DNA of 64,000 nt. Source: a virus. Lineage: Duplodnaviria; Heunggongvirae; Uroviricota; Caudoviricetes. The translations under genes were made by a program, and so were the position numbers. The notes under the pieces were generated by a model. That model had not been told where the DNA came from. It saw only the letters and a list, made by a program, of their open reading frames with translations, and did no database searches. Shown here one piece after another: positions 1 through 64,000 of this stretch (positions within the stretch are counted from its first letter, which is position 1; each line of letters opens with the position of its first letter). Location: positions 32,002 through 96,001 of the IMG/VR virus record IMGVR_UViG_3300043464_001836; one strand, written 5' to 3'.

Positions 1-2803
1 CCTGCCTCTTATCCTTGAAGTACTTCTTTACGTCATCAACTGCACATGGAAGGCTGAACACTTCCTTAGCAATACTGCTGTGAAAATCCTTTTTATCAAT
101 AAAAATCTGCTGAAGTTTCTTATCTCCGGACAGAACCGCTGCGATATATACCTCACCAGTTTGGAGGTCTTGGCTTACTATCTTCCAGCCTTCGTAGGCT
201 CCAGTACCCTTAATTGCACCCTTTACGCGCTTCTCATCTCTAGGAAGCTGCTGTGCATTAAACTTCCCTGAGCTAGATAAGCGCCCAGATGTAGTACTAG
301 TAAGGTTGAATCCTGTTCGTACTCTAAGGTCTCTATTAAGGTTTGCTAGAAGATTATCAACGTAGGTGTTTTTAATCTTTCCTAGCTTTCTGATGGAGAT
401 AATACTATTTACTACTTCGTGCTGGCCGTCTAGACTTTCTAGTACCTCAGCATCTGTACTTTGTAAACCAGTTCCAGTCTTCTTAGCTAGAGGAATTAAT
501 CCTAGTTTATCGAAAAGTAGCTTACGTAGCTGAAGAACACTATTAGGATTGAATTCCTTGCCTTGCTCTTTCTCAAACTCTATTACCTCTGGTAGGGAGT
601 ATAGGTGCTTCGTAGCGTCTGCAATAGCTTTATCAATAGTAGCCTGAGCAAACTGTAGTCTACGCTTATCGAAAGGCACTCCAGCTAGCTCAATATCTAC
701 TAGTGCTCGTAGAGAGGGCATTAGTAGACGATTATACACATGGTCTAGCTTGCTATTAGCAGTTACTAGTGGTTTGAACTTGTTATATAGTTCTAGGGTT
801 ACTCCGGTGTCTTTGCAGTTATGTACCAAGCCAGACTTAGTAAAAAAGTTAGCATTATCTTGCACATCTATGCACCACTTAGTTGCGTACCCTCTCCTAC
901 TTAGAGGAGGCTCCCACTTTGGTATCTCATAAATAGTTGCATAATAGTAGTTACTAGACTCACTGCTCCACTTATAAGGGGAATAGGTACCGTGGTATTT
1001 AGCAGGAATTTTATAATAGCAGTCTGGATGAAGGTACGTACTAATGGCAGTAAAGAAGTGCTCTGCATGTTCACTATCACACACTAAAAACTGATTATTT
1101 ACACCATCATTATGGTAACGAAACCCTTTTAGGCCTAATTCCTCCATCCTACGCAGGATTACAGGTACCTCTTCCTCTGTAAGGGTTCTACTCCATATAC
1201 GTGGTTGACTGCCTGCTAAGTTTCCATCATCCATGTACCATATAGCAATAGCCCTTAAGTCTATTTTTTTAGCTAAATCTTCAGTTATTTTTAGTTTATA
1301 CTTGTAGCTACCACTTCGTGTTTCTAATCCGTTATACAGGTCGGTATATAATAATGAGTACCCACTTGAGTAGGTATACATATCGTTCCTGTTGTCTAGG
1401 CCTTTAGTAGAGGAAACTTGTAGCGTATGGGCTCCTAGCATACTAGCCTTGAACGCGACATACTCTTTTCTTGGCTCTGCTTGGCTAACTGTTACACCAG
1501 CTCCGGAATTATTCCTAGCGTGTAAATACCCATCTCCTAGTAGGGAACCATACAGTACTTGGTAGCTATCCTCACTAAGATCTTTCTCTTGTGATAGTAT
1601 TCTATCACCTACGTGAATATCTTTTACTTCTGTCCACCCCCTATCTAGTAGATATACTCTGTGGTCACCAGTGTACTTAGGTCCTTGCAGAGAACCTTTA
1701 GTACCTGTTTCTTGTGAACCCATACCAATTCGTAGCTGAAACCACTCTTTTGACGTGTGAGGCTGCTTCACCCACCCGTAAATAGGTTTAGCCTCAATAG
1801 ACCCGGTTTTGAAGTTGTAAGATAGTACCTTCTCGGTACTCTTACTTCTTACTAAATCACCTATTGTCTTTAAAGAGCCATCTTCCATATACACATGAGA
1901 ATCATGGGTTAAACAAGCATAAGGATACATAGTACTAAAAGGAATCCGCTCGTAAGAGAACTCAGACTCTAGAAGGCCGTGCTCTCTGCAATAAGCCTTT
2001 TTGAAGTCATCTAGCTCGCTATCGTAAGCACCAAATTCTGTATACTTTAGCGCTAGACTCTTTAGGCCGTGTGAACCCTGAGTCTCGTCTAGTACATAGT
2101 GCAGAACTAGAGTATCCTCTAAGTCAGGGAACTTAAAGTTAAAGTGATACTGTAGCATTTTAACGTCAAACTTAGCGTTATGAAATACTACTTTGTATTT
2201 ATTGAAAAGATACTGAAATTTAGCTGCAACTTCGTCGTCAACACAGTCAGTATCAATATATGCAGCATTTTGCTCTCTAGCACAAATGCTGATACCTAGT
2301 ACATATCCATCGTGTGGATACAGTGCCGTAGTTTCCGTATCTAGGGCTAGCACTCCAGTTTCACTAGCAAACGCATCAACTAGGTCTAGGTAGCGTAGCG
2401 CTTCTTCCTTATCTTGAATTCCTAGCCAGGTTCCAGAAGTATTTACTAGGCTTTTTCCTTCTAGGACTTTATGTAGTCTTTCTACACTAGCGAGGAACTG
2501 AGGTTTATTCTCAGGCTTGAATACAATCATTGCAGGGTTTACTAGTGGAATGAACTTATCATTTACTAAGTGGCCTGCGAAGTCAGTTACTGAGGTAATT
2601 TTAGCGTAGTACTTTGCAGCTTCACTACCTACTAGAATTACATAGTCATAGTCATCTGGGTTGAACTCAATGTCCACGTCTTTCTTTAGAACTTTTGCTA
2701 GTTTAACGGAGCTAAGTCTAAATAGTTCAAAGTCAAATTCAAAGTAGTCCTTATACCGATTGCTCGACGGGCACTTTTCGATTACGGCGATACGTCTATT
2801 CAT
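1..2803 (-). CDS. DNA polymerase, family A (T5-like), N-terminal ~934 codons in window; the ORF continues past the window start. The host protein is interrupted by an in-frame intein.
   Basis: Hand translation of the minus strand from ATG at 2803 gives an uninterrupted frame. Exo I LALDTETT, Exo II VVFHNAKFD and Exo III YPYA/CKD are present, with the polymerase motif TSGRLSSSGKFNAQQLP downstream. It is absent from the ORF track only because the ORF is truncated by the window edge. Confidence 0.85.
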   Translation of the reverse strand, partial: MNRRIAVIEKCPSSNRYKDYFEFDFELFRLSSVKLAKVLKKDVDIEFNPDDYDYVILVGSEAAKYYAKITSVTDFAGHLVNDKFIPLVNPAMIVFKPENKPQFLASVERLHKVLEGKSLVNTSGTWLGIQDKEEALRYLDLVDAFASETGVLALDTETTALYPHDGYVLGISICAREQNAAYIDTDCVDDEVAAKFQYLFNKYKVVFHNAKFDVKMLQYHFNFKFPDLEDTLVLHYVLDETQGSHGLKSLALKYTEFGAYDSELDDFKKAYCREHGLLESEFSYERIPFSTMYPYACLTHDSHVYMEDGSLKTIGDLVRSKSTEKVLSYNFKTGSIEAKPIYGWVKQPHTSKEWFQLRIGMGSQETGTKGSLQGPKYTGDHRVYLLDRGWTEVKDIHVGDRILSQEKDLSEDSYQVLYGSLLGDGYLHARNNSGAGVTVSQAEPRKEYVAFKASMLGAHTLQVSSTKGLDNRNDMYTYSSGYSLLYTDLYNGLETRSGSYKYKLKITEDLAKKIDLRAIAIWYMDDGNLAGSQPRIWSRTLTEEEVPVILRRMEELGLKGFRYHNDGVNNQFLVCDSEHAEHFFTAISTYLHPDCYYKIPAKYHGTYSPYKWSSESSNYYYATIYEIPKWEPPLSRRGYATKWCIDVQDNANFFTKSGLVHNCKDTGVTLELYNKFKPLVTANSKLDHVYNRLLMPSLRALVDIELAGVPFDKRRLQFAQATIDKAIADATKHLYSLPEVIEFEKEQGKEFNPNSVLQLRKLLFDKLGLIPLAKKTGTGLQSTDAEVLESLDGQHEVVNSIISIRKLGKIKNTYVDNLLANLNRDLRVRTGFNLTSTTSGRLSSSGKFNAQQLPRDEKRVKGAIKGTGAYEGWKIVSQDLQTGEVYIAAVLSGDKKLQQIFIDKKDFHSSIAKEVFSLPCAVDDVKKYFKDKRQ
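818..1915 (-). mobile_element. Intein (366 aa) with a LAGLIDADG homing-endonuclease domain, inserted in the Exo III motif of the DNA polymerase
   Basis: Starts with Cys (CLTHDSHV, block A). Block B is TGDHRVYLL...VGD. The two LAGLIDADG motifs are LYGSLLGDGYL and AIWYMDDGNL. It ends in VHN followed by the C-extein Cys (CKDTGV). Removing it joins YPYA to CKD, restoring the exonuclease Y-x3-D motif. Confidence 0.8.
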
Positions 2804-3668
2804 TATCTTTCCTTTTTATTAGGCTAGAGGAAGCCATGTTAGCTAGATATGCACTTACTTGTTCTTTAGTTAGGTCGCATGGGTCTTCGCCATCTGCCAG
2901 TCCTGCATCCATAACAAAGAAGTTTTCAGCTTCTAGTAACGGTTTAATATCTTCAGTTGCTTGTCTACCAGCGTCATCACCATCTAGCATCAGGTATATT
3001 CTAGATACGCCTGAAAGCTTGAAGATTGACACTACTTCCTTATTTAAGCCCTTCTTTCCGTGTAGTCTATTAACTCCACTAAGAGCTATAACATTCTTGA
3101 AACCATAGTCCCATAGTCGTAACGCATCAAAGATGCCTTCTACTATAATGATAGTGCTATGCTCTGGCTGTGGTTTTGCAGGAAATAAAGGTACTTTAGC
3201 TCCTGGAGGTGTAATAAGGTACCTTAGCTCAACATTTGGGTCAATAGCCCTAGCGTTGAAAGCTCTAATTTTACCATTTGTATCTCGCATAGGAAAACAG
3301 ATTCTACCATTTTCTTCATATGCTTCAAAGTGCCTATATGTATTGACACTAATATCCCTGAAAGGTTCACTAATAGGAGCTACTTTAGCAGGAAGCTCCA
3401 AGCCTCTAGATTCTTCTATAACTTCTTTAATCTTTGCCTTTAGCAAGTCTATTCTAGCTAGTCTTCCATCTACTTGAACTCCATAAAAGTCAAATACATT
3501 AACTGAGAAGCCGCAGGAGAAGCACCTTCCAATGCCTAGATTCTTATCTATTCGCATGGAAGGATTACGGTCTTCATGCTCCGGGCTTAGGCAGTTTACT
3601 AGGAGGTCTTTACCCTTAGGTGTATACCTTACGTTGTTCTCTTGCAGTATGTTTTCTACTTCTGTCAT
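2796..3668 (-). CDS. DNA primase (DnaG-like: CHC2 zinc finger plus TOPRIM)
   Basis: Zinc-finger residues CLSPEHEDRNPS...CFSCG. TOPRIM motifs EGIFDALRL and LMLDGDDAG. The stop overlaps the polymerase start by 8 nt. Confidence 0.8.
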   Translation of the reverse strand: MTEVENILQENNVRYTPKGKDLLVNCLSPEHEDRNPSMRIDKNLGIGRCFSCGFSVNVFDFYGVQVDGRLARIDLLKAKIKEVIEESRGLELPAKVAPISEPFRDISVNTYRHFEAYEENGRICFPMRDTNGKIRAFNARAIDPNVELRYLITPPGAKVPLFPAKPQPEHSTIIIVEGIFDALRLWDYGFKNVIALSGVNRLHGKKGLNKEVVSIFKLSGVSRIYLMLDGDDAGRQATEDIKPLLEAENFFVMDAGLADGEDPCDLTKEQVSAYLANMASSSLIKRKDNE

Positions 3669-3669
3669 T

Positions 3670-5091
3670 TCAGTCCCAAGGTTGGTTACCTTTTGGTTTA
3701 GGTTTAGGTATATCTAAATCGTTAGCATCTTCAACTACTGTAGGTGCTTCGGTTTTTTCTTTCTTAGATTTCTTAGTAGGTTTCTCACACTCTGCTGGGT
3801 TAATCTTCAACGTCTCCCAATTAATACCGTTACTAAAGTCAAGAGGTGGACCACCACGAATCTTAGTAGTCTCGAAAGAGATAGTACCGTCATCCTTATC
3901 GTGTGCATCTAGTAGGAAAGCTACGTCACAGCTATCTAGAATACCCTTAGCGAACCTAGTACCTCCATTATCATCAATCTGATATGGTGACACAATACAA
4001 ATGTCGTACTTTCTAGCAAGTTCCTTCAGCTTTTTACTTACAGTGATTTGAGCAGTCCAATCGTACATGCCTCCTTGATTTCCAGGTATTACAATCTGGT
4101 TTAGGTAGTCGATTACTGCTAGCTTGAAGTTATCACCGAACTTAGCTTTCAGCTTTTGCAGGTGTAAGTCGATAGAAGTAATGCTAAGCTCTCTATCGTC
4201 AATAATTACAATCTGATTGTCTGGCTTAAGATGCTTAGTCTTAATTAGAGCAGCCTCAAACTTAAGTACATCACCATGCTCTATATACTCAGCTACTAGG
4301 TCATCTGACTCCGTAAACATTTCAGCTCTAGCTTTAACTAGCTTTAGCTTATCTGAGTCTGATAAAGTATCTTGTTTAAGCTGTATATGTGATACTCCAG
4401 CTCTAATTGACATTAGTCGTTGGAATGTTTCACGACCAGACATTTCAATAGTAAAGTACACACTAGTATGTCCTAGTGCATATTGAGCCTCTACGAAGTT
4501 AGCACAAACGATAGACTTACCAGCACCGCGCTTTCCACCTAGTAAGATAATTTCCTGTCGGTACAAACCGCCTAGAACAGAGTCTAGCGTATTAGAGATA
4601 CCACTAGGAAATCTGATGTACTCTCTATCTACTACTGTATTAAATAGTAGGATGTTATCCATACTAATAATATCTTCAGAAGTATGAGTCTTCTCGTCTA
4701 GCTTCATTACTACTGCACTAAGCTGGTCTTTGATTTCCTGAGTATCCATCATACTCACGTTTTCAACAAACTTAGTAAGCAGCTTTAGTGTTTCGTCTTG
4801 AGTATAGCTATTAATTAGCGCATCAACCGCTACATCTATATCTATTTCGTCTGCGTCTATGTCTAGACTATTTAAGGATGCTACAGAGCTAAGTACTCCT
4901 CCACTTCTCTCATAGGCTGTACCTAATTCCTCGAATGTAGGTATATGCCCATAAGCATCATAGAAAGAAGCAATAGTGGCGAAGATAGTAGTATAGGCTT
5001 GATTGAAGAACGCAAGTTTTAGTTTGGCCCAAGTTGCTAGGTCTTTATCTTTGATAACTTTGTATAAAACAATCGCACCAATATCTGCCAT
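3670..5091 (-). CDS. Replicative DNA helicase, DnaB-like
   Basis: Walker A GGKRGAGKS, a RecA-like core and an acidic C-terminal tail. Confidence 0.75.
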   Translation of the reverse strand: MADIGAIVLYKVIKDKDLATWAKLKLAFFNQAYTTIFATIASFYDAYGHIPTFEELGTAYERSGGVLSSVASLNSLDIDADEIDIDVAVDALINSYTQDETLKLLTKFVENVSMMDTQEIKDQLSAVVMKLDEKTHTSEDIISMDNILLFNTVVDREYIRFPSGISNTLDSVLGGLYRQEIILLGGKRGAGKSIVCANFVEAQYALGHTSVYFTIEMSGRETFQRLMSIRAGVSHIQLKQDTLSDSDKLKLVKARAEMFTESDDLVAEYIEHGDVLKFEAALIKTKHLKPDNQIVIIDDRELSITSIDLHLQKLKAKFGDNFKLAVIDYLNQIVIPGNQGGMYDWTAQITVSKKLKELARKYDICIVSPYQIDDNGGTRFAKGILDSCDVAFLLDAHDKDDGTISFETTKIRGGPPLDFSNGINWETLKINPAECEKPTKKSKKEKTEAPTVVEDANDLDIPKPKPKGNQPWD

Positions 5092-5093
5092 AA

Positions 5094-5393
5094 CTACGTA
5101 CTCTTTATTTCGTTATCTCTTAGTACCGAGGACAACTCCTTCTTTACTGTGCTCATAGTATCCGCCGTTAGTAAAGATAGCCTTTGAGGATAAAGGTTTT
5201 TATCATCAAATAGTAATGACAGTTGTTCATGAACAACCATCTGCTGTAGTGCAAAGTAAAGAATATCTCTAGGCTTATTGCTGTTAGGAGCTACCTCTAC
5301 TGTTGTAAATTCGCCGTAGTTGTGTTTAGCACGAGATACAACTTCTTCAATACTTAAGGCGTCTTCGTCAAAGTATGTAATAGTTACTTTCAT
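5094..5393 (-). CDS. hypothetical protein
   Basis: ORF in operon context. Confidence 0.4.
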   Translation of the reverse strand: MKVTITYFDEDALSIEEVVSRAKHNYGEFTTVEVAPNSNKPRDILYFALQQMVVHEQLSLLFDDKNLYPQRLSLLTADTMSTVKKELSSVLRDNEIKST

Positions 5394-5743
5394 ATATCTC
5401 CATATGAAAATGCCTGTATCTGCACCTTGGTACTAGTAGTAATCCAGTCTAGTGCTTCTTGCCTAAATGCACTACCTGCGTAGACTATAATAGCTTTAGT
5501 AATGTTGTCTGTGTTTAATGCTGATTGCATTGAAAGAGCTAAGTAAGGAAGTTTTTCATCCGTAGTGCCTTGGACGTTCTGCTCTCTACATTCAACAAGA
5601 GTCTTAGAACCATCTGAGTTAAGCACTACTAGACTAGCCTTTTTCTTAGTATTAAAAATAGTTTTGTAGAAGTAACCTTGTAAAACCATAGCACCTTCAG
5701 CTAGGTACTTTTCTATTACTGCTTTAGTTAGTGTATTACTCAT
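5390..5743 (-). CDS. hypothetical protein
   Basis: ORF with start/stop overlaps to both neighbours. Confidence 0.4.
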   Translation of the reverse strand: MSNTLTKAVIEKYLAEGAMVLQGYFYKTIFNTKKKASLVVLNSDGSKTLVECREQNVQGTTDEKLPYLALSMQSALNTDNITKAIIVYAGSAFRQEALDWITTSTKVQIQAFSYGDI

Positions 5744-6219
5744 AGTATGTGGTGAACTCCTGGTTGAATATTCTTACTTTCTCTCTCCCATACGTACCAA
5801 GCATACTCAGTACTATCTGTACCTCCACCAGTAAAACTAGGACGTTTACTAAGCACAAATAGCGAAGTAGGCTCATTCCCCTTCCAGAAAGCGTGTCTCT
5901 TCTGAGCTCCTAGGAAGTTAAGTCTTAGCAGCATTATTACTGTAGGTGCTAGAGATAGGGAATGCACTACAAACTCTTGAGCTAGAGAGTATGGAGGGTT
6001 AGTAAGGATAAGGTCTACAGTATTACTGTATTCGAAAAAGTCCTTACCTTCCTGAATTTCACAGTAGTCAGTCTCCAGACCTTTAGAAGTTAGAAACTGT
6101 AGTATCCTACCATCACCAGCACAAGGCTCTAGAGCGGTAGAGTACTTAGAGTAATCTATAGGTAGCTTTTCATAGCACCAAGAAGGTGTGGGGTAGAAAT
6201 CATATGCGTTTCTTGCCAT
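5740..6219 (-). CDS. Small DNA methyltransferase (N6-adenine/N4-cytosine type)
   Basis: SAM motif EPCAGDG. Catalytic motif NPPY. N-terminal DFYPTP. Confidence 0.65.
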   Translation of the reverse strand: MARNAYDFYPTPSWCYEKLPIDYSKYSTALEPCAGDGRILQFLTSKGLETDYCEIQEGKDFFEYSNTVDLILTNPPYSLAQEFVVHSLSLAPTVIMLLRLNFLGAQKRHAFWKGNEPTSLFVLSKRPSFTGGGTDSTEYAWYVWERESKNIQPGVHHIL

Positions 6220-6272
6220 TATATCTCCATGAAAAAAGGGATGGCCCGTAGAACCATCCCTTTGTTTAGCTA

Positions 6273-7013
6273 TTACTCAGCTAGTTTCTTGGCTTCGTTC
6301 TTAGCTTTCTTTTCGCTGCCCTTATAGTCAGTACAGTCGATACCACGACGGGTTAGAGTAACTTTGATACCGCGTTCGGTTTTACCCGTAGCAGCAACAA
6401 TATCTGCTAGAGACATAGTGCCAATGTTGCTTAGGTTAGCCAGAATGTCGGCTTCGGCCTTAGCGTGTGATTCCTTCTGAGCAGGGATACCAGCAATTTC
6501 ACCAGTACGAAGGAAGGAAAGAGCCTTACCCCGAACTGAATTGACTGTCTTACCTAGAGCAGCTGCAATTTCTTCAACAAAAGCACCGGCAGTACACATT
6601 TCTAGGAAAGTGGCTTCCTCAGCAGGAGTATAGGTACGAGCAGCTTCTACGCGCTCAGCAGGCTTAACATGAGCAGTAAGTTCTAGGCTAAGTAGCTTAC
6701 CCTGAACTTGCTTACTAGTGAAAGCGCCACCAAGTACTTGCTCAGCGATTTGAGCGTAGGTGAACTGACCAGAGTTAGCTTCAACAAACTCGGCTAGAAC
6801 AGCGGCTTCGTCGGCGGTGAATACGGGGCCTTTAACTTGGGCCATGGACGCAACTTCAATACCTAGTTTACGTAGTTTACTAGCAATACTGCGCTCAGAG
6901 ACTTCAAGAGCTTCGGAAGCAGCCTTTACTAGTTCTAGGTTAACAGGTGCTTGACCCTCAACCATAGAGGTTAGTAGGTTGGTACGGTCTTCGGTCCATT
7001 TTTGGGTAGTCAT
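6273..7013 (-). CDS. hypothetical protein with three internal HTH-like repeats
   Basis: Repeated units SERSIASKLRKLGIEV, VNSVRGKALSFLRTGEIAGIP and TGKTERGIKVTLTRRGID. Confidence 0.4.
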   Translation of the reverse strand: MTTQKWTEDRTNLLTSMVEGQAPVNLELVKAASEALEVSERSIASKLRKLGIEVASMAQVKGPVFTADEAAVLAEFVEANSGQFTYAQIAEQVLGGAFTSKQVQGKLLSLELTAHVKPAERVEAARTYTPAEEATFLEMCTAGAFVEEIAAALGKTVNSVRGKALSFLRTGEIAGIPAQKESHAKAEADILANLSNIGTMSLADIVAATGKTERGIKVTLTRRGIDCTDYKGSEKKAKNEAKKLAE

Positions 7014-7017
7014 ATTT

Positions 7018-7782
7018 TTATAAATCCTTTTCTAAGTCTTTGATAGTTGAAATCATTATACCTAATGATTGAGCTTTAGTTAATTTAGAGCTTTGTCTAT
7101 CTTCTTCGTTAATTAAAATGTCCGTAGCTTTAGTTACACTATCGACTACGGTGTACCCAAGACTCTCTAGGTGTCTAGCAGCGTCTGAGCGGTTTTTGAA
7201 ATCTAGCAGCTTGCCGGTAATACATACTTTCAAGCTATTAGATTGTACTGCTGGCTTAGCTTGTTGTGTAAACTTACTAAGCAGTTTCTTCAAATTAAAG
7301 TATTCTTCACTTTCTAGGAAAGAAAGTAGGTTATACGTAACCTTTTCTCCCAGCCCTGCTTTACTACAGGTTTCTCTGCTAATTTCTGAGAAAGAAGTAA
7401 TGTGCTCACAAAGTTTATTTGCTGCTGTTTCCCCCACTAGAGGGATACTAAGTCCAGCAATTACACGGTTTAGGGTCGTGTACTTTTCAGCATTACGAAT
7501 TTCAGCAAATAGTTTAGTACCAATAGTGTCTCCAAGGGTATCCTTATAGTAGGATTCGCTGAAGGTAAACAGGTCTAGGATGGATTCAAAGTCTAGCTTT
7601 GTTAGAGCAGCTGGACCGAAACCTTTTACTTTTATTGACTTACAGAAGTGCTCTAGCTTCTTTAGAGACTGAGCAGGACAAAGTTTATTCTTGCAGAATA
7701 ACTGGTCATTTTGTAGTACAAGCGTAGAGGAACAGGAGGGGCACTGAGTGGGGGGGATTATTTTATACATTGGTTCTCTCAA
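7018..7782 (-). CDS. NAD-dependent DNA ligase, C-terminal part (Zn finger, HhH, BRCT): ligase subunit B of a split gene
   Basis: CPSCSSTLV...CKNKLCPAQ tetracysteine finger, HhH-like segment and BRCT-like C-terminus. Confidence 0.7.
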   Translation of the reverse strand: MREPMYKIIPPTQCPSCSSTLVLQNDQLFCKNKLCPAQSLKKLEHFCKSIKVKGFGPAALTKLDFESILDLFTFSESYYKDTLGDTIGTKLFAEIRNAEKYTTLNRVIAGLSIPLVGETAANKLCEHITSFSEISRETCSKAGLGEKVTYNLLSFLESEEYFNLKKLLSKFTQQAKPAVQSNSLKVCITGKLLDFKNRSDAARHLESLGYTVVDSVTKATDILINEEDRQSSKLTKAQSLGIMISTIKDLEKDL

Positions 7783-7834
7783 CGTGAAGAAGATATTATA
7801 CGGTACTTAGAATATAAAATCAAGAGTATTTTTC

Positions 7835-8812
7835 TTAATCGAGGACTCGTCGCACAATAGTAGGGATAATATCTCCAGCCTTGATTAGCTCCACAGTACA
7901 CTCAAGTTCTAGCCCAAGAGCTTCGATGAAGGCCTGGTTGTTAAGAGTAGCTCTAGTAATAGTAGCGTCTCCAATTTTACAAGGTTCTAGGATAGCTACC
8001 GGGGTAACTTTTCCAGATTTACCAACCTGCCACTCAACTGATAGGAGTTTGGTAGTTACCCCTAGTTTACGCTGCTTTAGCGCGTAAGCACCTTTGGGAT
8101 GCTTAGAAGTGTACCCTAGTGATTCAAACAACCGATTATCATTGATACGGATTACTAGGCCATCTGAATCAAACTTAGCACACCAATCCTCGTCAGCTAC
8201 AGTCTTAAACCCTTCTAGTCGTAGCGTCTCTAGGTCTAGCTCATACGTAGGAGTCATAGGAAACAGCCCGTAGGCGGTAAAGAACAACTCTCTAGTATTA
8301 AACTCATTTAAGTCTAGTAGAGCTAGAGCACCTGACGCGTAGTTACGAGGATTATCAACTTCTGATAGAGCAGTAACCTCCCCAGTTACTTGGATTAGTC
8401 CTAGAGCCTTGATTTGCTTAGGTAAAATCGCTTGTGTACTGAAAAGGAACTTTTCAGTAATATCCCGACCCTCAATGCCGTCTCCGCGCGTTAAAACCTG
8501 AGTTAGCTTACCGTCAACATATAAGGCACTAATAGCAGCACCATCTAGCTTGGTTGACTCATACTTGAATCCATTATACTCTGCTAGAGGTACTTTACCT
8601 TCACCTCGATAGTACTTCTGTAGAGAGTACATACGAGTCCAGTGCTTCTTAGTGTCTGAAGAAGGCTTGCTACCTACCTCCTTAAAATCAATCAAGTCTG
8701 CTAGGTAGTCGAACTGCTCGTCCGTGATAATAGGATTACCTTCATAGTAAGCAGCAGAGGCTTGCTTTAGATAGGAATAAAGATAGTCGTCTTTAGCAGC
8801 TTCAAAATTCAT
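7835..8812 (-). CDS. NAD-dependent DNA ligase, N-terminal part (Ia domain, adenylation domain, OB fold): ligase subunit A
   Basis: Ia domain YYEGNPIITDEQFD. Adenylation motif I KLDG (STKLDGAAISALYVDG). Confidence 0.8.
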   Translation of the reverse strand: MNFEAAKDDYLYSYLKQASAAYYEGNPIITDEQFDYLADLIDFKEVGSKPSSDTKKHWTRMYSLQKYYRGEGKVPLAEYNGFKYESTKLDGAAISALYVDGKLTQVLTRGDGIEGRDITEKFLFSTQAILPKQIKALGLIQVTGEVTALSEVDNPRNYASGALALLDLNEFNTRELFFTAYGLFPMTPTYELDLETLRLEGFKTVADEDWCAKFDSDGLVIRINDNRLFESLGYTSKHPKGAYALKQRKLGVTTKLLSVEWQVGKSGKVTPVAILEPCKIGDATITRATLNNQAFIEALGLELECTVELIKAGDIIPTIVRRVLD

Positions 8813-8904
8813 TTAAGTCCTTAATTTGGTTCGGTTTTTAATTTGGTTCGGTTTTTAATTACCTACTACAATTTTCACTTTGGTTCGGTTTTTAACTAGT
8901 AATT

Positions 8905-9156
8905 TTAACTAGTTTCCTGCTGCTCGCCCTCAGAAACTAGCTCCTTCAAGCCTTCTAGTAACTCTCTAGTGAAAGTAAGTTCTAGAGGTATGCTGATGCC
9001 TTTACGAGTAGGCTGCCATTCACTATCAAAGTCTAGGAAGTACTCACGTATATTTAGATAGTGCTCGCCTCTAAATTCTGTTACCGTGAGTCTCCACTGA
9101 GAGAAGTCGTCTACTCGTTCTTTTAGAACTTTGGAGTAGACTACTTCATCCGGCAT
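8905..9156 (-). CDS. hypothetical protein
   Basis: ORF in the minus-strand operon. Confidence 0.4.
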   Translation of the reverse strand: MPDEVVYSKVLKERVDDFSQWRLTVTEFRGEHYLNIREYFLDFDSEWQPTRKGISIPLELTFTRELLEGLKELVSEGEQQETS

Positions 9157-9439
9157 AAGGTTGCCGTACTACCTGATTTAGAGCTACTACGCTGATAACA
9201 TCAGTAGTATTGATAGGTTTGAAGTCATCCAGGTCATAACAAAATACTAGTACCTGGTTCTCCTCTAGTTTGATATTACGAGTTCGCATAGCTAATTTGC
9301 GAGCAATATACGGAGAAGTCTCTACTCGAAAGTCCATAGTAGCTACGTGATACTTAAACTTCCGACTCACACTGGAGATATAGTTGATATATACATCACC
9401 GTGTTCACGTAGGCTATTGACAAAGGCAGTACGATTCAT
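9146..9439 (-). CDS. hypothetical protein
   Basis: ORF in the minus-strand operon. Confidence 0.4.
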   Translation of the reverse strand: MNRTAFVNSLREHGDVYINYISSVSRKFKYHVATMDFRVETSPYIARKLAMRTRNIKLEENQVLVFCYDLDDFKPINTTDVISVVALNQVVRQPYAG

Positions 9440-10056
9440 TGTATTTTAATTCCATATTTGGTTAGGTGTTCCAAGGAAGCTAGTTCCTCAGCAGGTTGGT
9501 AGGCATTCTGCTGCCACTTCTCGTCTTCTAGGTAGATAGCATATACCTTAGAAGGATAGTTCTTATTAGCTACTTCGTACTTAATACGAGCCATGGACTC
9601 ATATCTAGCAGACCATACTTTCTGACCCTCAGCGAACTCGTCACGTCGTGCAGCCTCTGGGATTAGCTCTGGAGTAGTGTAGCTCCAGCCCATACTACGC
9701 CGAGGGGTCTGCGTCTTCTTAAGAATGTTATCTACAAAAGACGGAGAGCGGTACAAATCTTCAGCAATACTAGAGACAGTAGAGCCTGCTAGGTACGCAG
9801 TTATACTATACTCGATTTCAGATGCTGTGGCTGGAGTATACGCCTTCTGCGCTTTTAACTCTGCAATACGTAGCTTCTTAGCTTTGTAGTTCTCAATAAT
9901 AGTATTGAGACGTGTAGTATTGTAGGTTATGCGAAGAATAGCGCACGCTTCTTTCTTAGTACAAGGCTTCTCGGCTTCTAGAAGACCGATAACCTTTTCC
10001 AGGTTAGATTCAGATAAATCCTCACTGTCCTTAGTTACAGTCTTCTTAGCAGCCAT
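9436..10056 (-). CDS. hypothetical protein
   Basis: ORF in the minus-strand operon. Confidence 0.45.
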   Translation of the reverse strand: MAAKKTVTKDSEDLSESNLEKVIGLLEAEKPCTKKEACAILRITYNTTRLNTIIENYKAKKLRIAELKAQKAYTPATASEIEYSITAYLAGSTVSSIAEDLYRSPSFVDNILKKTQTPRRSMGWSYTTPELIPEAARRDEFAEGQKVWSARYESMARIKYEVANKNYPSKVYAIYLEDEKWQQNAYQPAEELASLEHLTKYGIKIQ

Positions 10057-10062
10057 TTTGTA

Positions 10063-10482
10063 TTAGTCCTCTTCGTTAAATTCGGGTTCTACTTCTTCAA
10101 CCTCTGTAACCACAGAGGCTGCCTTGATTACTGCGGTAAAGTAGATAGCTTGCTTGCCCGTTAGCTTATCCACAATCTCTCGATCTAGAATGTAGCCAGT
10201 AGACTCAATAGCAGCTACTAGCGCGTTGATAGAGTCAGCCTTGGTTACTTTAGCCGTACCATCCGCTTTAGTAGCCGTCTTAGTGACCGCAGGCTTCGGC
10301 TTTGCAGTATCACCCTGCTTTACGTATACGCCAGCTTTCGACAGAATTAGTCGAACACCGTTAACAGACTCACCCAAGTCTTCTGCAATAGAAGCAATAA
10401 TTTCTTGAGTGTTAGTAGGGGTAGGATTGCTACCAGTGTAGTCAGCGATTGCCTTAGCGCGTTTTGCGTCGTCCCATGCCAT
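10063..10482 (-). CDS. hypothetical protein
   Basis: ORF in the minus-strand operon. Confidence 0.45.
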   Translation of the reverse strand: MAWDDAKRAKAIADYTGSNPTPTNTQEIIASIAEDLGESVNGVRLILSKAGVYVKQGDTAKPKPAVTKTATKADGTAKVTKADSINALVAAIESTGYILDREIVDKLTGKQAIYFTAVIKAASVVTEVEEVEPEFNEED

Positions 10483-10500
10483 GTGTGTATTCCTTTAATT

Positions 10501-10731
10501 TCAATGTAAGTTAAAAATGTTGTGTTTAGCTGATTTGGTATTAGGCATCAACCCCGCCTGTAAAACTGCTTCGTATAAGAATAAGTATCCAGAAGCTAGA
10601 GAACCTAGTACGTTACTGTCTACTGTAACTTTTTCTTCATTGTGACTGCCTAAGTCTTCGATAACTTGTAGGGACATGTCAGCTACTTCATTAACAGCAC
10701 CTAGATTTTGCTTACCTACAATTAGATACAT
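10501..10731 (-). CDS. hypothetical protein
   Basis: ORF in the minus-strand operon. Confidence 0.35.
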   Translation of the reverse strand: MYLIVGKQNLGAVNEVADMSLQVIEDLGSHNEEKVTVDSNVLGSLASGYLFLYEAVLQAGLMPNTKSAKHNIFNLH

Positions 10732-10976
10732 TTTGTATGCGCCTTTACTATTCCATCAATAAACTCTTGCTCTTTATCCTTCATACATAAAACTAGAATA
10801 ATAAGAGGAAAAGTACCAATACTTTGTAGTAGCCAAGCAAACCACCCTAATATTGGATTATCTGTATAAGTACAAGAGGCTTTAGCAGCTCTTAACGCAC
10901 TCAGCGCTTTAGGGTAGATTACTAGTACAGATGTTAAACCTGTTGCTAGTGCGATTACTATTAATGCTTCAAGCAA
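10722..10976 (-). CDS. small membrane protein
   Basis: Two hydrophobic helices. Confidence 0.4.
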   Translation of the reverse strand: MLEALIVIALATGLTSVLVIYPKALSALRAAKASCTYTDNPILGWFAWLLQSIGTFPLIILVLCMKDKEQEFIDGIVKAHTKCI

Positions 10977-11160
10977 TTGACTCCTCTGGTAGTTTGAGTA
11001 CTTCTACAAGAATAACGGAAACCTTTTTTCCTTCTTCTTTAGAAATATAACTAGCGTATTCACTCACATAGTCTTCGATAGACATATCACCCAAAGGAGC
11101 ATCGGTAAACATTTTCTTGCTACCATCCTCAAAGCGTACAGCTACTTTCATGACTTCCAT
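10969..11160 (-). CDS. hypothetical protein
   Basis: Preceded by the TATAATATTATTTCTGAG promoter-leader cassette. Confidence 0.4.
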   Translation of the reverse strand: MEVMKVAVRFEDGSKKMFTDAPLGDMSIEDYVSEYASYISKEEGKKVSVILVEVLKLPEESIA

Positions 11161-11180
11161 GGTTCCTTTCCTTTCTCAAT

Positions 11181-11199
11181 CTCAGAAATAATATTATAG
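11181..11199 (-). promoter_or_regulatory. Class-A promoter-leader cassette (minus-strand TATAATATTATTTCTGAG)
   Basis: Perfect -10 hexamer followed by a conserved leader. Further copies at 19023..19041, 19433..19451, 21392..21410 and 28793..28811 (minus) and 40190..40207 (plus). Confidence 0.45.
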
Positions 11200-11232
11200 T
11201 TCATCTAACATTCTAGAACAACTGCAAAATTT

Positions 11233-11613
11233 TCAAAGTGGTTTTTCTAGTGTAAAATAGAACTTGTGTTTGCCTATAGTTTTTCTATAGATGAACTTCC
11301 TAGACCAGTCTGGCTTAACATGCTTAGCATGATAGAAGGTGGAACCTGCTGTAATATCAGAGACTTTACCCAATAGCACGTCTAGTGCAACTGATTCTGC
11401 CAGTTTGTACGCTTTGGGGTCACTAGCTTTAGGCTTATAAATAGTCCAAGAGAACTGGTTTGGTGAGTGTACAACCTGGCAGATGTTTTTGTTTAGCCGC
11501 AGTGCTCTATTTCTAGTGACTAGAGCTACTGCGTACATGCCTTCTAGTGGCTCGCCTCTAGCCTCATGGTAGACGTTTAATGCTAAACAAGCTACTAGTG
11601 CAGTAGTTATCAT
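11233..11613 (-). CDS. Cell-wall hydrolase, SleB/CwlJ (Hydrolase_2)-like
   Basis: N-terminal hydrophobic segment. Conserved NVYHEARGEP...AVALVTRNR block typical of the SleB family. Confidence 0.6.
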   Translation of the reverse strand: MITTALVACLALNVYHEARGEPLEGMYAVALVTRNRALRLNKNICQVVHSPNQFSWTIYKPKASDPKAYKLAESVALDVLLGKVSDITAGSTFYHAKHVKPDWSRKFIYRKTIGKHKFYFTLEKPL

Positions 11614-12393
11614 CTAAATTATAAACCTATTACCTTTACTTAAGTTCTCACTAGCGTGGAGATGCTGAAGATTGAACTCACAGTGTAGTCCACATACTAA
11701 AGGATTTTGTAACGGAACTATATGGTCTACATGATATCCCTCTGGGCATGTTCGGTAAATTTCTTCTATAGCTACCAAGTTTGCCCACTTTGGGGTTGCT
11801 TGTAGCTTAGTAGCTTTGCGCTTAGCCACCTGAGCATTACGCTTATGCCTATTACTTAGTCTATACTGCTTATCATACTCTGCTCTTTTAAGTTTATTTA
11901 AGACCCTATACTTCATACCTCTTTCCGAGATACGAGCTTTATTATCTTCGTAGTACTGACGATAGTGGTCTTTATTACTGTCCAAGTACTTAGCATCACA
12001 CTCTTTACACGAGCACCTTAACCCATCTATGCGTCCTTTCTTTCTTGAAAAGGACTCTGAGCTTTTAATAGTGTTACAACTACTACAGTACTTTTTACTA
12101 ACTAAAAGTAAAAAATAGTACCTCCAAGGTTGGTTACCTTTTAAAGTAACTATATCAAAGTGCTTTCTTTTGATACCCTCAGCATAGTTACCAGAGCTAC
12201 TATACCCACAGTATTTATATACTGCTTTTATATCGTTTTCTAGCACAGTGAAAGCTATAAAGTCTGCCCAGGAAATATCCTTTATGCGATTTGGTAAATA
12301 CCTAGGTAAAAATACCTCCTGTGCTTTTTTGCCAATAGCTTCTAATACTTTAGCAACTATTTCATCTATATTACTACATGCGGCTTGAGTCAT
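11614..12393 (-). CDS. HNH homing endonuclease (family 1 paralog)
   Basis: C-terminal KLQATPKWANL...YHVDHIVPLQ...CGLHCEFNLQHL...ENLSKGN module shared by nine ORFs in the window. Confidence 0.8.
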   Translation of the reverse strand: MTQAACSNIDEIVAKVLEAIGKKAQEVFLPRYLPNRIKDISWADFIAFTVLENDIKAVYKYCGYSSSGNYAEGIKRKHFDIVTLKGNQPWRYYFLLLVSKKYCSSCNTIKSSESFSRKKGRIDGLRCSCKECDAKYLDSNKDHYRQYYEDNKARISERGMKYRVLNKLKRAEYDKQYRLSNRHKRNAQVAKRKATKLQATPKWANLVAIEEIYRTCPEGYHVDHIVPLQNPLVCGLHCEFNLQHLHASENLSKGNRFII

Positions 12394-12946
12394 GGTGGTC
12401 TAGCTTTACTATACTGCGGGTAGCCATGTACTCCTTTACCTCTTTGTAAGAGATAGGGCGACCCCAAACATCCCAACCTACATCTAGGATTTTGCCAGCC
12501 TCTACATGATACGAATTATGGCTATGGCCATGTAAGTGCCACGCACCAAAATGGGCAGATGGCCATACTGCTAGAGGATAGTGACACAGAGTAGCCATCT
12601 GGTCTACAGTATCCTCCTTTACATGCAACTCAACCAAATCTAGTACGTCAGAGAATAGTTGCACGATTTTAGAGCTATCGTGATTCCCTCGAACTAGAAT
12701 AATATTGCCATTAAGCTGTTCTAGAATTTCTTTAGTAAGAGACTGGTTTAGGAAACTAAAGTCACCCAAGTGGAATACAGTATCCAAGTCTGAAACGGTA
12801 GCATTCCAAGTCTCAATAATCTTGGTAGTCATCTCCTTCGCGGAAGCGTAGGGACGGTCACAGTACTTGATTACGTTAGCGTGACCTAGATGTGTGTCAG
12901 CAGTAAAGAATAGGTTTTCACCTGATGCAAAGTTCAATCGTGCCAT
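12374..12946 (-). CDS. Metallophosphoesterase (Ser/Thr phosphatase-like)
   Basis: Motifs DTHLG, GDF and GNHD. Confidence 0.7.
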   Translation of the reverse strand: MARLNFASGENLFFTADTHLGHANVIKYCDRPYASAKEMTTKIIETWNATVSDLDTVFHLGDFSFLNQSLTKEILEQLNGNIILVRGNHDSSKIVQLFSDVLDLVELHVKEDTVDQMATLCHYPLAVWPSAHFGAWHLHGHSHNSYHVEAGKILDVGWDVWGRPISYKEVKEYMATRSIVKLDHHDSSRM

Positions 12947-13403
12947 CTAAGGCTCCTGGTAAGTTCAATCAATATAAAGATTATACGTTCTTCTGACCGT
13001 TTGATCAACTACAAAAATACGCACTAGTGTACGTGTAACTTGATGGATGCAGCTGTTTTAGGTGGGGTCGGCGCGGAAGCTAAGAAAGTATAGACAATAA
13101 AAAGGACCCAGCCAAGGGCTAGGTCCAGGTTAGTATTAGTGCACACAGCAGGGATCCTGTTATTACACCTAGTATGAATAGTATTATTAAAGGTTTGGTA
13201 TCAACAAATGGGTACATACTAATTTAGTGGGTGTTTAATTAAATGTGATACTACTCGAAAAAGTAGATACACAAGAGCAAAGCCTACTGAAAACTCAAGC
13301 AAGTGTTTTAGTATCTCTAGTAGCATAGTATTATTTCTTCGGTGGTTTTACAGGTTTCTTACCAGGTTTTGGTTTGCAAGCCATATTGTTTAATCTCCTT
13401 TAA

Positions 13404-13535
13404 TTACGCTGTAATTGTATGTAGGAATAGCTTAGCAAAAGGCCACACCCAGACTAGGATATTCCAAACTACTACGCCTATAACCATTCCTACTACGATG
13501 AGCACTGGAATAATAGCGTCTAAATTAATTCCCAT
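13404..13535 (-). CDS. small hydrophobic peptide (43 aa)
   Basis: MGINLDAIIPVLIVVGMVIGVVVW... Short ORF, not in the track. Confidence 0.25.
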   Translation of the reverse strand: MGINLDAIIPVLIVVGMVIGVVVWNILVWVWPFAKLFLHTITA

Positions 13536-13567
13536 AAGTTTCTCCTATTTCTACAGTTTCTGCGGTT

Positions 13568-13643
13568 TGGGGTGACCGACGAGGTTTGAACTCGTATCTC
13601 TCTGATTCACAGTCAAAGCCTTTTCCAGTTAAGTTACAGCCAC
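13568..13643 (-). tRNA. tRNA-His (GUG)
   Basis: Hand fold: acceptor GTGGCTG/CGGTCAC, discriminator C, encoded CCA, anticodon loop CTGTGAA, T-arm ACGAG-TTCAAAC-CTCGT. Confidence 0.65.
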
Positions 13644-13742
13644 AAGTAGACTCCCTTACACCTTTAGTCACGCCCGTATTTCCAGGTACGGGCTATCAGC
13701 TGGAAACTGACATAGGAAAGTGAAGTCTACTTGTGGTGACTT

Positions 13743-13819
13743 TGGTAGTAAGAAGTGGATTCGAACCACTTTACATCTGGTTATGAACCAGACCGCGCAG
13801 CCACATTGCGTTCCTTACT
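13743..13819 (-). tRNA. tRNA-Met (CAU)
   Basis: Acceptor AGTAAGG/TCTTACT, anticodon loop TTCATAA, T-arm AGTGG-TTCGAAT-CCACT, encoded CCA. Confidence 0.65.
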
Positions 13820-13946
13820 ATAAAGATAGTAGCTTAAGTTAGGAGATTTACACTCCCCTCTGTCTTCGAGACCGTGGTTTCTATCCACTAAACTTATTAT
13901 GCTGAGTTCCTTCCAACCACTGACTCAGACCCCTTGGGTAGGGCTA

Positions 13947-14019
13947 CTATTTAACTTGGCGATTCCACGCAGGATCGAACTGCGTTCTCTGACTAGACAG
14001 GCATGGTAATACCAATATA
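13947..14019 (-). tRNA. tRNA, anticodon not resolved
   Basis: Acceptor GGTTCCA/TGGAATC, T-arm CGCAG-TTCGATC-CTGCG, encoded CCA. Confidence 0.5.
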
Positions 14020-14744
14020 CGATGGAACCTTTTGATTTTTGCTACCCCAAGTCCAAACAGGTAGCGGCTACTATAACTCCCGAAGGAAGTAGGTTTAATA
14101 AGGAGTTTCAACCTTACTCAGCTATTTTAATTGATAAATGTTCCGGAATGTATAAAATTAGTACACATTCCGCAACACTCATGAATGTTGGGCATAGGTT
14201 TAAAAGACACTATGAGGTCTAGCAAAGTTAATGTGTAGCCTTCACTTAATGTACTAGTTTGTCTGTAGCTATACTAGCAAACCCTGGAGTTCACGAAAGT
14301 TAAAGTGCTTGGTACTCCTAACTATCATTACGCACTATTCTCTGTTCTAGTATGCACAAACTTGTCAGGGTTTGTGTGCTATTTTGCACCTTGCGAGTGC
14401 CCGGTAGGCTATCCAGAATTTGACAACATACTAGGTAGAGAACTTCTAGTTTGAACTAACTAGCAAAAGTCATAGCGTATCTTAAGTTCGGCTACAATTT
14501 ACTAAGGTTGGCGAGGTTTCCGTAAGGCTTAGGACTATTCCACTCTTATGCCAGTTATTTCCACACCTTAGATTTCGTTTAGAGTGCAGAGCACTAAGCT
14601 AGTATCATAATAATACTAGCAGCATCCCGGTTTTACATCGTGATTAAAGATGGCAGTAGTTTAGAGACAACCTCTGCAACAGTCTTGCCAGTTTTAAGTC
14701 TTGAACTAGACTTCTGACTCTTCCACATAATCTGGTAGACCTAT

Positions 14745-14870
14745 TCGATCTAGGGACGATGAATCCCAAGTATCATATGAGCTTTTCGGGTACCTAGGAT
14801 TCGAACCTAGAATTGCGACGGTTTCTAAGAGTGGCTTAGGCGTCCACTGCCGTTTGCGTCTACCAACTTG
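14745..14870 (-). tRNA. tRNA-like region; one or two genes, boundaries unresolved
   Basis: Two T-arm-like signatures (GGGA-TTCATCG-TCCC and CTAGG-TTCGAAT-CCTAG) and a canonical D-loop AGTTGGTAGA. The acceptor pairing could not be closed by hand. Confidence 0.3.
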
Positions 14871-14894
14871 CGCGAGTACGCTAAAGTCTCATAA

Positions 14895-14970
14895 AGCAGC
14901 CTCTAGGAATCGAACCTAGTTAATCATCTACTCACCTTACCGGCCGGAGTTGGTGTTATTAATAGACTGC
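14895..14970 (-). tRNA. tRNA, anticodon not resolved
   Basis: Acceptor GCAGTCT/AGGCTGC, T-arm CTAGG-TTCGATT-CCTAG. Confidence 0.4.
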
Positions 14971-15043
14971 TAACCCGTCGATTAGCTGATTAAGTCCCAG
15001 TTGCTAGACTGCTTTATGAAACCTATTGGTTCCATAAAAATCT

Positions 15044-15292
15044 TTAGTACAACTTCAACTGATTAACCCGGGCAAACTTCTCCCAACGAGTGGGAAAACC
15101 TTGCCAATCGAATGTCATGTGAGTAATTGGCTTACCAAATATCTTATATGGCTTTTGTAAGCGCACAATGATAGGGTAGTCTTCTGGATGTTTACGCCAA
15201 GCATTGTGCTCTGAGGCAGTATCAATAGCCTCTACAGTTCCAATTGCTCGACCATAAGGAGTTACTACCGTTACCCAATCGCCTTTTTTCAT
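15044..15292 (-). CDS. hypothetical protein
   Basis: ORF. Confidence 0.4.
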   Translation of the reverse strand: MKKGDWVTVVTPYGRAIGTVEAIDTASEHNAWRKHPEDYPIIVRLQKPYKIFGKPITHMTFDWQGFPTRWEKFARVNQLKLY

Positions 15293-15498
15293 ACAAAGTC
15301 CACAACAGTGTAGAACTTGCCATCACGCTTGTAAGTAGTGCACTTATACCCAAGCTCTTGAACGATAAGTTTCTCAAGTTCGGGGTCGAAGCGCATGAAA
15401 GCGAACATCCGACCAGATCGCTTATACATCTCGATACTAGCAGCAATACACTTGATACGGTTACCAGGTACTTTCCAGAAGTTCATCGCTTTCTCCAT
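15289..15498 (-). CDS. hypothetical protein
   Basis: Preceded by the TGTAAAATATCTTTTCTGAA cassette. Confidence 0.4.
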   Translation of the reverse strand: MEKAMNFWKVPGNRIKCIAASIEMYKRSGRMFAFMRFDPELEKLIVQELGYKCTTYKRDGKFYTVVDFV

Positions 15499-15519
15499 TT
15501 CAGAAAAGATATTTTACAG
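15495..15519 (-). promoter_or_regulatory. Class-B promoter-leader cassette (minus-strand CTGTAAAATATCTTTTCTGAAATG)
   Basis: Further copies at 23122..23144, 24197..24222, 24411..24434, 28966..28986, 29243..29266, 29570..29593, 31420..31440 and 32921..32944 (minus) and 42234..42255 (plus, upstream of the Nampt-family gene). Confidence 0.45.
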
Positions 15520-15705
15520 TTATTGAAGCGTCAGAACAACGTTAAATTTTCCAAGGTCCGCGGTCTGAGTTGCCTTGAATGCGAAGGCTTAGACGCATGA
15601 GCCAATCGTATAGGTCTAGCATAGTAGCTTGAAAGATGTTTTCTAGTACTAAGTGAGATACTAGGTCGCCTACCTTGTATACTAGATTTGATACATATCC
15701 GCGAA

Positions 15706-15927
15706 TCATAATCTCTCCAATTTAAGTTTCAAATACTCGATTACTTCACGCTTCTTTGCTAGAGATGGGTGCATAAGCAGCTTTGCTACTTCCTCCCATA
15801 TCTGGTACTTAGTTAGGTACACAGCAGAGTCTACTAGATTATGTACTACTTCGTAGTCAGTAAACTCTTCCAGAATCTCGGGAGGAGCACTCTCTAGTTG
15901 CTCAGCGTCCCATACTAATAAAAGCAT
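15706..15927 (-). CDS. hypothetical protein
   Basis: ORF. Confidence 0.4.
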   Translation of the reverse strand: MLLLVWDAEQLESAPPEILEEFTDYEVVHNLVDSAVYLTKYQIWEEVAKLLMHPSLAKKREVIEYLKLKLERL

Positions 15928-16156
15928 CTGGGAACCGGGGAACTAGAAGTAAATCGCGTGCCTTTAGTAGGCCGTCAATTAGCTGGTCAATCTGCGTAAT
16001 ATCGAAAGGAACAGAACGACCAATACAGTCTGATAGGACTAGAGTTTCTTCATCTACTTCTAGAACGAACTCGTAGGTCTTTTCATTGGGAGCTACGAAT
16101 CCGAAGCCATCGTTTAGTTCATCAGGTACTTCAGAGAAAAATACAAGGTTAGTCAT
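15902..16156 (-). CDS. hypothetical acidic protein
   Basis: ORF. Confidence 0.4.
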   Translation of the reverse strand: MTNLVFFSEVPDELNDGFGFVAPNEKTYEFVLEVDEETLVLSDCIGRSVPFDITQIDQLIDGLLKARDLLLVPRFPDAFISMGR

Positions 16157-16555
16157 TTATGTCCAGTACTCAAGTTTGCCCTTACTATCGAGAATAACCT
16201 CGAATTCAGGAGTTAGTAGGAACTTCTTTAATTGCCTTTTTGATTCTCTACGCAGAGGTCTTTCTGTGTAGAGATTACGAAAAAATGCGGGGCCTGGCTC
16301 TTTGAAATAGCTACTACGGTCTCTATGTTCTAGAGCGTCTATGCGCCTCTGCTCTTTCTGCGGTTTGGGGACTTCCCACATAAATAGAAAATCTCTACCT
16401 ACGTATTTAGCTATTCTAGCAGACGGCTCCCATTCCTTGGACATACTATATCGCTTATGGTCCAAGTTAGCAAACCAAGGAAGGTACCCACATTCCTTTC
16501 TAAACCTATACGTTCTTGCCATAAAAAGGATTCCCGTAGGAGATATACATAGCAA
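16157..16555 (-). CDS. hypothetical protein
   Basis: ORF. Confidence 0.4.
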   Translation of the reverse strand: MLCISPTGILFMARTYRFRKECGYLPWFANLDHKRYSMSKEWEPSARIAKYVGRDFLFMWEVPKPQKEQRRIDALEHRDRSSYFKEPGPAFFRNLYTERPLRRESKRQLKKFLLTPEFEVILDSKGKLEYWT

Positions 16556-16746
16556 TAAAATCTTTGTACTCTTGCTGGTGTTCTTGCAAGTACCAAAACT
16601 TGCTAGGAGGATTAACTTTCATCGTGTAGCAATATTCTTTCCACATGGCCGAATGAAATTCTTTGTTCAGAATCATATAATTTCTCCTAATCAAAGAAGA
16701 AATTATACGCTATAGAGCTATGTGAAGCAACACCGAACTTTAGATG

Positions 16747-17055
16747 TTAGGAACCGTAAGCCTTCCAAAACGCCACTTGTTCCTCACTATTAAGTGGCTC
16801 TAGTGCTATAGTACCTAAGTGTGTAGGGTCATACTTGTCGTCCCATAACCGTTTGGTTGTTTTTAGCCGACTTTTGAGAAAAGGTAGTAAGGCTGTATGC
16901 GCTGCTGGAATTTGGTGTGTATAAATTCCTTTTTCACCGATCAAGTACTCAAGGTCTTCATAAATATCAGACATTTTAGTATGTAGCCTGCCGGTAGTAA
17001 GGTTACGAATTCGTTGAATATCCATTTGTACAGCTCCATTGTTAAAATTTGGCAT
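16747..17055 (-). CDS. hypothetical protein
   Basis: ORF. Confidence 0.4.
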   Translation of the reverse strand: MPNFNNGAVQMDIQRIRNLTTGRLHTKMSDIYEDLEYLIGEKGIYTHQIPAAHTALLPFLKSRLKTTKRLWDDKYDPTHLGTIALEPLNSEEQVAFWKAYGS

Positions 17056-17133
17056 CCCACCAAGGTACCGGCCCTCGTCTTGCGATTTTGGAGATCGCCG
17101 TGCTACTTTTACACTAGTGAGACATTGTCTGGC

Positions 17134-17204
17134 AGGCCTATCTAGACTCGAACTAGAAACTCAGCAGTCAAAGTGCTGGGTGATAACCAATTTCACCATA
17201 AGCC
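17134..17204 (-). tRNA. tRNA-Gln (UUG)
   Basis: Acceptor GGCTTAT/ATAGGCC, D-stem GTGA/TCAC, anticodon stem CAGCA/TGCTG, loop CTTTGAC, T-loop TTCGAGT. Confidence 0.6.
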
Positions 17205-17779
17205 AATTATTTACTCTTTTGTAGACAGTAGTTAGGGCACGCCTCACAAGGCTGGTGTAGCTGTGTAAGGGAACACTCAGTGCAACTTAGTTGAAATATT
17301 AATATCATTTTATCTCCATCAATTATTAGGTAATATACTTTCGTGGGTGGCCCCAACACTGGGCTAGCAGTGCATCTTCTGCTATTTATTTTCGATCCTT
17401 AAACCGCATCCTAGGTCTTGCCTATAGTGATGCCACACCGCAGTCTAAGTCACTTTCCTTCACCACCCCGAAAGTATACTAGGAAGCATACTAGCTTAGG
17501 GACTCACACCCTTTTGGTTAAATAACTTGTCTTAACTAGCATACTTTCTAATAGAGACTGTATTGGGTAATAAGGAACAGTCTCAAAACCTCAGCTATTA
17601 CTTAGGCAGCAATAGCAAACACTTCGTCGTTAGCATTTAATACTTTTGTGTCTTCGACCGGGAGAACCCAATCCTAACGGCTTTCACTTTGCCGATTCTA
17701 GCTTATCTATCCAACGCCTGTCGAATCCAATTCAGGCACATTATTAAGTACACTTCGCATTGCCATATTATGCTACTCT

Positions 17780-17870
17780 TATCCAGGGTTGGAATCGAAC
17801 CAACATCTAAGTGTACTTAATGGTGTACCTGGCGAACCTCGAAGTTCGCGTCCAAGCCTCTTCAATTTAA
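17780..17870 (-). tRNA. tRNA-like region; one or two genes, unresolved
   Basis: T-arms GTTGG-TTCGATT-CCAAC and CGAAC-TTCGAGG-GTTCG with CCA-type 3-prime ends. The 5-prime acceptor strands were not found. Confidence 0.3.
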
Positions 17871-18072
17871 GCTTACAACTTAAGCACTAAGGCTTAAGTA
17901 ACGAATTTCTTAATTACTATGCCAATTACCTACTTGATATAAAGCTATTAGCTTAGACTCTCTATGCATATCGTTTCTATGCACTCTAAAGTATGGCTTA
18001 TTCTTTCCTATTTGGAAATGATATAACCAAATACGCAAGTTAAATACAAGGTCTGACATAAATTTCCTTGTT

Positions 18073-18148
18073 TGGAGTCACTAGAGGGACTTGAACCCTG
18101 CATTATCGGAATGAAAACCCGAGGTCCTGACCTTTAGACGGTAGTGAC
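18073..18148 (-). tRNA. tRNA-Glu (UUC)
   Basis: Acceptor GTCACTA/TAGTGAC, anticodon stem TCGGG/TCCGA, loop TTTTCAT, encoded CCA. Confidence 0.65.
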
Positions 18149-18297
18149 AGTTTTAATCTAAAATAGTAGCATGAATTACAGCATCACCAGAAGAACGAAT
18201 AAACTCATACAGTTCTTGTTCACTAGCAAACTCATAGTCCTTGCTAGTTTCGTCCCAGTAGAAGAGGCGTACTTTAATCATTAGCTATCCTTTAATT

Positions 18298-18381
18298 TGG
18301 TGGGCGAGGAGAGATTCGAACTCTCAATCCTTTCGGCATTAGTTCCTAAGACTAACGTGTATACCATTCCACCACTCGCCC
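18298..18381 (-). tRNA. tRNA-Leu (UAG), class II
   Basis: Acceptor GGGCGAG/CTCGCCC, anticodon stem TTAGT/ACTAA, loop CTTAGGA, long variable arm, T-arm GAGAG-TTCGAAT-CTCTC, encoded CCA. Confidence 0.7.
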
Positions 18382-18387
18382 TATATT

Positions 18388-18510
18388 ATTTGTAATAACC
18401 TCTAGTGAGAGAAGTTAGCTGGGTTCTGCGATTAGCAGTCCATCTGAAAGCTCTCACACTTTCACCGGAGAACTTAGTCTCCGACTAACCTAGAGGTTAT
18501 TACAAATAAT
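18388..18510. repeat. Perfect 21-bp inverted repeat (ATTATTTGTAATAACCTCTAG) flanking an ~80-bp spacer
   Basis: Arms at 18388..18408 and 18490..18510 are exact reverse complements. The element lies between tRNA-Leu and tRNA-Tyr. Confidence 0.7.
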
Positions 18511-18518
18511 ACTCTGTG

Positions 18519-18608
18519 TGGAGTGTCTTGGATTCGAACCAAGAATGTTTACCCAGAGGGGATGGATTTACAGTCCACCGATGCACACGCCGTAGCATCA
18601 AACACTCC
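18519..18608 (-). tRNA. tRNA-Tyr (GUA), class II
   Basis: Acceptor GGAGTGT/ACACTCC, anticodon stem GTGGA/TCCAT, loop CTGTAAA, variable-arm hairpin CCC-TCT-GGG, T-arm CTTGG-TTCGAAT-CCAAG. Confidence 0.65.
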
Positions 18609-19065
18609 ACACAGAATACTATACGGTACTATTGAGGTCTTGACCGTACGAGCCCTTAACCTCTTCCCAGTATTCGTGTCATCAATTCTAGTGTTAGATG
18701 AGCACCATCAGAATATAAAGCTCTCCATGAGAAGCTGGGTAAATAGATAGATACCCACTATTGTAGTTTTGCTTGGACTACGAACCACCAGTTTCTCGTC
18801 AGCATCTTGGAATCTGACCGCAGGCTTAGTACTACTCAAAAGTGTAGCAACTCAAAGAGTTATACTGGAGGATACTTTAGGCACTCTTAACAACCTAAGT
18901 ACTTTTTCGCTAGTTTCACTTCCTAGAGACTTTCCAAGTTCTCTAGAATCGTGTAGCACTCACTGTTATTCTAAATTTTCAACTAAGGCTGTCATTCCTA
19001 TCAGTCCGCTGTCGTTTACTAATTCAGAAATAATATTATAAAGCGTTTAACTTATTCAAACAACT

Positions 19066-19278
19066 TCAAATTTCTAGTGCTGAAATCATACCATCGTTGT
19101 CAAAAGCAGCTTGTTTAATACTAGCAGAGTCATAGTCTGCTGCATCATATTCTGTATCAGTTAATCGCTCAAAAGCAATACGTAGTGCCTGACCCTCAGT
19201 GTAAACTTCAACTACTTCTTGCTGAAGCCTATAGTCTATGAAGTTAACCCAAGCAATACAAAATTTCATAAGTACCAT
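19066..19278 (-). CDS. hypothetical protein
   Basis: ORF. Confidence 0.4.
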   Translation of the reverse strand: MVLMKFCIAWVNFIDYRLQQEVVEVYTEGQALRIAFERLTDTEYDAADYDSASIKQAAFDNDGMISALEI

Positions 19279-19591
19279 AAGTATCCTTACATGAAGTAAA
19301 GGTGGGTCATTAGTGCATCAGAGTTAAAGGTACCTTTGAACAAGTTGTAATATACGTCTTCCATATCAGCAATAAACTGTGTAGAAAACTCTCGTGCGTG
19401 GATTTGGTCTAAAATAAACATTGCGTTCCTCACTCAGAAATAATATTATAAAGCGTTTGGCTTGTTGAAACAACTTCAAAATTTTGGCAGAGAGCTGGTA
19501 GCACGATTACCATACCATTTCTGGTACGAGCTGCTTAGCAGGCAGTCCTAGACCCTGTCTAGTTAACTCTCTATTGTTTGGCGGAAGGTAG

Positions 19592-20275
19592 TTATACGTT
19601 GTATGTATTACCCTTACTTAAGTTCTCTTTTGCTGGTAGATGTTGAAGATTAAATTCACAATGAAGTCCGCATACTAAGGCACCTTGTAGAGGGACTATA
19701 TGATCTACGTGGTATCCCTCTGGGCAAGTTGTGTATATATCTTGTATAGCGAGTAAACTTGCCCAAATTGGGGTCGCTCGTAGCTTAGTAGCTCTATACT
19801 TTGCAGCCTTGAACTTATAGTAGGAAGAATTCTTATTGTAAGATATTAGTCTATATTCTATAATTTTTTCTGGGCGTAGAAGTGCATACTTCTTCTTGTA
19901 TACACTACAGCAGTGTTTACAGTAACAACTTAAACCATCAAATTTATTACTATCCCTATTAAAGTAGGTTGGTTCTTTTATTTCCGTGCACCCTACACAC
20001 CTTTTTAAGTTAATATACATCAGTAGTGTATTAACCCACTTACCTCTATAAAGATTATCTTTGAATATAGGTGCTATGTGTCTAGACATATGATGTTCCA
20101 AGCTACTATCCGTCATACCAAGTATGACAGCGGCTTCCTTTATACTTCCACCCCTTAATAAAGCATGTAATAACTCTCCCCATGAGCGGGAGACCCTGCT
20201 ACCGTGCTTTTTAATTGCTATATCACTATACTCTTTATTTAGTTTAGCAAGAATTTTTTCTACAATATTTTCCAT
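19592..20275 (-). CDS. HNH homing endonuclease (family 1 paralog, HTH N-terminus)
   Basis: Shared C-terminal HNH module YHVDHIVPLQGALVCGLHCEFNLQHLPAKENLSKGN. Confidence 0.8.
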   Translation of the reverse strand: MENIVEKILAKLNKEYSDIAIKKHGSRVSRSWGELLHALLRGGSIKEAAVILGMTDSSLEHHMSRHIAPIFKDNLYRGKWVNTLLMYINLKRCVGCTEIKEPTYFNRDSNKFDGLSCYCKHCCSVYKKKYALLRPEKIIEYRLISYNKNSSYYKFKAAKYRATKLRATPIWASLLAIQDIYTTCPEGYHVDHIVPLQGALVCGLHCEFNLQHLPAKENLSKGNTYNV

Positions 20276-20332
20276 TTACTCCTCCAATTTTTATATTATA
20301 CTATTGGAGGAATAAAATTTCAAGCACTTTTT

Positions 20333-20422
20333 AGGAAAAGGTGAGACTCGAACTCACACACCTCTTGCGAGGCCTTCAGTTTTCAAGACTGCTGCCGCTA
20401 GGCCAACTCGGCTAACTTTTCC
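20333..20422 (-). tRNA. tRNA-Ser (UGA), class II
   Basis: Acceptor GGAAAAG/CTTTTCC, D-stem GCCG/CGGC, anticodon loop CTTGAAA, variable arm CCTC-GCAA-GAGG, T-arm GTGAG-TTCGAGT-CTCAC. Confidence 0.65.
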
Positions 20423-20426
20423 ATTG

Positions 20427-20735
20427 TTACTTAGCCCAATCTACGGCAAGCTCGTAAGCTCCATATTCGTAGTCGGACTCATGAAAGTCATCACCTTCAC
20501 TATAAGAATACTTACCAGAATACGCAGAAGCCTTCCTACACCTAGCGTCAATCATATTGTTTCTAGCGTAAAACAGTACACTTAACTGCCTTTCAGTTAG
20601 AAGCTCTCCAGCTAGAATACGCCAAGCAATTACTCCTGGTAATCCAGAGCTACCTTTCCATCCTAGAGCTAGTTTATATTCTGCTTCTGTTGCTTTACGT
20701 CTGGTTGGTGGGTTTAACTTATTAAATGCTACCAT
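20427..20735 (-). CDS. hypothetical protein
   Basis: ORF. Confidence 0.4.
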   Translation of the reverse strand: MVAFNKLNPPTRRKATEAEYKLALGWKGSSGLPGVIAWRILAGELLTERQLSVLFYARNNMIDARCRKASAYSGKYSYSEGDDFHESDYEYGAYELAVDWAK

Positions 20736-20925
20736 TAGCTTTTCTATTCAAAGTGCGCTGCCAATAGTTAAAGTGGTCTAATGCGCGTTGATACTGTTCA
20801 TACTCCCAATCCAGTAAACTTACTTCCACACTAGAATCCATTTTATCAGTTCCTAGTGCTTCGTGGATAGGTTTAACATCAAATAAGATAGTGCACGGTT
20901 CACGAACTAGCCAAAGTGTTTTCAT
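20722..20925 (-). CDS. hypothetical protein
   Basis: ORF. Confidence 0.35.
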   Translation of the reverse strand: MKTLWLVREPCTILFDVKPIHEALGTDKMDSSVEVSLLDWEYEQYQRALDHFNYWQRTLNRKANGSI

Positions 20926-21066
20926 AATGAGGATATTTAGAGTAAAGACAAGAGTTTAGTTTGAAAAGAATTTCTCGTGCAACAGTTGAATGCTTTTGTT
21001 GTGATTCTAGCTCGCTTTTTAGTGCTAGAAGGGACTTTAGCATTGTTTGTTCATCTACTAGTGTTT

Positions 21067-21375
21067 TCATATTGAGTATTCTACCAGTTTAATTCCAGCC
21101 TCTTTAATAGCCAACTTACAAATCGCGCAGGGTTCGGCATTACCAGTCGTGCCATCTTTCAAATAGCGAACTACGCTAATACGGTGAGGTTTCTCACGAC
21201 ATTTTACTAAAGCTGCAATCTCACTGTGTAGATAGATGGCTTTAGGGTTGCCGGCCAAAGCTGCGAACTTGGCTTGCTTGGGATGCGTCTTAGTGTAGCT
21301 ATTTCTAGCTTGGGCAATGATATGACCCTTCTTGTTATACACAGTAGCCACTATATGCATTCGTTGATTACACAT
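21067..21375 (-). CDS. Cytidine/deoxycytidylate deaminase-like zinc-binding protein (102 aa)
   Basis: HSEIAAL (HxE) and PCAICKLAI (PCxxC) zinc ligand motifs. Confidence 0.55.
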   Translation of the reverse strand: MCNQRMHIVATVYNKKGHIIAQARNSYTKTHPKQAKFAALAGNPKAIYLHSEIAALVKCREKPHRISVVRYLKDGTTGNAEPCAICKLAIKEAGIKLVEYSI

Positions 21376-21475
21376 TTGGTAAGTTCCCTAACTCAGAAAT
21401 AATATTATAGCGAAACTTAACAAATGGAACAACTGTGAAATTTCTGAGGTGCCTTAACACCTCAGAAATCATAGG

Positions 21476-21748
21476 TTACTTATATAGTAACTCTCTTAGG
21501 GCATTAGCCTCTAAGTCGTATTCTTTTGCCCATCTTGTGCTTTGCACCGATGTGGCCGCTTTTTCGTACAGTTGATGTGCGAATAAGGACATTTCTAGGA
21601 ATTCTTTGTGCGCGCGAAGTGCGCCGGCTGCTTCTTCTAGCAAATCTGCAATGCGATCTGGAGCGCCCTCCTGAACTGACTTTCTAGTAGGAATCTGTCT
21701 TCGGATTTCCGCGCGCTTTTCTAGACGCTCAATTAAGTCTTTTTTCAT
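21476..21748 (-). CDS. hypothetical protein
   Basis: Start moved to the internal Met (MKKDLIERLEK) so that it no longer overlaps tRNA-Cys. Confidence 0.4.
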   Translation of the reverse strand: MKKDLIERLEKRAEIRRQIPTRKSVQEGAPDRIADLLEEAAGALRAHKEFLEMSLFAHQLYEKAATSVQSTRWAKEYDLEANALRELLYK

Positions 21749-21756
21749 AAGTTTCC

Positions 21757-21830
21757 TGGAAAGAGTAGAGGGAATCGAACCCACCTGAAAGGTTTTGCAG
21801 ACCGTTACCTAGCCAATCGGACATACTCTT
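21757..21830 (-). tRNA. tRNA-Cys (GCA)
   Basis: Acceptor AAGAGTA/TACTCTT, anticodon loop CTGCAAA, T-loop TTCGATT, encoded CCA. Confidence 0.6.
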
Positions 21831-21836
21831 AGTATC

Positions 21837-21920
21837 TGGTACCCGAGGCGAGATTCGAACTCGCATGACCGAAGTCGTGAGTGCTTAAAACTCATGTGGC
21901 TGCCGTTTCACCACTCGGGC
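21837..21920 (-). tRNA. tRNA-Leu (UAA), class II
   Basis: Acceptor GCCCGAG/CTCGGGT, anticodon stem TGAGT/ACTCA, loop TTTAAGC, variable arm GAC-TTCG-GTC, T-arm GCGAG-TTCGAAT-CTCGC, encoded CCA. Confidence 0.7.
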
Positions 21921-22184
21921 AATTTCAAGTTTCAAAAGCTATTATAGCAATAGTATATACAAAAATCAACGCTATTTTTGCATACTAAAGCAATCTTTAG
22001 ATTGGTGGGACTGCTAGGTAACGATCCTAGTTCTATTGGTTAAAAGCCAATTGCTTCACCTTAAAGCTTCAATCCCTTTAATTACAGCTCCTTCAACATA
22101 CGAATCTTATCCGCACGTCGAATAGCCTTAGTTGATTTAACATGAGCACCTTGTTTACGTGAGAACATAGGTACTAGGTCTTTG

Positions 22185-22397
22185 TTACGTGGCTTCATCT
22201 ACTCTTCCTTTCAAAAATGTGAATCCTAGTTTATTAGCTTCCCACTCCATAATAAGTGAGCGTGCTGTAGCATCCCTAAATAACGTGCACTTTCTTAGCC
22301 AAATATTAACGTCATGTAGTAATTCTTCACACACGTCATCAGGTACTAGTTTCATTAGTGATCTCCAAATTGTGTAGATCCAGTATCCTTGAACCAC
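22185..22397 (-). CDS. hypothetical protein
   Basis: ORF. Confidence 0.35.
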   Translation of the reverse strand: MVQGYWIYTIWRSLMKLVPDDVCEELLHDVNIWLRKCTLFRDATARSLIMEWEANKLGFTFLKGRVDEAT

Positions 22398-22537
22398 TGT
22401 CCACGCATATTAAGCGGGGGCTTGGAAGTACTAAAACTCTGTCGAGGCTCACAGAATAAAGTCTTGAGCACTTCTTTTAGGTCTTCATCACTAAGATTGC
22501 TAGTTAGAAGTTTTGCTACAGTTTCACGGAATGTCAT
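22355..22537 (-). CDS. hypothetical protein
   Basis: Start trimmed to the internal Met MTFRETVAKLL so that it does not overlap the upstream gene. Confidence 0.35.
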   Translation of the reverse strand: MTFRETVAKLLTSNLSDEDLKEVLKTLFCEPRQSFSTSKPPLNMRGQWFKDTGSTQFGDH

Positions 22538-22547
22538 TTTGTTTTCC

Positions 22548-22772
22548 TTAAATAAATTTCCAAGAGCCTTCAATGCCTTGCGAGATACTTTCGTCTTCGT
22601 CGTCTGAGTCTTCGTAGTATGGGTATATACCGTAGGACTCTGCATTCTGCTGAGCCAAATCCCAAGCATAATCATCTAAATGCTGAGTTGTTACATCATC
22701 CTCAAACTCTACAATCTCTTTGTTGTCCATACCACAGAAGCCTGTACGACTAGTAAATTCTACTGTTTTCAT
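22548..22772 (-). CDS. hypothetical acidic protein
   Basis: ORF. Confidence 0.4.
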   Translation of the reverse strand: MKTVEFTSRTGFCGMDNKEIVEFEDDVTTQHLDDYAWDLAQQNAESYGIYPYYEDSDDEDESISQGIEGSWKFI

Positions 22773-22799
22773 TATAGTTCCTTAAATTAAAATACTAAG

Positions 22800-22873
22800 T
22801 CTAGACGGTAGGATTCGGACCTACGACAACCGCGTTCCAAACACGGGACTCTACCAGACTGAGCTACGCCTAG
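22800..22873 (-). tRNA. tRNA-Pro (UGG)
   Basis: Acceptor CTAGGCG/CGTCTAG, D-arm GCTC-AGTCTGGTAG-GAGT, anticodon stem CCGTG/CGCGG, loop TTTGGAA, T-arm GTAGG-TCCGAAT-CCTAC. Confidence 0.7.
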
Positions 22874-22892
22874 ACTTAGTACTCTATATTAT

Positions 22893-22967
22893 TGGTCCTA
22901 CGGACTAGGATCGAACTAGTGACCAACGCGTTATCAACACGCTGCTCTACCTCTGAGCTACCGTAGG
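22893..22967 (-). tRNA. tRNA-Ile (GAU)
   Basis: Acceptor CCTACGG/CCGTAGG, D-arm GCTC...GAGC, anticodon loop TTGATAA, T-arm ACTAG-TTCGATC-CTAGT, encoded CCA. Confidence 0.7.
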
Positions 22968-22974
22968 GTTTTAA

Positions 22975-23112
22975 TTACATCAAATCGTGTTCTTCAGCAA
23001 ACAAGTGATAAATGTCGTACCAAGTGTTTGCAGTATCTGACATAGGAACAGCCTTAAGATATTTGTACCAAGCATAAATCTTCATACGATGCAGATTAGC
23101 TTTTACGCTCAT
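22975..23112 (-). CDS. 45-aa hypothetical protein, paralog A (MSVKANLHRMKIYAWYKYLKAV...)
   Basis: About 85 percent identical to the ORF at 24051..24188. Class-B promoter cassette upstream. Confidence 0.4.
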   Translation of the reverse strand: MSVKANLHRMKIYAWYKYLKAVPMSDTANTWYDIYHLFAEEHDLM

Positions 23113-23173
23113 GTCACTCTCCAGTTCAGAAAAGATATTTTACAAGGTTTGTACTATTTGTTCAACTGCAAAT

Positions 23174-23244
23174 TGGTGGAGCTAAGGGGTAACTAGCCCC
23201 TGCTGAGGTTATGAAACCTAACGCTAAGTTTAACCGCTAGCCCC
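23174..23244 (-). tRNA. tRNA with CAU in an apparently 8-nt anticodon loop (Met/Ile2-like) and an atypical T-loop CTAGTTA
   Basis: Seven-bp acceptor GGGGCTA/TAGCTCC, discriminator A, encoded CCA, T-stem AGGGG/CCCCT, anticodon region TTAGG-TTTCATAA-CCTCA. Confidence 0.4.
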
Positions 23245-23253
23245 GATGATTAA

Positions 23254-23351
23254 AATGGTTGACAGGTTTCGAACCTGCGTTTCACTGGTGATTCCCACCA
23301 TACTATTTCTAGTGTGGGCCCTTGCGTACTAAACCACTATACTACAACCAT
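23254..23351 (-). tRNA. tRNA-like, 98 nt, unresolved (possible insertion)
   Basis: Acceptor ATGGTTG/CAACCAT, D-arm GTAT...GTAC and T-arm GCAGG-TTCGAAA-CCTGT, but about 20 extra nt in the anticodon region. Confidence 0.3.
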
Positions 23352-23382
23352 ATCTAAGAGGTCTGAGGAAACTGCTTAGATA

Positions 23383-23459
23383 TGGCCCGCCGGGAGGAAG
23401 TCGAATCCCCATCTAAAGAGGTAGAAGCTCTTTGCTCTAGTCCGTTAAGCTACCGGCGG
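23383..23459 (-). tRNA. tRNA-Arg (UCU)
   Basis: Acceptor CCGCCGG/CCGGCGG, anticodon stem AAGAG/CTCTT, loop CTTCTAC, encoded CCA. Confidence 0.65.
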
Positions 23460-23464
23460 AATGT

Positions 23465-23540
23465 TGGTGGGCCCGGGAGGAATCAAACCTCACGTTCTTC
23501 GTCTTATGAGGACGCCGCTTCGTCATTAAGCTACAGGCCC
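23465..23540 (-). tRNA. tRNA-Met/Ile2-type (CAU)
   Basis: Acceptor GGGCCTG/CGGGCCC, D-stem GCTT/AAGC, anticodon loop CTCATAA, atypical T-loop TTTGATT, encoded CCA. Confidence 0.55.
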
Positions 23541-23551
23541 GATAGTACTTC

Positions 23552-24019
23552 TTAATAATGATCTACTGAGTAGTAATCCCTTACTATGATTTTTCTATCA
23601 ATAATGTCTTTTCTATGACCAATCTTGCTCCCGCAAGTTCTAGAGCAAGTTACAGTTTCTTTATGACTTACTTGGTTATACGCCCGTATAAATTCATTTG
23701 AGCATATAGGACACCGTAGTAAAACTAGTCTCTTACCTTTAGAGGATTCTTTGAGATACTTCAAATTGTTTTCTTTTTTAGAAAGAATTTGTAAATTCTC
23801 TATTCTATCATCTATTTTGATATTATTAATGTGGTCTACATGCTCATCAGGATGTAATTTTCTACCTAGATGAGTAGACATTAGATACCTGGCGTATGAA
23901 GTACTAGAGCGAGCACCAGTACTAGTGTTATAAAGTACTACGGTATTCCTACCTTGCGAAGAGACTAAGTATGCATTAGTGTACTCTTCGGTATAAGGGT
24001 GTTTTATTTCTATTTTCAT
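23552..24019 (-). CDS. HNH endonuclease (second family, HNH_3/AP2-like)
   Basis: HVDHINNIKIDDRIENLQIL HNH motif plus a C-terminal CPIC...C zinc cluster. Confidence 0.65.
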   Translation of the reverse strand: MKIEIKHPYTEEYTNAYLVSSQGRNTVVLYNTSTGARSSTSYARYLMSTHLGRKLHPDEHVDHINNIKIDDRIENLQILSKKENNLKYLKESSKGKRLVLLRCPICSNEFIRAYNQVSHKETVTCSRTCGSKIGHRKDIIDRKIIVRDYYSVDHY

Positions 24020-24050
24020 TTTATTCTATTCTATTCTATTGTTAATATGT

Positions 24051-24188
24051 TTACATCAAATCGTATTCTTCAGCAAACAAGTGGTAAATATCGTACCAAG
24101 TGTTTGCAGTCTCTGACATGGGAGCGGCAGCCAAGTATTTATACCAAGCATAAATCTTCATACTACGTAGGTTAGCTTTTACGTTCAT
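24051..24188 (-). CDS. 45-aa hypothetical protein, paralog B
   Basis: MNVKANLRSMKIYAWYKYLAAA... Paralog of 22975..23112. Confidence 0.4.
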   Translation of the reverse strand: MNVKANLRSMKIYAWYKYLAAAPMSETANTWYDIYHLFAEEYDLM

Positions 24189-24456
24189 GTCATTCTCCAG
24201 TTCAGAAAAGATATTTTACAGTGAATTGAGTTTTCAAACAACGTCAGATTCTTGTATGTGCTATATCAAGTCTTTGCACATCATAGCTATCCTAGTGAAG
24301 TTTTGTACTCCTTGTGCACTAAGGGTTTCATCTTTAAGACTAAATTCTGCCAGAGCGAGTGTATCTTGTAACGTTTTCAGGCTTTCTTGTAGATCACTCA
24401 TGTCTTTCTCCATTTCAGAAAAGATATTTTACAGTGAATTACGCGTTCAAACAACG

Positions 24457-24915
24457 TCAAATAAACCAGCTAGGAACCTCGGTCTTCCAAGTGCAGAAGT
24501 ATGCTTTGTCTTTCTTATAGTATTCCCTATAAGCAGTAACTACGTCTAGATGCTTATACTCATCTGGTACACATTTAGGTGGCTCGGTAAACTCTGTACT
24601 AGTAAACGTAGGCAGCTCTAGTTCGTTGCGTACTACTAGGTAGGACTTATGATCTCTACCAGAGTAACGTTTCTTATATTCTAGATTTAGCTGCTCTTGT
24701 AAGTCGACTAGATAGAAGAAGTTAGCTTCAGACTTTCTAGTCCATATAGCACACGGATGGTTAGCATGAGTAGGCTTATAAGGGCCAACTCCTAGTAGTT
24801 GATGGGTAGTGGTTGAAAGAAGCTGCGCGTACTCTAGAATCATCTTAACTACGTGCTTATCACAATGATAAGCAGCACAGCGCTTAATGTCTGTATCTAG
24901 GTAAAAGATATTCAC
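24457..24915 (-). CDS. hypothetical protein
   Basis: ORF. Confidence 0.45.
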   Translation of the reverse strand: MNIFYLDTDIKRCAAYHCDKHVVKMILEYAQLLSTTTHQLLGVGPYKPTHANHPCAIWTRKSEANFFYLVDLQEQLNLEYKKRYSGRDHKSYLVVRNELELPTFTSTEFTEPPKCVPDEYKHLDVVTAYREYYKKDKAYFCTWKTEVPSWFI

Positions 24916-25160
24916 TTTTTTCCAATCTTAGAGGATAACTCAGCCTTACTAGCACGCAGCTTATCTAGGAAGCCATAGTAACTACGAAGGTATAACTCTC
25001 TGACGTCAGCACTTTCTTCCTGCTTAAGTAACTCAATAGCGGCAAGTATCCTTTTCTCTTCTTCGCTATGTCTAGTAAGGTTGGCTTTCAGTCCTATTGG
25101 TTTTAGGTCACAGAAGTAGCTAGCCATTTTATTCACTCCACAAAAGTTCAAGCATGTCAT
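24912..25160 (-). CDS. hypothetical protein
   Basis: ORF. Confidence 0.4.
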   Translation of the reverse strand: MTCLNFCGVNKMASYFCDLKPIGLKANLTRHSEEEKRILAAIELLKQEESADVRELYLRSYYGFLDKLRASKAELSSKIGKK

Positions 25161-25335
25161 CAGCTATTTTATACATCTCAGGGTCCATACGTTCCATACC
25201 GGCTTCCAAAGAATCACTACAAAGGTAGTGGTCGGTATGACGATCCCAAGCACGCTCTAGCGTATTTCTAATAAACTCACGGAGGTTTGAAAATTCCCCT
25301 TCGGTCAAAATAAAGTCTTCACCTTGTTTACGCAT
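25129..25335 (-). CDS. hypothetical protein
   Basis: ORF. Confidence 0.4.
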   Translation of the reverse strand: MRKQGEDFILTEGEFSNLREFIRNTLERAWDRHTDHYLCSDSLEAGMERMDPEMYKIADDMLELLWSE

Positions 25336-25460
25336 TTCAGTCTTCCTTAATCAGTTAATAAAGATATTATACGCACTTGTATAAAACTAAACAACCTTAT
25401 AAATTTGGGGTCGAGGCGCAGAAAAAGGCTCCGAAGAGCCTTTACTGTTAAATCACTTTG

Positions 25461-26279
25461 CTACATAATTTCAAATTTATTACTCTTACTTAAGTTCTCC
25501 CTAGCTGGGAGATGTTGTAGATTAAATTCACAATGAAGTCCGCATACTAAGCTACTTTGTAGTGGAACTATATGGTCTACATGATACCCCTCTGGGCAGG
25601 TTTGATAAATTTCTTTTATAGCTATCAAATTTGCCCACTTTGGAGTCGCCTGTAACTTAGCAGCTCTACGTTTAGCGCTTTTTGCTGCAAATAAGTACTT
25701 ATTATTTTGGTAGTATAGCTTAATACTCTCTTTATTATGTAGTCTGTAGATGCGTTGTTTTTCTAATATGTCTTCTTTATTATTCTGATAGTGTACTTGC
25801 TTTTTCTTATGTAAAGAAGAAGCATTAAGTACATTATACTCTTTGAGGTACCTAGATATCTCATCCCTATTAGTTACTCTGTACTCTCTATCGCAGCTTT
25901 TACACTTACTTTGTCTGGAGCTTCTAGCATAATAGTTACTAAAGCGATCCAGGTCTAAAATAGAGTTACAGCAGGGGCACCTCTTTTTACCTACTAGGGA
26001 TAAAAAGTAGATGAACCACATTCTACCTTCCTTATCAGCAACAATATCAGGATACTTAGACCTTATAGACCTATTAAGATTAACTCCACAGGTGTACCCA
26101 CAGTACGTTGCTAATTGCTCCATACTACCTACTTTTATATCTAAAGCTTTTTCAATGAAGTGCACCCATAATATGTGTTTAGGTCTTTGTTTACTATATT
26201 TTGGGAGAAATACTTCACCAATATTAAACCTACTTACTAAGTAAGAATAAATTTTACTAACTAGAGTGTTATCTATCAT
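25461..26279 (-). CDS. HNH homing endonuclease (family 1 paralog)
   Basis: Shared C-terminal HNH module. Confidence 0.8.
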   Translation of the reverse strand: MIDNTLVSKIYSYLVSRFNIGEVFLPKYSKQRPKHILWVHFIEKALDIKVGSMEQLATYCGYTCGVNLNRSIRSKYPDIVADKEGRMWFIYFLSLVGKKRCPCCNSILDLDRFSNYYARSSRQSKCKSCDREYRVTNRDEISRYLKEYNVLNASSLHKKKQVHYQNNKEDILEKQRIYRLHNKESIKLYYQNNKYLFAAKSAKRRAAKLQATPKWANLIAIKEIYQTCPEGYHVDHIVPLQSSLVCGLHCEFNLQHLPARENLSKSNKFEIM

Positions 26280-26386
26280 ATTATGCCTCCTTCGGCATTC
26301 ACAAGAGGGTAACCTCTTGCTTATCTTTTAAGAAATATGAGAAAAGTTTCTAGTTAGAACTTTACTAGAAGTGCAACATATTTTAT

Positions 26387-26466
26387 TGGTGGAGCATATC
26401 AGGATCGAACTGATCTGTTCTTCCTCGGTGCAAGCGAGGTAGCCACGCCAAGCAGCCCCATGCCCC
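26387..26466 (-). tRNA. tRNA-Ala (UGC)
   Basis: Acceptor GGGGCAT/ATGCTCC with a G3:U70 pair, anticodon stem CCTCG/CGAGG, loop CTTGCAC, T-arm ATCAG-TTCGATC-CTGAT, encoded CCA. Confidence 0.55.
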
Positions 26467-26472
26467 AAATGT

Positions 26473-26682
26473 TTATTTATTCATAACTACAGCAGTACAC
26501 ATAGCAGCCGATTCGGTATACGCATAAGCACACTTAGCTTCGATAGCTGGTATACCTTGCACTACCATTTCCTTAATGGCTTCCGTTTCTGTAACGGAGT
26601 CGTAAGTGATAGCTAGAATTAAAGTAGCTAGTACCGCTGCTACTAGCGACCAGGTTACGACGTATAGCTTATTGTCGCTCAT
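26473..26682 (-). CDS. small membrane protein
   Basis: Hydrophobic N-terminus. Confidence 0.4.
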   Translation of the reverse strand: MSDNKLYVVTWSLVAAVLATLILAITYDSVTETEAIKEMVVQGIPAIEAKCAYAYTESAAMCTAVVMNK

Positions 26683-26918
26683 AATCCAGCAGCACCAAGA
26701 GCTAGAGCCATAGCACCGGCTGAGTTATTACGCCGACCGTTGTGCTTCATAACGACCTTGGTATTACCTTCCATCCGGTACAGGTCCGTAGCAGTACGGC
26801 TCTTGTAGAAGCAATCTTCTGCTTCTTTATAGTCGGAGCCAAAATACTGAGTAACTAGGCCACCAAAAGCAACAACGCCGAACAAACCTTTAGGTTGAAT
26901 CTTATTACGAAATTTCAT
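26679..26918 (-). CDS. hypothetical protein
   Basis: ORF. Confidence 0.4.
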   Translation of the reverse strand: MKFRNKIQPKGLFGVVAFGGLVTQYFGSDYKEAEDCFYKSRTATDLYRMEGNTKVVMKHNGRRNNSAGAMALALGAAGL

Positions 26919-26930
26919 TTTAATGCTCCA

Positions 26931-27524
26931 TTAAGTTGAGGGTACTACGATAAATCTGTTGTTCTTCTGTATATTATCAAACGGTGTTAAGTATTGCAAA
27001 TTAGCAAGAGTGTGTAACCCACAAACTAAATCATCTTGAAGGGGTACTATATGGTCTACGTGATACCCTTCAGGGCATGCGCTATAGAAGTCACTTATTG
27101 CGGGGAGGTCTGCCCAAGATGGACAACTATTTAACCTCTTAGCTTTATATTTAGCAGTTCTGGCTACTTGTTTATCTTTGTTCCTAGAATACTGGCACAT
27201 CCTACAGGAAATATTCAACCCGTCTGACTTCGATGCATTTTTTGAGAAGTTACTTAAACTATACACGGTATTACAATACCTACAGTATTTAAGCCCTTCT
27301 AATTTTAGAATATGGGTTAACCATCTTGTATTATTGATTTTACCTGGAAATATAGTATTAAGTAATTTAACTAGTACATTATATGTACTATTACTAAGGA
27401 ATGTTCGCAAGTTATAAGTATCGGAACTTAATAACTCTATAATAGTATCCGTAGGAACTACTTGGTCTAGTAGTATACGATGCCTATTTAAAATAAAGGT
27501 TAGTATTTCTTCTTTTGAGTACAT
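26931..27524 (-). CDS. HNH homing endonuclease (family 1, divergent paralog)
   Basis: YHVDHIVPLQDDLVCGLHTLANLQYL module. The conserved structured leader lies upstream. Confidence 0.7.
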   Translation of the reverse strand: MYSKEEILTFILNRHRILLDQVVPTDTIIELLSSDTYNLRTFLSNSTYNVLVKLLNTIFPGKINNTRWLTHILKLEGLKYCRYCNTVYSLSNFSKNASKSDGLNISCRMCQYSRNKDKQVARTAKYKAKRLNSCPSWADLPAISDFYSACPEGYHVDHIVPLQDDLVCGLHTLANLQYLTPFDNIQKNNRFIVVPST

Positions 27525-29420
27525 TTTTATTCCTTAACTGAATACTTAGGCTAGATAGTGAGTTAAGCACTATCAGGGGAGCTACCCTTTTCGCCTTAAT
27601 TGGATGCGGCCGAGCGTACCGCCCGCTCTCCCTTTTGGGATATGAGCCCAAAGTCTGACTATCAGAAGCCGCAATTAATTCTACTAAGTAAAGCCCCTTA
27701 TACTTACTAGCTACGGGATAGTGACCGTACTATTACGTTATAAGTGTTGCCGGTACGCCTATCAACCGGCAGTTGCGCAGATATTCCTAATGTGGTTAAT
27801 TACGCCTATAGGATTATCATAAGCTTTGCTTTACTTAGTAAAACTGGGTAATGAGATGAAGTTTGTAACAGACTCAGTATAAACCTAGGATAAGTTTAGG
27901 GTCCTAGAACTGACATTTATACTGTACTAGTACTTGGTCTACTAGCTGACTACAACATTGGATAACCGTTGAGGTTATCCATCTCTTTATCATATAGAAG
28001 TAGCTGTTACACACGCAGCACTACCCATACGGTCGTTACGGCTAGAATCTTGGGATATTTAGAATTATCAAGATTAGCCTAGAGTCGACCGTTTCATGGC
28101 ATTTCAGCCAATCGTCAGTAGGTTTGTTTGTCCGATTAATACTGGTTTCATATCGGGAGGTTGCTAGTACACCAGTCCTATACCTAGTCATTATAAGGGT
28201 GTGCGTCAGACTAGGAGTTGAGCACAACAATCTCTAAATTTCAGTCTAGCTTTGAGGTACTAGAACAGACGCGCGGTATTAATTCGCCTAGAGTACTCAC
28301 GCGTTACCTCTAGGTAGAGGATAGGTGCTAAGGATACCAACCCTTAGTCTTTCATAATGTTATTGCACAAAGTGGGTTTACACCTATTTAGAAGTACCTG
28401 CTATTAAGACTTCCTAGCTTCCTCTGCCTGCAAAGCATTTCCACTAGTAGTTTCTTAAAATACGCCATACATTCAGTGATCCCGTACCCTCACGCTTGCA
28501 GACATAAGGTGTCCCGTACCAGTATATAGTCTTTGGTCGTACTGCAAATACTTCTAAATAATACTCTTTTCGTGAGTAACTCGCACTTCGTAACCGAGAA
28601 GTGTAGCAGCCTAGGTATATGGATTCTTTCCCTAGAGTCACTAGATTAACATTTCTGCTAATTGCCACACAGCGGAGCCTACTAATAATTTCGGACGCTC
28701 TGTACTAGTGTCTTAAAAGCTAGGGTGGCTGCGCTTGGCATAAACCCAGAAGGGTTTGTTCCTTTTAACACTAACCAGGGTTAGTGCCCTAACTCAGAAA
28801 TAATATTATACGACCTTAATCAAAGAATTTCAAGTTCAAAATCAGGAAAGTCTGCTTCAGTTTCTTGAGGAATAAAGCCTCGTTCAATCATGTCAAAGTA
28901 AACTACATCGTGCATATCAGCCGGAACAGAGAATTCGCCGAAAGACATTTTGTTATTCCTTCATCAAGTTAGAAAAGATATTTTACAGCACTTAAGACTT
29001 TGAAGCAACATCAAATTTCTGAACCGTAACAACCAGGAAGTTGCATCCCTTCGTTTCAGTAGCCGTTTACTCCGTCTTGCTTAGGACAGTGATTACAATT
29101 CAGAATTGATATTTTACAGTGTTTAACTTACTAGAACAACATCAGAATTTAGCGGTTGGCCCAGAGTTCCGCTTCACGCAAAAGACCTGCATCAACCAGC
29201 TCCCAATATCGACGATCAAACATGTTGAACTCCTTAATTCATTTCAGAAAAGATATTTTACAGCGTTTGACTTATTAGAACAACGTCAAAATTCTCAAGT
29301 TAGATGCCTAGCATGAAAGAGTAATACCACGGGACCTTTGACAATGGCACAGGATATTAGAGCTTACTAGTGTCGCCTTTGTATGTCAACTCAGGCTTTG
29401 ACGGTCTCTAGGAGATTTGT

Positions 29421-29568
29421 CATCTAACTTTAGAATCCCAGTTATTCGATCTGGGAACGCTTACTCGCTCAGGCTTTCGCGTGGAGCAGTAATTCATCTA
29501 ACTTTAGAATCCCAGTTATTCGATCTGGGAACGCTTACTCGCTCAGGCTTTCGCGTGGAGCAGTAATT
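29421..29568. repeat. Perfect tandem duplication, 2 x 74 bp
   Basis: Unit CATCTAACTTTAGAATCCCAGTTATTCGATCTGGGAACGC... occurs twice head to tail. It is followed by the class-B promoter cassette. Confidence 0.8.
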
Positions 29569-29634
29569 CATTTCAGAAAAGATATTTTACAGCGTTTGAC
29601 TTGTTACAACAACGTCAAAATTCTAAACTAGGGA

Positions 29635-29707
29635 TGGAGCGGGTATGGGAGATCGAATCCCATCTACACGGCGTGGAAGGCCGGCGACTCTCCATGAGCT
29701 TACCCGC
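29635..29707 (-). tRNA. tRNA-Gly (UCC)
   Basis: Acceptor GCGGGTA/TACCCGC, anticodon loop CTTCCAC, T-arm TGGGA-TTCGATC-TCCCA, encoded CCA. Confidence 0.6.
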
Positions 29708-29748
29708 TTTGTTACTTTTGTAAAGGTAGTTTACAGCGTTTGATATGC

Positions 29749-30429
29749 TTAATCGACTTCAAATTTGTTACCCTTACTTAAGTTCTCACTAGCAGGTAAA
29801 TGTTGTAGGTTGAATTCGCAGTGTAAACCACATACTAGCTTACCTTGTAGGGGTACTATGTGATCTACATGGTACCCCGGAGGGCATGTTTGGTAAATTT
29901 CTTTTATAGTTACCAAGTTTGCCCACTTTGGGGTGGCTTTCAGTTTGGTAGCTCTGTATTTTGCTTTCTTTGCAAAATACATATATTTATGTATATAATA
30001 GTGATTTCTACTAGAAATATTTAGTATGGTTTTGTTTATTTTGTAATAAATCTTATGTCTACTAGAGTCGCACTCTTTACATATAGTATGCACTTTATAG
30101 TTTACATCTCGTATATTACGAGAGTAATAGCTCAAAGGCTTAACTTCTACGCATTTTGTGCAGACTCTATAACCAACAGTGTATAATAACCAAGCTCTAT
30201 AACTTTTTATAATTTTTGGCTTACTAAGGAAGATTTTATCCCTGAAACCTTTGAATCCACCATCACCTAACCTAGAGTACCCTAATTCTTTTGCTAAGTT
30301 GGAGTTGTCTTCATTTATAAGAGCTTCTATTAGACGTGCTTTATCTATGTTCTTTGTATTTCTAGGTATCGGTACACCTAATTTATCTATAGCTACGCTT
30401 AGTAGCTCTCTTACTGTATCTTCATTCAT
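29749..30429 (-). CDS. HNH homing endonuclease (family 1 paralog)
   Basis: Shared HNH module. The conserved leader lies upstream. Confidence 0.8.
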   Translation of the reverse strand: MNEDTVRELLSVAIDKLGVPIPRNTKNIDKARLIEALINEDNSNLAKELGYSRLGDGGFKGFRDKIFLSKPKIIKSYRAWLLYTVGYRVCTKCVEVKPLSYYSRNIRDVNYKVHTICKECDSSRHKIYYKINKTILNISSRNHYYIHKYMYFAKKAKYRATKLKATPKWANLVTIKEIYQTCPPGYHVDHIVPLQGKLVCGLHCEFNLQHLPASENLSKGNKFEVD

Positions 30430-30541
30430 ATTACACCCCCTCCAGGGCTAAAGCATAGGCTAGATTATGGAGGTAATCAGAGGAGCAACCCTTTTTCGCC
30501 TATAATTGTAGAAAGCTGCTATACCAGCAACTTTCTGAATG

Positions 30542-30617
30542 CTCCGTATTAGAGAATCGAACTCTACTATCCAGTGGTTAACAGCCACGCCCATGCGCCT
30601 TGCTCGGGTTCTACGGA
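30542..30617 (-). tRNA. tRNA-Asn (GUU)
   Basis: Acceptor TCCGTAG/ATACGGA (6/7 pairs), anticodon stem GTGG/CCAC, loop CTGTTAA, T-arm TAGAG-TTCGATT-CTCTA. Confidence 0.55.
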
Positions 30618-30626
30618 ATTGATCTT

Positions 30627-31052
30627 TTAATCTACCTTAGGTTCAACAAACTGAAACTCACGTCCAGGCTTCGTAATTAGGGCTAGCTTATTACGAATCT
30701 TATCTTCTAGAATAGGGTCAGCGAAACCAAAGTCATCTTGAATGCTCATATCAACGATGGGCTTATCCAAGTCAAAGTCTGCTAGCAAACCTTCAACTAC
30801 GTCGGCTACTAACACGTCAGCACAGAGAATTAAGTCTGCCCACTCTAGATGCACTTGGTCGATAGGGATTAGTGCAAAGTCAGCAGTAGAGCCAACTGCA
30901 CGAGGATTTACATTATCAAAGTCACGGGTGAGCACTCGTGCCATCGTAGGGCTGCGAAGCAAGCCCGCAGAACAGACGCAAAGAACTCGTACAGAGTCAC
31001 CTTGAAACCGATTGTGACAATTTCCTAGACGATTACGGGTTACGTTAGACAT
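30627..31052 (-). CDS. Low-molecular-weight protein-tyrosine-phosphatase/ArsC-like protein
   Basis: N-terminal P-loop VLCVCSAGLLRS (C-x5-R-S), with conserved Asp residues downstream. Confidence 0.45.
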   Translation of the reverse strand: MSNVTRNRLGNCHNRFQGDSVRVLCVCSAGLLRSPTMARVLTRDFDNVNPRAVGSTADFALIPIDQVHLEWADLILCADVLVADVVEGLLADFDLDKPIVDMSIQDDFGFADPILEDKIRNKLALITKPGREFQFVEPKVD

Positions 31053-31071
31053 TTTGTTTCCTTAAAGTATT

Positions 31072-31146
31072 TGGAGCCGTATGAGAATTCTGAGATCTCG
31101 ACCTGCTGCTTACAAGGCAGCTGCTCTGCCACTGAGCTAATACGGC
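31072..31146 (-). tRNA. tRNA-Thr (UGU)
   Basis: Acceptor GCCGTAT/ATACGGC, canonical D-arm GCTC-AGTGGCA-GAGC, anticodon stem GCTGC/GCAGC, loop CTTGTAA, atypical T-loop CTCAGAA, encoded CCA. Confidence 0.6.
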
Positions 31147-31206
31147 GGTATATTTTGGCTGAATTCTCAACCGAAAGAAGAATTATACGCTACAACTAAA
31201 TGAAAA

Positions 31207-31407
31207 TCAAGCCTGATTTTTCTTTACCCAAGCCTTATAAACGCGCAGAGCCTCAGCATCCAAACTGGCCGCAACGCGGAACTGGTCTTTGCCTACCTTG
31301 TCGTAATGGTCACAAGCAAGGCAGTACAAGTCAGCATAGGTTTCCTCACCAAGAGGAAGGAAGCGATAAGCGTACGCATCAATCAGAAACTCTCTAGTGT
31401 ATGCCAT
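31207..31407 (-). CDS. hypothetical protein
   Basis: ORF. Confidence 0.35.
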   Translation of the reverse strand: MAYTREFLIDAYAYRFLPLGEETYADLYCLACDHYDKVGKDQFRVAASLDAEALRVYKAWVKKNQA

Positions 31408-31467
31408 AGTGTTCTCCAGTTCAGAAAAGATATTTTACGTCAATTGGAGCACTATGGCAACACTAAA

Positions 31468-31608
31468 TTATTGGGATTTAATCACTTGCGTAGTTTGTTG
31501 AGCTGACTCTAACTTGTTAAACGCAGGTGCTACAATAGCTACTAGAATACCTAGAATAGCTATTACGATAATAAGTTCAATTAGTGTGAAACCATTAGCG
31601 ACCGACAT
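31468..31608 (-). CDS. Type IV prepilin-like peptide (46 aa)
   Basis: MSVANGFTLIELIIVIAILGILVAIVAPAF: class III signal (G|FTLIEL with Glu at +5) followed by a hydrophobic helix. Not in the ORF track. Confidence 0.45.
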   Translation of the reverse strand: MSVANGFTLIELIIVIAILGILVAIVAPAFNKLESAQQTTQVIKSQ

Positions 31609-32404
31609 TTACTAGTGCTCCAGTGTTAGAAGGCATAACTACGGTATGAGTACCTTGACCAGCGAACTTAGCTTGCGCTTCAATCGCTTTAATCTGTACC
31701 AGATTGCCAGTAAGAGACTCAGCAATTAGACGGTTAGAGGTTGCTTCACCTTGAGCTTCTACAATCTTTCGAGCAGCCTCAGCCTCTGCTAGTTTTAGTT
31801 CTAGCTGTTTGGCCTCAATCTGCTTCTGCATTTGCACAGAGGCCTGAATGCTCTTTTCTAGTGCAGGGTCGGTTAGTAGCTGACGTACTACTGCACGAGT
31901 AACCGTATAGACACCCGGGTCACTCTTGTTCAGGTCATCTTGAATTTTCTTGGTAATTGCAGACTCTAGTTCATCACGCTTAGAGTGAATAGTTAGAGAG
32001 TCGAAGTCAGCAGCAGTACTATAAATAGCACCACGGGTGATACGCTCTACTAGAAAATAGCCAGACGCCCAGACGCCGGAATCTAGCTGACCGGCCATGC
32101 CTTGGTATTTAATACGCTGTTCAGCAATTTGACCAGGAGCAACCTTATAAAAGACACTAACGTCTAGGTCTTGTAAGGAAAGGTTATCCTTAGCTTTAGG
32201 ACGCATGTCGTTCATCTGAAGTTCTACTTCCTTGGTAGTGAATTCATCTACGCTAGTAAGGAAGGCACCATACCAGCCAGGGTTGACTTCAGTACTTTCA
32301 ATGGCTTTGTTAAAGTCGGTACGTACACCTACGTTACCAGTTTCAATACGACCACAGCCGATTAGGGTGGATGCTACTGCGATTGCTAGAATTAGTTTTT
32401 TCAT
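31595..32404 (-). CDS. SPFH/band-7 (stomatin/prohibitin-like) lipoprotein
   Basis: Signal peptide with lipobox LIGC, SPFH core and a coiled-coil C-terminus (AEAEAARKIVEAQGEA). Confidence 0.65.
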   Translation of the reverse strand: MKKLILAIAVASTLIGCGRIETGNVGVRTDFNKAIESTEVNPGWYGAFLTSVDEFTTKEVELQMNDMRPKAKDNLSLQDLDVSVFYKVAPGQIAEQRIKYQGMAGQLDSGVWASGYFLVERITRGAIYSTAADFDSLTIHSKRDELESAITKKIQDDLNKSDPGVYTVTRAVVRQLLTDPALEKSIQASVQMQKQIEAKQLELKLAEAEAARKIVEAQGEATSNRLIAESLTGNLVQIKAIEAQAKFAGQGTHTVVMPSNTGALVNVGR

Positions 32405-32587
32405 TTAGATTCCTGAGATATTGTTAATGAGCATTACGATGGAAATAAGTACACCAGCAATAACTGCTGAGTACGCTACGGATTTTAATAGGCGAGTTGA
32501 CCATTTACGGTCGGCTTTTTCTGCTGTACGCCACATATGTACAGCTGCTCCTGAAAGGAGCCATACTAGGATGAATTTTGCAATCAT
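32405..32587 (-). CDS. small two-helix membrane protein (possible NfeD-like partner of the SPFH protein)
   Basis: Sixty aa with two hydrophobic segments, immediately upstream of the SPFH gene. Confidence 0.4.
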   Translation of the reverse strand: MIAKFILVWLLSGAAVHMWRTAEKADRKWSTRLLKSVAYSAVIAGVLISIVMLINNISGI

Positions 32588-32590
32588 AAA

Positions 32591-32920
32591 TTAACCAAAA
32601 GAAGTATAACCAAAAGAAAGAATTTCGCGCTTTAGTGCTAGAATATTGGAAGCTGACTCTTCGTCTGCATAATTGGACACTAGACCAATAAGGTCTACCC
32701 TGTCATCTATCCATAGATCATCAGCTACTTGGAAAAGATTACGGCTAGGAGCCATAAGAGTATGGTTGATATAAACTCCACTATTAACCGCGAGCTCAAA
32801 GTCGGCCCAGCGTACGTCTACATTAATAAGAGCATCCGCAAAGTATCTTTTCAACTCTTTTTGAGTATTCTCTCGCTCGACTGCTAATGCTTGAATATAA
32901 GATTTCATGGCTTTCTCCAT
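32591..32920 (-). CDS. hypothetical protein
   Basis: ORF. Confidence 0.4.
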   Translation of the reverse strand: MEKAMKSYIQALAVERENTQKELKRYFADALINVDVRWADFELAVNSGVYINHTLMAPSRNLFQVADDLWIDDRVDLIGLVSNYADEESASNILALKREILSFGYTSFG

Positions 32921-33104
32921 TTCAGAAAAGATATTTTACAGTTTCTTAGGTTCTCTATCAACCACAAAATTCCGGTATTGAATGTCTTCAATTACCCACC
33001 ACTTTTCATCATCAGAGAAGTTAAGCCAAGCAGCAATTTCACCAGTTGTACGAAGACAGCTAATGCAGTAGCCTTCCACTAACGTACATTTATTAATACA
33101 AGGG

Positions 33105-33740
33105 CTATTTATCATCGTTCCACATTAAGAATAGAGCGTTACAAATTACGTGCGCTAGGTGCGATTTCTGCGATTCGGGGTCTTCTTTCTCCCCAGACAC
33201 ATATGATACAATGTGTCTAAGAATAGCCTTCTCATAGCGGTCACGTTCTACTTTCTGCCAATTATCTCTAGAGTACTTAGTAGCTCCGAACTCTAGTACT
33301 TCTACTACTGGTTCTAGCTGCTTCCAAGGAATTAAAGTCCAATCTAGCTTACCGGAGTCGTGCTTTACTCCTTTTTTCACACTAGCCAACTTAGTTAAAA
33401 CCGTATCATCTAGCACAGGTAACGTATTGTCTATAGTAGGTAAGCTACTAATATCGTCTGGCAATTCATAATTTGCTTTTGGAGTATTAGTGACTGCTTG
33501 TACACTAGATGGAATCCTGCCTGTAATAATTCCTGGGTAGGGGTTTGTAATAGTTAAAGGTGAAATTTTAGTAGTAAACGAAGATTTTGCTACTGTTGAC
33601 TCTACTAATTCCTTAAAGTTACTGCCATTAGTACAGGTAGAACATACTGTACTAGCACTAGTAAACAAGTAACAATACTCGCAACCACGATTTTTAGGCT
33701 GCTGCATACAAGCTCCTTTCATCAAAATGAATATTCTCAA
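33105..33740 (-). CDS. hypothetical protein with an N-terminal Cys cluster and a C-terminal nucleotide-pyrophosphohydrolase-like (MazG/DUF550-like) segment
   Basis: CEYCY...CSTC zinc-ribbon-like N-terminus. C-terminal LEFGATKYSRDNWQK...SHLAHVICNALFLMW resembles phage NTP-PPase domains (weak). Confidence 0.35.
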   Translation of the reverse strand: MRIFILMKGACMQQPKNRGCEYCYLFTSASTVCSTCTNGSNFKELVESTVAKSSFTTKISPLTITNPYPGIITGRIPSSVQAVTNTPKANYELPDDISSLPTIDNTLPVLDDTVLTKLASVKKGVKHDSGKLDWTLIPWKQLEPVVEVLEFGATKYSRDNWQKVERDRYEKAILRHIVSYVSGEKEDPESQKSHLAHVICNALFLMWNDDK

Positions 33741-34443
33741 AACCGTAACCCCTAGGATTACAAATAAACTTAGTTCCTAGGTACTCTTCACAGTAGCTAT
33801 CATGAGTATGACCAAATAGCCAAATTTTAGGTACCCTGTAGATTACATCTAGTAGCTCTGCTGCATTAGAACTAAACATGCAGTTCTCCACTATATGCTT
33901 ATACTTAGGGTGGGTAAACTTACGACTAGGAACAAAGTGAGTTACTAGGATATCAAAGTCATTACTAGAAATCCAATCCATTGTATCTCTATATTCTTGC
34001 ATCCAGGAGTCAGTAGTCATACATTTAATATAACGTATGTCGTTTGTATAATCCTTTCCTAGAATAACTGAAACAGGGTTACCTTCATCCATGCTAGACC
34101 ATAGAGTAGCTCCCCCAATTCTTACACCTTCAATGTCTACCCACTCTTTCTCAAGAATATATACATTCTCGTTTACTAGCATGTCTAGACTTTCAGACGC
34201 TACACGCCAATCATGGAAACCCCAATAGTCATGGTTTCCTAGAACAGCTACTACATGCTTGAATCGCTTGGACATTTCATTTAGCCAGTCGGCAGTATTA
34301 ATAATACTACGGCCTGTCCAAATATCCCCAGCAACGATTAGAGTAGTTTCGGAGTCTTCATCTAGACGCTTTGGGGTCCATAATGGTTTTCGATTAGCAT
34401 AGTCAAAGTCTAGATGTAAATCACTAAATATACGATATTTCAT
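33694..34443 (-). CDS. Metallophosphoesterase (calcineurin-like)
   Basis: Motifs DLHLD, GDIW and GNHD. Confidence 0.7.
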   Translation of the reverse strand: MKYRIFSDLHLDFDYANRKPLWTPKRLDEDSETTLIVAGDIWTGRSIINTADWLNEMSKRFKHVVAVLGNHDYWGFHDWRVASESLDMLVNENVYILEKEWVDIEGVRIGGATLWSSMDEGNPVSVILGKDYTNDIRYIKCMTTDSWMQEYRDTMDWISSNDFDILVTHFVPSRKFTHPKYKHIVENCMFSSNAAELLDVIYRVPKIWLFGHTHDSYCEEYLGTKFICNPRGYGFENIHFDERSLYAAA

Positions 34444-34873
34444 ATTTTTCCTTAACAGGGTGAAAGGTATCTACAAGCAGCTTGCCAGCCACTCACAAAT
34501 ACTTTATATTGTAAGTCCCAAAACTCTTGATATTTCATAAATTTGGGGTCTACAGGTCTGGGCCCATATATCTTCTCAAAAGCTGAAAGAGCAGGGCTTA
34601 CCAAATTTGATTCGTTCATATAACCTCACTAGAATAATTTGTGGGTACAACAGGGTTAGCACTACATAAGCAAATACCTTATATAGCGTAGGATTGTATA
34701 GATAATTCATAGGTTTTCTCCATATTGAAATGATATTATACGCGTGCGTACCGTGTACTTCAAGCCTGAATTTATGTGGTTAGGCGCAGGGAGTAGCGAG
34801 AAGAGACATAAAATTTTACACTTACTTTTACACTAAAAACGCACTATAATATCCTTTCTGAAATTACTTAAAG

Positions 34874-35020
34874 GCCAAACAAATGAAAAACTGGCAGCTT
34901 TTCGCTATTATTACTACTATCTATAACGCGGCTTTTCAGGTAGCTGCAGAAATAAACCCTCTTGTTATCTTTAGCCTTGCTACAGTATTCGCTATTTTTA
35001 CTTTCTATACTGCACATAAA
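34874..35020 (+). CDS. small membrane peptide (48 aa)
   Basis: MKNWQLFAIITTIYNAAFQVAAEINPLVIFSLATVFAIF... between two copies of a TATAAT-containing promoter repeat. Confidence 0.3.
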
Positions 35021-35099
35021 GACGTGTAAAATTTTACACTTGTTTTTACACTAAAAACGCACTATAATATCTTTCTTAACTCAATAAAGGACTAAACGA

Positions 35100-36068
35100 A
35101 TGGCATTTATCAAATTCCCCAAAATCGGGCAGTTCCGCGATGTTATTACCCACGTGCGCAAGCAGGCCCAGTTCGTTGGCATTGACGCCGAAGGTAATGT
35201 TATCGTAGACCGTACTCGCAAGGCTCCCACTCTCAAATTCAAAGGTACTGTGAAATTGCATGGTACCAACGCTGCTGTTGTGCGTAATGCTGATGGCACT
35301 ATCCACTTCCAATCTCGTGAACGTATTATCACTCCTACTAGTGATAACGCCGGTTTTGCTATTTGGGCTTCTACTGTTGACTGGAACTTCTTCTTCTTCT
35401 CACTATTCAATCCTGATAGCGAGGTAGCTATCTTCGGTGAATGGTGTGGTGGCAATATCCAGCAAGGTATTGCTCTTAACCAGCTAACCAAGCGCTTTGT
35501 TATCTTCAAAGTTATGGTTGATGGTGTTTGGCAGAAGTTCACCCTAGATGTTGCTCAAGACTTTGGCATCTACAACATCAACAGCTTCCCTAGCTTTGAA
35601 GCTGAGATCGACTTCGAAAATCCGGGTGTTGTTCAAAATATCCTTATTGCTATTACTGAGCAGGTTGAGGCTGAATGTCCTGTAGGTAAAGCTTTCGGTG
35701 TTACTGGTATTGGTGAAGGTGTTGTATGGACTTGCGAGAGTGATCCTACTCTAGTCTTTAAGGTTAAGGGTGAAAAGCACTCTGCATCCAAGGTTAAGGT
35801 CTTGGCTAGTGTAGACACCGAGAAGGCTGCTTCTTTGCAGGAATTCGTTGAAAACTCTGTAACTGAAAACCGCCTCAACCAGGGCCTAGAAAATATTGAT
35901 GAACTAGACGTTAAGTGCACTGGTCAGTTCTTGAAGTGGGTAGTTAATGACGTTCTAGTTGAGGAAGCAGATGTTATCGTTGCTTCTCTGCTAGAAACCA
36001 AAGAAGTTAATCGTGAAGTATCTAAAGCTGCTAAAGTCTGGTTCATGGAGAAACTGAAAAATGCATGA
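35100..36068 (+). CDS. RNA ligase, Rnl2-like nucleotidyltransferase
   Basis: Motif I KLHGTNA (compare T4 Rnl2 KIHGTN), motif III IFGEWCGG, motif IV GEGVVW, motif V LVFKVKGEKH. Confidence 0.6.
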   Translation: MAFIKFPKIGQFRDVITHVRKQAQFVGIDAEGNVIVDRTRKAPTLKFKGTVKLHGTNAAVVRNADGTIHFQSRERIITPTSDNAGFAIWASTVDWNFFFFSLFNPDSEVAIFGEWCGGNIQQGIALNQLTKRFVIFKVMVDGVWQKFTLDVAQDFGIYNINSFPSFEAEIDFENPGVVQNILIAITEQVEAECPVGKAFGVTGIGEGVVWTCESDPTLVFKVKGEKHSASKVKVLASVDTEKAASLQEFVENSVTENRLNQGLENIDELDVKCTGQFLKWVVNDVLVEEADVIVASLLETKEVNREVSKAAKVWFMEKLKNA

Positions 36069-36384
36069 TTTAGAGATTCTAGGGAAGACCTTATCTAACC
36101 GCTTTAGGGTTAACCTAGAGTTTTCTAAACATGCTGTAGAGCGCTACCGAGAACGAAAATTATCTACGGATACTAGTGCTAAACTTCTAAGTATGGCACT
36201 AGGTTCTAGGCTGTGTGAGATTCTCTACCTATTAAACATCGATAAATCAGTATGTGTATCCAATCCCAGTATAAGTATTGTACTGCGCGGTACTGGCCGA
36301 CTTATTAAGGTTACTACAGTTACTAAGTCACACCACTTAAAGTGTGACGAGTTTCTACACTATATGGAGTTGAAAAATGCATGA
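36061..36384 (+). CDS. hypothetical protein
   Basis: ATGA overlap with the upstream gene. Confidence 0.4.
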   Translation: MHDLEILGKTLSNRFRVNLEFSKHAVERYRERKLSTDTSAKLLSMALGSRLCEILYLLNIDKSVCVSNPSISIVLRGTGRLIKVTTVTKSHHLKCDEFLHYMELKNA

Positions 36385-36574
36385 CTTAGAAGTAGCAAAT
36401 CTTCAAGATGAAGTTGAGCGCCTTACTATGGAGAATATATTACTAAACCGCAGGATTAGTGAGCTAACTGAAAAGAATACTCAAGTAAGTCTAGAGCTAC
36501 AGTCACTAGTATCTTTCATAGATGGTTATGTGCTAGCTAGTAGGGCTATCATCCCAAGTAAGATTTTTAATTAA
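36377..36574 (+). CDS. hypothetical coiled-coil protein
   Basis: ORF. Confidence 0.35.
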   Translation: MHDLEVANLQDEVERLTMENILLNRRISELTEKNTQVSLELQSLVSFIDGYVLASRAIIPSKIFN

Positions 36575-36716
36575 CTGTAACTCATAGGAGAATATAATGT
36601 ATAACCCAGACGATACGCCGCTAGCTGGTGGACTATTAGACTTGCAACATGAGTTGGAAAAGCTACGAGAGTTTGTAACTATTCTAAAAACATAAAATAG
36701 AATTCTTAGGGACGCT

Positions 36717-36929
36717 ATGAAAGAGACTAGAAAGTTCAAGCTAGGTGAACCCGTAGCAGACGAAGACGGGGATATCTTCTTCGTTTGTCATACTAACTAT
36801 CAAGGAGACCCAGATACCTACCTAGTAGGTAATTTAGTTAACGGTTCTCTGCAGCATAAAGCATACGCACACGTGTCAGAGCTTCATCGGCCAAAGCCCA
36901 AGGAATGGCGGAAGTACCTATATCTTTGA
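36717..36929 (+). CDS. hypothetical protein
   Basis: ORF. Confidence 0.35.
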   Translation: MKETRKFKLGEPVADEDGDIFFVCHTNYQGDPDTYLVGNLVNGSLQHKAYAHVSELHRPKPKEWRKYLYL

Positions 36930-36985
36930 TGTTGCTTGTCGTCGCTAAGTTCTGTATAATTCTTTTATTGATTAGGAGAACTTAG

Positions 36986-37492
36986 ATGAACAAAGAAGCC
37001 GTAATTGCTAAGGTTTATGAAGTTTGGGCCGCTGCTTGCAAGACCTTTAAGCTGAAAAATACTAGCGTTCCTGCGATCTCCTTCTTTAGCAAATCTTCTA
37101 TTGCTGGCAAAGCCTGGTACTCCGAGCACCGTGTTGAGTTCAACGAGATTCTTGCACTGGAGAATTCCGATAGCTTTGAGACTACTATTGCTCATGAGCT
37201 GGCTCACCTTATCACCGATCAGCTGTACCCTCAGGCTAAACAGCACCACGGGCCTGAGTTTAAGCACGTTATGGAAATTATGGGATACGACCCACGTACT
37301 TATCATAGCTATGATGTTTCTAGCGTAGCTACTCGTCGCGTTAAGACTCGCTTTATCTACTTCTGCAACTCTTGCCACAAAACGCTAGAAATTGCTGGCC
37401 CTACTCACAAGAAAATCTCCGCTGGCAGCACCTATACGTGCAAGTGTGGTGGACGTATTACCTTTACTAACGAAGAAAGGAAGTTTGTATAA
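36986..37492 (+). CDS. SprT-like zinc metalloprotease
   Basis: HELAH zinc motif plus a C-terminal CNSC...CKCGG zinc ribbon. Confidence 0.6.
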   Translation: MNKEAVIAKVYEVWAAACKTFKLKNTSVPAISFFSKSSIAGKAWYSEHRVEFNEILALENSDSFETTIAHELAHLITDQLYPQAKQHHGPEFKHVMEIMGYDPRTYHSYDVSSVATRRVKTRFIYFCNSCHKTLEIAGPTHKKISAGSTYTCKCGGRITFTNEERKFV

Positions 37493-37652
37493 AATGCTTA
37501 AATACTTGAAAGAAGCTATCGCTAATCTGTTGGACGCTATCTGCTCTGAAACTTATGAGCCTTACGAATACTTACTCATTGATCGAGGTGGCATTAAGTA
37601 TGTTATGCCTATTCCCAAGCAATGAATTATTTTCTAATTAAACTTAACTACC

Positions 37653-37868
37653 GTGGAGAAGCAGCAAATGACGCAGACCAAGGAAGCAAATACTACATCG
37701 TGCAGTTCCCCGGGTGGAAGCGGGATACCTCCTTCTGTCCATATTACTCTAGACGTACCTGATTGCTCTCACCTATTACCTAATCATAAGTGTGGGCTTA
37801 TTATGCACATAGGCACACCTTGTGTGCTATACGACATTCGTGTGATGGATTGTTACTTTGCTAACTAA
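37653..37868 (+). CDS. hypothetical protein
   Basis: ORF. Confidence 0.3.
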   Translation: MEKQQMTQTKEANTTSCSSPGGSGIPPSVHITLDVPDCSHLLPNHKCGLIMHIGTPCVLYDIRVMDCYFAN

Positions 37869-38202
37869 TATGCCACTATCACCCGAAGATAAACAGTTCA
37901 TTAAACAAGAGTACGCTGACGACCCTACTACGGAAAACATTGACTTCCTAAGAAAGAAGTTCTCTGTTTCTACTAGGACGATTAAAGCTGTGCTCACAGC
38001 AGCAGGGTTATACACTAGGGCACCTTATCTAACTAAGACTGGTGAGCTTCCTGTATCTAAGGAGCATATCATTAACTACATTGCTAGTAGCTTGAGGTGT
38101 CCTCCTGAAGAAGTTGAGAGCTTATCTAAAGTAACTAAGCCTGTGCTTAGAATGATTCTTAGAGCCTTAGACCCAGGTAGTGATGACTATTTTAAGCACT
38201 GA
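37858..38202 (+). CDS. hypothetical protein
   Basis: ORF. Confidence 0.4.
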   Translation: MLTNMPLSPEDKQFIKQEYADDPTTENIDFLRKKFSVSTRTIKAVLTAAGLYTRAPYLTKTGELPVSKEHIINYIASSLRCPPEEVESLSKVTKPVLRMILRALDPGSDDYFKH

Positions 38203-38571
38203 AAAATATACTTGATTTTGTCTAGTAGGTATGGCATAATAGGTAGGTAGAATAGAAGTAACGGGGTTAATACTATAAGGAAGGTAGGTATGTATCCTAA
38301 GAGCTTCCGCCTTTTGCCCAACCTCTTCAGTTTCTACAATTTAGGGTTGCCTGCTTCCCCAAAACTGAAAACGCAGAGGCACTAGACCTACCCTTGCTAC
38401 AACTTTTAGTAGGCATACTGAATTTTGTATAAGGTAGTTCTTTCTAGTGCTCCAGGGACCAATAGGCGGTAGTGCCTTCTTTGGATAAGCACCCAAGCTC
38501 CGCAAGAGCAGGCCGAAAACTGCGGTGTTGTTACTGAGTTTCTCGCCTAATCAAAGAAACTCAAAAGAATT

Positions 38572-38600
38572 AAAAAAGCCAGCTAGTCTGGCTTTTTTCA
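38572..38600. terminator. Rho-independent terminator (bidirectional)
   Basis: AAAAAAGCCAGCTAGTCTGGCTTTTTTCA: GC hairpin flanked by an A-run and a T-run. Confidence 0.6.
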
Positions 38601-38681
38601 CAATTAAGGCGAAAAGGATTGATCCCCCTGTCCCCCTCATGGGACTAGCCTAAGTTAACTAGCCAGTGAGGTGGCTGTAGT

Positions 38682-39422
38682 ATGGTTGAAGATAATGTAG
38701 TTGAAGAGATTTATGCCGTGTTGGTTGAGCAGTTTGGGGTCGACAACCTATTTTTACCTAAGAGGGGTAAAAAGAGACCTAGAACCATTACTTGGAAAGA
38801 CTTTATCAAAGCTACACTAGAAGAAGAGGAATTATATAAGTATTGTGGATACGCTAATACTGGCTCCTTCAGCTCTGGTATAAAGAGAGCACACCCTAGT
38901 ATAGTAAAGGAAAAAGGTAGTAGGCCTTGGTTTCACTTCCTTCTATATTTGGCTGGATATAAGCGCTGTCCAGAGTGTAACAACGTACTAATGGTTACTA
39001 ATTTTAGTTATACTAGTACGCATAAGGATGGCTTGCATACAGAGTGCAAAGAATGCGCAAGAGAATGTGCAAGAGAGTACTATAAGAAAAATAAAGGGTC
39101 TATCTTAGAGAAAGCAAGGGAGTACCAACAAGCTAATAAAGAGCAGTATATGGAGCAGCATAAAAAATACTACCTAAACAATAAGCATATATTTGCAGCA
39201 TATAATGCTAAACGCCGAGCTACTAAGCTACAGGCTTCCCCACTATGGGCAGACCAGGAAAAGATAAAACAGATATACGCAACACGACCAGAAGGTTATC
39301 ACGTAGACCATATAATTCCATTACAACATCCACTAGTATGTGGCCTTCATTGTGAATTTAACTTACAGCACCTACCGGCAGCTGAAAACCTTACTAAGCA
39401 CAATAGGTTTGATTTAGATTAA
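38682..39422 (+). CDS. HNH homing endonuclease (family 1 paralog)
   Basis: Shared N-terminal EEIYAxLVEQFGV...LPKRGKKRPRTITW module and C-terminal HNH module. Confidence 0.8.
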   Translation: MVEDNVVEEIYAVLVEQFGVDNLFLPKRGKKRPRTITWKDFIKATLEEEELYKYCGYANTGSFSSGIKRAHPSIVKEKGSRPWFHFLLYLAGYKRCPECNNVLMVTNFSYTSTHKDGLHTECKECARECAREYYKKNKGSILEKAREYQQANKEQYMEQHKKYYLNNKHIFAAYNAKRRATKLQASPLWADQEKIKQIYATRPEGYHVDHIIPLQHPLVCGLHCEFNLQHLPAAENLTKHNRFDLD

Positions 39423-39451
39423 CAAGCGTAGCATAAAGGAGCCAAAAGTAT

Positions 39452-40141
39452 ATGGCCAAGCCCCAGAAGCAAAAAGTTAGTCCGTATAAACAAAAAGATA
39501 ACCTAGGACTAAGGTCAATAAAGCCTTTGACCTATGCACAGCAGCAGATGTTCACTTCATACCTAGAGTATGATATGAACCTAATTTGCTCTGGAAGTGC
39601 TGGTACAGGCAAGTCGTTCCTCGGTACGTATCTTGGTCTGCGGTCTCTATTCTCAAACGAAGTAGATAAGATTATCTTTGTTAGGTCTACTGTTAGTGTG
39701 CGCGATATTGGCTTCCTCCCTGGTACACCTGAGGATAAGGCTAAGCCTTATTTTGCAATCTATGCTGACGCTGTTAATTTCCTATGTGACTCTGGAACTG
39801 CATGGGAGAGCTTACTGCACAGAGGGTCTATTCTACTAGAGCCTACATCTTTTGTGCGCGGAGCAACTTGGCGTAATGCTGTAGTTATTTTGGACGAGTA
39901 TCAGAATATGAGTAGGCAAGAGTTATACTCGGTTATGACTAGACTAGGAGATAATTCTAGGCTAATTATTCTAGGAGATCATAAACAAACTGACCTAGTT
40001 AAGGGTTCTAGTCACGAGTACCTTATGCACCTGGCCGATAAGCTATCTGAAGATTTTGATACTATTAAGTTCACACATCAGGATATTGTCAGGTCACCAC
40101 TAGTTAAGTCCATTATCATCGCAGATTCAGAGATACTCTGA
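39452..40141 (+). CDS. phoH: PhoH-like ATPase
   Basis: Walker A GSAGTGKSF, followed by FLPGTPEDKAKPY and ILDEYQNMSRQELYSVMTRLGDNSRLIILGDHKQTDL. Confidence 0.7.
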   Translation: MAKPQKQKVSPYKQKDNLGLRSIKPLTYAQQQMFTSYLEYDMNLICSGSAGTGKSFLGTYLGLRSLFSNEVDKIIFVRSTVSVRDIGFLPGTPEDKAKPYFAIYADAVNFLCDSGTAWESLLHRGSILLEPTSFVRGATWRNAVVILDEYQNMSRQELYSVMTRLGDNSRLIILGDHKQTDLVKGSSHEYLMHLADKLSEDFDTIKFTHQDIVRSPLVKSIIIADSEIL

Positions 40142-40147
40142 CAAAAA

Positions 40148-40180
40148 CGCCCACAAGATTTCGCGCTTGTGGGTTTTTGC
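40148..40180 (+). terminator. Rho-independent terminator
   Basis: CGCCCACAAG-ATTTCGCG-CTTGTGGGTTTTTGC. Confidence 0.6.
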
Positions 40181-40226
40181 TTTTAGAGGTACAATATTAT
40201 TTCTGAGATTGGGAAAGGAAAGAAAG

Positions 40227-40427
40227 ATGAATGATATCATGATTAAGCTGATGCGTCAAGCTGATGCTGTACTTGCAGAGCACCTAGGGAATGAAGAAAT
40301 CTCCCTAGAAGAATTTGAGGCACTCAATAACGCACTGTGGTCTGGTGTGTACACTGAGGACGAACTTCGCAGCTTCCTCATCCCTAACGACAACAACTCT
40401 TGTTTCTGGAAGTGGGCCGATGATTGA
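40227..40427 (+). CDS. hypothetical protein
   Basis: Preceded by a plus-strand copy of the class-A cassette TACAATATTATTTCTGAG plus an AGGAAAGG ribosome-binding leader. Confidence 0.35.
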   Translation: MNDIMIKLMRQADAVLAEHLGNEEISLEEFEALNNALWSGVYTEDELRSFLIPNDNNSCFWKWADD

Positions 40428-40568
40428 AGTATCTAGTAAGTTTATTGAACGTACACAATATTTTCTTGGCAAGAATCGCCTTCATGTTTATTATTCTATG
40501 AGCCAAGGTAAGTATATCCTTAGTGACGCACATACTTACTATTTTTGGCGTAAAATTGGAGCAATGTA

Positions 40569-40883
40569 ATGACGTACAAATTGTTTATTGATGATGAGCG
40601 GTACCCACCTAATGATGGGGGTACTTGGGTTATCAGTCGTACCTCTCAAGAGGCTATTGCTGCTGTACTTTCTCTAGGTATGCCAGCCTTTATCTCCTTT
40701 GACCATGACTTGGGTGGTGAGGATACGTCTATGGTTTTCGTTAATTGGCTTATTGACTATATGCTTGATAATCACAAAGACCAGTTTGACTTCTACGTCC
40801 ACTCTCAAAATCCTGTTGGAAAGGTTAATATTGAGAAGAGACTGCTAGGTCTCTTTACTTACTTGGAGCAATGTAATGATTAA
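40569..40883 (+). CDS. hypothetical small protein with a receiver(REC)-like signature (FIDDER...DHDLGG)
   Basis: KLFIDDERYP ... ISFDHDLGG pattern reminiscent of CheY-like/phage REC-like domains. ATGA overlaps on both sides. Confidence 0.35.
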   Translation: MTYKLFIDDERYPPNDGGTWVISRTSQEAIAAVLSLGMPAFISFDHDLGGEDTSMVFVNWLIDYMLDNHKDQFDFYVHSQNPVGKVNIEKRLLGLFTYLEQCND

Positions 40884-41676
40884 AATTTATGCAGTACAAG
40901 GTGGTGAAATTCCTTACGAACAGTTTATCTTCCCTGGTGGTGAGGTGTCTATTCGACTAGATATTTCTGCTATGCAGTACGTTAAGCAGTTCACTATTAG
41001 TGCTAATCTTCAGTCACCGACTGAAATAGTTAATCTAGTAATGATTAAAGATGCGATTCAGCGACAAGTACCAGAAGCCCTAATCGAGCTTTACATGCCT
41101 TACGTTCCTTATGCTCGCCAAGACCGAGTATCCGTTCCTGGTGAAGCACTCTCTATTAGGGCTTTCGCTGCTATTATCAACTCGATGCACTTCTTCAAAG
41201 TAACTGCTATGGATGTACACAGCCAGGTTACTGAAGATTCTATCGACCGTCTAGAAGTAATCCCTCAGTGGCATCTAGTAGGCCAATTCATTGACGGGCG
41301 TTCTGACTACGTACTAGTAGCGCCAGATAAAGGTGCTGTAGAAAAGACAGCTGCATGTGCTAGAGCACTAGACCTAGAGTATATTACTGCTAGTAAAGTG
41401 CGCGACCCAGTAACTGGTAAAATTACAGGTACTGAGGTTAACTTCGGTAATGTTAACCTAAAAGGTAAGCGCCTACTAATTGTGGATGATATCTGTGACG
41501 GGGGGGGTACCTTTACTGAGCTAGCTAAGGCCATTAGAGCTAAGGTTGATAATCCTATTGACCTGTATGTGACTCACGGAATTTTCTCTAAGGGCCTCAA
41601 TGAGCTTTATAGCCTGTTCGAGACGATTTACTGTGCTAACCCTTGGTTTGAGGATGAAAGGATTACTACTCTATGA
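40876..41676 (+). CDS. Ribose-phosphate pyrophosphokinase (Prs)-like enzyme; could instead be an ADPR-pyrophosphate synthetase (Adps)
   Basis: PRPP/PRTase-type motif LLIVDDICDGGGTF and the Prs-like fold order. Confidence 0.65.
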   Translation: MIKIYAVQGGEIPYEQFIFPGGEVSIRLDISAMQYVKQFTISANLQSPTEIVNLVMIKDAIQRQVPEALIELYMPYVPYARQDRVSVPGEALSIRAFAAIINSMHFFKVTAMDVHSQVTEDSIDRLEVIPQWHLVGQFIDGRSDYVLVAPDKGAVEKTAACARALDLEYITASKVRDPVTGKITGTEVNFGNVNLKGKRLLIVDDICDGGGTFTELAKAIRAKVDNPIDLYVTHGIFSKGLNELYSLFETIYCANPWFEDERITTL

Positions 41677-42236
41677 GCCACTATAAAGGGAGGGATCCAT
41701 TTGATCCTAAATGTGCTTGTGGTAGCAATAAGTTCTCTGATGAGTGTACTTGCAACATCTCCACAACTCAAGGTAGAAGTATGATTCACTACGAACAAGG
41801 CGATGTATTCGCCAGCCTGCCAAAGGCCTGTATCTTTGTACACGGCTGTAATGCACAACGTACTATGGGTTCTGGAGTAGCTAAGGTTATTAAAGACCGC
41901 TATCCAGAAGTTTACTATGGCTACCTAACTATGGTAATGAACCTAGGTATGGTCTCTATAGTCAAGTTAGAAGAGCAGGTATTTTGTAACGCTATCACAC
42001 AGCAGTACTATGGTAGAGATCCTAATCGCTGCTACGTTGACTATAGAGCAGTAGAGGATGCACTAGCAAAGGTAGCTACTATTGCTAGAACTCTAGAACT
42101 TCCGGTTTACATGCCCTTCATTGGTGGTGGTCTAGGTGGTGGAGATAGGCTAGTATTAAGCCAAATCTTCGAGAGCGTCTTCTGGGAAGTTGAGGTGCAT
42201 ATTTTTTCACTTGAATCTGCACCAATTTCCGCGTAA
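41673..42236 (+). CDS. Macro-domain (ADP-ribose-binding/processing) protein with an N-terminal Cys-rich zinc ribbon
   Basis: VHGCNAQRTMGSGVAKVI (macro NAAN-GGGV-like block) and PFIGGGLGGG (macro Gly-rich loop). N-terminal CACGSNKFSDECTC. Confidence 0.5.
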   Translation: MSHYKGRDPFDPKCACGSNKFSDECTCNISTTQGRSMIHYEQGDVFASLPKACIFVHGCNAQRTMGSGVAKVIKDRYPEVYYGYLTMVMNLGMVSIVKLEEQVFCNAITQQYYGRDPNRCYVDYRAVEDALAKVATIARTLELPVYMPFIGGGLGGGDRLVLSQIFESVFWEVEVHIFSLESAPISA

Positions 42237-42271
42237 AATATCTTTTCTGAAATGAATTAAGGACTAAAACT

Positions 42272-43753
42272 ATGAATCCCGCAACTAACACTGACTTCTA
42301 CAAAACTGGTCACATCTTTCAGTACCCCGAAGGCACTGAAAAGGTCTACTCTAACTGGACTGCTCGTTCGGCCAAGAACTTCAAGGACTTCCAAGGTCAA
42401 TTCGACGACAAGGTAGTCTTCTTCGGCCTTCAAGCGGCTTTGATTAAACTACAGAAAGAATGGGAAGAAAAGTTCTTCTCTCTGCCTGTAGACGTAGCTG
42501 TAGCTAAGTACAATCGCCGTATGCGTACTAGCATTGGCCCTATTGATACTAAGCACATTGAAGCGCTTTGGAACCTTGGCTTTCTACCTATCAAGGTTAA
42601 GGCCCTTCCCGAAGGTTCTCGTGTTAACCTACGTGTACCTATGTTTACTGTAGTTAACACCCACTCTGAATTCGGTTGGCTCACTAACTACCTAGAGACC
42701 TACCTCTCTTCTGAAGTTTGGAAGACCTGTACCAACGCAACTATCGCCTTTGAGTATCGTAAGCTGTTTGACAAGTATGCGCAGATTACTGGTACGCCTC
42801 GCGAGTTTGTCCAGTTTCAGGGTCACGACTTCTCAATGCGTGGTATGGATGGAACTGAGTCAGCAGGACGTTCTGGAGCTGCTCACCTTCTTTCCTTCGT
42901 AGGAACGGATACTATTCCTGCAATTGACTTCCTTGAGGATTTCTACTTCGCTAATGCTGAGCAGGAACTTATTGGAACCTCTGTTCCAGCTACAGAGCAC
43001 TCAACTATGTCAGCGGGTGGAGAAGTTGATGAGGCTGCTACCTTCAAGCGTCTTATTACTGAAGTGTACCCTTCTGGTATTATTAGTATCGTATCCGATA
43101 CTTGGGACCTGTGGGGAGTGCTAACTGTTATTGCACCTTCTCTAAAGGAAGAAATCCTTAACCGCGGCCGTGATGCCTTCGGCATGTCCAAGGTAGTGTT
43201 TCGCCCTGACTCCGGGGATCCTGTTAAAATCATTGTAGGTGACTGTAGTGCTGAACCTGGTACTCCTGAGTTCAAAGGTGCTGTTCAACTACTGTGGGAA
43301 AACTTTGGTGGAACCTTTACTGATAATGGCTTCAAGCAAGTAAATGAGCACGTTGGTCTTATCTATGGTGACTCTATTACTCCTGCTCGTGCTAGGGCAA
43401 TCCTAGAAGGTCTAGCTAACAAGGGCTTTGCTAGTGGTAACATTGTGTTTGGTATTGGTTCTTACACGTACCAAATGAACACTCGTGATACCTTTGGCTT
43501 TGCTATGAAGGCTACCTACGCTGTAGTTAATGGTGTTGGCCGAGAACTCTTCAAGAACCCTAAAACTGACTCTGGTATGAAGAAGTCTGCTAAGGGTCTG
43601 CTTCGTGTTGAACTAGAAGATGGTGAGTTTGTTCTATACGATCAGCAAACTGAACTAGAAGAGACATTAGGAGTACTTGAAACTGTATTCCTTAACGGTA
43701 AGCTAGTTAAGCAAACCAGCCTTGCAGAAGTTCGTAAGAATCTGCTAGGCTAA
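42272..43753 (+). CDS. nadV: Nicotinamide phosphoribosyltransferase (Nampt/NadV)-family enzyme; could be the Namat variant
   Basis: 493 aa, Nampt-family length and conserved blocks (FQGHDFSMRGMDG, GIISIVSDTWD, GLIYGDSIT). Confidence 0.75.
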   Translation: MNPATNTDFYKTGHIFQYPEGTEKVYSNWTARSAKNFKDFQGQFDDKVVFFGLQAALIKLQKEWEEKFFSLPVDVAVAKYNRRMRTSIGPIDTKHIEALWNLGFLPIKVKALPEGSRVNLRVPMFTVVNTHSEFGWLTNYLETYLSSEVWKTCTNATIAFEYRKLFDKYAQITGTPREFVQFQGHDFSMRGMDGTESAGRSGAAHLLSFVGTDTIPAIDFLEDFYFANAEQELIGTSVPATEHSTMSAGGEVDEAATFKRLITEVYPSGIISIVSDTWDLWGVLTVIAPSLKEEILNRGRDAFGMSKVVFRPDSGDPVKIIVGDCSAEPGTPEFKGAVQLLWENFGGTFTDNGFKQVNEHVGLIYGDSITPARARAILEGLANKGFASGNIVFGIGSYTYQMNTRDTFGFAMKATYAVVNGVGRELFKNPKTDSGMKKSAKGLLRVELEDGEFVLYDQQTELEETLGVLETVFLNGKLVKQTSLAEVRKNLLG

Positions 43754-43826
43754 GAACTGAACAGTTCGGCCCCACTAAGAGCTTAAGCTTTGAAGCTCTT
43801 AAGCTCTTAAGCTCTTAAGCTTTGAA

Positions 43827-43940
43827 GTTTGAAGTTTTGAAGTTTGAAGTTTGAAGTTTGAAGTTTGAAGTTTGAAGTTTGAAGTTTGAAGTTTGAAGTT
43901 TGAAGTTTGAAGTTTGAAGTTTGAAGTTTGAAGTTTGAAG
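43827..43940. repeat. Tandem 7-bp repeat (GTTTGAA)n, about 16 copies
   Basis: Uninterrupted GAAGTTT phase. Preceded by (GCTCTTAA)3 and followed by TTTGGGGTC. Confidence 0.8.
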
Positions 43941-43987
43941 TTTGGGGTCGAACAGTTCCTCAAATTCTTTTATAATTATTTCTTTAA

Positions 43988-44284
43988 ATGGAGAACGAAG
44001 TGCAAAAACATAAAGACCTAATCATTGCCTGGGCTAATGGTGCTACTATTCAGTATAGAACCGATAATATTTGGTACGATGTTCAAGATAATCATCCATC
44101 CTGGAGTAACCATACTGAATACCGTATTAAGCCTCAATTTGCTAATATTAAAGCAGTACCGGAAACTTATGGTTGTGATGGCTGCGTATTTAGCAATCAG
44201 ACGCGCTGTCACGATTTAATTAAAGGTTTGGTTACACTAGGCCTACCTAAATGTGCAGAAGGTTATATCTATGTCAAAGTGTGA
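43988..44284 (+). CDS. small Cys-motif protein, family member 1 (C-x2-C...LGLP-x-C...GYIY)
   Basis: Paralog of 49377..49547, 49540..49737 and 50975..51277. Conserved upstream TATAAT...ATGGAGAACG cassette. Confidence 0.45.
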   Translation: MENEVQKHKDLIIAWANGATIQYRTDNIWYDVQDNHPSWSNHTEYRIKPQFANIKAVPETYGCDGCVFSNQTRCHDLIKGLVTLGLPKCAEGYIYVKV

Positions 44285-44459
44285 GCAAGTATTCGTTAAA
44301 CGGTATGACGATACTATCGAGAAGGTAACGCTTACTGGACGTTGGTACGCGAATTCCAGTGGTAACTTGGGGTTTGAAGTTAAAACTTACTTCTGGCAAA
44401 AGCCTAAGTTTGTTTGGGAGAAAGATATTCGAGAGTTATATGGAGAACTATGTGAATAA
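44253..44459 (+). CDS. hypothetical protein
   Basis: ORF. Confidence 0.35.
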   Translation: MQKVISMSKCEQVFVKRYDDTIEKVTLTGRWYANSSGNLGFEVKTYFWQKPKFVWEKDIRELYGELCE

Positions 44460-44537
44460 GGATTACTTACCTCTAGTAATTATGCTAGTTATTGCCTCAC
44501 TAGTAGTTTTTGGTCCTTTCATTGTTGGAGCACTTTC

Positions 44538-44741
44538 GTGATTGTATCGTATAAAATTTCTGATAATGGCAGCATCCTAGCAGTAACGTACTCTCAGGGT
44601 TTTGTTGGCAAGTTACTTGGCTTTACTCCTGATATTGAGATTTATATCCTTATAGACGATGAGTGGATTAATGCTGATTCTCCTGGTGAAGAACTTCCTA
44701 AACCAATTAAAAACATTCTGAAGCGAGAAAACCTACTATGA
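44538..44741 (+). CDS. hypothetical protein
   Basis: ORF. Confidence 0.35.
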   Translation: MIVSYKISDNGSILAVTYSQGFVGKLLGFTPDIEIYILIDDEWINADSPGEELPKPIKNILKRENLL

Positions 44742-44959
44742 AAACTTTTCCTACTTTCGGCAAACTAGAAACTGCTAAGCCTTGCATGAAACGCCCTATC
44801 GTAGTTCATGCAGCTCAAATTAACGAGGAGTTCCGCGTTGAGTCTCTAGAAGGTAACTATGCTATTGGTAAGCCTGGTGATTATCTAATGACAGGCACCG
44901 CAGGTGAGCAATATATCTGCGATAAAGCTATCTTTAAAGCAACCTATGACTTCATCTAA
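44738..44959 (+). CDS. hypothetical protein
   Basis: ORF. Confidence 0.35.
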   Translation: MKTFPTFGKLETAKPCMKRPIVVHAAQINEEFRVESLEGNYAIGKPGDYLMTGTAGEQYICDKAIFKATYDFI

Positions 44960-45254
44960 TAAAGAACTAATCCTAGAATTCCTAGCTGTTAATAACTCTT
45001 GCTCTTCTAAACAGAATGCTGTTAACTCAGCCTTAAGGCTACTTAATGGAGATAATTGGATTATCTCCACGGTACCTACTGAAGTAGAGGAATTACTGTG
45101 GAAGCTACTAACCCAAATTATCGGAGCTGAAAAAGCTGACTGGCTACAGTGGTGGTTATATGAAGCAGAACAAAAGCCTTCTGTGACTTGGAAAGGCGTT
45201 AACACTATTCCTATTAACAACTTTGAAGACCTATGGGAGAACTGGCTAAAATGA
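44946..45254 (+). CDS. hypothetical protein
   Basis: Start set at the internal Met overlapping the upstream stop. Confidence 0.35.
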   Translation: MTSSNKELILEFLAVNNSCSSKQNAVNSALRLLNGDNWIISTVPTEVEELLWKLLTQIIGAEKADWLQWWLYEAEQKPSVTWKGVNTIPINNFEDLWENWLK

Positions 45255-45403
45255 CAAACAAAGAATTTATTGAAGCACTAGAAGAAATTATTAATGATGC
45301 GTATCTAGTACCTGAGATTAAGTACCAGTTACTAGTAGAAGCTATCGAAGAAATGAAGATGTATTTACTAGACTAAAGAGTAGGAAGTAAAAGGTAGAAA
45401 ATA

Positions 45404-46186
45404 ATGCAAATTAACACATTAGACCATGGGTTTGTCCGGCTAGTTGATTCTATGGGTAGTGATAGTGCAATAGTACAGGCTGCTAGAGTGTCTTATGGTG
45501 GAGGTACTAAAACTATGCTAGAGGATAGATCCTTGATTAGGTATTTAGTTAGAAACAAACATACTTCTCCATTAGAAATGGTTGAGTTCAAGTTTCACCT
45601 AAAAATGCCTATATTCATTGCTAGACAGCATATTAGACACAGGACTGCCAGCATTAATGAAGTATCCGCTAGGTACTCAGTAATGGGTGAAGAGTTTTAT
45701 ATCCCAGATGAAATTAGGGGCCAATCCGTAACTAACAAGCAATGTTCTGCAGGTGTAGTTGATGGCTCATTTATTACTGATCTAAAGGATACCTGTAACA
45801 ATGCTTATGAAGTATATCAAACTAGCATCAGTAATGGAGTGTCTAGGGAGTTAGCTCGCTGTCTTTTGCCAGTTAATCTGTACACTGAAATGTACTGGAA
45901 AATTGACGCACATAACTTACTACACTATATTAAGCTAAGACTCCATTCTCACGCCCAGAAAGAAATTCAAGTTTATGCTAAAGCAATGCTAGATCTTATT
46001 AAGCCCACAGTGCCTATGCTAGTTGAAGCTTTTGAGGATTATATTCTAAATGCTAGCACATTTTCGGCTAGAGAGCTAGAATTTATTAGGAGTGTTCCTC
46101 AATCTAATTGGGGGAGACAAGTAGCAAGTGAATGGTTCCAAGGAAGTGAGCTTAAGGAATTCCTTGAAAAACTAAAGGTAGAGTAA
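45404..46186 (+). CDS. thyX: Flavin-dependent thymidylate synthase ThyX
   Basis: ThyX signature RHRTASINEVSARY (RHRxxS), 260 aa. Confidence 0.85.
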   Translation: MQINTLDHGFVRLVDSMGSDSAIVQAARVSYGGGTKTMLEDRSLIRYLVRNKHTSPLEMVEFKFHLKMPIFIARQHIRHRTASINEVSARYSVMGEEFYIPDEIRGQSVTNKQCSAGVVDGSFITDLKDTCNNAYEVYQTSISNGVSRELARCLLPVNLYTEMYWKIDAHNLLHYIKLRLHSHAQKEIQVYAKAMLDLIKPTVPMLVEAFEDYILNASTFSARELEFIRSVPQSNWGRQVASEWFQGSELKEFLEKLKVE

Positions 46187-46352
46187 AAATTACATTTGAT
46201 TTTACTGTATGATTATTATATAATAGTCTGTAGCCTATAATAAGGCTAATAAGATATTACGTATAATTACAGGTTATGGGTGAAAAGGGTCGCTCCTCTG
46301 TCCTCTCCTCCAAGGACTAGCCCAGTTATTTGGCCACGGAGGTGGCTACACT

Positions 46353-47102
46353 ATGATTGAAGAAGAAATTTATAACCTTTTAGTCGAGCGGTTTGGGGTT
46401 AGCGAAGTCTTTTTACCAAAGAGAGGTAAAAAGAGACCTAGAACCATTACTTGGCTAGAATTTATTAAAGTAGTTCTACAGGTAGAACCAATGGCCCTAC
46501 CAAAGTTTTGTGGGTATTCTAATAGCAACTTTGGTACTGGTGTAAAAACATTGCATAGTGCTATAGTAAAGGAAAAAGGTAAAAGACAGTGGGCTCACTA
46601 CTTTCTAGCTTTGGTTGGCTATAAGAGATGTAGTGAATGTAAGATAATATTACCTGTAAAAACCTTTAACCGGAATACCCATAATACAGATGGCTTGCGA
46701 CCTAGCTGTAAAAATTGTGACGCCACTTATCGTAAGTCTAATAGGGCTAGTAAAAATGCGCTACAGGTTGTCTATTATAAGGCAAATAAAGAGCGTTATA
46801 GAGTTCTTAACAAAAAGTGGCGAGAATCTAATAAAGACCGTATTAAAGAGTACTGTGAAAAGAATAGACATATATTTGCAGCATATGCTGCAAAACGCAG
46901 AGCAATTAAGCTACAAGCAACCCCCAATTGGGCAAACCTCATAACTATAAAACAAATTTATGAAACGTGCCCTGATGGCTATCACGTAGACCATATAGTT
47001 CCTTTACAGAATCCTTTAGTATGTGGCCTTCATTGTGAGTTCAACCTTCAACATCTACCTGCCCTAGAAAACCTAACTAAGAGTAATAAATTTGAAATAT
47101 AG
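46353..47102 (+). CDS. HNH homing endonuclease (family 1 paralog)
   Basis: Shared N- and C-terminal modules. Conserved structured leader 46278..46352. Confidence 0.8.
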   Translation: MIEEEIYNLLVERFGVSEVFLPKRGKKRPRTITWLEFIKVVLQVEPMALPKFCGYSNSNFGTGVKTLHSAIVKEKGKRQWAHYFLALVGYKRCSECKIILPVKTFNRNTHNTDGLRPSCKNCDATYRKSNRASKNALQVVYYKANKERYRVLNKKWRESNKDRIKEYCEKNRHIFAAYAAKRRAIKLQATPNWANLITIKQIYETCPDGYHVDHIVPLQNPLVCGLHCEFNLQHLPALENLTKSNKFEI

Positions 47103-47204
47103 TAATAATATTCCCAATAGTCTATGGGATGACGAAACACTACAGATTTGGGGCTTTACCGGCTCTGAACTTAAAGAGCTTAAAGAAAAACTGGAGATTG
47201 AATA

Positions 47205-47564
47205 ATGCAAATTACTGGTCTAAAGCAAGAGTATAATGTGTGTACCTATGGTTTTTACGCAACCATAGAACTGCGCGTATCTGAGGAAGAGTTACTAGCA
47301 GTAGCTGAGCTAGCAGAAGTGGGTAAAGAAGTCTCTCTAGTAGAGAAGCAGCCTGTAGAGAACCTAGCACAAAAGCTGCGTAAGTCTCAGTATGAGAAGT
47401 TCTGTACGAAGGCACTAAAACTTATAGAAGCTCAGGTAGAGTCTTTCTCTTCTACCTTCGCAGTCTACGATAAACTCCTTCAACAGTATGTTGACGTCTT
47501 CTTTACTAGTAGGGGTTTCAGAGTTTCTCAGGTTAGAGACCATGAAGCAAAGGTGAGCTGGTAA
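47205..47564 (+). CDS. hypothetical protein
   Basis: ORF. Confidence 0.4.
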   Translation: MQITGLKQEYNVCTYGFYATIELRVSEEELLAVAELAEVGKEVSLVEKQPVENLAQKLRKSQYEKFCTKALKLIEAQVESFSSTFAVYDKLLQQYVDVFFTSRGFRVSQVRDHEAKVSW

Positions 47565-47764
47565 TGCTAGGAAGCGTAGTATTTATCGTAGCACTAACAC
47601 TATCTAGTGGTGAACACTATCAAGTGCCTACTCAATTCTTTGACAACCAAGTTCAGTGTATGGATGCAGCTATGACCCTAAGCTACACATACCGTAGAGC
47701 TGACCTAAAGAGCTATAGTTTGAAGTGTCTAAAGACTGTACCTGAAGTCGAAGAGAAAGAGTAA
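47564..47764 (+). CDS. hypothetical secreted/membrane protein
   Basis: N-terminal hydrophobic segment. Confidence 0.35.
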   Translation: MLGSVVFIVALTLSSGEHYQVPTQFFDNQVQCMDAAMTLSYTYRRADLKSYSLKCLKTVPEVEEKE

Positions 47765-47811
47765 AGTAACCTCTACAACCCCAAACTGCAATAACCTCTA
47801 AAGGATATGAT

Positions 47812-48108
47812 ATGGGAATGCGACCTGAACTACTTCTAGTACTAGAGTTTGATGACTCTATGGAAAGTATAGTTGACTTGTTTAAGATGGAAGATGAGGA
47901 AGATATTTATCTAGACCTTCCTAATAGTAATTGGTACACTAATAGTAGTAACCTAGAAATTTCTAGGAATTACTTAGCATTCGGTGTATTCTACGGTTGG
48001 GGTGAGGAACACGACCCCAAACAGTTAACCATAGCACTTAAAGATGCTAACTTCCTAGCAGAGTTCCTAACTAATCCTAGAGTCTACTGTACAATGAACT
48101 TCTGTTAA
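47812..48108 (+). CDS. hypothetical protein
   Basis: ORF. Confidence 0.35.
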   Translation: MGMRPELLLVLEFDDSMESIVDLFKMEDEEDIYLDLPNSNWYTNSSNLEISRNYLAFGVFYGWGEEHDPKQLTIALKDANFLAEFLTNPRVYCTMNFC

Positions 48109-48303
48109 CCCAAAGCCTCAAGCCTACGAAATAATGGGCTTGAGGCTTTACTTATTAAAAAGTACACTTGATTTTTATACCTAGCGTGTCGTATAATAAG
48201 TTTGTGAGCTAAAAGAATTTATATAGTTAAGGGCGAAAAGGGTAGCTCCCCTGGTCAACTCACAGACCTAGCCCAGGTATTACGACACAGTGAGGTGTCT
48301 TAA

Positions 48304-49023
48304 ATGATAGAAGAAATTTATACTGCTCTAGTTGAGCAGTTTGGGGTTGGAGTAGTATTCTTACCTAAGTATAGAAAGAATAGAGTTAAGGACATAACTT
48401 GGCTAGAGTTTATCGAAGCTGCTTTAGAAATAAGTACAGAAGAGCTATATAAGTATTGTGGTTACTCTGAGGCTACTAATTTTAGTAGAGGTTTAAGGCA
48501 AGCATACCCACATATAATAAAAGAAAAAGGTGGTAGACCTTGGAGATTATATCTCCCTACACTAGTACATAAGAGGCACTGCTGTTCCTGTGGTAGGTTG
48601 CTAGAGTATATTAATTTTAGTCCAGATAGTACAAAGAAAGATGGTTTACACTCTGAATGTAAATCCTGTAAGTTAGAGTATTACAAAGGTAACAAAAACC
48701 ATATTTTAGATAGACAGAGATACTACCGGCAAGCTAATACTGAACTTATTAAAGAGAGGCATAAAGAGTACTATAGTAATAACAAGTACCTATTTAATGC
48801 AAGAAATGCTAAGCGTAGAGCAACTAAACTACAGGCGACCCCAAATTGGGCAAACCTCATAACTATAAAACAAATTTATGAAACGTGCCCTTCTGGGTAC
48901 CATGTAGACCATATAGTTCCGTTACAGCATGACTTAGTGTGTGGCCTTCATTGTGAATTTAATCTTCAACATTTAACAGCTAAAGAAAACTTAAGTAAAG
49001 GTAATAAATTTGAGGTAGATTGA
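48304..49023 (+). CDS. HNH homing endonuclease (family 1 paralog)
   Basis: Shared modules. Conserved leader 48230..48303. Confidence 0.8.
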   Translation: MIEEIYTALVEQFGVGVVFLPKYRKNRVKDITWLEFIEAALEISTEELYKYCGYSEATNFSRGLRQAYPHIIKEKGGRPWRLYLPTLVHKRHCCSCGRLLEYINFSPDSTKKDGLHSECKSCKLEYYKGNKNHILDRQRYYRQANTELIKERHKEYYSNNKYLFNARNAKRRATKLQATPNWANLITIKQIYETCPSGYHVDHIVPLQHDLVCGLHCEFNLQHLTAKENLSKGNKFEVD

Positions 49024-49155
49024 GGTAGACTTAGATAAGCCCTGGGATTCTTTAGGATTCTAGGGCTTTTGCATTACTACGCTATAATTTTAAGCTTACT
49101 TTACCTACTTAATTACTTTATAATTACTTTATTGGTATAGCTTATAGGAACAAAA

Positions 49156-49380
49156 GTGGAAAGCATTCTGGTTGATGGTAGGAAGTATAAGTACCGTATA
49201 GTTAAAGAAGGCGGTATGTTCAAGTGGTTTATTATAGTGTATGAAGGTGGTTTTAATTACTACATTCCTATCACTCTCGATAATGATTATTTATATAATA
49301 AATATGGGGATAGTCCTGGTGGCCAAGCAGAGGTTGCTGAAAAGATTAAAGACTATTTCGCTGAGGAGCATTACATATGA
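49156..49380 (+). CDS. hypothetical protein
   Basis: ORF. Confidence 0.35.
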   Translation: MESILVDGRKYKYRIVKEGGMFKWFIIVYEGGFNYYIPITLDNDYLYNKYGDSPGGQAEVAEKIKDYFAEEHYI

Positions 49381-49547
49381 TTAAGATTACTGTTGTTGCT
49401 AAACCTGTCGAAACTATCACTTGTACTGGGTGTCTTAGAGAGCTCTATCCTGGTTGTTCAAATGAGGATGTTGATTTCCTAGTAAATCTAGGACTACCTA
49501 GCTGTCATGACGGTTATATTTACATCCTGGAGAAGAAAGATGATTAA
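49377..49547 (+). CDS. small Cys-motif protein, family member 2
   Basis: CTGC...C...LGLPSC..GYIYILEKKDD. Not in the track (56 aa). Confidence 0.4.
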   Translation: MIKITVVAKPVETITCTGCLRELYPGCSNEDVDFLVNLGLPSCHDGYIYILEKKDD

Positions 49548-49737
49548 AACTGTAAATATTGTAGCAAAGCCTTCTGGTAGGAATAGCTGTGGAGGCTGCC
49601 TCCTGATGGGTATTGGCTGCTCATCTATGGTTGGTGACCACTTTGAAGACCCTAGGGTTGATTTCGTTTTCAGTCTAGGACTTCCTGATTGTGTTCTAGG
49701 GTACATTTACGTTTTGGAGAAGAAAGATGAAGTTTAA
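49540..49737 (+). CDS. small Cys-motif protein, family member 3
   Basis: CGGC...C...LGLPDC..GYIYVLEKKDE. Tandem with member 2. Confidence 0.4.
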   Translation: MIKTVNIVAKPSGRNSCGGCLLMGIGCSSMVGDHFEDPRVDFVFSLGLPDCVLGYIYVLEKKDEV

Positions 49738-49936
49738 GATTTACATTATCAATGAGGCTGGAGAGCAGGTTAGGTATAAACCTAATAAAGGAGAAATGCT
49801 AGTAATGAACTCTCAAGGGGTTTACTTTGTTTATAACAACGAACCATTCTACCCCTCTATTACTAGACTATACGATAAGATTGGGAACTATATAGTAGTT
49901 TGGGAGAAAGAAAAGCTACTTGAGGTTCTTAAATAG
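49727..49936 (+). CDS. hypothetical protein
   Basis: ORF. Confidence 0.35.
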   Translation: MKFKIYIINEAGEQVRYKPNKGEMLVMNSQGVYFVYNNEPFYPSITRLYDKIGNYIVVWEKEKLLEVLK

Positions 49937-49998
49937 TTTCAACCTCTAAAGTTTGGGGTCGAATGCTTTAACGAAATACTCTATAATTACTTTATTGA

Positions 49999-50295
49999 AT
50001 GGAGAACGAAATGGAATTCCTTAAACTACTTATTAAAGACTTGAAAGATACTTTCACTGGTAACTCTCCCAAAGTACCTGAAAAAACTTATGCTGAAATG
50101 GTTAGGGAGATTCATGTTCAACGGTTCTGTGAAGGTTTGCTACTCAGCATTGAATACGATAAGTCTGGTGATATGCAGCGTGATGTTCGTATTGAGGATG
50201 CATCTTTACGAGAGCGGACAATTAATTTTCTAAATGAAAAGGGTTTTATTGTCAAAGTATTTCATGCTTCTAAAACTATTCAAGTTAAATGGTGA
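49999..50295 (+). CDS. hypothetical protein
   Basis: Same promoter/ATGGAGAACG leader as the Cys-motif family. Confidence 0.35.
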   Translation: MENEMEFLKLLIKDLKDTFTGNSPKVPEKTYAEMVREIHVQRFCEGLLLSIEYDKSGDMQRDVRIEDASLRERTINFLNEKGFIVKVFHASKTIQVKW

Positions 50296-50675
50296 AACCA
50301 ATGCTATATTTAATTCGCGGTGTGCCCGGTTCTGGTAAGTCTACAAAGGCTAGAGAACTACTAGAACAAGGGCTAGCTACTGTTCATCTAGAAGCTGATA
50401 TGTATTTTGAAGATGAAGAAGGTAACTATAAGTTTGAGCCTACTAAGATTGGTAGAGCACATAGCTGGTGTTTGTACCTTACTAGAAAGCACTTAGAAGA
50501 AGGGCACAACGTAGTTGTCTCTAATACCTTTATTAAGCGTTGGGAACTAGCTAAGTATGTTGCACTAGGATTTCCTTATGAGATCATTGAGTGTAAAGGT
50601 AGCTACGAGAGTGTACACGGTGTTCCGGCTGAAGTTGTTGCTAGAATGAAAGCTAACTATCAAGAGCTTGAGTAA
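50289..50675 (+). CDS. Polynucleotide 5-prime-kinase, kinase domain only (T4 Pnk N-domain-like)
   Basis: P-loop GVPGSGKSTKARE aligns with the T4 Pnk GCPGSGKSTWARE block. Pnk-like residues follow downstream. 128 aa, no phosphatase domain. Confidence 0.55.
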   Translation: MVKPMLYLIRGVPGSGKSTKARELLEQGLATVHLEADMYFEDEEGNYKFEPTKIGRAHSWCLYLTRKHLEEGHNVVVSNTFIKRWELAKYVALGFPYEIIECKGSYESVHGVPAEVVARMKANYQELE

Positions 50676-50716
50676 CACTTTCTACAATTAACACTTTCTA
50701 CAATTTGGGGTAAGAG

Positions 50717-50911
50717 ATGATTAAGATTTATTACTGGTGTGATGGTTGCTGGTGTTACTACAATGAGATTGGTCAGATGAGCCATAAGTCTGATGACTAC
50801 GCTACCCTAGAAGTACCTGATGAGTTTTGTGATCTAGAAATTGATGCGCTAGTTCATGATTTAGTAGCTAAAGAAGTGCTATCATTTGCAGAACTGTTTC
50901 ATAACCTCTAA
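50717..50911 (+). CDS. hypothetical protein
   Basis: ORF. Confidence 0.3.
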   Translation: MIKIYYWCDGCWCYYNEIGQMSHKSDDYATLEVPDEFCDLEIDALVHDLVAKEVLSFAELFHNL

Positions 50912-50974
50912 AACTTAAGAGCTTAAGTTTGGGGTTAACTTTTCTAGTAAAACCTTCTATAATTATTTCTTTGA

Positions 50975-51277
50975 ATGGAGAACGCAATGAAGAAGCATAA
51001 AGAACTAGTAATTGCTTGGCTTAACGGGGCTAAGATTCAGTATAGGCATAATGGCTGTGGTTGGACTGATATTGATGAGCCTAACTGGATAGAAAATATG
51101 GAGTATCAAGTTAAGCCATCCTACACTGAGGAAGTTAAGATTAAAGCAGTAGAAGGTGCTTACTGTGGTGGATGCATCTTTGAAGATCAGATGGTTTGTG
51201 GTTCCCTCATTACCACTATGGAGCTACTAGGACTTCCTAGCTGTCGTGAAGAGGCTATTCACTATGAAACTAATTAA
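50975..51277 (+). CDS. small Cys-motif protein, family member 4
   Basis: CGGC...C...LGLPSC motif. About 40 percent identical to member 1. Confidence 0.45.
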   Translation: MENAMKKHKELVIAWLNGAKIQYRHNGCGWTDIDEPNWIENMEYQVKPSYTEEVKIKAVEGAYCGGCIFEDQMVCGSLITTMELLGLPSCREEAIHYETN

Positions 51278-51536
51278 AGATTTTTTGCAGCGTAGACGTA
51301 ATGCACTTAAAGTAATAAAAGAGGTTGAAGCTGGTTTGTGGGAGCGCTATAGCACTATAGGTAGTAATGCAATGCAACTACATAAAGAAGACTGGCGGCT
51401 ACATATCGCTAATAAAACTGCTTTTCTATATAATTCTAAATACAACACAGAATCAATGCTAGGTGATTTTTGGGGTAGGTTTGTTTATGCCGTCTTGTGC
51501 AAAAAGCCTGTTAAGCCTAGCGCACCTGTTTACTAG
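51246..51536 (+). CDS. hypothetical protein
   Basis: ORF. Confidence 0.35.
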   Translation: MKRLFTMKLIKDFLQRRRNALKVIKEVEAGLWERYSTIGSNAMQLHKEDWRLHIANKTAFLYNSKYNTESMLGDFWGRFVYAVLCKKPVKPSAPVY

Positions 51537-51636
51537 AACATAAGTTTAACAATACGCAAGTTTAACCAATTTCACAACTAGAAGTTTACGGTTTACCAAT
51601 TCAACAGTTAGAAGTTTACGGTTTGGGGTCAAGAGA

Positions 51637-52416
51637 ATGAAGCCACTAGTAATGAAGAAAGAACATAACGGATTGACCATGCTTAAGTACTCTAAGCGAG
51701 TGTTCTGGGACAATCTATGGAACGATGAATTAATTGAGTGTCGTGGGCGGGTTGTTGACTCTGAAGGTAACGTAGTAGTAAACCCGTTCACCAAGGTTTT
51801 CAACTATCTAGAAAATGATACCAAAGTTCCACTAGACGAAGTTGTACTAGCAGTTGAAAAGATTAACGGTTTTATGGCAGCTCTTACGTGGCATGACGAA
51901 GCGTGGCTAGTAACGACTACTGGTTCTTTCGACTCTAAGTACGTTGAAATTGCTAAGCGTTACATTGGAGATTCTGGGCTACCTGAGCTAAATGGTGTTA
52001 CTTATTTGTTTGAGATTGTAGCGCCGGAAGATCCTCATATTATTCCTGAGCTAGAAGGAGCTTATCTACTAGGATACCGTACCGCTGGTTCACTAGTATA
52101 CACCTCTTATCTAGAAAAGGAAAAGAAGCTAGACTCACTAGCACGACAGTTTGGATATAAGCGTCCTAAGTACTTTCAGGCTACGTTTGGTGAGGTACTA
52201 GAGTTATCTAAGAAAGTTAGGCATGAGGGTTTTTGCATCTATGGTTCTGTTAACTTCAAGCTAAAGTCACCTTGGTATCTACAGTCTAAAGCTATTGCAC
52301 GCTCTAACCGTCGTCTAGCTCTTGACGAAGAGTTCTCTCAAATGCTCCTAGAAATGCCTAAGGTCTTGGGTGAGCAAGAGCGACTAGAGTTCATTCGTAA
52401 CTACTTTAAGGTCTAG
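51637..52416 (+). CDS. RNA ligase, Rnl1 family (T4 RnlA-like), short form
   Basis: LIECRGRVVDSEGNVV...NPFTKVFNYLEN aligns with T4 Rnl1 ALECRGIMFEMDGEKPV...NPFT. Motif I region AVEKINGFMAAL aligns with T4 LTKEDGSLVS. Confidence 0.55.
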   Translation: MKPLVMKKEHNGLTMLKYSKRVFWDNLWNDELIECRGRVVDSEGNVVVNPFTKVFNYLENDTKVPLDEVVLAVEKINGFMAALTWHDEAWLVTTTGSFDSKYVEIAKRYIGDSGLPELNGVTYLFEIVAPEDPHIIPELEGAYLLGYRTAGSLVYTSYLEKEKKLDSLARQFGYKRPKYFQATFGEVLELSKKVRHEGFCIYGSVNFKLKSPWYLQSKAIARSNRRLALDEEFSQMLLEMPKVLGEQERLEFIRNYFKV

Positions 52417-53532
52417 AAATGGAAATAGAAATGGAATTAGAAAGTGTTACTGACCCCAAACTGCAAATCTTTAACTTGGAACCGTTAAGAGTGCTTTCCC
52501 CAAACCGTAAAAGGTGATTAAACTGTAAAATCTAGTTCACTAGAAAACCTAAATGAACTAGAAAGATTGGCCCTGGCTGTTGTAGCTAGGGCTTTTTCTT
52601 TGGTTCTAGGTGGTTTCGACTGTTAAAGCAGTTTGATAAGTTTGGGGTGGGATACAACTAGTCGAACTCTCGATTTTTCCAGTTTGGGGTGACTTTTAAT
52701 GAAGCGAAAAAATACACTTGAACATCGAGCGAATTTTCCGATAAAAATATAGGTGAGATTTTCTGATTTAGATGTGGTAGGAAAATGCGAAAACAGCGAA
52801 AAATAAATTTTGATAATGTCCCTCGCTACGGTTTTCCCAGTTTGGGGTCCACGTTTGCTATCGTTTCTACACTGAAAAATTGCTTGAGAAAAAAAAATAT
52901 TGTTTTTGTAGTGACAGGAGTGTATAATGTTAGGAACAGAACGACAGATGCGCTGCTTTAGAGAAACAGCAGATAGGTTTTTTCACCATGGATAAAAGGC
53001 CTATCTGCTCTATAAAGTCTAAAGCAAGCGCATCTGTACACGAGGGCGAAGCTGTAATTATTAAAATCAAAGAAAAAAAGACGTAAAATAAGAATGTTTC
53101 GGGTTTTTACCGTTTTCCGTTGATTTTAAGCGAACTGAGCCACCCCTTCTCAAGCGGTTTCTAGAGAAAAGAATTTCTAGAAATGTTAAATTAATATTCT
53201 CCAGCCCTTTCTAATTCCTAGAAAGGTAATTTCTTGATATATTTAGGTTTTTTCGACTTTTTGGAATTTTGATTTCTACAATTTGGGGTCAGAAAAGCGC
53301 AGAACCAGTTTGACCCCAAACCGCAAGGGTTTCTAATCCGCTTTTGACCCCAAACTGGAAAAATCGGTCAAACCTATAAAGTTTGTGCTATCTAGTGTGT
53401 AATTTTGAGGTTGAAAGTCTCTACAGTTTGGGGTAAAATATTATTTAAGATGTAAGTGGGTGAGGACTGTGGTTTGTAAGTTCTTATTACCACTTAAAAT
53501 AATACCAAACCAAGTCAGTAAAGGAAACAAAA

Positions 53533-54422
53533 TGAAGCAGAGTAATTCAAAACAGCAAAGTAACCTAGCCTCACTAGAAGTAGACTTCTTACGTGCGGCT
53601 TTAGAAAATCCAAGTCTAATTAAGACTAACGATAAAGACTGGTTAACACACATTAAGCCAGTAGTAACGGCAGCACGCCCTACTATAGAAATTAATAAAA
53701 ATACTAGACTTTCTATGGAGCAACTTTTTAGCTTCTTAGGTACATCTAAAGTCCTAGAAGGAGGTTATACTACAGAGCAAGTACGCCTAGTTTACAGGAT
53801 TCTAGCTACGCACAACCGCTCAGATTACGTAGTGTCACAAAGTAAAAATACACAACACTCTTCTGCGGTACCTATTATCATGGCTGCTTACAGAGATAAG
53901 TACCAGATTAAGTACTCTAGTTGGATTCACGACCATATTGGAATGTCTAACGCTATTTTAGGTAAAACCCTATCCGAGGTTCTAGAGGTTAAAGAATACC
54001 TAGATTCACTAGGTAAGCAAGCAAAGCGTGCTCAAAAAACCTACGACACGGAGATGGGAGATAGTGAGTATGAAGACATGCTAGGCATTGAATCTCCTAG
54101 CCATGAGCCTATTGATGTATTTGACTTTGACTTTAGAGTGGACCTAAAGAATAGAGCCACCAAAAACGGTTCTATTCTAGATACTGGATATGCAACAATT
54201 AAGCGAGTATTCAAACCTGACCACCCACTAGGGTCGGAGTTTTTATCCAAGTTCTACTGGCACATGCTAACGCAGACATGGATTTTCTCACCAAGTATTC
54301 GCCACCGTGACATGATTACTAATTTGCAGGATTTTGATGTACTAGATCCTTCATTGACACCTCTAACAAACTTAGAGGATAAGTCCAACCCTAGCAAGAA
54401 AAGCTCTTTACTAGATTGGTAA
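53533..54422 (+). CDS. hypothetical protein (about 296 aa) embedded in the repeat-rich zone
   Basis: ORF with ribosome-binding site AAGGAAACAAAATG. A rho-independent terminator follows. Confidence 0.45.
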
Positions 54423-54424
54423 CA

Positions 54425-54452
54425 AAAAAGCCGCTAAATAGCGGCTTTTTGC
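54425..54452 (+). terminator. Rho-independent terminator
   Basis: AAAAAAGCCGCTAAATAGCGGCTTTTTGC. Confidence 0.65.
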
Positions 54453-54628
54453 ATTTCTTGACCCCAAACCGTAGAAATCTGACAAATTGACCACAAACCA
54501 AGACATTTTAGAGGTTTTTGTGACTTTTTGTGGGTATTTGAAACTTGTGAGATTTTAGTAACTTTTGAGGTTTGGGGTAAACGGTTCAGCAGTTTTTCCA
54601 GTTTGGGGTAAGGCTTATAAATACACGG

Positions 54629-54658
54629 TTGACAATTATTGCTGTGGAGATGTATAAT
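54629..54658 (+). promoter_or_regulatory. Consensus sigma70 promoter (TTGACA, 18-nt spacer, TATAAT)
   Basis: TTGACAattattgctgtggagatgTATAAT. Confidence 0.6.
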
Positions 54659-54664
54659 AGGCGC

Positions 54665-54750
54665 CGTGTTGAATTTAGCGCAAAACTTACGACTTATAAC
54701 TTATAACTTATAACTTACAAGTCGTAAGCTGCTGGGTTTTTCCCCCAAAC
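54665..54750 (+). ncRNA. candidate small RNA: long hairpin (CTTACGACTT...AAGTCGTAAG) followed by a T-run
   Basis: Transcript predicted from the promoter at 54629. Ten-bp stem with a 23-nt (TAACTTA)n loop, then GGTTTTTCCCCC. Confidence 0.35.
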
Positions 54751-54858
54751 CGCAGAAACTGCTCAACCCCAGAATCTTGACCCTAAACTGGAGAACTTGC
54801 TGAGGTGTGGGTGTTGCATAGGTCACTACAGTTTGGGGTCAGGCACAGTAATTTGCGG

Positions 54859-54888
54859 TTGATTTTATACTATACGGAGATGTATAAT
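54859..54888 (+). promoter_or_regulatory. Near-consensus sigma70 promoter (TTGATT, 18-nt spacer, TATAAT)
   Basis: TTGATTttatactatacggagatgTATAAT. Confidence 0.55.
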
Positions 54889-54894
54889 GGGCGC

Positions 54895-54978
54895 CGAGTG
54901 GAATTTAACGCAAAACTTACGACTTATAAGTTATGAGTTACAACTTATAAGTCGTAAGTTTTGCGTTTTTACCCCAAA
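54895..54978 (+). ncRNA. candidate small RNA, paralog of 54665..54750
   Basis: Same hairpin (CTTACGACTTATAAG...CTTATAAGTCGTAAG) and T-run. Confidence 0.35.
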
Positions 54979-54999
54979 CCGCAGAAACTGCAGAAACTT

Positions 55000-55428
55000 C
55001 TAGGATTTAGTAAGGTCCTTTAATTCCAGTAGTAGATAGTTAATATTACCTACCGCTTTAGCATGATCCTTTTCAATAATAACTGGATCTTGAAGTATTT
55101 TAACAAAGAACTTTATTAGTGCTATTACTTCCTCCATAGTACTTCTAGGGAATAAAAAGTTCCACATATCCTGTTCTTCCGGAGTTGTTAAAGTACTTAA
55201 AACATCTACTTGCAGTATCTTAGGCCCCTCTTCTGAGTCTTCCATAGTAAGAGGTTCGCCACTTAGATACTTCTTATATAAATCACTATCTTTAAAGAAG
55301 GGCTTAGTTTTAGCTTTAACGTAGTACTTTAGTGTACTCTCCGGGATACCTATAGTTTGCGCAATATCTCCCCAAGTGTACCCTTGTTCCCTAGCTAGAG
55401 ATACAAGCTGCTTAATTTTATCATCCAT
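55000..55428 (-). CDS. HTH DNA-binding protein
   Basis: N-terminal HTH YTWGDIAQTIGIPESTLKYYVK. Confidence 0.45.
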   Translation of the reverse strand: MDDKIKQLVSLAREQGYTWGDIAQTIGIPESTLKYYVKAKTKPFFKDSDLYKKYLSGEPLTMEDSEEGPKILQVDVLSTLTTPEEQDMWNFLFPRSTMEEVIALIKFFVKILQDPVIIEKDHAKAVGNINYLLLELKDLTKS

Positions 55429-55657
55429 TTCTTAATTCTCCTATTACTACACTTTTCTATAAACTTACAACTTATGACTCATAACTTACAACTTATAACT
55501 TATAACTTACAAGTCGTAAGTTAATATTTTACCCCAAACCGCTAACCTGTTCAACCTCAGATTTTTACCCTAAACCGCGGAAATTAGGTTAGTCGCTACA
55601 GTTTGGGGTTGCGGGGGACTGCTACAGTTAGTTCAGTTTGGGGTCAGGAATCTGGCC

Positions 55658-55687
55658 TTGATTTTACATGATGTGGAGAAGTATAAT
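55658..55687 (+). promoter_or_regulatory. Near-consensus sigma70 promoter (TTGATT, 18-nt spacer, TATAAT) reading into the GGCGC-repeat and 9-mer array region
   Basis: TTGATTttacatgatgtggagaagTATAAT. Confidence 0.55.
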
Positions 55688-55900
55688 TGGCGCAGACTAG
55701 TACTAGAAACGAATTTTGAGGTTGACTCGGTTTCGTACTGGCGGGCGCAGAGATAATACTGATGTTGTTTCGATTTTGCACTAGGGCGCGTAGATAATTT
55801 TGCGCTTGTTTCACTTTTTCACTGGGGCGCGTGGCAAGCTTAAAATTGTTTCGTCGATTTACTACTCAGGCGCGGCGAAGCCGCGCTGGCCCGGAGGGCC

Positions 55901-56086
55901 AAACGTCAAAAACGTCAAAAACGTCAAAAACGTCAAAAACGTCAAAAACGTCAAAAACGTCAAAAACGTCAAAAACGTCAAAAACGTCAAAAACGTCAAA
56001 AACGTCAAAAACGTCAAAAACGCCAAAAACGTCAAAAACGCCAAAAACGTCAAAAACATCAAAAACATCAAAAACATCAAAAACAT
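55901..56086. repeat. Tandem 9-bp repeat (CAAAAACGT)n, about 20 copies, degenerating into CAAAAACAT x4
   Basis: Read directly from the sequence. The ORFs overlapping this stretch are repeat-translation artefacts. Confidence 0.85.
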
Positions 56087-56877
56087 GGATGCGAATGATT
56101 CTCACTAACTTCCTGGAAAACAACAAATCCACATTGTCTCACGCCGGCGGTAGGCTTGTCAATAACTCTAGAGGGTTATTTACAAAAAACTTTTTTCGTG
56201 GTAGCCATAAGAAAAACTTATAGCCATATAAAAAAATTTCATAGGCCGGCCTGGTGGATAGTATTTTTCTAGTGCTGTCAAATAAAATTTTTCTATAGCA
56301 AAAAACGCTTGTAAGTCTTTGATTCTAAAGAGAAATCCTAGAATCGACGTTCTCCTGCTGGCCTACACCCTGCTATCAATAAAGGGGAAAACGCCTCAAA
56401 ACGCCTCAAAACGCCTATAAACGGCAGTTGCGAAAAAACCACACTTTTTTGCAGGAAATTTGACCGTTAGCGTTTTTCGTGCTAGTGAAAAACCGCGCTT
56501 GACTACCTGCCAAATATCGTGCTATTCGTGCATGAAAAAATAATTGTTGCGCTTGGCTGATTATTGTGTTATCGCGTACACGTCTAAAGACTAAAAAGAG
56601 GCCGGAAAGAAAAAAGCCTTTAAAATCAAAGACTTAAAATTATTTTGAAATATCTTCAAAATTTTTTGAAAAACGCTTTACAGGGTCAGTCATAGTCTGG
56701 ATAATTCATCACATCGAAACAGCAACAGCAGCAAGGCAAGGCAAGGCAAGGCCTCCGGGCCATGCTGGCCAGGCCCTCGCTCTTTAAAAATTTGGAAAAA
56801 TCGGCTTTCTCCGGCGAGAGTATCAAATAGATGCCGCTTTAATAGGCGGCATTATTGGATAATTTTGTCCGAATTAA

Positions 56878-57087
56878 TTGGAGTTTATCATGATTGAAGT
56901 AATGGTTAATGGTAAATGGTTTGCAGTTCGTCAATCTTGCGGGATTTACCAGAAAATGATCTACGTAGAGTCTGGACACGGCATTTATTCCGGTTTTGAT
57001 GAACTGTCCAATATTCAAGGTTGGAAATTGGATGGGGAAATATCCAATTATGCTACCTGTAAGCAATTGCTCAAATTTACACGGTAA
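56878..57087 (+). CDS. hypothetical protein (GC-richer island)
   Basis: ORF whose codon usage differs from the rest of the window. Confidence 0.35.
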   Translation: MEFIMIEVMVNGKWFAVRQSCGIYQKMIYVESGHGIYSGFDELSNIQGWKLDGEISNYATCKQLLKFTR

Positions 57088-57186
57088 GAACTAATCAGGC
57101 ATTAACGCTTAATAATTAGGCGTTAATACCGGGCTATTTCAAAAAACCCGATTTCCCGTTTTTCAATTTTTTTTGGAGTAAATAGC

Positions 57187-57606
57187 ATGGCCGAAAGCAA
57201 AAAAACCCCGACGTGGACGCCGGAACAGACTGTTTCTCTTGTGGCCGCATGGGATGCGGTTAACCGGGACAATAAGCGTATCGACGAAGTAGCGGCAAAG
57301 ATGGGCCGTAGTGCCGCGTCCTGCCGCATGAAGCTTGTTCGGGAAGGCTTGTATCAAAAAGCGGAAAATCTGACAAAAACGGGGGAAAGCGTAATTTCCC
57401 GCGAGGAATTGGCTGATTCTATCGCCGCCTATCTGCCCGCCACCGTTTCTGATGACGTTAGCAGCCTCGCCAAGACGAATAAGCGAATTCTCAAAGCAAT
57501 CAAAAAATTGCTGGATGAAAACGCTCAATTCCGGAAAGCGGCAATGGAATCTTTCGAGACTGACGCGGAAACCGTGGAAACGGAAAACCCGGAATTGGCT
57601 GATTAA
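57187..57606 (+). CDS. hypothetical protein (island)
   Basis: ORF followed by a terminator. Confidence 0.4.
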   Translation: MAESKKTPTWTPEQTVSLVAAWDAVNRDNKRIDEVAAKMGRSAASCRMKLVREGLYQKAENLTKTGESVISREELADSIAAYLPATVSDDVSSLAKTNKRILKAIKKLLDENAQFRKAAMESFETDAETVETENPELAD

Positions 57607-57613
57607 TTAATCC

Positions 57614-57640
57614 ACGCCGGGGCAATTCCCGGCGTTTTAG
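57614..57640 (+). terminator. Rho-independent terminator
   Basis: CGCCGGGGCAATTCCCGGCGTTTT. Confidence 0.6.
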
Positions 57641-57733
57641 GAAATCAAAATGCGCTTATCAATATTTGTGGCGATTGTTTCGTGTCTTAGTTTTATCACG
57701 GCATTAATCAATTTTTTCTGTAAAGGTTAACCA

Positions 57734-57997
57734 ATGGAAATCTTGCCATACTTAGGAATTATGCTATTGACTGCCGGAAGTGTAGGCATTCGAGTTGCGC
57801 AGCAATTAAACGTAACCCGTGGATACTTTATTAGGGCATTCTTTACAAGTTACGTGTTCACGGCATTTGATGCCTTAGTCGTTGGAGTGTATGCAAAGTT
57901 AATGCTAGACGGCGACTATATCAAATTGATATTCGCCGGTACTGGTTCCGCATTAGGTGGACTAATTGTAATGTTTTTTTATAGGAAATCGAAATAA
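57734..57997 (+). CDS. small membrane protein (island)
   Basis: Two to three hydrophobic helices. Confidence 0.4.
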   Translation: MEILPYLGIMLLTAGSVGIRVAQQLNVTRGYFIRAFFTSYVFTAFDALVVGVYAKLMLDGDYIKLIFAGTGSALGGLIVMFFYRKSK

Positions 57998-58701
57998 TGG
58001 CAAAGAAGGCATGGTATTTGCTGGTTGATACCGAGACTACCCTATCGGGGCGCGTGGTTGATTTTGGCGCCATTATCGTTGATAGAAATGGGGAAATTCA
58101 TAAAAGAATCGCCGTATTAATCAAGGGCATTTTCGGCGTGGAAGAATTGTTTTTTGATGTTAATTCCAAAGACGAAATTTGGACAAAACGCGGATTGGAG
58201 AAACGGAATCAGAATTACGTGGAACATTTGAATAATGGAACACGAATGCTTGCGAGTGTATCGGCCATTAATAAATGGCTTATGCAAGCAATGATAACTT
58301 ATTCTCCAAGTGTAACCGCTTTCAATCTTGCTTTTGACAAAGACAAATGCCAAAAAACCGGAATTGACTTATCCATCTTTACCGATCAATTCTGTTTATG
58401 GCATCTTGCTTGCGGCCATTATGCGAACACGAAAGCTTACCGCGCGTTTATTCTGGATAACCATTGTATTAATCCGCCCACGGAATTGCGCAATTGCACG
58501 TATCAGACTAATGCCGAAGTAATGGCGTCTTATCTTTCCGGTGGCATGTTGCCACCGGAGCCGCATACAAGTTTGGAAGACTGTATCGACTACGAGTTGC
58601 CGATATTGAGAGCCATTCTCAAACGTAAAAAATGGCGTGAGAGGATAAAGCCGTATAACTGGCGGGATTATCAAATTCGGGATGCCTTCGTTGCAAAGTA
58701 G
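57997..58701 (+). CDS. DEDDh 3-prime-5-prime exonuclease (DnaQ/oligoribonuclease-like)
   Basis: Exo I LLVDTETT, Exo II FNLAFD, Exo III HTSLEDC (H-x4-D). Confidence 0.6.
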   Translation: MAKKAWYLLVDTETTLSGRVVDFGAIIVDRNGEIHKRIAVLIKGIFGVEELFFDVNSKDEIWTKRGLEKRNQNYVEHLNNGTRMLASVSAINKWLMQAMITYSPSVTAFNLAFDKDKCQKTGIDLSIFTDQFCLWHLACGHYANTKAYRAFILDNHCINPPTELRNCTYQTNAEVMASYLSGGMLPPEPHTSLEDCIDYELPILRAILKRKKWRERIKPYNWRDYQIRDAFVAK

Positions 58702-58714
58702 GACAGGAACCACC

Positions 58715-58828
58715 GGCCTGTGGTGGCCTGTGGTGGCCTGTGGTGGCCTGTGGTGGCCTGTGGTGGCCTGGGGTGGCCTGGGGTGGCCTGGGGTGGCCTG
58801 GGGTGGCCTGGGGTGGCCTGGGGTGGCC
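58715..58828. repeat. Tandem 8-bp repeat (GGCCTGTG x5, then GGCCTGGG x7)
   Basis: Read directly from the sequence. Intergenic. Confidence 0.85.
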
Positions 58829-58875
58829 TGGGGTGGCAGTAAAAACTTTTCTTTTATCTTTTTGGGGTAATTAGC

Positions 58876-59157
58876 ATGAACAAAAAACAGTTCGCAGAAA
58901 TTGGTGGTAAAGTTTTTCATTTTCCGGCCTATGGCATTACCATTGCAATTCGAGAGGCATGTAAAAACGGCGATTTTCTGCACTTTGCCATCGCACAATG
59001 CAGCAATGCGGACACCTACAGCAAGAAACGCGGAAAACGCATTGCACTAGGTTATATGTCTGTAGGTGGTTATATGGCAATTAGGAAGGGGAAACTGCAA
59101 AGCATGCGAAAGCATGCCGAATACATCGCGGCATTTTTTGGCAATGGGACGAATTGA
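58876..59157 (+). CDS. hypothetical protein (island)
   Basis: ORF followed by a hairpin. Confidence 0.4.
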   Translation: MNKKQFAEIGGKVFHFPAYGITIAIREACKNGDFLHFAIAQCSNADTYSKKRGKRIALGYMSVGGYMAIRKGKLQSMRKHAEYIAAFFGNGTN

Positions 59158-59379
59158 TTAATTAACCGGAATTCGCCAGCCTAATAAGCTGGCGAATTAA
59201 TAGAATGAAAAATTCAATAATACAGCCAATCTTCTATCCTATCTTATGGAAAGAATATTGTAGAGTTATGCGAATTCACCCATATAGTCAATGGGAGTAT
59301 TTAAAGAAGCATAAACAGGATTATATGGATTTCATAGCCTTATATTTGAATTACGATCAAGTAACCGGGGTGAAATAAA

Positions 59380-59571
59380 ATGCCAGCCTATACATTCTTA
59401 ATTCGTCGTAATGGAATGAATTATTTTGTTTTAGTGCGGGGATTAAAATTCGATTACATCAGACAGGAAACCTATTACGCCACAATCAAAAAACTTTGTA
59501 AGCAATTAAAAACTGAAAAAGCGGCAATTGCTTATATTGATAAAATGAAAAAATTATTGGGCGACGAATAA
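59380..59571 (+). CDS. hypothetical protein (island)
   Basis: ORF followed by a hairpin. Confidence 0.35.
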   Translation: MPAYTFLIRRNGMNYFVLVRGLKFDYIRQETYYATIKKLCKQLKTEKAAIAYIDKMKKLLGDE

Positions 59572-60030
59572 AAACCGCTTGCAAAGTGTACGGAAAGCCG
59601 GATAGAATATCGGCTTTCCAATACAGGATGAATGAGATGAAAAAAATCCTTGCATTTTCTGAGTATCAGCGGGTTAACTTCTATAAGACTCGCCGTGTTT
59701 CGTTTTTTCAAATTTTGGTCGATATATTATTCCGGTAAAAAACGCTTGACAAAATCGCGGACACCTGCTACACCGCGATTTTGTCAGTTGTTTCACTTTT
59801 ATCACTTCCAGGGGGGCGGTTATCAGACTTTTCATTTTCCGTAACCCTATCGCACCCCCGCGCGCGGTAAATTAAAAAATTTATCAAAACTAGAATATAT
59901 TGTACTGTACTGTACTGACCCCAAACTGTAAATCTTGTCAGTTTGTTCTAGTTAAAAATAGGCTTGATTTTATATTCGTATTATTGTAGAATGCACTAAC
60001 AGTTAAAAATTCTACTACCAAAAGAAGGCC

Positions 60031-60477
60031 ATGTCAACCAACGAAATAGTTCCCATCTCCCCTGAGTCTCTAGAAATAATGCAAGTGTACCTTAGCACTC
60101 AGTCAATCGCTGAAACTGCTAGGCGTTTAGGTATACATGATACTCTAGTGTCCCAATATTTAAATAAGCCCGAAGTTAAAAGATACCTAGACCACGTATA
60201 CCTAAGTAGCGGGTACCGAAATAGGGATAAGATAGCAGAAGTTATGGACTCGGTTATCGAGACTAAACTCTCTGAGATGGTAGAAACTGGTCTAGGTAGT
60301 ACTAAAGATATTGCAGACTTGCTGACGCTAGCTCATAAGATGCGTATGGACGAATTAAAGGCTATTACGGAATACGAAAAAGCTAAAGAAGGTTCTAGTA
60401 TCAAAAAGCAAACCAATATTCAAATCAACAATAACCAGCCTAATTACTCAGACTTACTTGGAAAACTGTTAGGCTAA
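60031..60477 (+). CDS. Terminase small subunit-like HTH protein
   Basis: N-terminal HTH SIAETARRLGIHDTLVSQYLNKPEV. Located upstream of the terminase large subunit. Confidence 0.45.
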   Translation: MSTNEIVPISPESLEIMQVYLSTQSIAETARRLGIHDTLVSQYLNKPEVKRYLDHVYLSSGYRNRDKIAEVMDSVIETKLSEMVETGLGSTKDIADLLTLAHKMRMDELKAITEYEKAKEGSSIKKQTNIQINNNQPNYSDLLGKLLG

Positions 60478-60520
60478 TTAAAAACTACTAGCCTACTAAG
60501 GCTAATTTAAGGAGAAATAA

Positions 60521-61354
60521 ATGAGCTTCCCAATTTTTAGAAATTCATACGAGTGGACTACTGTAACTACTAGTGGTGAAAACATTCGTGCCACTAACCG
60601 CAAAACCGGCGAAACCTTCACAGGTACTCTAGCCGCTTTCGATGAACTAATGAACGATAGACTAGAAGGTATCGGTCTAGTTGCCCAGTCTACTATTCCC
60701 GTCGGCATCGCCCCAAGTGGTTCAGTTGCCCCTAATGGAGCTATTACTCTAGGTACAGCTCTACCAGTTATCTACTCTAGTGGTATCTGGCTAGCTCTAC
60801 CTGCTGATGCTGCTTATACTGATGCACCCGCCGGAACCTATTGGTGTGTAATGTCTAGCACTACTGTTGGTACTGTATACGACGAAGTGCTAGTTGGCGT
60901 TCCTACTATTCCTAGCGCCCCTACAGCAATCGTAGATGCTCGCGAAGCAACTAACTACACTGGCGTTACTACTGAAGTTGCCCTAGTTACTGCTACTGTA
61001 GCTGGCGGACTAGTTGGTGCTAACGGTTCCATCAAGATTAACTTCGCTGGATCGCAGAACTCTTCTGCTGGTGCTAAGACCTATGTAGTTAAGGGTGGAG
61101 CAGGAACCTGGCTATCTAGCGCTGCTACTACAACCGCTTCAGCTCTATACGACTTTACTGTTGGTAACCGCGGTAGTGCTGCTGTTAACTTTAGTACTGG
61201 CGTAAACGCTAATGGCCTAGGTGCTCGTGGTTTCCTAGCAACTACTGTAGATACTGCTAGCAACTTCAACGTTACTTTCAACGCTACTCTAGCCGTTGCT
61301 ACTGACTACGTTCTTTATGAGCACGTAGAAGTCCTAGTAGCCCCCAAACTGTAA
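60521..61354 (+). CDS. Gly/Ala/Thr-rich putative virion structural protein
   Basis: Low-complexity beta-rich composition. A strong hairpin terminator follows. Confidence 0.4.
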   Translation: MSFPIFRNSYEWTTVTTSGENIRATNRKTGETFTGTLAAFDELMNDRLEGIGLVAQSTIPVGIAPSGSVAPNGAITLGTALPVIYSSGIWLALPADAAYTDAPAGTYWCVMSSTTVGTVYDEVLVGVPTIPSAPTAIVDAREATNYTGVTTEVALVTATVAGGLVGANGSIKINFAGSQNSSAGAKTYVVKGGAGTWLSSAATTTASALYDFTVGNRGSAAVNFSTGVNANGLGARGFLATTVDTASNFNVTFNATLAVATDYVLYEHVEVLVAPKL

Positions 61355-61524
61355 AAACTTAGTAGGCCGGTGATTTATATGCACCAGCCTACTAACCTTT
61401 AATTATTCTTAAGTGTTCCTACGAATGCTTAAGAATAATTAACGGAGGTGACACGGAGTTGCAACTCCTTCTAGGTTCCTAACTAGATAGCCTCCACCTA
61501 CATAGTCCTATAGGAGGGACAAAA

Positions 61525-62244
61525 ATGATTGATGATAAATTAGTAGAAGAGATTTACGCTGCGTTAGTTGAACGGTTTGGTATTAGTGAAATATTCTTGC
61601 CTAAGAGGGGTAAGAATAGACCATTAGATATAACTTGGAAGGACTTTATTAAAGCTGCTTTAGAGCTAGAGCCAACAGAGTTATATAGCTTCTGTGGTTA
61701 TGCTAATAAAGTTAATTTTAGCAAGGGGCTAAAGAATACACATCCTAATATAATGCTAGATAAAGATGGAAGACATTGGGCAGGGTACTTACTATGTCTA
61801 GTTGGCTATAAACTATGCCCAGAATGTGGTGAAGTGCTACCTACATCAGTATTTAGTCACAGTAATAGTACAAAAGATGGATTACAGTCTACCTGTAAAG
61901 GCTGCGACGCTACCTCTAGGGAAGCAAATAAAGAATACTTTAAAGAGTACTCTAAAAAATATTACGCAGCAAATAAAGAATACTTTAAAGAGTACTATGA
62001 AAGTAACAAGCACCTGTATATAGCTTATAGTGCGAAACGCAGAGCTTCAAAGCTTAAAGCGACCCCAAAATGGGCAAACCTGGTAGCCATAAAAGAAATT
62101 TACCAAACATGCCCAGAGGGGTATCATGTAGACCATATAATTCCACTTCAAGGTAAATTAGTGTGTGGTCTTCATTGTGAGTTCAATCTACAGCATCTTC
62201 TAGCTAGTGAGAATTTAATTAAAGGTAATAGGTTCGAAGTATGA
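61525..62244 (+). CDS. HNH homing endonuclease (family 1 paralog) between the terminase genes
   Basis: Shared N- and C-terminal modules. Confidence 0.8.
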   Translation: MIDDKLVEEIYAALVERFGISEIFLPKRGKNRPLDITWKDFIKAALELEPTELYSFCGYANKVNFSKGLKNTHPNIMLDKDGRHWAGYLLCLVGYKLCPECGEVLPTSVFSHSNSTKDGLQSTCKGCDATSREANKEYFKEYSKKYYAANKEYFKEYYESNKHLYIAYSAKRRASKLKATPKWANLVAIKEIYQTCPEGYHVDHIIPLQGKLVCGLHCEFNLQHLLASENLIKGNRFEV

Positions 62245-63536
62245 TAAAAGTATCCAGACCCGATATCAGCAGTACAGAAATTCAACAGTTCTCAGCACAT
62301 GAACGTTTTATTAAGCTTCCTATTGATAAGTACTTAGAATTACTAGGCATGACTCTTAATGCACCTCAAATTGCAATAGTTAATGCGCTTAATAACCCTA
62401 AGTATAGATTCGTTACTGCTGCAGTATCTCGTCGCGTTGGTAAGACTACAATTTCTAACATCATAGCACAAGTAATTACTCTAGTACCTGGAAGTGCGGT
62501 ACTGATCATGTCTCCTAACTACTCCCTTTCTAGTATTTCATTTGAAGAGCAGCGTAAGCTGATCAAGAAATTTGACCTAGAAGTGAGTCGTGATAATATG
62601 AAGGACCGAATGATAGAACTATCTAATGGTTCTAGCATCCGTATGGGTTCCGTATCACAAGTTGACTCAGTTGTTGGCCGTTCATATGACCTCATTCTCT
62701 TTGACGAGGCGGCCTTAACGACTGAGGGTAAAGAGGCGTTCGAAGTTGCTTTAAGGCCTACCCTAGATAAACCTAATTCTAAAGCTATTTTTGTCTCCAC
62801 ACCACGTGGACGCTTAAATTGGTTTTCTCAGTATTGGGAAAACGGGTTCTCCGACCTACCGGCCTATTCTAAGTGGGCTTCAGTTCATGCAGACTATAGA
62901 GCGAATCCTCGCGCAAACGAAGAAGATATTGAAGAAGCTCGCGCTACTATGTCTAAAGCCAAGTTCGAGCAGGAATACATGGCTAGCTTTAGCGTATTCG
63001 AGAATCAGGTATACAAGTTCGATGCCGATGCTAGCGTAGTTGAAGTTGATACTAGCGGAATGGAACATATCATGGGTATCGACGTTGGTTTCCGGGACCC
63101 TACCGCTATGCTAGTTCTAGCGTTTGATGGTGAGAAGTTCTATGCTGTAGACGAGTATCTAGAAGCAAACAGAACAACTGACGAACATGCAGCTGTATGT
63201 AAAGAGCTAGAAAGTAAGTACGACGTACAGGTAATCTTTATTGATTCCGCAGCACAGCAGACTCGCTTCGACTGGGCACAGAATCACGATATCTCTACTA
63301 CTAACGCTACTAAGTCAGTTCTAGATGGTATCGCCTATGTTCAAGCAATTGTGGAGCAAGGTAAGCTAGTTGTTAGTCCTAAGTGTAAACATACGCTAGC
63401 AGCACTAGACCAGTACCGCTGGGATCCTTCACCAAGTCTATTGCGTGAGAAACCACTTCATGACCAGTTTTCCCACGTTGCGGATGCGCTTCGCTATGCG
63501 TTATACAGCTATCGTAGTAACGTTGGCATATATTAA
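62241..63536 (+). CDS. Terminase large subunit
   Basis: Walker A VSRRVGKTT, Walker B LILFDEAA and a C-terminal nuclease-like domain (MGIDVGFRDPTA). ATGA overlap with the HNH gene. Confidence 0.8.
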   Translation: MIKVSRPDISSTEIQQFSAHERFIKLPIDKYLELLGMTLNAPQIAIVNALNNPKYRFVTAAVSRRVGKTTISNIIAQVITLVPGSAVLIMSPNYSLSSISFEEQRKLIKKFDLEVSRDNMKDRMIELSNGSSIRMGSVSQVDSVVGRSYDLILFDEAALTTEGKEAFEVALRPTLDKPNSKAIFVSTPRGRLNWFSQYWENGFSDLPAYSKWASVHADYRANPRANEEDIEEARATMSKAKFEQEYMASFSVFENQVYKFDADASVVEVDTSGMEHIMGIDVGFRDPTAMLVLAFDGEKFYAVDEYLEANRTTDEHAAVCKELESKYDVQVIFIDSAAQQTRFDWAQNHDISTTNATKSVLDGIAYVQAIVEQGKLVVSPKCKHTLAALDQYRWDPSPSLLREKPLHDQFSHVADALRYALYSYRSNVGIY

Positions 63537-63612
63537 AAATGAGCTTGATTTTATTTTTCTATAAGACTATAATGGCACTTATGATAAAAATTTACGAGCA
63601 AGAAAATTACAA

Positions 63613-64000
63613 GTAGAAGAGCATGGCAGCCAACACTGGATTGAAACGTTTAGAAGTAAAGTACGTTCGGGATAAAGCCAAAGCAAGATACCCGCATGGT
63701 GAGGTTTGCGCGATTTGTGGGGCTACAGAGCCATTAGAATTACATCACTACAAATCAGTAACACTACTTTGGGAAGCCTGGAAGAAGGCAACGGGTACTG
63801 AGATTAAAGATGTAGATGATGTGCTATTTCACAGAGACGCCTTTATAGCCGAACATCAGCAAGAATTGTATGTGGACTGCGTAACATTATGTGCTGCACA
63901 CCACGCTAAGCTCCATAGCATTTACGGCCCCAAGCCTATGCTGCACACCGCAGCGAAGCAGGCGAATTGGGTAAAGATTCAAAAGGATAAGAATGCTGGA
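63613..64000 (+). CDS. HNH endonuclease (third family), 3-prime end lies outside the window
   Basis: CAICG...LELHHYKS...LCAAHHAKLH zinc/HNH motif. The ORF runs off the window end. Confidence 0.5.

What the first reader, a model, noticed from the sequence alone, without database searches (positions are those of the whole stretch)
50289..52416. Pnk kinase-domain-only protein and a truncated Rnl1-family RNA ligase: a split tRNA-repair toolkit
50289..50675 matches the T4 Pnk N-terminal kinase domain (GVPGSGKST...) but lacks the phosphatase domain. 51637..52416 aligns with the T4 Rnl1 N-terminal nucleotidyltransferase domain (ECRG and NPFT blocks) but is only 259 aa, so it lacks the C-terminal tRNA-specificity domain. 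The 3-prime-phosphatase step may be supplied by one of the two metallophosphoesterases (12374..12946, 33694..34443) or by the low-molecular-weight phosphatase-like protein (30627..31052).
Basis: partly seen in the sequence, partly recalled or inferred. Interest (0 to 1): 0.6.

Follow-up and report, generated by a model that had tools for sequence, protein, structure and literature searches.

The report
Three-gene phage RNA repair kit
This T5-like phage carries a stand-alone RNA 5'-kinase, a minimal T4-Rnl1-type RNA ligase and, elsewhere in the genome, a metallophosphoesterase; together they form a predicted RNA break-repair kit that hundreds of sequenced phages also carry, so it is real and sensible but not new.

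Summary
Both ORFs exist exactly as described. 50289..50675 is a 124-128 aa P-loop kinase of the polynucleotide-kinase type: it aligns with the T4 Pnk kinase domain at 97.5% hhalign probability and has no phosphatase domain. 51637..52416 is a 259 aa Rnl1-type adenylyltransferase. It keeps the lysine nucleophile (K75) and motifs III, IV and V, and it lacks the T4 C-terminal tRNA-specificity domain.

The short form is not a truncation. It is typical of a clade present in about 720 GenBank phages, and the closest relatives are 253-266 aa.

Across 49 de-replicated viral loci, a small metallophosphoesterase lies within 1.5 kb of this ligase in 43. A PNK-like kinase lies within 3 kb in 35, and natural kinase-ligase fusions exist. 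The window's ortholog of that phosphoesterase is 12374..12946(-), so this is the best candidate for 3' end-healing. The second metallophosphoesterase is rarely linked. The LMW-PTP-like protein is adjacent to the module in only two loci.

In Vibrio phage Kronos (Demerecviridae) the three genes are contiguous; here they are scattered. A 2025 Pakpunavirus paper already reads the kinase-only Pnk plus ligase pair as tRNA repair. The window also encodes an Rnl2-type ligase and 14 tRNAs.

Verdict: an ordinary new member of a known but biochemically uncharacterised module. tRNA as the substrate is inferred, not shown.

The parts
50289..50675 (+). Stand-alone PNK-like P-loop kinase (128 aa; alternative start at 50301 gives 124 aa). 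Predicted RNA 5'-OH kinase for 5' end-healing.
   Evidence: AAA_33 E=1e-13. Profile vs PDB: T4 Pnk, PNKP, CthPnk. hhalign to T4 Pnk 97.5%. Model pLDDT 91, fold matches PSTK and T4 Pnk. P-loop K17/S18 and D37 (=T4 D35) are invariant. Fused to the ligase in P0071, P0118 and loci L010-L017.
51637..52416 (+). [quoted passage not shown] No T4-type C-domain.
   Evidence: PF09511 above cut-off. Profile to 2C5U E=2e-13. hhalign covers T4 47-251 only. Residue map: R36, K53, F55, K75-x-N77-G78, E126, E197-G198, K208-x-K210 correspond to T4 R54, K75, F77, K99/D101/G102, E159, E227-G228, K240/K242. Model pLDDT 91.7; top fold hits T4 Rnl1 and Trl1-LIG.
12374..12946 (-). Small binuclear metallophosphoesterase (190 aa, PHROG 547). 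Predicted 2',3'-cyclic phosphodiesterase / 3'-phosphatase for 3' end-healing. It is the conserved genomic partner of the ligase, lying about 38 kb away here on the opposite strand, just downstream of the tRNA cluster.
   Evidence: phrog_547 E=2.5e-55. All metallophosphoesterase motifs are invariant: D17xH19, G61D62, G87N88H89, H122, G140H141, H143. 37-42% identical to the phosphoesterase next to the ligase/kinase in FV3-like, PAK_P1-like and Aeromonas PAc phages and in Kronos gp175. Within 1.5 kb of the ligase in 43 of 49 de-replicated loci.
52569..52593 (+). Intrinsic-terminator-like hairpin (11-bp stem followed by a T-run) about 150 nt after the ligase stop. Likely end of the co-directional gene string that contains the kinase and ligase.
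   Evidence: This is a consensus match only.
30627..31052 (-). LMW-PTP-like cysteine phosphatase (141 aa). Possible occasional accessory of the module, at low confidence.
   Evidence: No Pfam or PHROG hit. Family profile vs PDB: LMW-PTP 7dhd E=2.4e-5, with C27, R33, S34 and D106 invariant. Homologs lie immediately downstream of the phosphoesterase in L005 and L079, in the order kinase-ligase-MPE-PTP. Found in only 3 GenBank phages.
35100..36068 (+). Second RNA ligase, Rnl2-type (322 aa). Part of the phage's wider RNA-repair capacity; not part of the three-gene module.
   Evidence: phrog_548 E=1e-59. PF09414 E=4e-11. 38-48% identical to annotated 'RNA ligase 2' genes of phages that also carry the short Rnl1-like ligase, e.g. 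Kronos and EspYZU08.

Best explanation
The kinase (50289..50675), the minimal Rnl1-type ligase (51637..52416) and the metallophosphoesterase (12374..12946, minus strand) are three separately encoded enzymes of one heal-and-seal RNA repair pathway.

Inferred mechanism: an RNA cut by a metal-independent ribonuclease carries a 2',3'-cyclic phosphate and a 5'-OH. The metallophosphoesterase opens and removes the cyclic phosphate to give a 3'-OH. The kinase transfers a phosphate from an NTP to the 5'-OH. The ligase self-adenylylates on K75, transfers AMP to the 5'-phosphate and seals the break.

The most likely biological role is to counter host ribonucleases that cut tRNAs or other translation RNAs during infection. 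This would complement the phage's 14 tRNA genes and its Rnl2-type ligase.

Shown here: family membership, intact catalytic motifs, conserved gene linkage, and gene fusion of kinase and ligase. Inferred: the enzymatic activities, the order of steps, and the RNA target.
For: Homology with intact active sites for all three proteins.

Gene fusions: kinase-ligase fusion proteins of about 420-430 aa occur in nature, namely P0071, P0118 and loci L010-L017 and L030/L032.

Linkage in 49 ligase clusters de-replicated at 90% identity, from 80 IMG/VR loci plus 3 GenBank phage loci: the phosphoesterase lies within 1.5 kb of the ligase in 43, a PNK-like kinase of either of two AAA_33 families lies within 3 kb in 35, and all three lie together in 30. 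Gene order varies, which argues for selection on the linkage rather than shared ancestry of one arrangement.

GenBank distribution: the ligase and kinase occur in the same phage groups with matching record counts. Escherichia 199/197, Pseudomonas 175/172, Vibrio 86/89, Klebsiella 36/36, Acinetobacter 24/24, Campylobacter 23/23.

The three genes are contiguous in Aeromonas phage PAc and in Vibrio phage Kronos, and clustered within about 1 kb of each other in FV3-like and PAK_P1-like phages.

Other recurrent neighbours of the ligase fit RNA repair or translation rescue: a DSP-PTPase, an HD hydrolase and an RF-1/ArfB-like protein.

Precedents: binuclear metallophosphoesterases do carry out 2',3'-cyclic phosphate end-healing in bacterial Pnkp (PMC3675462, PMC1920235). 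Split ligase and kinase enzymes exist in Mucorales (PMC10946426, PMC11571804). The same reading has been published for the Pakpunavirus homologs (PMC12846349), and the general scheme for jumbo phages (PMC7824862).

In the window, the kinase and ligase lie in one co-directional gene string that ends in a terminator-like hairpin.
Against: No member of this ligase clade, this kinase clade or this phosphoesterase clade has been assayed, as far as my literature searches show.

The kinase lacks counterparts of T4 Pnk R38 (F40 here) and R126 (E107 here), and has a shortened lid.

The ligase has Thr where T4 Rnl1 has Lys119 and Asn where T4 has Asp101. From memory, both are important in T4. It also lacks the domain that gives T4 Rnl1 its tRNA specificity (PMC6379707).

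In this window the phosphoesterase is 38 kb from the other two genes and on the other strand, so co-expression is not shown.

The phosphoesterase family is more widespread (1661 GenBank records) than the ligase (723), so it may have broader or different roles.

T4 Rnl1 also has a non-catalytic tail-fibre attachment role.
Confidence: 0.7

Rival explanations
1. The module does repair or process RNA, but the substrate is not host tRNA cut by anticodon nucleases. It could act on phage tRNA precursors from the adjacent 14-gene tRNA cluster, on mRNA or rRNA breaks, or generically on any single-stranded RNA ends.
For: The ligase lacks the T4 C-domain, which is what confers anticodon-loop specificity (PMC6379707). 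The phosphoesterase gene sits directly downstream of the tRNA cluster. A separate Rnl2-type ligase is present, so the two ligases probably have different substrates (PMC7824862 argues that multiple phage RNA ligases are non-redundant).
Against: There is no positive evidence for any particular alternative substrate. ARAGORN reported no introns in the 14 tRNA genes. The best-understood phage precedent, T4, is tRNA repair.
Confidence: 0.2
2. The kinase and phosphoesterase act on nucleotides or signalling molecules, for example in nucleotide salvage or in degrading cyclic-nucleotide immune signals. On this view their proximity to the ligase reflects a shared early-gene neighbourhood rather than one pathway.
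For: The kinase fold also matches gluconate and APS kinases. The phosphoesterase's closest solved relatives are an uncharacterised Aquifex protein and the generic phosphodiesterase MJ0936. The phosphoesterase is found in many phages that lack the ligase. NAD-salvage genes are also frequent nearby.
Against: Covalent kinase-ligase fusions exist. Tight, order-independent linkage holds in most de-replicated loci. The best full-length sequence matches of the kinase are polynucleotide kinases.
Confidence: 0.08
3. The Rnl1-like protein serves mainly in virion assembly, like the tail-fibre attachment activity of T4 gp63, and its ligase chemistry is secondary.
For: Database labels read 'RNA ligase and tail fiber protein attachment catalyst'. 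This label is inherited from T4.
Against: All catalytic residues are invariant across the clade. The gene sits among early, nucleotide-metabolism genes and is linked or fused to a kinase. The clade occurs in phages of differing lineages and tail types, including T5-like Demerecviridae.
Confidence: 0.04

Closest known systems
Bacteriophage T4 Pnkp + Rnl1 tRNA repair pathway (counter-defence to the PrrC anticodon nuclease)
   Same: A P-loop polynucleotide-kinase-type enzyme plus an Rnl1-type ligase encoded by a lytic phage. The ligase shares the Rnl1-specific N-terminal sub-module (R54, K75, F77 equivalents) and motifs I, III, IV and V. The kinase shares the P-loop and the catalytic Asp.
   Different: The kinase is a separate 124-128 aa protein with no HAD (DxDxT) phosphatase domain, lacks R38 and R126 equivalents and has a shorter lid. 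3' healing is assigned to a separate metallophosphoesterase. The ligase lacks the C-terminal tRNA-specificity domain and has T for K119 and N for D101.
Bacterial Pnkp/Hen1 (Clostridium thermocellum) and Pnkp1-Rnl-Hen1 (Capnocytophaga) RNA repair systems
   Same: The same three chemistries: a P-loop 5' kinase, a binuclear metallophosphoesterase as the 2',3' phosphatase, and an adenylyltransferase ligase with an Rnl1-like N sub-module (PMC3675462, PMC6379707). In Pnkp1-Rnl-Hen1 the ligase is also a separate polypeptide (PMC4411300). The kinase profile hits CthPnk and Pnkp1.
   Different: Here there are three separate small proteins rather than one trifunctional polypeptide. I did not look for a Hen1 methyltransferase partner, and none appeared among the recurrent neighbours. 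The phosphoesterase belongs to a different sub-family (aq_1665 / MJ0936-like) and is not detectably lambda-phosphatase-like. By sequence and fold, the ligase is nearest T4 Rnl1 rather than Rnl4.
The same module in sequenced phages: Pakpunavirus (PAK_P1, Adele PaAdele_025/026), Vequintavirus (rV5, FV3), Plateaulakevirus (Aeromonas PAc) and Thalassavirus (Vibrio phage Kronos gp172/173/175)
   Same: Orthologous ligase (37-42% identity), kinase (34-41%) and phosphoesterase (37-42%). The Adele paper explicitly notes a polynucleotide kinase lacking the 3'-phosphatase domain next to an RNA ligase and proposes tRNA restoration (PMC12846349).
   Different: In those phages the genes are adjacent or within about 1 kb. 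In the window, and in its closest metagenomic relative L004, the kinase and ligase are separated by about 1-2 kb of non-conserved small ORFs and the phosphoesterase is elsewhere. The window's ligase belongs to the shortest sub-clade, about 255-265 aa against about 300 aa.
Split fungal tRNA ligase of Mucorales (separate LIG, KIN and CPD proteins)
   Same: A heal-and-seal pathway distributed over separate polypeptides. The stand-alone RNA 5'-OH kinases 9D8A and 9DRZ are among the top profile hits of the phage kinase (PMC11571804, PMC10946426).
   Different: The fungal pathway uses a 2H cyclic phosphodiesterase and needs a 2'-phosphate end plus Tpt1. Its ligase belongs to the Rnl6 clade, which has its own C-domain (PMC6379707).

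Membership tests
Rnl1 family of ATP-dependent RNA ligases (T4 RNA ligase 1; Pfam PF09511) | Motif I lysine nucleophile (T4 K99 in KxxG) in a proper alignment | tested here: met
   K75-I-N77-G78 aligns with T4 K99-E-D101-G102 in hmmsearch and hhalign. K75 and G78 are invariant in 39 and 34 homologs.
Rnl1 family of ATP-dependent RNA ligases (T4 RNA ligase 1; Pfam PF09511) | Nucleotidyltransferase motifs III (E159), IV (E227-G228) and V (K240-x-K242) | tested here: met
   E126, E197-G198 and K208-x-K210 are invariant and aligned.
Rnl1 family of ATP-dependent RNA ligases (T4 RNA ligase 1; Pfam PF09511) | Rnl1-type N-terminal sub-module with ATP-contacting residues R54, K75 and F76/F77 | tested here: met
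   R36 (in ECRG), K53 and F55 (in FTKVFN) align with T4 R54, K75 and F77. The role of these residues is taken from PMC6379707.
Rnl1 family of ATP-dependent RNA ligases (T4 RNA ligase 1; Pfam PF09511) | Pfam curated gathering score | tested here: met
   37.4 bits against a cut-off of 28.3, model positions 1-227 of 227.
Rnl1 family of ATP-dependent RNA ligases (T4 RNA ligase 1; Pfam PF09511) | Distinctive C-terminal domain (T4 residues about 255-374). This domain defines the Rnl1 structural clade and confers tRNA anticodon-loop specificity. | tested here: not met
   hhalign stops at T4 residue 251. Only about 40 residues in three short helices follow motif V. No detached homolog of T4 255-374 is present in the window. 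The defining role of appended domains is taken from PMC6379707.
Rnl1 family of ATP-dependent RNA ligases (T4 RNA ligase 1; Pfam PF09511) | Motif Ia lysine (T4 K119) and motif I aspartate (T4 D101) | tested here: not met
   T95 and N77 are invariant at these positions across the clade. That these residues are essential in T4 is from memory (Wang et al. 2003; Heaphy et al. 1987).
Rnl1 family of ATP-dependent RNA ligases (T4 RNA ligase 1; Pfam PF09511) | Ligase-AMP formation and sealing of 5'-P/3'-OH RNA | not testable with these tools
   Needs biochemistry.
T4-type polynucleotide kinase-phosphatase (Pnkp), kinase domain | P-loop GxxxxGK(S/T) and catalytic Asp (T4 K15, S16, D35) | tested here: met
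   G11-x-x-G14-x-G16-K17-S18 and D37 are aligned and invariant.
T4-type polynucleotide kinase-phosphatase (Pnkp), kinase domain | Arg38 and lid Arg126, the substrate- and phosphate-contacting arginines | tested here: not met
   T4 R38 aligns with near-invariant F40. The lid is 9 residues shorter, and R126 aligns with E107. The family has other invariant residues instead: R10, H58, H110. That these arginines are essential in T4 is from memory.
T4-type polynucleotide kinase-phosphatase (Pnkp), kinase domain | Fused C-terminal HAD (DxDxT) 3'-phosphatase domain | tested here: not met
   The protein ends at residue 128. There is no match to T4 Pnkp 148-301 anywhere in the window, and no DxDxT-type motif I in ORFs of 100 aa or more.
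   Adenylate, thymidylate and UMP-CMP kinase hits are weak and mostly confined to the P-loop. The full-length matches are polynucleotide kinases.
Binuclear metallophosphoesterase acting as RNA 2',3' end-healing enzyme (as in bacterial Pnkp) | Complete set of metal-binding motifs: DxH, GD, GNH, H, GH, GxH | tested here: met
   D17, H19, G61, D62, G87, N88, H89, H122, G140, H141 and H143 are invariant in 11 diverse homologs.
Binuclear metallophosphoesterase acting as RNA 2',3' end-healing enzyme (as in bacterial Pnkp) | Sequence membership in the lambda-phosphatase / CthPnkp phosphatase sub-family | tested here: not met
   The PDB hits are aq_1665 (9e-8) and MJ0936 only.
Binuclear metallophosphoesterase acting as RNA 2',3' end-healing enzyme (as in bacterial Pnkp) | Conserved genomic association with an RNA ligase and a polynucleotide kinase | tested here: met
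   Within 1.5 kb of the ligase in 43 of 49 clusters, and all three genes together in 30 of 49. Contiguous in phages PAc and Kronos. In the window itself it is 38 kb away.
Binuclear metallophosphoesterase acting as RNA 2',3' end-healing enzyme (as in bacterial Pnkp) | Hydrolysis of RNA 2',3'-cyclic phosphate and 3'-phosphate ends | not testable with these tools
   Needs biochemistry.
Low-molecular-weight protein tyrosine phosphatase (for 30627..31052) | CX5R(S/T) catalytic loop and downstream Asp-Pro general acid | tested here: met
   C27-x5-R33-S34 and D106 are invariant. They align to LMW-PTP 7dhd at E=2.4e-5.
Low-molecular-weight protein tyrosine phosphatase (for 30627..31052) | Pfam LMWPc model match | tested here: not met
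   No Pfam family at E<=0.01. None of the 120 listed homologs carries a precomputed Pfam domain.

The most novel reading that the evidence does not exclude
The short ligase clade, of which the window's 259-aa protein is among the smallest members, may be a structurally distinct class of ATP-dependent RNA ligase. It would be close to the stand-alone Rnl1-like adenylyltransferase that Banerjee et al. (PMC6379707) postulated as the ancestor of Rnl1, Rnl4 and Rnl6. On this reading it has no substrate-specificity domain of its own and gets its RNA specificity in trans, by forming a complex with its dedicated kinase and metallophosphoesterase partners. The variant active-site residues (T for K119, N for D101; the kinase without R38/R126) would then reflect a partly different catalytic solution.
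Probability: 0.25. Interest if true: 0.55.

Novelty: new member of a known kind. Interest (0 to 1): 0.35.

Why it matters
tRNA and other translation RNAs are now recognised as frequent targets of bacterial anti-phage immunity. Phage counter-measures are therefore of current interest. This analysis shows that the window's phage has several such measures at once: 14 tRNA genes, an Rnl2-type ligase and a three-enzyme heal-and-seal kit.

It also identifies which of three candidate phosphatases belongs to the kit. The module is very widespread, in at least 600-700 sequenced phages across several families, yet none of its three enzymes appears to have been characterised. Each differs from the textbook T4 or bacterial enzymes at residues thought to be essential. 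That makes the module a good, tractable biochemical target. For this particular window, however, the finding adds one more divergent and scattered example rather than something new.

Tried and rejected
- Near-identity DNA search of 49000..53500 against GenBank phages found nothing. The phage has no close sequenced relative.
- Single-sequence PDB search with the ligase found nothing. A family profile was needed.
- NCBIfam gave no useful family for either protein.
- 41673..42236 (PHROG 'phosphatase') was considered as the missing 3'-phosphatase. It is a macrodomain protein inside an NAD-salvage block and was rejected.
- The second metallophosphoesterase, 33694..34443, was considered. It is a different family (phrog_1649), has no PDB sequence match, and lies within 10 kb of the ligase in only 5 of 84 loci, so it was down-weighted. 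Its position next to the Rnl2-type ligase is not reproduced in the 18-kb Kronos stretch examined.
- I searched for a T4-type HAD phosphatase or a detached T4 Rnl1 C-domain in the window and found none. The one weak hit, at 17576..17845, is stop-riddled tRNA-spacer sequence.
- The small ORFs between the kinase and ligase (50717..51536) were tested as possible conserved partners. They have no homologs in any related locus.
- My first strict kinase HMM suggested that most loci lack a kinase. Unbiased neighbour clustering showed a second AAA_33 kinase family filling that place.
- The Rfam scan of 49000..54000 found nothing. The promoter scan found fewer sites than chance.
- The Burroughs & Aravind 2016 RNA-repair survey and the Wang et al. 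2007 C-domain paper are not held in the library. They are cited only through papers that cite them.


Full report
**1. What is in the sequence**

An identical ligase and kinase are on record from a 114,128-bp contig. Public gene calls give the ligase 259 aa and the kinase 124 or 128 aa. Nothing in GenBank phages is close at the DNA level.

The window as a whole looks like a distant T5-like (Demerecviridae-like) phage. It has a D5-like regulator, an NAD-dependent DNA ligase, a primase and helicase, and 14 tRNA genes interspersed with many HNH/EndoVII-type endonuclease paralogs. It also has PhoH, thymidylate synthase, an NAD-salvage block and a large terminase subunit. Genes run on the minus strand up to about 34.4 kb and on the plus strand from about 35.1 kb.

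**2. The kinase**

Profile evidence:
- Pfam places it in AAA_33 (E=1e-13, above the cut-off). PHROGs places it in an 'ATPase' family (6e-32), with 'polynucleotide kinase' second (5e-10).
- A profile of 35 homologs finds polynucleotide kinases as its best full-length PDB matches: T4 Pnk 4e-6, mammalian PNKP 1e-5, C. thermocellum Pnk 1.6e-4, Capnocytophaga Pnkp1 1.8e-4, and the stand-alone Mucorales RNA kinases 1e-6 and 3e-6.
- Adenylate-kinase matches cover the P-loop only.
- The AlphaFold model (pLDDT 91) matches O-phosphoseryl-tRNA kinase, T4 Pnk and PNKP.

hhalign against the T4 Pnk kinase domain gives 97.5% probability. I verified that T4 sequence as 100% identical to T4 records. The residue map is:

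| Window kinase | T4 Pnk | Status |
|---|---|---|
| K17/S18 | K15/S16 | conserved |
| D37 | D35 | conserved |
| T80 | T86 | conserved |
| F40 (near-invariant) | R38 | not conserved |
| E107 | R126 | not conserved; the lid is 9 residues shorter |

The family has its own invariant residues: R10, H58, C61 and H110. It is a separate clade, not a T4 Pnk ortholog with the phosphatase removed.

**3. The ligase**

Profile and fold evidence:
- Pfam RNA_lig_T4_1 matches over the entire model (37.4 bits against a cut-off of 28.3).
- A family profile hits T4 Rnl1 structures at 2e-13.
- The AlphaFold model (pLDDT 91.7) has T4 Rnl1 as its top fold match (3e-11), followed by the fungal Trl1 ligase domain and archaeal Rnl3.

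In both hmmsearch and hhalign the residue map is:

| Window ligase | T4 Rnl1 | Status |
|---|---|---|
| R36 | R54 | conserved |
| K53 / F55 | K75 / F77 | conserved |
| K75 | K99 (nucleophile) | conserved |
| G78 | G102 | conserved |
| E126 | E159 | conserved |
| E197-G198 | E227-G228 | conserved |
| K208 / K210 | K240 / K242 | conserved |
| N77 (invariant) | D101 | differs across the clade |
| T95 (invariant) | K119 | differs across the clade |

The conserved residues are invariant in 34-39 homologs.

The hhalign alignment stops at T4 residue 251. Only about 40 residues, in three short helices, follow motif V. No detached copy of the T4 C-domain exists in the window.

The short form is not a truncation of this gene. 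The closest relatives (52-62% identity) are 253-266 aa, and the wider clade is about 280-320 aa. According to PMC6379707, RNA ligase families are defined by the domain appended to the nucleotidyltransferase core, and the T4 C-domain gives anticodon-loop specificity. So this clade has the Rnl1-type catalytic domain but fails the C-domain criterion for the Rnl1 structural family.

**4. The third component**

Ligase and kinase homologs occur in the same groups of GenBank phages, with nearly equal record counts:

| Group | Ligase records | Kinase records |
|---|---|---|
| Escherichia | 199 | 197 |
| Pseudomonas | 175 | 172 |
| Vibrio | 86 | 89 |
| Klebsiella | 36 | 36 |
| Acinetobacter | 24 | 24 |
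| Campylobacter | 23 | 23 |

In FV3-like Vequintavirus, PAK_P1-like Pakpunavirus and Aeromonas phage PAc, a 'phosphoesterase' of about 185 aa lies beside them; in PAc the order is phosphoesterase-ligase-kinase without gaps. BLASTP shows that the window's 12374..12946(-) protein is the ortholog of that phosphoesterase (37-42% identity, E=1e-30 to 1e-44). It keeps every metallophosphoesterase metal-binding motif.

In the 80 IMG/VR loci that encode a ligase relative, together with the 3 GenBank loci, de-replicated to 49 clusters at 90% ligase identity:

| Feature near the ligase | Clusters (of 49) |
|---|---|
| Phosphoesterase within 1.5 kb | 43 |
| Window-type kinase adjacent (≤1.5 kb) or fused | 16 |
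| Second AAA_33 kinase family next to the ligase | 16 |
| Some PNK-like kinase within 3 kb | 35 |
| All three genes together | 30 |

Several loci and database proteins encode kinase-ligase fusions of about 420-430 aa. Gene order varies among lineages.

In Vibrio phage Kronos (Demerecviridae, Thalassavirus), the nearest classified relatives of the window's phage type, the order is ligase gp172, kinase gp173, a small ORF, then phosphoesterase gp175. An Rnl2-type ligase lies 8 kb further on.

**5. The other phosphatase candidates**

- The second metallophosphoesterase (33694..34443) belongs to a different PHROG and is within 10 kb of the ligase in only 5 of 84 loci.
- The 30627..31052 protein has no Pfam or PHROG hit. 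Its family (over 500 members, called 'predicted protein tyrosine phosphatase' by JGI) matches LMW-PTPs at profile level, with the CX5RS loop and DP motif aligned. Homologs sit directly after the phosphoesterase in two loci, in the order kinase-ligase-phosphoesterase-PTP. The family is almost absent from cultured phages. It is at most an occasional accessory.
- A PHROG 'phosphatase' at 41673..42236 is a macrodomain protein in an NAD-salvage block.
- No HAD-type phosphatase is present.

**6. Layout in the window**

The kinase and ligase are 961 bp apart. They are separated by three small ORFs that have no homologs in any related locus. A terminator-like hairpin follows at 52569..52593. The phosphoesterase lies 38 kb away on the other strand, directly downstream of the tRNA cluster and overlapping an HNH endonuclease gene.

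The closest metagenomic relative, L004 (55% ligase identity), shows the same dispersal: the kinase is 2 kb upstream of the ligase and there is no phosphoesterase within 10 kb. The numerous homing-endonuclease paralogs are a plausible cause of the scattering. This is an inference.

**7. Mechanism**

The best-supported reading is a three-polypeptide heal-and-seal RNA repair pathway:
1. The metallophosphoesterase removes the 2',3'-cyclic or 3'-phosphate.
2. The kinase phosphorylates the 5'-OH.
3. The ligase seals the break via a K75-AMP intermediate.

Binuclear metallophosphoesterases perform exactly this healing step in bacterial Pnkp (PMC3675462, PMC1920235). Split ligase and kinase enzymes are known in Mucorales (PMC10946426, PMC11571804). 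The general scheme for phages is laid out in PMC7824862.

The enzymatic activities and the substrate are inferred. Because the specificity domain is missing, tRNA is a reasonable guess, not a conclusion.

**8. Novelty**

The module is present and annotated in hundreds of sequenced phages. A 2025 paper on Pakpunavirus Adele states that a polynucleotide 5'-kinase lacking the 3'-phosphatase domain, together with two RNA ligases, could restore cleaved tRNA (PMC12846349). I found no biochemical study of any of the three clades.

The window therefore contributes a new, divergent and unusually scattered member of a known, computationally recognised kind. What this analysis adds:
- the assignment of the phosphoesterase partner;
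- quantified linkage and fusion evidence;
- the residue-level differences from the T4 enzymes.

Noticed in passing
window 35100..36068 (+) and 33694..34443 (-): A second RNA ligase of the Rnl2 type (phrog_548 1e-59, PF09414) sits divergently next to the second metallophosphoesterase, across the strand-switch gap at 34444..35099. The pairing is not seen in the 18-kb stretch of Vibrio phage Kronos that was examined, so it may be coincidental.
   Followed up: partly
window 11614..12393(-), 19592..20275(-), 25461..26279(-), 26931..27524(-), 29749..30429(-), 38682..39422(+), 46353..47102(+), 48304..49023(+), 61525..62244(+): At least nine paralogous HNH/EndoVII-like (phrog_1035/26577) putative homing endonuclease genes lie in 64 kb. 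One overlaps the 3' end of the phosphoesterase gene, and two lie just upstream of the kinase region. They may explain why the repair module is scattered in this phage.
   Followed up: partly
window 13568..26466 (-): A cluster of 14 tRNA genes (His, Met x2, Gln, Leu x2, Tyr, Ser, Cys, Lys, Pro, Ile, Arg, Ala), with the repair-module phosphoesterase immediately downstream. The ORF-free spacer at 17.2-18.3 kb translates into tRNA-arm-like strings and may hold degenerate tRNA copies.
   Followed up: no
window 40876..43753 (+): An NAD-salvage or reconstitution-like block: a Prs-like pyrophosphokinase, a macrodomain protein (41673..42236; PDB macrodomain 7e-8) and a NAMPT-like enzyme. NAMPT or Prs homologs are also found near the ligase in 8-13 of 84 related loci.
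   Followed up: partly
window 49377..49547, 49507..49737, 50975..51277 (+): Three small Cys-rich paralogs sharing CxGC...C...LGLPxC (four conserved cysteines) flank the kinase. They have no homologs in any of the 84 related loci.
   Followed up: partly
window 51562..51621 (+): A 30-nt tandem duplication (two copies, 83% identical, each containing TAGAAGTTTACGG) lies immediately upstream of the ligase start codon. The motif occurs nowhere else in the window. It could be a regulatory or leader element.
   Followed up: partly
window 52417..53459 (+): An ORF-poor gap of about 1 kb after the ligase begins with a strong terminator-like hairpin (52569..52593). Rfam and ARAGORN find nothing there.
   Followed up: partly
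loci L015 3585..4154 and 4797..5300; L002 5490..5930; L034 2169..2726: In related viral contigs the short Rnl1-like ligase is also recurrently linked to a second AAA_33 kinase family (16 of 49 clusters), a DSP-PTPase of the 'Swiss Army Knife' type (19 of 49), an HD-domain hydrolase (15 of 49) and an RF-1/ArfB-like protein (5 of 49). The window has none of these.
   Followed up: partly
loci L005 12100..12468 and L079 11373..11744: Homologs (48% and 40% identity) of the window's LMW-PTP-like protein (30627..31052) directly follow the phosphoesterase, in the order kinase-ligase-phosphoesterase-PTP. This large family (over 500 members) has no Pfam model.
   Followed up: partly
window 61525..63536 (+): The large-terminase ORF (62241..63536) matches only positions 257-594 of the PHROG 2 profile and is immediately preceded by, and overlaps, an HNH endonuclease ORF. 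The terminase gene may be split or interrupted.
   Followed up: no

What the first reader, a model, noticed from the sequence alone, without database searches (positions are those of the whole stretch)
54629..54978. Tandem pair of consensus sigma70 promoters each driving a roughly 85-nt hairpin RNA
TTGACA-18-TATAAT (54629) and TTGATT-18-TATAAT (54859) are each followed by a near-identical transcript. Each transcript contains a 10-bp stem (CTTACGACTT/AAGTCGTAAG) closing a (TAACTTA)n loop, then GGTTTTTCCCCC and the ACCCCAAACCGCAGAAACTGC motif. These look like abundant early small RNAs, or promoter-terminator decoys, with no coding capacity. A third copy of the promoter (55658) reads into the GGCGC and 9-mer arrays. 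A fourth hairpin copy without a promoter lies at 55450..55560.
Basis: seen in the sequence. Interest (0 to 1): 0.7.

Follow-up and report, generated by a model that had tools for sequence, protein, structure and literature searches.

The report
Duplicated promoter–hairpin cassette, T5-like phage
Two copies of a strong bacterial-type promoter, each followed by a long hairpin, sit in the repeat-filled control region of a T5-like phage beside a small DNA-binding-protein gene; they probably make short non-coding RNAs that match that gene's leader, but nothing has been measured.

Summary
The sequence features are real. Promoters lie at 54629 (12/12 consensus), 54859 and 55658. Hairpins lie at 54686-54728 and 54907-54967.

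The two units are a recent 230-bp tandem duplication, not independent designs. A close relative (L189) has one promoter followed by two hairpins and no third promoter.

The window is a distant T5-like phage. The 2.5-kb repeat region 54423-56889 lies between the convergent early genes and an A2/A1-type pre-early operon that runs into the terminase genes. This is the same place as T5's untranslated repeat regions.

It is flanked by the same 7-bp repeat arrays. The "fourth hairpin" is this gene's leader, not a plus-strand hairpin.

- Copy 2 looks like a canonical terminator. Copy 1 does not.
- The promoter-1 RNA would pair over 31 contiguous bases with the leader of the 142-aa gene. That leader is the only non-self target in the window.

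Best reading: short terminated RNAs acting in a local regulatory module, as antisense RNA and/or a heptad operator. This rests on sequence inference only, and only about five near-identical relatives exist. Interest is moderate.

The parts
54425..54450 (+). Intrinsic terminator ending the convergent early gene 53460-54422 (320 aa). It marks the left edge of the non-coding control region.
   Evidence: 11-bp stem, 5 GC pairs, T-run. Conserved in L189.
54570..54609 (-). Two copies of CAGTTTGGGGT (the reverse of ACCCCAAAC) upstream of promoter 1. The proximal copy ends 19 nt before the -35 element.
54629..54658 (+). Promoter P1, TTGACA-18-TATAAT, followed by the GC-rich discriminator AGGCGCC. The predicted transcription start is about 54665.
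   Evidence: 12/12. (conserved blocks). An identical promoter is present in L189.
54686..54728 (+). Hairpin 1. It has a 10+3+5-bp stem built from heptads A[C/G]TTA[T/C][A/G]. The T-run 54737-54741 comes only after an 8-nt spacer, followed by CCCCCAAACCGCAGAAAC.
   Evidence: I13. (-27.6 kcal/mol, z -4.0).
54780..54839 (.). Inverted pair of the ACCCYAAAC motif (54780 +, 54831 -) between hairpin 1 and promoter 2.
54859..54888 (+). Promoter P2, TTGATT-18-TATAAT, followed by GGGCGCC. The predicted start is about 54895.
54907..54970 (+). Hairpin 2. It is a perfect 26-bp stem with a 9-nt loop, running into TTTTT and then ACCCCAAACCGCAGAAAC. It has the shape of a canonical terminator on the + strand. 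It lies 33 nt beyond the stop codon of the convergent 142-aa gene.
   Evidence: I10, 100% complementary. (-42.2 kcal/mol, z -9.5). Variants in L189 and L191 still fold.
55000..55428 (-). Conserved 142-aa ORF (HTH142). Its N-terminus has only sub-threshold helix-turn-helix matches. It is flanked on both sides by the heptad arrays.
   Evidence: 95-100% identical in 5 contigs and found nowhere else. (sub-threshold HTH Pfam hits, residues 4-43). (three N-terminal helices, low-confidence model).
55462..55520 (-). Direct array of about 8 heptads ending in AAGTCGTAAG. It is the DNA for the predicted 5' leader of HTH142. Positions 55490-55520 are identical to 54698-54728 in hairpin 1.
   Evidence: D2; 31-nt identity, 40/44 overall; duplex -61.8 kcal/mol.
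55526..55554 (-). Predicted promoter of HTH142, TTGAAC-17-TAAAAT.
   Evidence: The same site is present in L189.
55658..55687 (+). Promoter P3, a third paralogue of the promoter module without a heptad hairpin. It is present in L110 and absent in L189.
55720..56084 (.). Neighbouring repeat block: four units of about 41 nt containing GGCGC, GC-rich palindromes at 55866-55900, and (AAACGTCAA)x20 at 55901-56084. It is given as context. In position it corresponds to the tandem arrays of T5 Repeat Region 3.
   Evidence: In L189 an unrelated 25-mer array replaces the 9-mer array.
56890..58701 (+). Pre-early-type operon: a 65-aa ORF, an A2 homologue (57187-57606), an 87-aa membrane protein, and a 234-aa ORF in the slot where L189 carries a T5 A1 homologue. 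It is given as context and defines what the repeat region is.
   Evidence: Synteny with T5 and Vibrio phage PG07.

Best explanation
The finding is a recently duplicated regulatory cassette in the non-coding control region of a T5-like phage.

**What each cassette contains**
- A host-type (sigma-70) promoter, preceded by a phage-wide CAGTTTGGGGT site.
- About 20 nt downstream, a palindrome built from 7-bp repeats.
- Then a T-run.

**Proposed mechanism**
- Host RNA polymerase starts at the promoter.
- At copy 2 it terminates after about 76-80 nt. Copy-1 transcripts probably read on to the copy-2 terminator.
- The product is a short non-coding RNA. Termination also stops the strong promoter from reading antisense into the convergent 142-aa gene.
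- The same heptad sequence forms the 5' leader of that gene's mRNA, so the RNAs are complementary to it: 31 contiguous bases for promoter 1.
- Most plausibly they act as antisense regulators of this putative DNA-binding protein. The heptad arrays could also serve as that protein's operator sites.

**Status of each step**
- Shown: the sequence elements, their folding, the complementarity, the synteny, and the variation among relatives.
- Inferred: promoter activity, termination, RNA accumulation and pairing in vivo.
For: **Promoter**
- P1 is a 12/12 consensus match.
- The -35 and -10 elements are conserved and the spacer is diverged among three paralogues and the L189 orthologue.
- The promoters belong to the phage's TTGATT-17-TATAAT promoter family.

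**Hairpin and terminator**
- Hairpin 2 has a perfect 26-bp stem followed directly by U5, with z -9.5.
- All five distinct hairpin variants keep strong folding despite a heptad gain and a loop inversion: window copies 1 and 2, L189 copies 1 and 2, and L191 copy 2. Their z-scores run from -4.0 to -10.0.
- There is no co-directional ORF before 56890, and no ORF in the units that starts with ATG.

**Conservation**
- The cassette is 88.8% identical between the window and L189. The flanking 320-aa gene is 71% identical and the A2 gene 80%.

**Link to HTH142**
- The P1 RNA pairs with the predicted HTH142 leader at -61.8 kcal/mol (shuffles -22.8 +/- 4.4). P2 gives -47.4 kcal/mol.
- The leader is the only non-self target in 64 kb.
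- A 31-nt stretch is identical on the + strand.
- Heptad arrays and AAGTCGTAAG occur only around this gene.
Against: - There are no expression data.
- Only about five contigs carry the region, and most are 94-99% identical, so there is no covariation evidence.
- In L191 three substitutions in the leader array are not compensated in copy 1. Its copy-2 heptads are flipped, so they have the same sense as the leader rather than being complementary.
- The two mismatches in hairpin 1 are A.C and C.C on the + strand. The A.C becomes a G.U wobble on the - strand, which is why the - strand folds better (-35.4 against -27.6 kcal/mol). So nothing points to selection on the plus-strand RNA specifically.
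- Copy 1 lacks a stem-adjacent U-tract.
- Promoter copy number and hairpin copy number vary between close relatives.
- The complementarity follows automatically from any direct repeat transcribed in opposite directions.
- The HTH142 transcription start is only predicted, from a 9/12 promoter.
Confidence: 0.4

Rival explanations
1. This is a DNA-level operator system. The 7-bp repeats, in arrays of 6-8 with mixed orientation, are binding sites for the adjacent 142-aa protein (putative helix-turn-helix). The protein represses its own promoter and blocks P1 and P2 from sites at +1 to +65. The short RNAs are by-products. It would work like the heptad operators of the omega repressor of inc18 plasmids.
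For: - The heptad arrays occur only at three sites, all within 500 bp of the gene and flanking it.
- Heptad number and orientation change between near-identical strains while the arrays persist.
- The protein has sub-threshold helix-turn-helix matches at residues 4-43 and three predicted N-terminal helices.
- The omega precedent is from my own knowledge, not tested here.
Against: - Every array next to P1 or P2 keeps inverted terminal arms and strong hairpin potential. A pure direct-repeat operator would not need that.
- The helix-turn-helix assignment is below the Pfam thresholds.
- Operators placed 20-65 nt downstream of the start site are unusual.
- No binding data exist.
Confidence: 0.25
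2. The palindromes and motif pairs act as DNA. They would be part of the T5-type border between first-step-transfer and second-step-transfer DNA: an injection-stop signal, the end of the terminal repeat, or nick sites. The promoters would be incidental neighbours.
For: **Synteny with T5 and Vibrio phage PG07**
- The order is: convergent early genes, then the repeat region, then a divergent small gene, then more repeats, then A2/A1-type genes, then TerS and TerL.

**T5 literature**
- T5 Repeat Region 3 is likewise full of palindromes, inverted repeats and a tandem array (the BF23 paper).

**Weaker leads**
- 11-12-mers are shared with T5 RR2/RR3 at 56089-56110.
- GGCGC follows each -10 element, and the phage encodes a gene matching the T5 nicking-endonuclease Pfam family.
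Against: - There are no DnaA boxes (TTWTNCACA) anywhere in 53-60.5 kb. These are the hallmark of Davison's iss model.
- The T5-RR3-like elements and tandem arrays lie at 55.7-56.2 kb, outside the finding.
- The terminal-repeat boundaries cannot be located from an assembled contig.
- The conservation of the promoter elements argues that transcription matters.
Confidence: 0.12
3. Either the units make abundant trans-acting small RNAs aimed at host mRNAs, or they are promoter-terminator decoys that soak up host RNA polymerase.
For: - The promoters are consensus-grade and followed by hairpins.
- T5-like phages rely on host RNA polymerase and very strong promoters (plus my own knowledge).
Against: - The host is unknown, so no target search is possible.
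- Two or three promoters cannot titrate cellular polymerase unless they are amplified.
- The 18-bp spacer and the GC-rich discriminator are sub-optimal features for a maximal-strength promoter.
- A specific phage target already explains the sequence.
Confidence: 0.1
4. This is a transcription-activated replication origin. A strong promoter feeds an RNA into an AT-rich, easily unwound heptad element. The resulting R-loop primer would work as at T4 ori(uvsY)/ori(34) or the tandem-promoter primary origin of T7.
For: - The architecture is a promoter followed directly by a 70-85% AT repeat element, duplicated in tandem.
- The T4 and T7 precedents are from my own knowledge.
Against: - The GC-skew profile shows nothing special here beyond the switch in gene orientation at about 35 kb.
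- T5 origins were mapped near the genome centre (as cited).
- The hairpin and terminator would release the RNA.
- There are no replication genes nearby.
Confidence: 0.08
5. This is largely non-functional repeat turnover. Slippage and recombination between short repeats in a hyper-variable spacer created the copies. Only one promoter and one terminator, serving the convergent gene, matter.
For: - Copy numbers differ between close relatives.
- The two L189 hairpin units are essentially identical 79-bp units.
- The tandem arrays are swapped wholesale between relatives.
Against: - The core unit of promoter plus hairpin is retained in all contigs that cover it.
- It is at least as conserved as the flanking genes.
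Confidence: 0.05

Closest known systems
Untranslated repeat regions of the T5 first-step-transfer DNA (RR1-RR3, including the injection stop signal; Davison bioRxiv 10.1101/866236; BF23 paper PMC10644984)
   Same: - The genomic position matches: between convergent early genes and the A2/A1 pre-early operon that precedes the genome end and the terminase genes.
- Both are dense in direct repeats, inverted repeats, palindromes, tandem arrays and several strong sigma-70 promoters.
- In both the function is experimentally unresolved.
   Different: - No DnaA boxes.
- The repeat sequences are unrelated, apart from two short k-mer matches outside the finding.
- T5 has an 8-gene divergent operon where this phage has one 142-aa gene.
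- Promoter-heptad-hairpin cassettes are not described for T5.
Phage antisense RNAs: P1/P7 c4 RNA acting on the ant leader through duplicated complementary segments, P22 sar, lambda OOP (own knowledge)
   Same: - A short, highly structured RNA.
- Extended complementarity to the leader of a neighbouring regulatory gene.
- The complementarity was created by a sequence duplication.
   Different: - Nothing has been shown experimentally here.
- c4 is processed from the same operon's transcript.
- sar and OOP overlap their targets, whereas this RNA would act from 500-800 bp away.
- There is no match to any Rfam family.
Heptad operators of the omega repressor (inc18 plasmids such as pSM19035; own knowledge)
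   Same: Arrays of 7-bp repeats, variable in number and orientation, at several promoters clustered around the regulator's own gene.
   Different: - Omega is a ribbon-helix-helix protein. Here the only candidate binder carries sub-threshold helix-turn-helix matches.
- The heptads here lie downstream of the start sites and form long palindromes.
- The heptad sequence is different.
Lambda PR'-tR' 6S RNA, and promoter-proximal terminators in general (own knowledge)
   Same: A strong promoter followed within about 100 nt by a terminator, giving a short constitutive RNA.
   Different: There is no antiterminator and no downstream co-directional operon. The next gene is convergent.

Membership tests
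Sigma-70 promoter | -35 and -10 hexamers close to TTGACA and TATAAT, with a 16-18-bp spacer | tested here: met
   12/12 for P1 and 10/12 for P2 and P3, all with an 18-bp spacer.
Sigma-70 promoter | Hexamers conserved while the spacer drifts, across paralogues and orthologues | tested here: met
Sigma-70 promoter | Initiation by the host holoenzyme | not testable with these tools
   Needs in vitro transcription or 5'-end mapping.
Intrinsic (Rho-independent) terminator | A stable stem-loop immediately followed by a U-tract | tested here: inconclusive
   - Copy 2 meets it: a 26-bp stem, then UUUUU.
- Copy 1 does not: there is an 8-nt gap before the U5.
- The tool's scan flagged hairpin 2 only on the minus strand, because its + strand loop of 9 nt exceeds the scan's loop limit.
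Antisense small RNA | Own promoter and terminator, with no ORF | tested here: met
   Fully met for copy 2, partly for copy 1.
Antisense small RNA | Extended complementarity to a target mRNA | tested here: met
   31 contiguous bp, -61.8 kcal/mol against -22.8 +/- 4.4 for shuffles. The target's 5' end is only predicted.
Antisense small RNA | Complementarity maintained by compensatory change in relatives | tested here: not met
   the L191 leader substitutions are not compensated, and the L191 copy-2 heptads are flipped. There are too few sequences for a firm verdict.
Antisense small RNA | The RNA is detected and the target responds | not testable with these tools
   No transcriptome data, and the host is unknown.
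Any curated RNA family (Rfam 15) | Score at or above the family's gathering threshold | tested here: not met
   only generic hairpin (miRNA-model) matches, far below threshold.
T5-type injection stop signal / Repeat Region 3 | Untranslated, repeat-rich DNA between the pre-early genes and the convergent early genes | tested here: met
   Synteny. Repeats.
T5-type injection stop signal / Repeat Region 3 | Paired DnaA boxes (TTWTNCACA) in IRD'-spacer-IRC' | tested here: not met
   none in 53-60.5 kb. There are three one-mismatch TTATCCACA sites (55672, 56696, 58452), plus ATCCACA at 56128.
T5-type injection stop signal / Repeat Region 3 | Lies at the inner end of the long terminal repeat and halts DNA transfer | not testable with these tools
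   The terminal-repeat ends cannot be read from a collapsed assembly. The function needs infection experiments.
Omega-type heptad operator | Arrays of at least two contiguous 7-bp repeats, direct or inverted, at promoters near the regulator gene | tested here: met
Omega-type heptad operator | Bound by a ribbon-helix-helix repressor of the omega family | tested here: not met
   no ribbon-helix-helix match. The neighbouring protein shows only weak helix-turn-helix signals.

The most novel reading that the evidence does not exclude
A T5-like phage carries a previously undescribed, duplicated small-RNA gene at the border of its pre-early control region. The RNA was created by copying the heptad leader of a neighbouring regulator gene. 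It acts in trans as an antisense switch on that regulator, timing the hand-over from pre-early to early expression. This would be a P1 c4-like circuit in the Demerecviridae, where no regulatory RNA is known.
Probability: 0.2. Interest if true: 0.6.

Novelty: new variant of a known kind. Interest (0 to 1): 0.45.

Why it matters
The non-coding DNA at the border between first-step and second-step transfer in T5-like phages has been known for decades, and its function is still unexplained. This distant relative keeps the position and the repeat-rich character of that region. It replaces the DnaA-box architecture with promoter-hairpin cassettes, a genome-wide ACCCCAAAC motif, and a small gene with a weak helix-turn-helix signal flanked by heptad arrays.

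If the short RNAs exist and pair with that gene's leader, it would be the first RNA-based regulatory circuit in this phage family. It would also be a simple, testable handle on how pre-early and early expression is switched. If they do not exist, the locus still shows that DnaA boxes are not a universal feature of these border regions.

Tried and rejected
**DNA searches that found nothing**
- Megablast and blastn of the region and of 16 kb of flank against 50,697 phage records gave no match.
- The CAGTTTGGGGTNAGG pattern in IMG/VR gave only single chance hits.
- The hairpin-plus-motif pattern gave zero hits in both metagenome and viral contigs.

**Protein-guided searches**
- The 142-aa and 320-aa proteins found nothing in IMG/VR.
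- The conserved 87-aa protein found nothing in metagenome contigs, and only L110 again in IMG/VR.
- A homologue search for the 142-aa protein across 5.8 billion proteins found a single 4-member cluster.
- A tblastn of the 142-aa protein against the phage records gave no match.

**Family and structure searches**
- Rfam gave nothing above threshold.
- Pfam and PHROGs gave nothing significant for the 142-aa and 320-aa proteins.
- A PDB sequence search gave nothing significant.
- The AlphaFold single-sequence model was too poor (pLDDT 57.7) to justify a fold search.

**Relatives and literature**
- More distant relatives found through TerS (for example L131) have a different gene arrangement and no comparable cassette, so they were not informative.
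- Literature searches for T5 small RNAs and for a nick-site consensus turned up nothing usable.

**Readings rejected**
- A coding reading of the units: the only ORFs are GTG-started, 41-43 aa, and overlap the promoter.
- A DnaA-box iss.

Full report
**What is there**

Reading 54000-57000 and the scans confirm three paralogous promoter modules.
- P1 is TTGACA-18-TATAAT at 54629 (12/12).
- P2 is TTGATT-18-TATAAT at 54859, and P3 is the same at 55658.
- Aligned together with the orthologue from a relative, they share invariant blocks: CAGTTTGGGGT-AGG upstream, TTGA in the -35, and GGAGA-GTATAAT-GGCGC around the -10. The distal spacer has drifted.

That pattern is what selection on a promoter should leave. 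The phage's other promoter-like sites follow a TTGATT-17-TATAAT theme. This fits a phage that uses the host polymerase.

P1 and P2 are each followed after about 20 nt by a palindrome built from 7-bp units A[C/G]TTA[T/C][A/G]. The palindromes are closed by CTTACGACTT/AAGTCGTAAG.
- As RNA, copy 2 forms a perfect 26-bp stem that runs straight into UUUUU (-42.2 kcal/mol, z -9.5).
- Copy 1 forms a weaker 10+3+5-bp stem (-27.6 kcal/mol, z -4.0), and its U-run starts 8 nt later.
- So copy 2 looks like a canonical terminator and copy 1 does not. P1 transcripts would probably read on to hairpin 2.

The two units are one 230-bp tandem duplication, 83% identical (D4).

A minus-strand ORF of 142 aa (55000-55428), which I call HTH142, converges on P2.
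- It is conserved at 95-100% in five metagenomic contigs and found nowhere else among 5.8 billion proteins.
- It has only sub-threshold helix-turn-helix matches at residues 4-43, and three predicted N-terminal helices in a low-confidence model.

The 'fourth hairpin' (55450-55560) is not a plus-strand hairpin (-11.9 kcal/mol).
- It is a direct array of about 8 heptads ending in AAGTCGTAAG.
- It lies between a minus-strand promoter (TTGAAC-17-TAAAAT, 55554-55526, also present in L189) and the start codon of this gene. It is therefore that gene's leader.

Heptad arrays and AAGTCGTAAG occur only at these three places, on both sides of the gene.

**Genomic context**

The window is a distant T5-like phage.
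- TerL is about 50% identical to those of Vibrio, Yersinia and Salmonella Demerecviridae.
- TerS matches phrog_3802 and, in precomputed Pfam hits, T5_Terminase_small. A gene matching the T5 nicking-endonuclease family follows TerL.
- There are 14 tRNA genes.
- There is no DNA-level match in 50,697 phage records.

Downstream of the repeat region on the plus strand lie, in order:
- a 65-aa ORF;
- a homologue of T5 A2 (28% identity, E 6e-5; phrog_1725);
- an 87-aa membrane protein;
- in the relative L189, a 549-aa homologue of T5 A1 (36% identity, E 9e-87). The window itself has an unrelated 234-aa ORF in that slot;
- TerS and TerL.

T5 and Vibrio phage PG07 have the same order: A2, A1, dmp, the genome end, TerS, TerL. 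In both, repeat-rich untranslated DNA lies upstream of A2, and again between a divergent small-gene operon and the convergent early genes.

The 2.5-kb region 54423-56889 is therefore the positional counterpart of the T5 untranslated repeat regions. Those include the injection stop signal and the inner end of the terminal repeat.

The resemblance is positional and architectural only.
- There are no DnaA boxes.
- The repeats are different.
- The elements most like T5 Repeat Region 3 sit at 55.7-56.2 kb, outside the finding. These are the GC palindromes, the (AAACGTCAA)x20 array, and a short AATGATTCTCA match.

**Comparison with relatives**

L191, L192 and L003 are about 99% identical to the window. 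L189 and L190 are about 94% identical in the gene and 83-89% in the cassette. L110 is 92% identical and begins exactly at P3.

In L189:
- There is one promoter, identical to P1 except for one spacer base.
- It is followed by two essentially identical hairpin-T5-ACCCCAAACCG units with no second promoter.
- P3 is absent. In its place are eight tandem 25-mers carrying GTTTGGGGT.
- The 9-mer array is replaced by an unrelated 25-mer array.

In L191 the copy-2 hairpin has its centre inverted, an extra heptad, and a copy-1-type tail.

Despite these rearrangements every hairpin variant still folds strongly, with z-scores from -4.0 to -10.0. The cassette is at least as conserved as the flanking genes. 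So the conserved core is one promoter plus a heptad palindrome plus a T-run. The 'tandem pair' is a lineage-specific duplication.

**The wider motif**

ACCCYAAAC occurs 31 times in the window against 0.87 expected. Nineteen copies lie in intergenic DNA between 52.4 and 55.7 kb.

The usual layout is: a terminator or hairpin, then one or two forward copies, a spacer, one or two reverse copies, and then a promoter. It is probably a binding site for an unidentified phage regulator. It is not part of a small RNA as such.

**Mechanism**

The heptad stretch 54698-54728 is identical to 55490-55520 on the same strand (31 nt; 40/44 over the whole unit). A plus-strand RNA from P1 is therefore complementary to the minus-strand leader of the 142-aa gene.
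- The duplex energy is -61.8 kcal/mol against -22.8 +/- 4.4 for shuffles. P2 gives -47.4 kcal/mol.
- The leader is the only non-self target in the 64-kb window.

This gives a concrete model. The cassette makes short terminated RNAs that act as antisense regulators of the neighbouring putative DNA-binding protein. Hairpin 2 also keeps convergent transcription apart.

The same repeats equally fit a DNA operator model, in which the 142-aa protein binds the heptads, as in omega-type heptad operators. The two models are not exclusive.

Several observations argue against a purely RNA-level reading.
- There are no compensatory changes.
- The heptads are flipped in L191 copy 2.
- The two hairpin-1 mismatches are A.C and C.C on the plus strand. 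The A.C becomes a G.U wobble on the minus strand, which is why the minus strand folds better.

My confidence in each reading:

| Reading | Confidence |
|---|---|
| Short-RNA / antisense module | 0.40 |
| Heptad operator | 0.25 |
| T5-type border DNA element | 0.12 |
| Host-directed small RNA or polymerase decoy | 0.10 |
| Transcription-activated origin | 0.08 |
| Repeat turnover without function | 0.05 |

**Novelty and verdict**

The locus belongs to a known kind of region, the untranslated control and border region of T5-like phages. Its content is new:
- promoter-heptad-hairpin cassettes;
- an orphan gene flanked by heptad arrays, with only a weak helix-turn-helix signal;
- a genome-wide ACCCCAAAC motif;
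- no DnaA boxes.

No Rfam family matches. All functional statements are inferences from sequence. The comparative set is tiny, and further searches found no more copies. Interest is moderate: a testable candidate for the first regulatory RNA circuit in this phage family, but nothing categorically new.

Noticed in passing
window 57997-58701; L189 1683-3332: The close relative L189 has a 549-aa homologue of T5 A1 (36% identity) in the pre-early operon. In the same slot the window phage has an unrelated 234-aa ORF (N-terminus LLVDTETT, phrog_20187), and no A1 homologue exists anywhere in the 64 kb. Homologues of the 234-aa protein sit next to dmp-like genes in more distant relatives (L125, L154, L133, L131).
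   Followed up: partly
window 55901-56084; L189 about 4740-5050: The (AAACGTCAA)x20 tandem array is replaced at the same position in L189 by an unrelated 25-mer array (about 9 copies). L189 also has an extra (TATTTTA)n array. Assemblies of relatives break at this array: the L191 and L192 contigs end at window position 55866.
   Followed up: partly
window 54660, 54890, 55689, 55744, 55785, 55826, 55869: GGCGC is concentrated here. Nine of its 27 matches in the window fall in this stretch, at seven sites (the palindromic GGCGCC sites at 54660 and 54890 each count twice). One copy directly follows each of the three -10 boxes. The phage encodes a gene matching the T5 nicking-endonuclease Pfam family, and the annotated T5 nick at 9748/9749 lies in ...CCCTGC|GC. 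These may be strand-specific nick sites.
   Followed up: no
window 56089-56110 and 56778-56792: ATGCGAATGATTCTCACTAACT shares 11-12-mers with the repeated AATGAGAATCATT palindromes of T5 Repeat Region 3 and with RR2. The 15-mer CGCTCTTTAAAAATT is identical to T5 4975-4989, upstream of the A2 operon. Neither is conserved in L189, and the 15-mer is also absent from L110 (which does carry the first element), so the significance is uncertain.
   Followed up: partly
window 56162-56133 (minus strand); L189 4678-4707: A conserved leftward promoter (TTGACA-18-GACAAT with an upstream TG) reads into the tandem array and the GGCGC repeats, opposite to P3.
   Followed up: no
window 58715-58837 and 43821-43944: There are further tandem arrays: (GGCCTGGGGT)x12 just after the 234-aa ORF, and (TTTGAAG)x17.6 directly abutting a GTTTGGGGT motif.
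   Followed up: no
window 38682-39422, 46353-47102, 48304-49023: Three paralogous ORFs of about 240 aa each carry GTTTGGGGT inside a conserved N-terminal coding motif (…LVEQFGV…). This is the same 9-mer as the intergenic regulatory motif.
   Followed up: no
window 37939-38181: A second, A2-like paralogue (35% identity over 82 aa) lies in the early-gene block.
   Followed up: no
IMG/VR loci L111-L188: Many related metagenomic contigs begin within 1 kb upstream of the small terminase gene. This suggests a physical genome end or an assembly-breaking repeat there in this phage group.
   Followed up: no

What the first reader, a model, noticed from the sequence alone, without database searches (positions are those of the whole stretch)
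55690..56090. GGCGC-containing 45-bp repeats followed by a 20-copy 9-bp iteron-like array
Downstream of the 55658 promoter are four degenerate repeats of C(T)GGGGCGCG(T)AG-ATAAT-TTTGC-TGTTTCG-TTT. After these comes (CAAAAACGT)x20 and then (CAAAAACAT)x4. The ORFs over the array are artefacts. An iteron array beside strong promoters in an ORF-free zone is typical of a replication origin, a partition or packaging site, or an injection-stop or terminal-repeat boundary. The GGCGC cores may relate to site-specific nicks.
Basis: partly seen in the sequence, partly recalled or inferred. Interest (0 to 1): 0.6.

Follow-up and report, generated by a model that had tools for sequence, protein, structure and literature searches.

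The report
Variable repeat array in T5-like phage
The 20-copy 9-bp array is real, but it is a fast-changing, non-coding tandem repeat in the control region ahead of the first-injected ("pre-early") genes of a T5-like phage, and it is not a replication-origin, partition or packaging iteron.

Summary
A 9-bp array (20 full units plus one partial, 55898-56084) follows four or five degenerate 41-48-bp GGCGC units and two GC hairpins, downstream of a sigma-70-like promoter at 55658.

The window comes from a freshwater T5-like phage. The array lies in a 1.46-kb ORF-free region directly upstream of an A2-type pre-early operon, which is followed by terS and TerL. A sister lineage has A1 in that operon. 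By position this matches T5's untranslated "repeat regions" in the first-step-transfer DNA and terminal repeat.

The array behaves as a VNTR. Near-identical genomes carry 20, 19 or 18 full units with reshuffled variant units, while about 520 bp of flanking sequence is 100% identical. Two sister lineages keep the GGCGC units, the hairpins and a leftward promoter. In that slot they carry unrelated 25-bp and 39-bp arrays. terS (100% identical) and the HTH regulator (95%) do not change with the array.

There are no DnaA boxes, no initiator or Par genes, no Rfam match and no conserved ORF.

Best reading: this is a slippage-driven minisatellite in a T5-type pre-early control region. Its sequence is not what selection sees. 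A role in injection pausing or nicking cannot be tested here. Interest is modest.

The parts
54425..54450 (+). Intrinsic terminator that closes the upstream early-gene block. It marks the left edge of the non-coding control region.
   Evidence: Terminator scan: 11-bp stem followed by a T-run. Conserved in L020 and L150.
54629..54658 (+). Promoter-like site P1 (TTGACA-18-TATAAT followed by AGGCGCC), the first of three paralogous promoter modules.
   Evidence: 12 of 12 consensus positions. Repeat family D7. Present in L020 and L150.
54859..54888 (+). Promoter-like site P2 (TTGATT-18-TATAAT followed by GGGCGCC). It is followed at 54907-54967 by a perfect inverted repeat with 26-nt arms built of AACTTAT heptads, then a T-run.
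   Evidence: I13; hairpin -38.7 kcal/mol, z -10.5.
55000..55428 (-). 142-aa helix-turn-helix gene, flanked by AACTTAT heptad repeats (54684-54720, 54917-54960, 55462-55512). It is a swappable regulator cassette.
   Evidence: Weak Pfam hits to HTH_23 and Sigma70_r4_2. L150 has different HTH genes (152 and 188 aa) with different heptads (TTTACAC, TTTACG) at the same place.
55526..55648 (.). Four copies of the dispersed motif ACCCCAAACYG: two on + and two on - (seen as CAGTTTGGGGT), just upstream of P3.
   Evidence: 27 copies of CCCYAAACYG in the window against 0.31 expected. Repeat families D4 and D6.
55658..55687 (+). Promoter-like site P3 (TTGATT-18-TATAAT followed by TGGCGCA).
   Evidence: 10 of 12 consensus positions. 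Paralogue of P1 and P2 (D7). This segment is absent from lineage L020.
55689..55865 (+). GGCGC units U0-U3 (41-48 bp each, consensus CTnGGGCGCGnAGAnAATTTTG..GTTGTTTCG.TTT..CA).
   Evidence: (D9). 84% identical to L020 3013-3216. 100% identical in L002 and L150.
55866..55900 (.). Unit U4, which consists of twin GC hairpins (GCGCGGC-GAA-GCCGCGC and GGCCC-GGA-GGGCC). It forms the left border of the array slot.
   Evidence: Fold -24.4 kcal/mol on either strand. Conserved in L002, L150, L020 and L024.
55898..56084 (.). The 9-bp array: one partial unit, then 12 CAAAAACGT, then CGC, CGT, CGC, CGT, then 4 CAAAAACAT.
   Evidence: Alleles of 18 units (L002, L150, L151, L154) and of one CAT unit fewer (L006).
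56133..56162 (-). Conserved leftward promoter-like site PL (TTGACA-18-TGnGACAAT) that points into the array. It sits in the conserved block 56117-56259, the right border of the array slot.
   Evidence: 10 of 12 consensus positions plus TG. The hexamers are kept and the spacer varies in L020 and in both L024 copies. The block is 88.8% identical to L020.
56388..56416 (+). AAAACGCCTC x2.9, a 10-bp repeat sharing AAAACGC with the variant units of the big array.
   Evidence: Kept as AAAACGCCTT x3.6 in L150 and as AAAACGCG/AAAACGCC in L024. Deleted in L020.
56677..56705 (+). Promoter-like site (TTTACA-17-GATAAT), the one closest to the pre-early operon.
56890..59571 (+). Pre-early-type operon: 65-aa gene, A2 homologue (57187-57606), 87-aa membrane protein, 234-aa protein (where the sister lineage has A1), 93-aa and 63-aa genes.
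   Evidence: The 139-aa protein hits phrog_1725, the family that holds T5 A2. hhalign against T5 and PG07 A2 gives E 9e-4. The L020 549-aa protein hits phrog_1745 (A1) at E 7e-121 and is 35% identical to A1 of T5-like phages.
60031..63536 (+). terS (60031-60477), a 277-aa gene, an HNH insert (61525-62244) and TerL (62241-63536). These fix the orientation relative to T5.
   Evidence: phrog_3802 at E 9.5e-41. Terminase_6N and Terminase_6C domains and 50% identity to Demerecviridae TerL. The HNH gene is absent from L002 and L150.

Best explanation
The array is a non-coding, hypervariable minisatellite (VNTR). It sits in a fixed 'slot' of the repeat-rich control region upstream of the pre-early (first-step-transfer) operon of a freshwater T5-like phage. 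By position this region is the counterpart of T5's untranslated repeat regions in the terminal repeat.

Shown:
- Units are gained, lost and reshuffled faster than point substitutions accumulate in the flanks.
- Sister lineages keep the flanking elements: the GGCGC units, the twin GC hairpins and the leftward promoter PL.
- Those lineages fill the slot with unrelated arrays.
- The array does not co-vary with terS or with the HTH regulator.

Inferred:
- The array is made and resized by slipped-strand mispairing or unequal recombination. The self-complementary ACGT in every unit would help by stabilising slipped hairpins.
- Selection acts on the flanks and at most on generic properties of the filler: length, A/T tracts, and being transcribed from P3 rightward and PL leftward. 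It does not act on the 9-mer as a protein-recognition site.

The array is therefore not an origin, partition or terminase iteron. Whether the region as a whole contributes to a T5-style injection pause is unknown.
For: Context:
- TerL is 50% identical to Demerecviridae. The window also has a split NAD ligase, a D5-like regulator, DnaB and primase and a tRNA block.
- The 139-aa gene is an A2 homologue. A1 sits at the same operon position in L020.
- The order A2-(A1)-terS-TerL matches Vibrio phage PG07. The gene order mirrors T5, where these genes lie in the terminal repeat.

VNTR behaviour:
- The window allele is T12-C-T-C-T-a4 (20 full units). The L002, L150, L151 and L154 allele is T10-C-T3-C-a3 (18 full units). 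L006, 99.5% identical overall, lacks one CAT unit.
- Meanwhile 55660-56317 is otherwise 100% identical between the window and L002, against about 92% in the coding DNA.

Slot behaviour:
- L020 and L024 keep the GGCGC units plus hairpins (84%) and the PL block (89%).
- Between them they carry 39-bp x1.9, 9-bp T-tract x4 and 25-bp x8.1 (x5 in L024) arrays.
- The distance from hairpin to PL block is 216, 198, 330 and 276 bp in the window, L002, L020 and L024.

No co-variation:
- terS residues 17-87 are 100% identical between the window and L020. The HTH protein is 95% identical.
- In L150 the HTH cassette and its heptads are swapped while the array block is unchanged.

General tendency to form arrays:
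- TTTGAAG x17.6 at 43821-43944, and GGCCTGKGGT x12.3 at 58715-58837. The latter is replaced by GTAGCACCCC x15 in L002 and x10 in L150.
- L020 has additional 26-bp x7.4 and 66-bp x3.9 arrays.

Slipped structures: the minus-strand RNA of the array folds at -52.9 kcal/mol, z -7.5.

Parallel with T5: Davison notes that the T5 repeat regions are better conserved than the ORFs of the terminal repeat. The same holds here: non-coding blocks are 82-94% identical against 80% for the adjacent coding DNA.
Against: - An array of some kind is present in the slot in all three lineages seen. A second slot (58.7 kb) also holds two unrelated 10-bp arrays in close relatives. This could mean selection for having a repeat there, rather than mere tolerance.
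- The roughly 700-bp block around the array is 100% identical between phages whose neighbouring modules differ. That pattern could reflect strong function or recent horizontal exchange.
- AAAC recurs every 9 bp both in the array and in the dispersed CCCCAAAC motif. A related AAAACGC x3 element 300 bp away is conserved. A binding protein is therefore not excluded.
- Only three lineages were available.
- No reads were available, so the terminal-repeat assignment rests on synteny alone.
- The promoters are consensus matches only.
Confidence: 0.6

Rival explanations
1. The array is a sequence-specific protein-binding platform (iteron-like). It would load or titrate a phage DNA-binding protein, either the A2-type protein encoded just downstream or the unknown factor that reads the dispersed ACCCCAAACYG motif. 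The many AAAC-N5 repeats would let the protein polymerise along the DNA and regulate the convergent promoters P3 and PL, or pre-early shut-off.
For: - The dispersed motif has 27 copies against 0.31 expected and clusters around P1-P3. In some copies it continues as 9-bp units (CCCCAAAC|CGCAGAAAC|TGCAGAAAC).
- L020 has ten consecutive 9-bp units (GCCCAAACT, GTAAAAACC) upstream of terS.
- The array junction GGCCAAACGTCAAAAAC resembles the motif.
- AAAACGCC x3 at 10-bp spacing is conserved in three lineages.
- A2 diverges between lineages (79-81% identity) in step with the array type.
Against: - A position weight matrix of the motif scores the junction only in the top 0.4% of all positions, with a negative score, so the resemblance is weak.
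- No solitary copy of the 9-mer exists elsewhere in the 64 kb.
- Abutting 9-bp units put successive sites on different helical faces.
- Co-variation of A2 with the array is equally expected from common descent.
- The replacement 25-bp units share no AAAC-N5 pattern.
Confidence: 0.17
2. The array and its flanks form part of a T5-type injection-stop signal or the boundary of the first-step-transfer DNA. After the pre-early operon and its promoters have entered the cell, the repeat block stalls further DNA transfer, through unusual DNA structure, bound protein or a nearby nick.
For: - Taking the predicted left end as near 59.6-60.0 kb, the array is the first large repeat met after the operon and its promoters in order of entry.
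- T5's candidate stop region is likewise a maze of repeats that includes a 23-bp x4.1 array and the 7.9% nick.
- GGCGCR x5 on the predicted nicked strand resembles R/GCGCRGG.
- In sister contigs the gene after TerL carries a precomputed Pfam hit to a T5 nicking-endonuclease family.
- T7 also has short-repeat arrays between its terminal repeat and the early host promoters.
Against: [quoted passage not shown]
- Similarity to T5 repeat region 3 does not exceed shuffled controls.
- The HTH gene lies beyond the array. If it is pre-early, as T5 ORF11-17 are, the stop must lie further left.
- Arrays are absent from the matching regions of PG07 and T5.
- Array sequence and length are not conserved.
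- The window lineage lacks A1 within this window.
Confidence: 0.12
3. The GGCGC units are a cluster of site-specific nick sites for the phage's T5-type nickase. Recurrent nicking next to a short repeat drives its expansion, which would make the array a by-product of nicking.
For: - The annotated T5 nick sites read GCGCAGGG or GCGCGGG on the nicked strand, and the published consensus is R/GCGCRGG (PMC3517423).
- GGCGC is under-represented in the window (27 against 42.7 expected), yet 9 of the 27 lie in 54660-55873.
- All five GGCGCR in the finding are on the + strand, which corresponds to T5's nicked strand by synteny.
- A paper listed (PMC11626148; title and abstract only were read) reports that recurrent nicks drive (GAA)n expansions.
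Against: - None of the units matches the full T5 consensus. The only exact RGCGCRGG site is at 34783.
- In P1-P3 the GGCGC lies directly after the -10 hexamer, where it can equally be a GC-rich discriminator.
- The other arrays (43.8 kb, 58.7 kb) have no GGCGC beside them.
- The specificity of this phage's nickase is unknown.
Confidence: 0.08
4. The array is the iteron set of a replication origin, a partition centromere, or the terminase recognition (pac) site.
For: It is a tandem array in an ORF-free, promoter-rich zone. terS and TerL lie 4-6 kb downstream.
Against: - No initiator, ParA/ParB or ParR-like gene is adjacent.
- No DnaA boxes.
- GC skew changes sign near 35 kb, where gene orientation flips, and not here.
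- T5 origins are reported near the genome centre.
- The 9-bp abutting units are unlike 17-22-bp phased iterons (general knowledge).
- The terS DNA-binding half is identical in a lineage with different arrays.
- The array is replaced in relatives.
Confidence: 0.03

Closest known systems
Untranslated 'repeat regions' 1-3 of the phage T5 left terminal repeat (Wang 2005 annotation in AY587007; Davison 2020, bioRxiv 10.1101/866236)
   Same: - A non-coding, kilobase-scale block beside the A2/A1 pre-early operon.
- It carries several strong host-type promoters, direct and inverted repeats, palindromes, a short tandem array (T5: 23 bp x4.1) and GCGC-type nick motifs.
- It is better conserved among relatives than the neighbouring ORFs.
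   Different: - No detectable sequence similarity to T5.
- No DnaA-box pairs.
- Much longer and more homogeneous arrays (20 x 9 bp), which differ between sister lineages.
- The region is compressed: about 5.5 kb between the early genes and terS, against 10.1 kb in T5.
- A1 and dmp were not found in the window.
- Terminal-repeat status was not shown.
Short-repeat arrays at the left end of phage T7 (CCTAAAG-type repeats between the 160-bp terminal repeat and promoters A1-A3)
   Same: Arrays of short direct repeats in the first-entering, non-coding DNA just before the host-RNA-polymerase early promoters. As far as I recall their function is also unsettled; I did not check this.
   Different: T7's repeats have a period of about 13 bp, 4-6 copies and are imperfect. 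T7 belongs to a different phage family with different entry mechanics. No homology.
Bacterial and phage VNTRs / minisatellites (slipped-strand repeats)
   Same: Head-to-tail near-perfect units. Copy-number alleles among near-identical genomes. Interspersed variant units. Non-coding location. The repeats break short-read assemblies.
   Different: The array sits in a conserved slot that always holds some array in the three lineages seen. This is not typical of random microsatellites.
Plasmid and phage iterons and ParR/omega-type centromere repeats
   Same: Tandem direct repeats near promoters. The AACTTAT heptads beside the HTH gene do behave like such operator repeats, because they co-vary with the regulator.
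   Different: For the 9-bp array itself there is no cognate gene, no co-variation, no conservation and no helical phasing.

Membership tests
T5-type pre-early (FST) untranslated repeat region | Lies next to the A2-A1-dmp pre-early operon | tested here: met
   An A2 homologue lies 1.1 kb downstream. A1 is at the same operon position in sister lineage L020. However, A1 and dmp were not found in this window.
T5-type pre-early (FST) untranslated repeat region | Lies inside the long direct terminal repeat | not testable with these tools
   No reads or genome ends were available. The assignment is inferred from gene order matching T5 and PG07.
T5-type pre-early (FST) untranslated repeat region | Several strong host sigma-70 promoters together with many direct repeats, inverted repeats and palindromes, conserved better than the flanking ORFs | tested here: met
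   Five strong consensus promoter matches. 19 direct-repeat families and 41 inverted-repeat pairs in 2.6 kb. Non-coding blocks are 82-94% identical against 80% for coding DNA.
T5-type pre-early (FST) untranslated repeat region | Paired DnaA boxes in large inverted repeats (IRD'-spacer-IRC'), reported in all 25 T5-like phages compared by Davison | tested here: not met
   No TTWTNCACA box in 54-60.1 kb. Only three one-mismatch sites, two of them within predicted promoter elements.
T5-type pre-early (FST) untranslated repeat region | Sequence homology to T5 repeat regions | tested here: not met
   Best local alignments are no better than dinucleotide shuffles. One 16-mer in L024 is borderline.
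T5-type nick site (R/GCGCRGG) | Match to the consensus on the nicked strand, and a physical nick | tested here: inconclusive
   The units read GGCGCAGA, GGCGCGTA, GGCGCGTG and GGCGCGGC, i.e. one or two mismatches each, on the strand predicted by synteny. Nicks cannot be observed with these tools.
Iteron-type replication origin | Phased iterons of about 17-22 bp beside their initiator gene, with DnaA boxes or an AT-rich unwinding element | tested here: not met
   The units are 9 bp and abut one another. There is no initiator gene, no DnaA box and no skew switch.
Partition centromere (parS/parC) | Adjacent ParA/ParB or ParM/ParR genes | tested here: not met
   None appears among the neighbours scanned with Pfam and PHROGs.
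Terminase recognition site (pac/cos) | Adjacent to or inside terS, and co-varies with the terS DNA-binding domain | tested here: not met
   The array is 4 kb from terS. terS residues 17-87 are 100% identical in L020, whose arrays differ.
VNTR / minisatellite | Near-perfect head-to-tail units, copy-number alleles among near-identical genomes, non-coding location | tested here: met
   The non-triplet arrays in relatives exclude coding.
Known structured RNA (Rfam) | Covariance-model match at or near the gathering score | tested here: not met
   No match in 55430-56890 at either threshold. The leader fold gives z -1.6.

The most novel reading that the evidence does not exclude
The 'array slots' are functional in themselves. 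Selection would keep some long, homogeneous short-unit array at fixed positions: after the twin hairpins in the pre-early control region, and after the 234-aa gene. The unit sequence would be free to turn over. The array could serve as a physical or protein-coated brake for two-step DNA entry, or as a tunable spacer between the convergent promoters. The arrays would be actively regenerated, perhaps by nick-triggered expansion at the adjacent GGCGC sites by the phage's T5-type nickase. That would tie together T5's two unexplained features, site-specific nicks and the injection stop.
Probability: 0.1. Interest if true: 0.7.

Novelty: new member of a known kind. Interest (0 to 1): 0.33.

Why it matters
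As it stands this is a tidy but ordinary result. It identifies the window as a divergent freshwater T5-like phage, places the array in the pre-early control region, and shows the array is a VNTR, not an origin, partition or packaging site.

The value lies in comparison. This lineage has a compact pre-early region of about 5.5 kb without DnaA boxes, with a swappable regulator cassette, and in some members without A1. If isolates are obtained, that narrows what a T5-type injection-stop signal can minimally consist of. The DnaA-box model can then be tested directly.

The variable arrays are also practical strain markers. They explain why short-read assemblies of these phages break at exactly these points.

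Tried and rejected
- Megablast and blastn of the region against 50,697 phage records found nothing.
- My single metagenome scan used the hairpin 17-mer CGCTGGCCCGGAGGGCC. That scan was wasted.
- Three exact-pattern scans of IMG/VR returned only contig L002. Protein-seeded scans with A2 and the HTH protein added nothing new.
- Homology to T5 repeat regions was rejected. A shared TGAGAATCATTC 12-mer, and a 16-mer in L024, looked promising, but alignment scores are within the shuffle range.
- Derivation of the array from the dispersed CCCCAAAC motif is kept only as a lead. The position weight matrix score is weak.
- A structured leader RNA was rejected: z -1.6 and no Rfam match.
- A coding repeat protein (KNV/SKT/TFL repeats) was rejected, because relatives have 25-bp units.
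- The GGCGC units as promoters were rejected by inspection: hexamer spacings are 12 or 19-24 bp.
- IHF sites and DnaA boxes were not found (inspection for IHF; for DnaA).
- A contig start at window 55660 (L002) was considered as a possible genome end. I rejected this because L150, of the same lineage, runs straight through it.
- Pfam, NCBIfam and PDB sequence searches of the 234-aa protein gave nothing.
Full report
**1. The observation**

The sequence at 55690-56090 is as described.
- Tandem Repeats Finder reports a 9-bp array at 55901-56084 with 20.4 copies, 97% matches and score 333.
- Parsed unit by unit it is one partial unit (GCCAAACGT), then 12 CAAAAACGT, then CGC, CGT, CGC, CGT, then 4 CAAAAACAT. 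That makes 20 full units. The title's "20-copy" is right, and the text's "x20 and then x4" over-counts.
- The 9-mer AAAAACGTC occurs 14 times in the window, all in the array, against 0.45 expected.
- Upstream lie degenerate units of 41-48 bp beginning at 55689, 55737, 55781 and 55822, and a shorter last one of about 35 bp at 55866 (TRF: period 41, 76% matches; alignment). The last unit is two GC hairpins at 55869-55900 (-24.4 kcal/mol).
- GGCGCR occurs five times in 186 bp, all on the + strand, out of 13 in the entire window on both strands.
- The promoter-like site at 55658-55687 is TTGATT-18-TATAAT.

**2. What genome this is**

- TerL (62241-63536) has Terminase_6N and Terminase_6C domains and is about 50% identical to TerL of Demerecviridae (Vibrio phage PG07 and T5-like coliphages and Salmonella phages).
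- terS hits phrog_3802.
- The left part of the window holds T5 hallmarks: a split NAD-dependent ligase, a D5-like regulator, DnaB and primase, and a block of 14-16 tRNAs.
- The contigs that carry identical or near-identical genes come from environmental metagenome assemblies.
- No cultured phage shares nucleotide similarity with the region.

**3. The neighbourhood**

The stretch 54430-56890 is a 2.4-kb control region with a single gene, a 142-aa HTH protein on the minus strand (55000-55428).
- It contains three paralogous modules. Each has copies of a dispersed motif (ACCCCAAACYG; 27 copies in the window against 0.31 expected). These are followed by a sigma-70-type promoter that ends in TATAAT-nGGCGC: P1 at 54629, P2 at 54859 and P3 at 55658.
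- P1 and P2 are followed by palindromes built of AACTTAT heptads. The same heptads lie in front of the HTH gene.
- To the right of the array is a conserved leftward promoter-like site, PL (56162-56133, TTGACA-18-TGnGACAAT). Its hexamers are kept in L020 and in both L024 copies while its spacer varies.
- P3 and PL therefore face each other across the GGCGC units, the hairpins and the array.
- Further right lie an AAAACGCCTC x2.9 repeat and another promoter-like site at 56677.
- The operon begins at 56890.

**4. The operon is pre-early**

- The 139-aa protein (57187-57606) hits phrog_1725 at E 1e-5. T5 A2 (E 4e-52) and the PG07 gene upstream of A1 (E 3e-21) belong to the same family.
- A profile comparison with T5 and PG07 A2 gives E 9e-4 over 102 columns.
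- In sister lineage L020 the operon runs 65-aa, A2-like, 88-aa and then a 549-aa protein. That protein is an A1 homologue: phrog_1745 at E 7e-121, and 35% identical over its full length to A1 of T5-like phages.
- The order A2-A1-(dmp)-terS-TerL matches PG07.
- Reversing the window gives T5's order: TerL, terS, then the terminal repeat with dmp, A1, A2 and the promoters, then a divergent gene set, a repeat region, and early genes pointing back toward it.
- The array therefore lies in the counterpart of T5's untranslated repeat regions of the first-step-transfer DNA.
- By synteny the terminal repeat would span roughly 54.45 to 59.6-60.0 kb. This is an inference; nothing here shows the physical ends.
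- T5 A1, A2 and dmp find nothing in the window by tblastn. In the window lineage a 234-aa protein of unknown function occupies the A1 position.

**5. Relatives**

Three lineages could be compared.

(a) L002, L150, L151 and L154 are about 92% identical to the window in coding DNA.
- From 55660 to 56317 they are 100% identical to the window outside the array (for L002; searches show the same sequence up to the PL block in L150). By eye, identity to L150 starts near 55617.
- The array differs: T10-C-T3-C-a3 (18 full units) against T12-C-T-C-T-a4 (20 full units) in the window.
- L006, 99.5% identical overall, lacks one CAT unit.
- The array has therefore changed at least twice while about 520 flanking bases changed not at all.

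(b) L020 and L021 have an A2 protein 79% identical to the window's.

(c) L024 has an A2 protein 81% identical.

Lineages (b) and (c) keep the GGCGC units and twin hairpins (84% identity) and the PL block (89%). Between these they have 39-bp x1.9, a T-tract 9-bp x4, and 25-bp x8.1 (x5 in L024) arrays of unit AAAGACAAAAAGGTCCGAATATATT. There is no CAAAAACGT. The hairpin-to-PL distance is 216, 198, 330 and 276 bp in the four genomes. L020 also lacks the P3 segment. It has expanded other local motifs (26 bp x7.4, TTTTATA x8, 66 bp x3.9).

**6. What the array is not**

- Not coding. The 25-bp units in relatives cannot keep a reading frame, and no ORF is shared.
- Not the operator of the HTH regulator. 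In L150 the HTH cassette is replaced by two different HTH genes. The heptads change with it (TTTACAC, TTTACG), while the array block stays identical. Between the window and L020 the HTH protein is 95% identical while the arrays differ.
- Not a terS site. All 71 terS residues held for L020 (aligned to window residues 17-87) are identical to the window's, and terS is 4 kb away.
- Not an origin or centromere. There is no initiator or Par gene and no DnaA box in 54-60.1 kb. The cumulative skew minimum is at about 35 kb, where gene orientation flips. T5 origins are reported to be central.
- Not a known RNA. Rfam gives nothing, and the leader fold is unremarkable (z -1.6).

**7. What it most likely is**

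It is a minisatellite in a slot that tolerates, or possibly requires, repeats.
- The genome is generally prone to arrays: TTTGAAG x17.6 at 43821 and GGCCTGKGGT x12.3 at 58715.
- At the 58.7-kb position L002 has GTAGCACCCC x15 and L150 has x10. This is a different unit with the same period.
- These arrays also account for several contig ends in short-read assemblies, for example L006.
- Every 9-bp unit contains the palindrome ACGT. The minus-strand transcript folds into one long regular hairpin (-52.9 kcal/mol, z -7.5). I infer that this self-complementarity helps slipped intermediates.
- With A5 tracts every 9 bp and not every 10.5 bp, simple geometry gives no net planar bend, only a superhelical path. 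This is inference and was not computed.

**8. Leads that remain open**

- The GGCGC cores resemble the T5 nick consensus R/GCGCRGG. They lie on the strand that corresponds to T5's nicked strand. The gene after TerL in sister contigs carries a T5 nicking-endonuclease Pfam hit.
- None of the units matches that consensus fully, however. In P1-P3 the GGCGC could simply be a GC-rich discriminator after the -10 hexamer.
- AAAC recurs every 9 bp in the array, in some copies of the dispersed motif, and in a ten-unit 9-bp array upstream of terS in L020. A position weight matrix test of that link is weak.
- Similarity to T5 repeat region 3 does not exceed shuffled controls.

**9. Comparison with known systems**

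- The closest in position and kind is the T5 set of repeat regions. They have the same neighbours, the same mix of promoters, repeats and palindromes, and the same pattern of non-coding DNA being better conserved than the ORFs.
- The match fails on DnaA boxes and on sequence homology. Terminal-repeat status could not be tested.
- T7 offers an analogue: CCTAAAG-type arrays between its terminal repeat and the early host promoters.
- The array meets every criterion of a VNTR.

**10. Verdict**

The array is a new member of known kinds, both a phage VNTR and a T5-type pre-early repeat region. Interest is about 0.33. It would rise if arrays in these slots prove to be selected, or to be linked to nicking or injection pausing.

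Noticed in passing
window 17602-17879 (-): Rfam match to permuted tmRNA (RF04321): 74 bits against a gathering score of 47, E 2.4e-12. It lies inside the phage tRNA cluster (14-16 tRNAs, 13.5-31.1 kb, minus strand). ARAGORN did not call it.
   Followed up: no
window, 27 sites (e.g. 54462, 54743, 54972, 55532, 59919; list): Dispersed motif (T)GACCCCAAACYG, often followed by a weaker nARAAAY. It has 27 copies against 0.31 expected, many clustered in the non-coding control regions around P1-P3 (not checked for all 27 sites), in both orientations. It is probably the site of an unknown regulator, comparable in use to T5's dispersed DRD repeat.
   Followed up: partly
window 54629-54967 and 55658-55687; L150 7484-7600: Three paralogous strong promoter-like modules (P1-P3). 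P1 and P2 point toward the convergent HTH gene. Each is followed within about 20-30 nt by a long heptad palindrome plus a T-run (the P2 hairpin has 26 perfect pairs, z -10.5). They would make short hairpin RNAs of roughly 70-80 nt, or act as operator-plus-terminator units.
   Followed up: partly
window 55000-55428 (-) versus L150 7606-8681 (-): The HTH regulator cassette is swapped between phages that are 100% identical in the adjacent block. One 142-aa gene with AACTTAT heptads is replaced by two genes (152 and 188 aa, the latter with an internal 135-bp x2 repeat) with TTTACAC/TTTACG heptads. The co-variation points to heptads acting as operators.
   Followed up: partly
window 57997-58701 (+) versus L020 4922-6571: The A1 'DNA transfer protein' (549 aa) of the sister lineage is replaced in the window, L002, L150 and L145 by an unrelated 234-aa protein (only a phrog_20187 hit; no Pfam, NCBIfam or PDB match). 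No A1 or dmp homologue exists anywhere in the 64-kb window.
   Followed up: partly
window 58715-58837; L002 2917-3065; L150 11805-11904: A 10-bp array directly after the stop codon of the 234-aa gene: GGCCTGTGGT x5 plus GGCCTGGGGT x7 here, but GTAGCACCCC x15 (L002) or x10 (L150) in phages about 92% identical. The period and place are the same, the unit differs, and the G-rich strand is opposite. Both have G4 runs spaced 6 nt apart, which fits the G-quadruplex motif on one strand.
   Followed up: partly
window 43782-43944: A CTTAAGCTTTGAAGCT x3.9 array followed by TTTGAAG x17.6, just after the NAMPT gene. It ends in GTTTGGGGT, a copy of the dispersed motif.
   Followed up: no
window 61525-62244 (+), and 11614, 19592, 25461, 46353, 48304: At least six paralogous HNH/endonuclease VII-like genes (phrog_1035). 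The one between the 277-aa gene and TerL is absent from L002 and L150, so it is a recent mobile insertion beside the terminase.
   Followed up: partly
window 34783-34790 (+): The only exact match to the T5 nick consensus RGCGCRGG (GGCGCAGG) in the window. It lies near the point where gene orientation switches, on the strand predicted to be nicked.
   Followed up: no
window 29420-29571: A perfect 74-bp x2.1 tandem duplication in the tRNA-rich region.
   Followed up: no
window 59749-59812 and 55784-55824: The tail of the GGCGC unit (TTGTTTCACTTTT) recurs after a 13-bp perfect hairpin (GACAAAATCGCGG...CCGCGATTTTGTC) in the intergenic region before terS. There are 3 matches to TTGTTTCRNNTTT against 0.21 expected. 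This suggests the units are terminator-like modules.
   Followed up: partly
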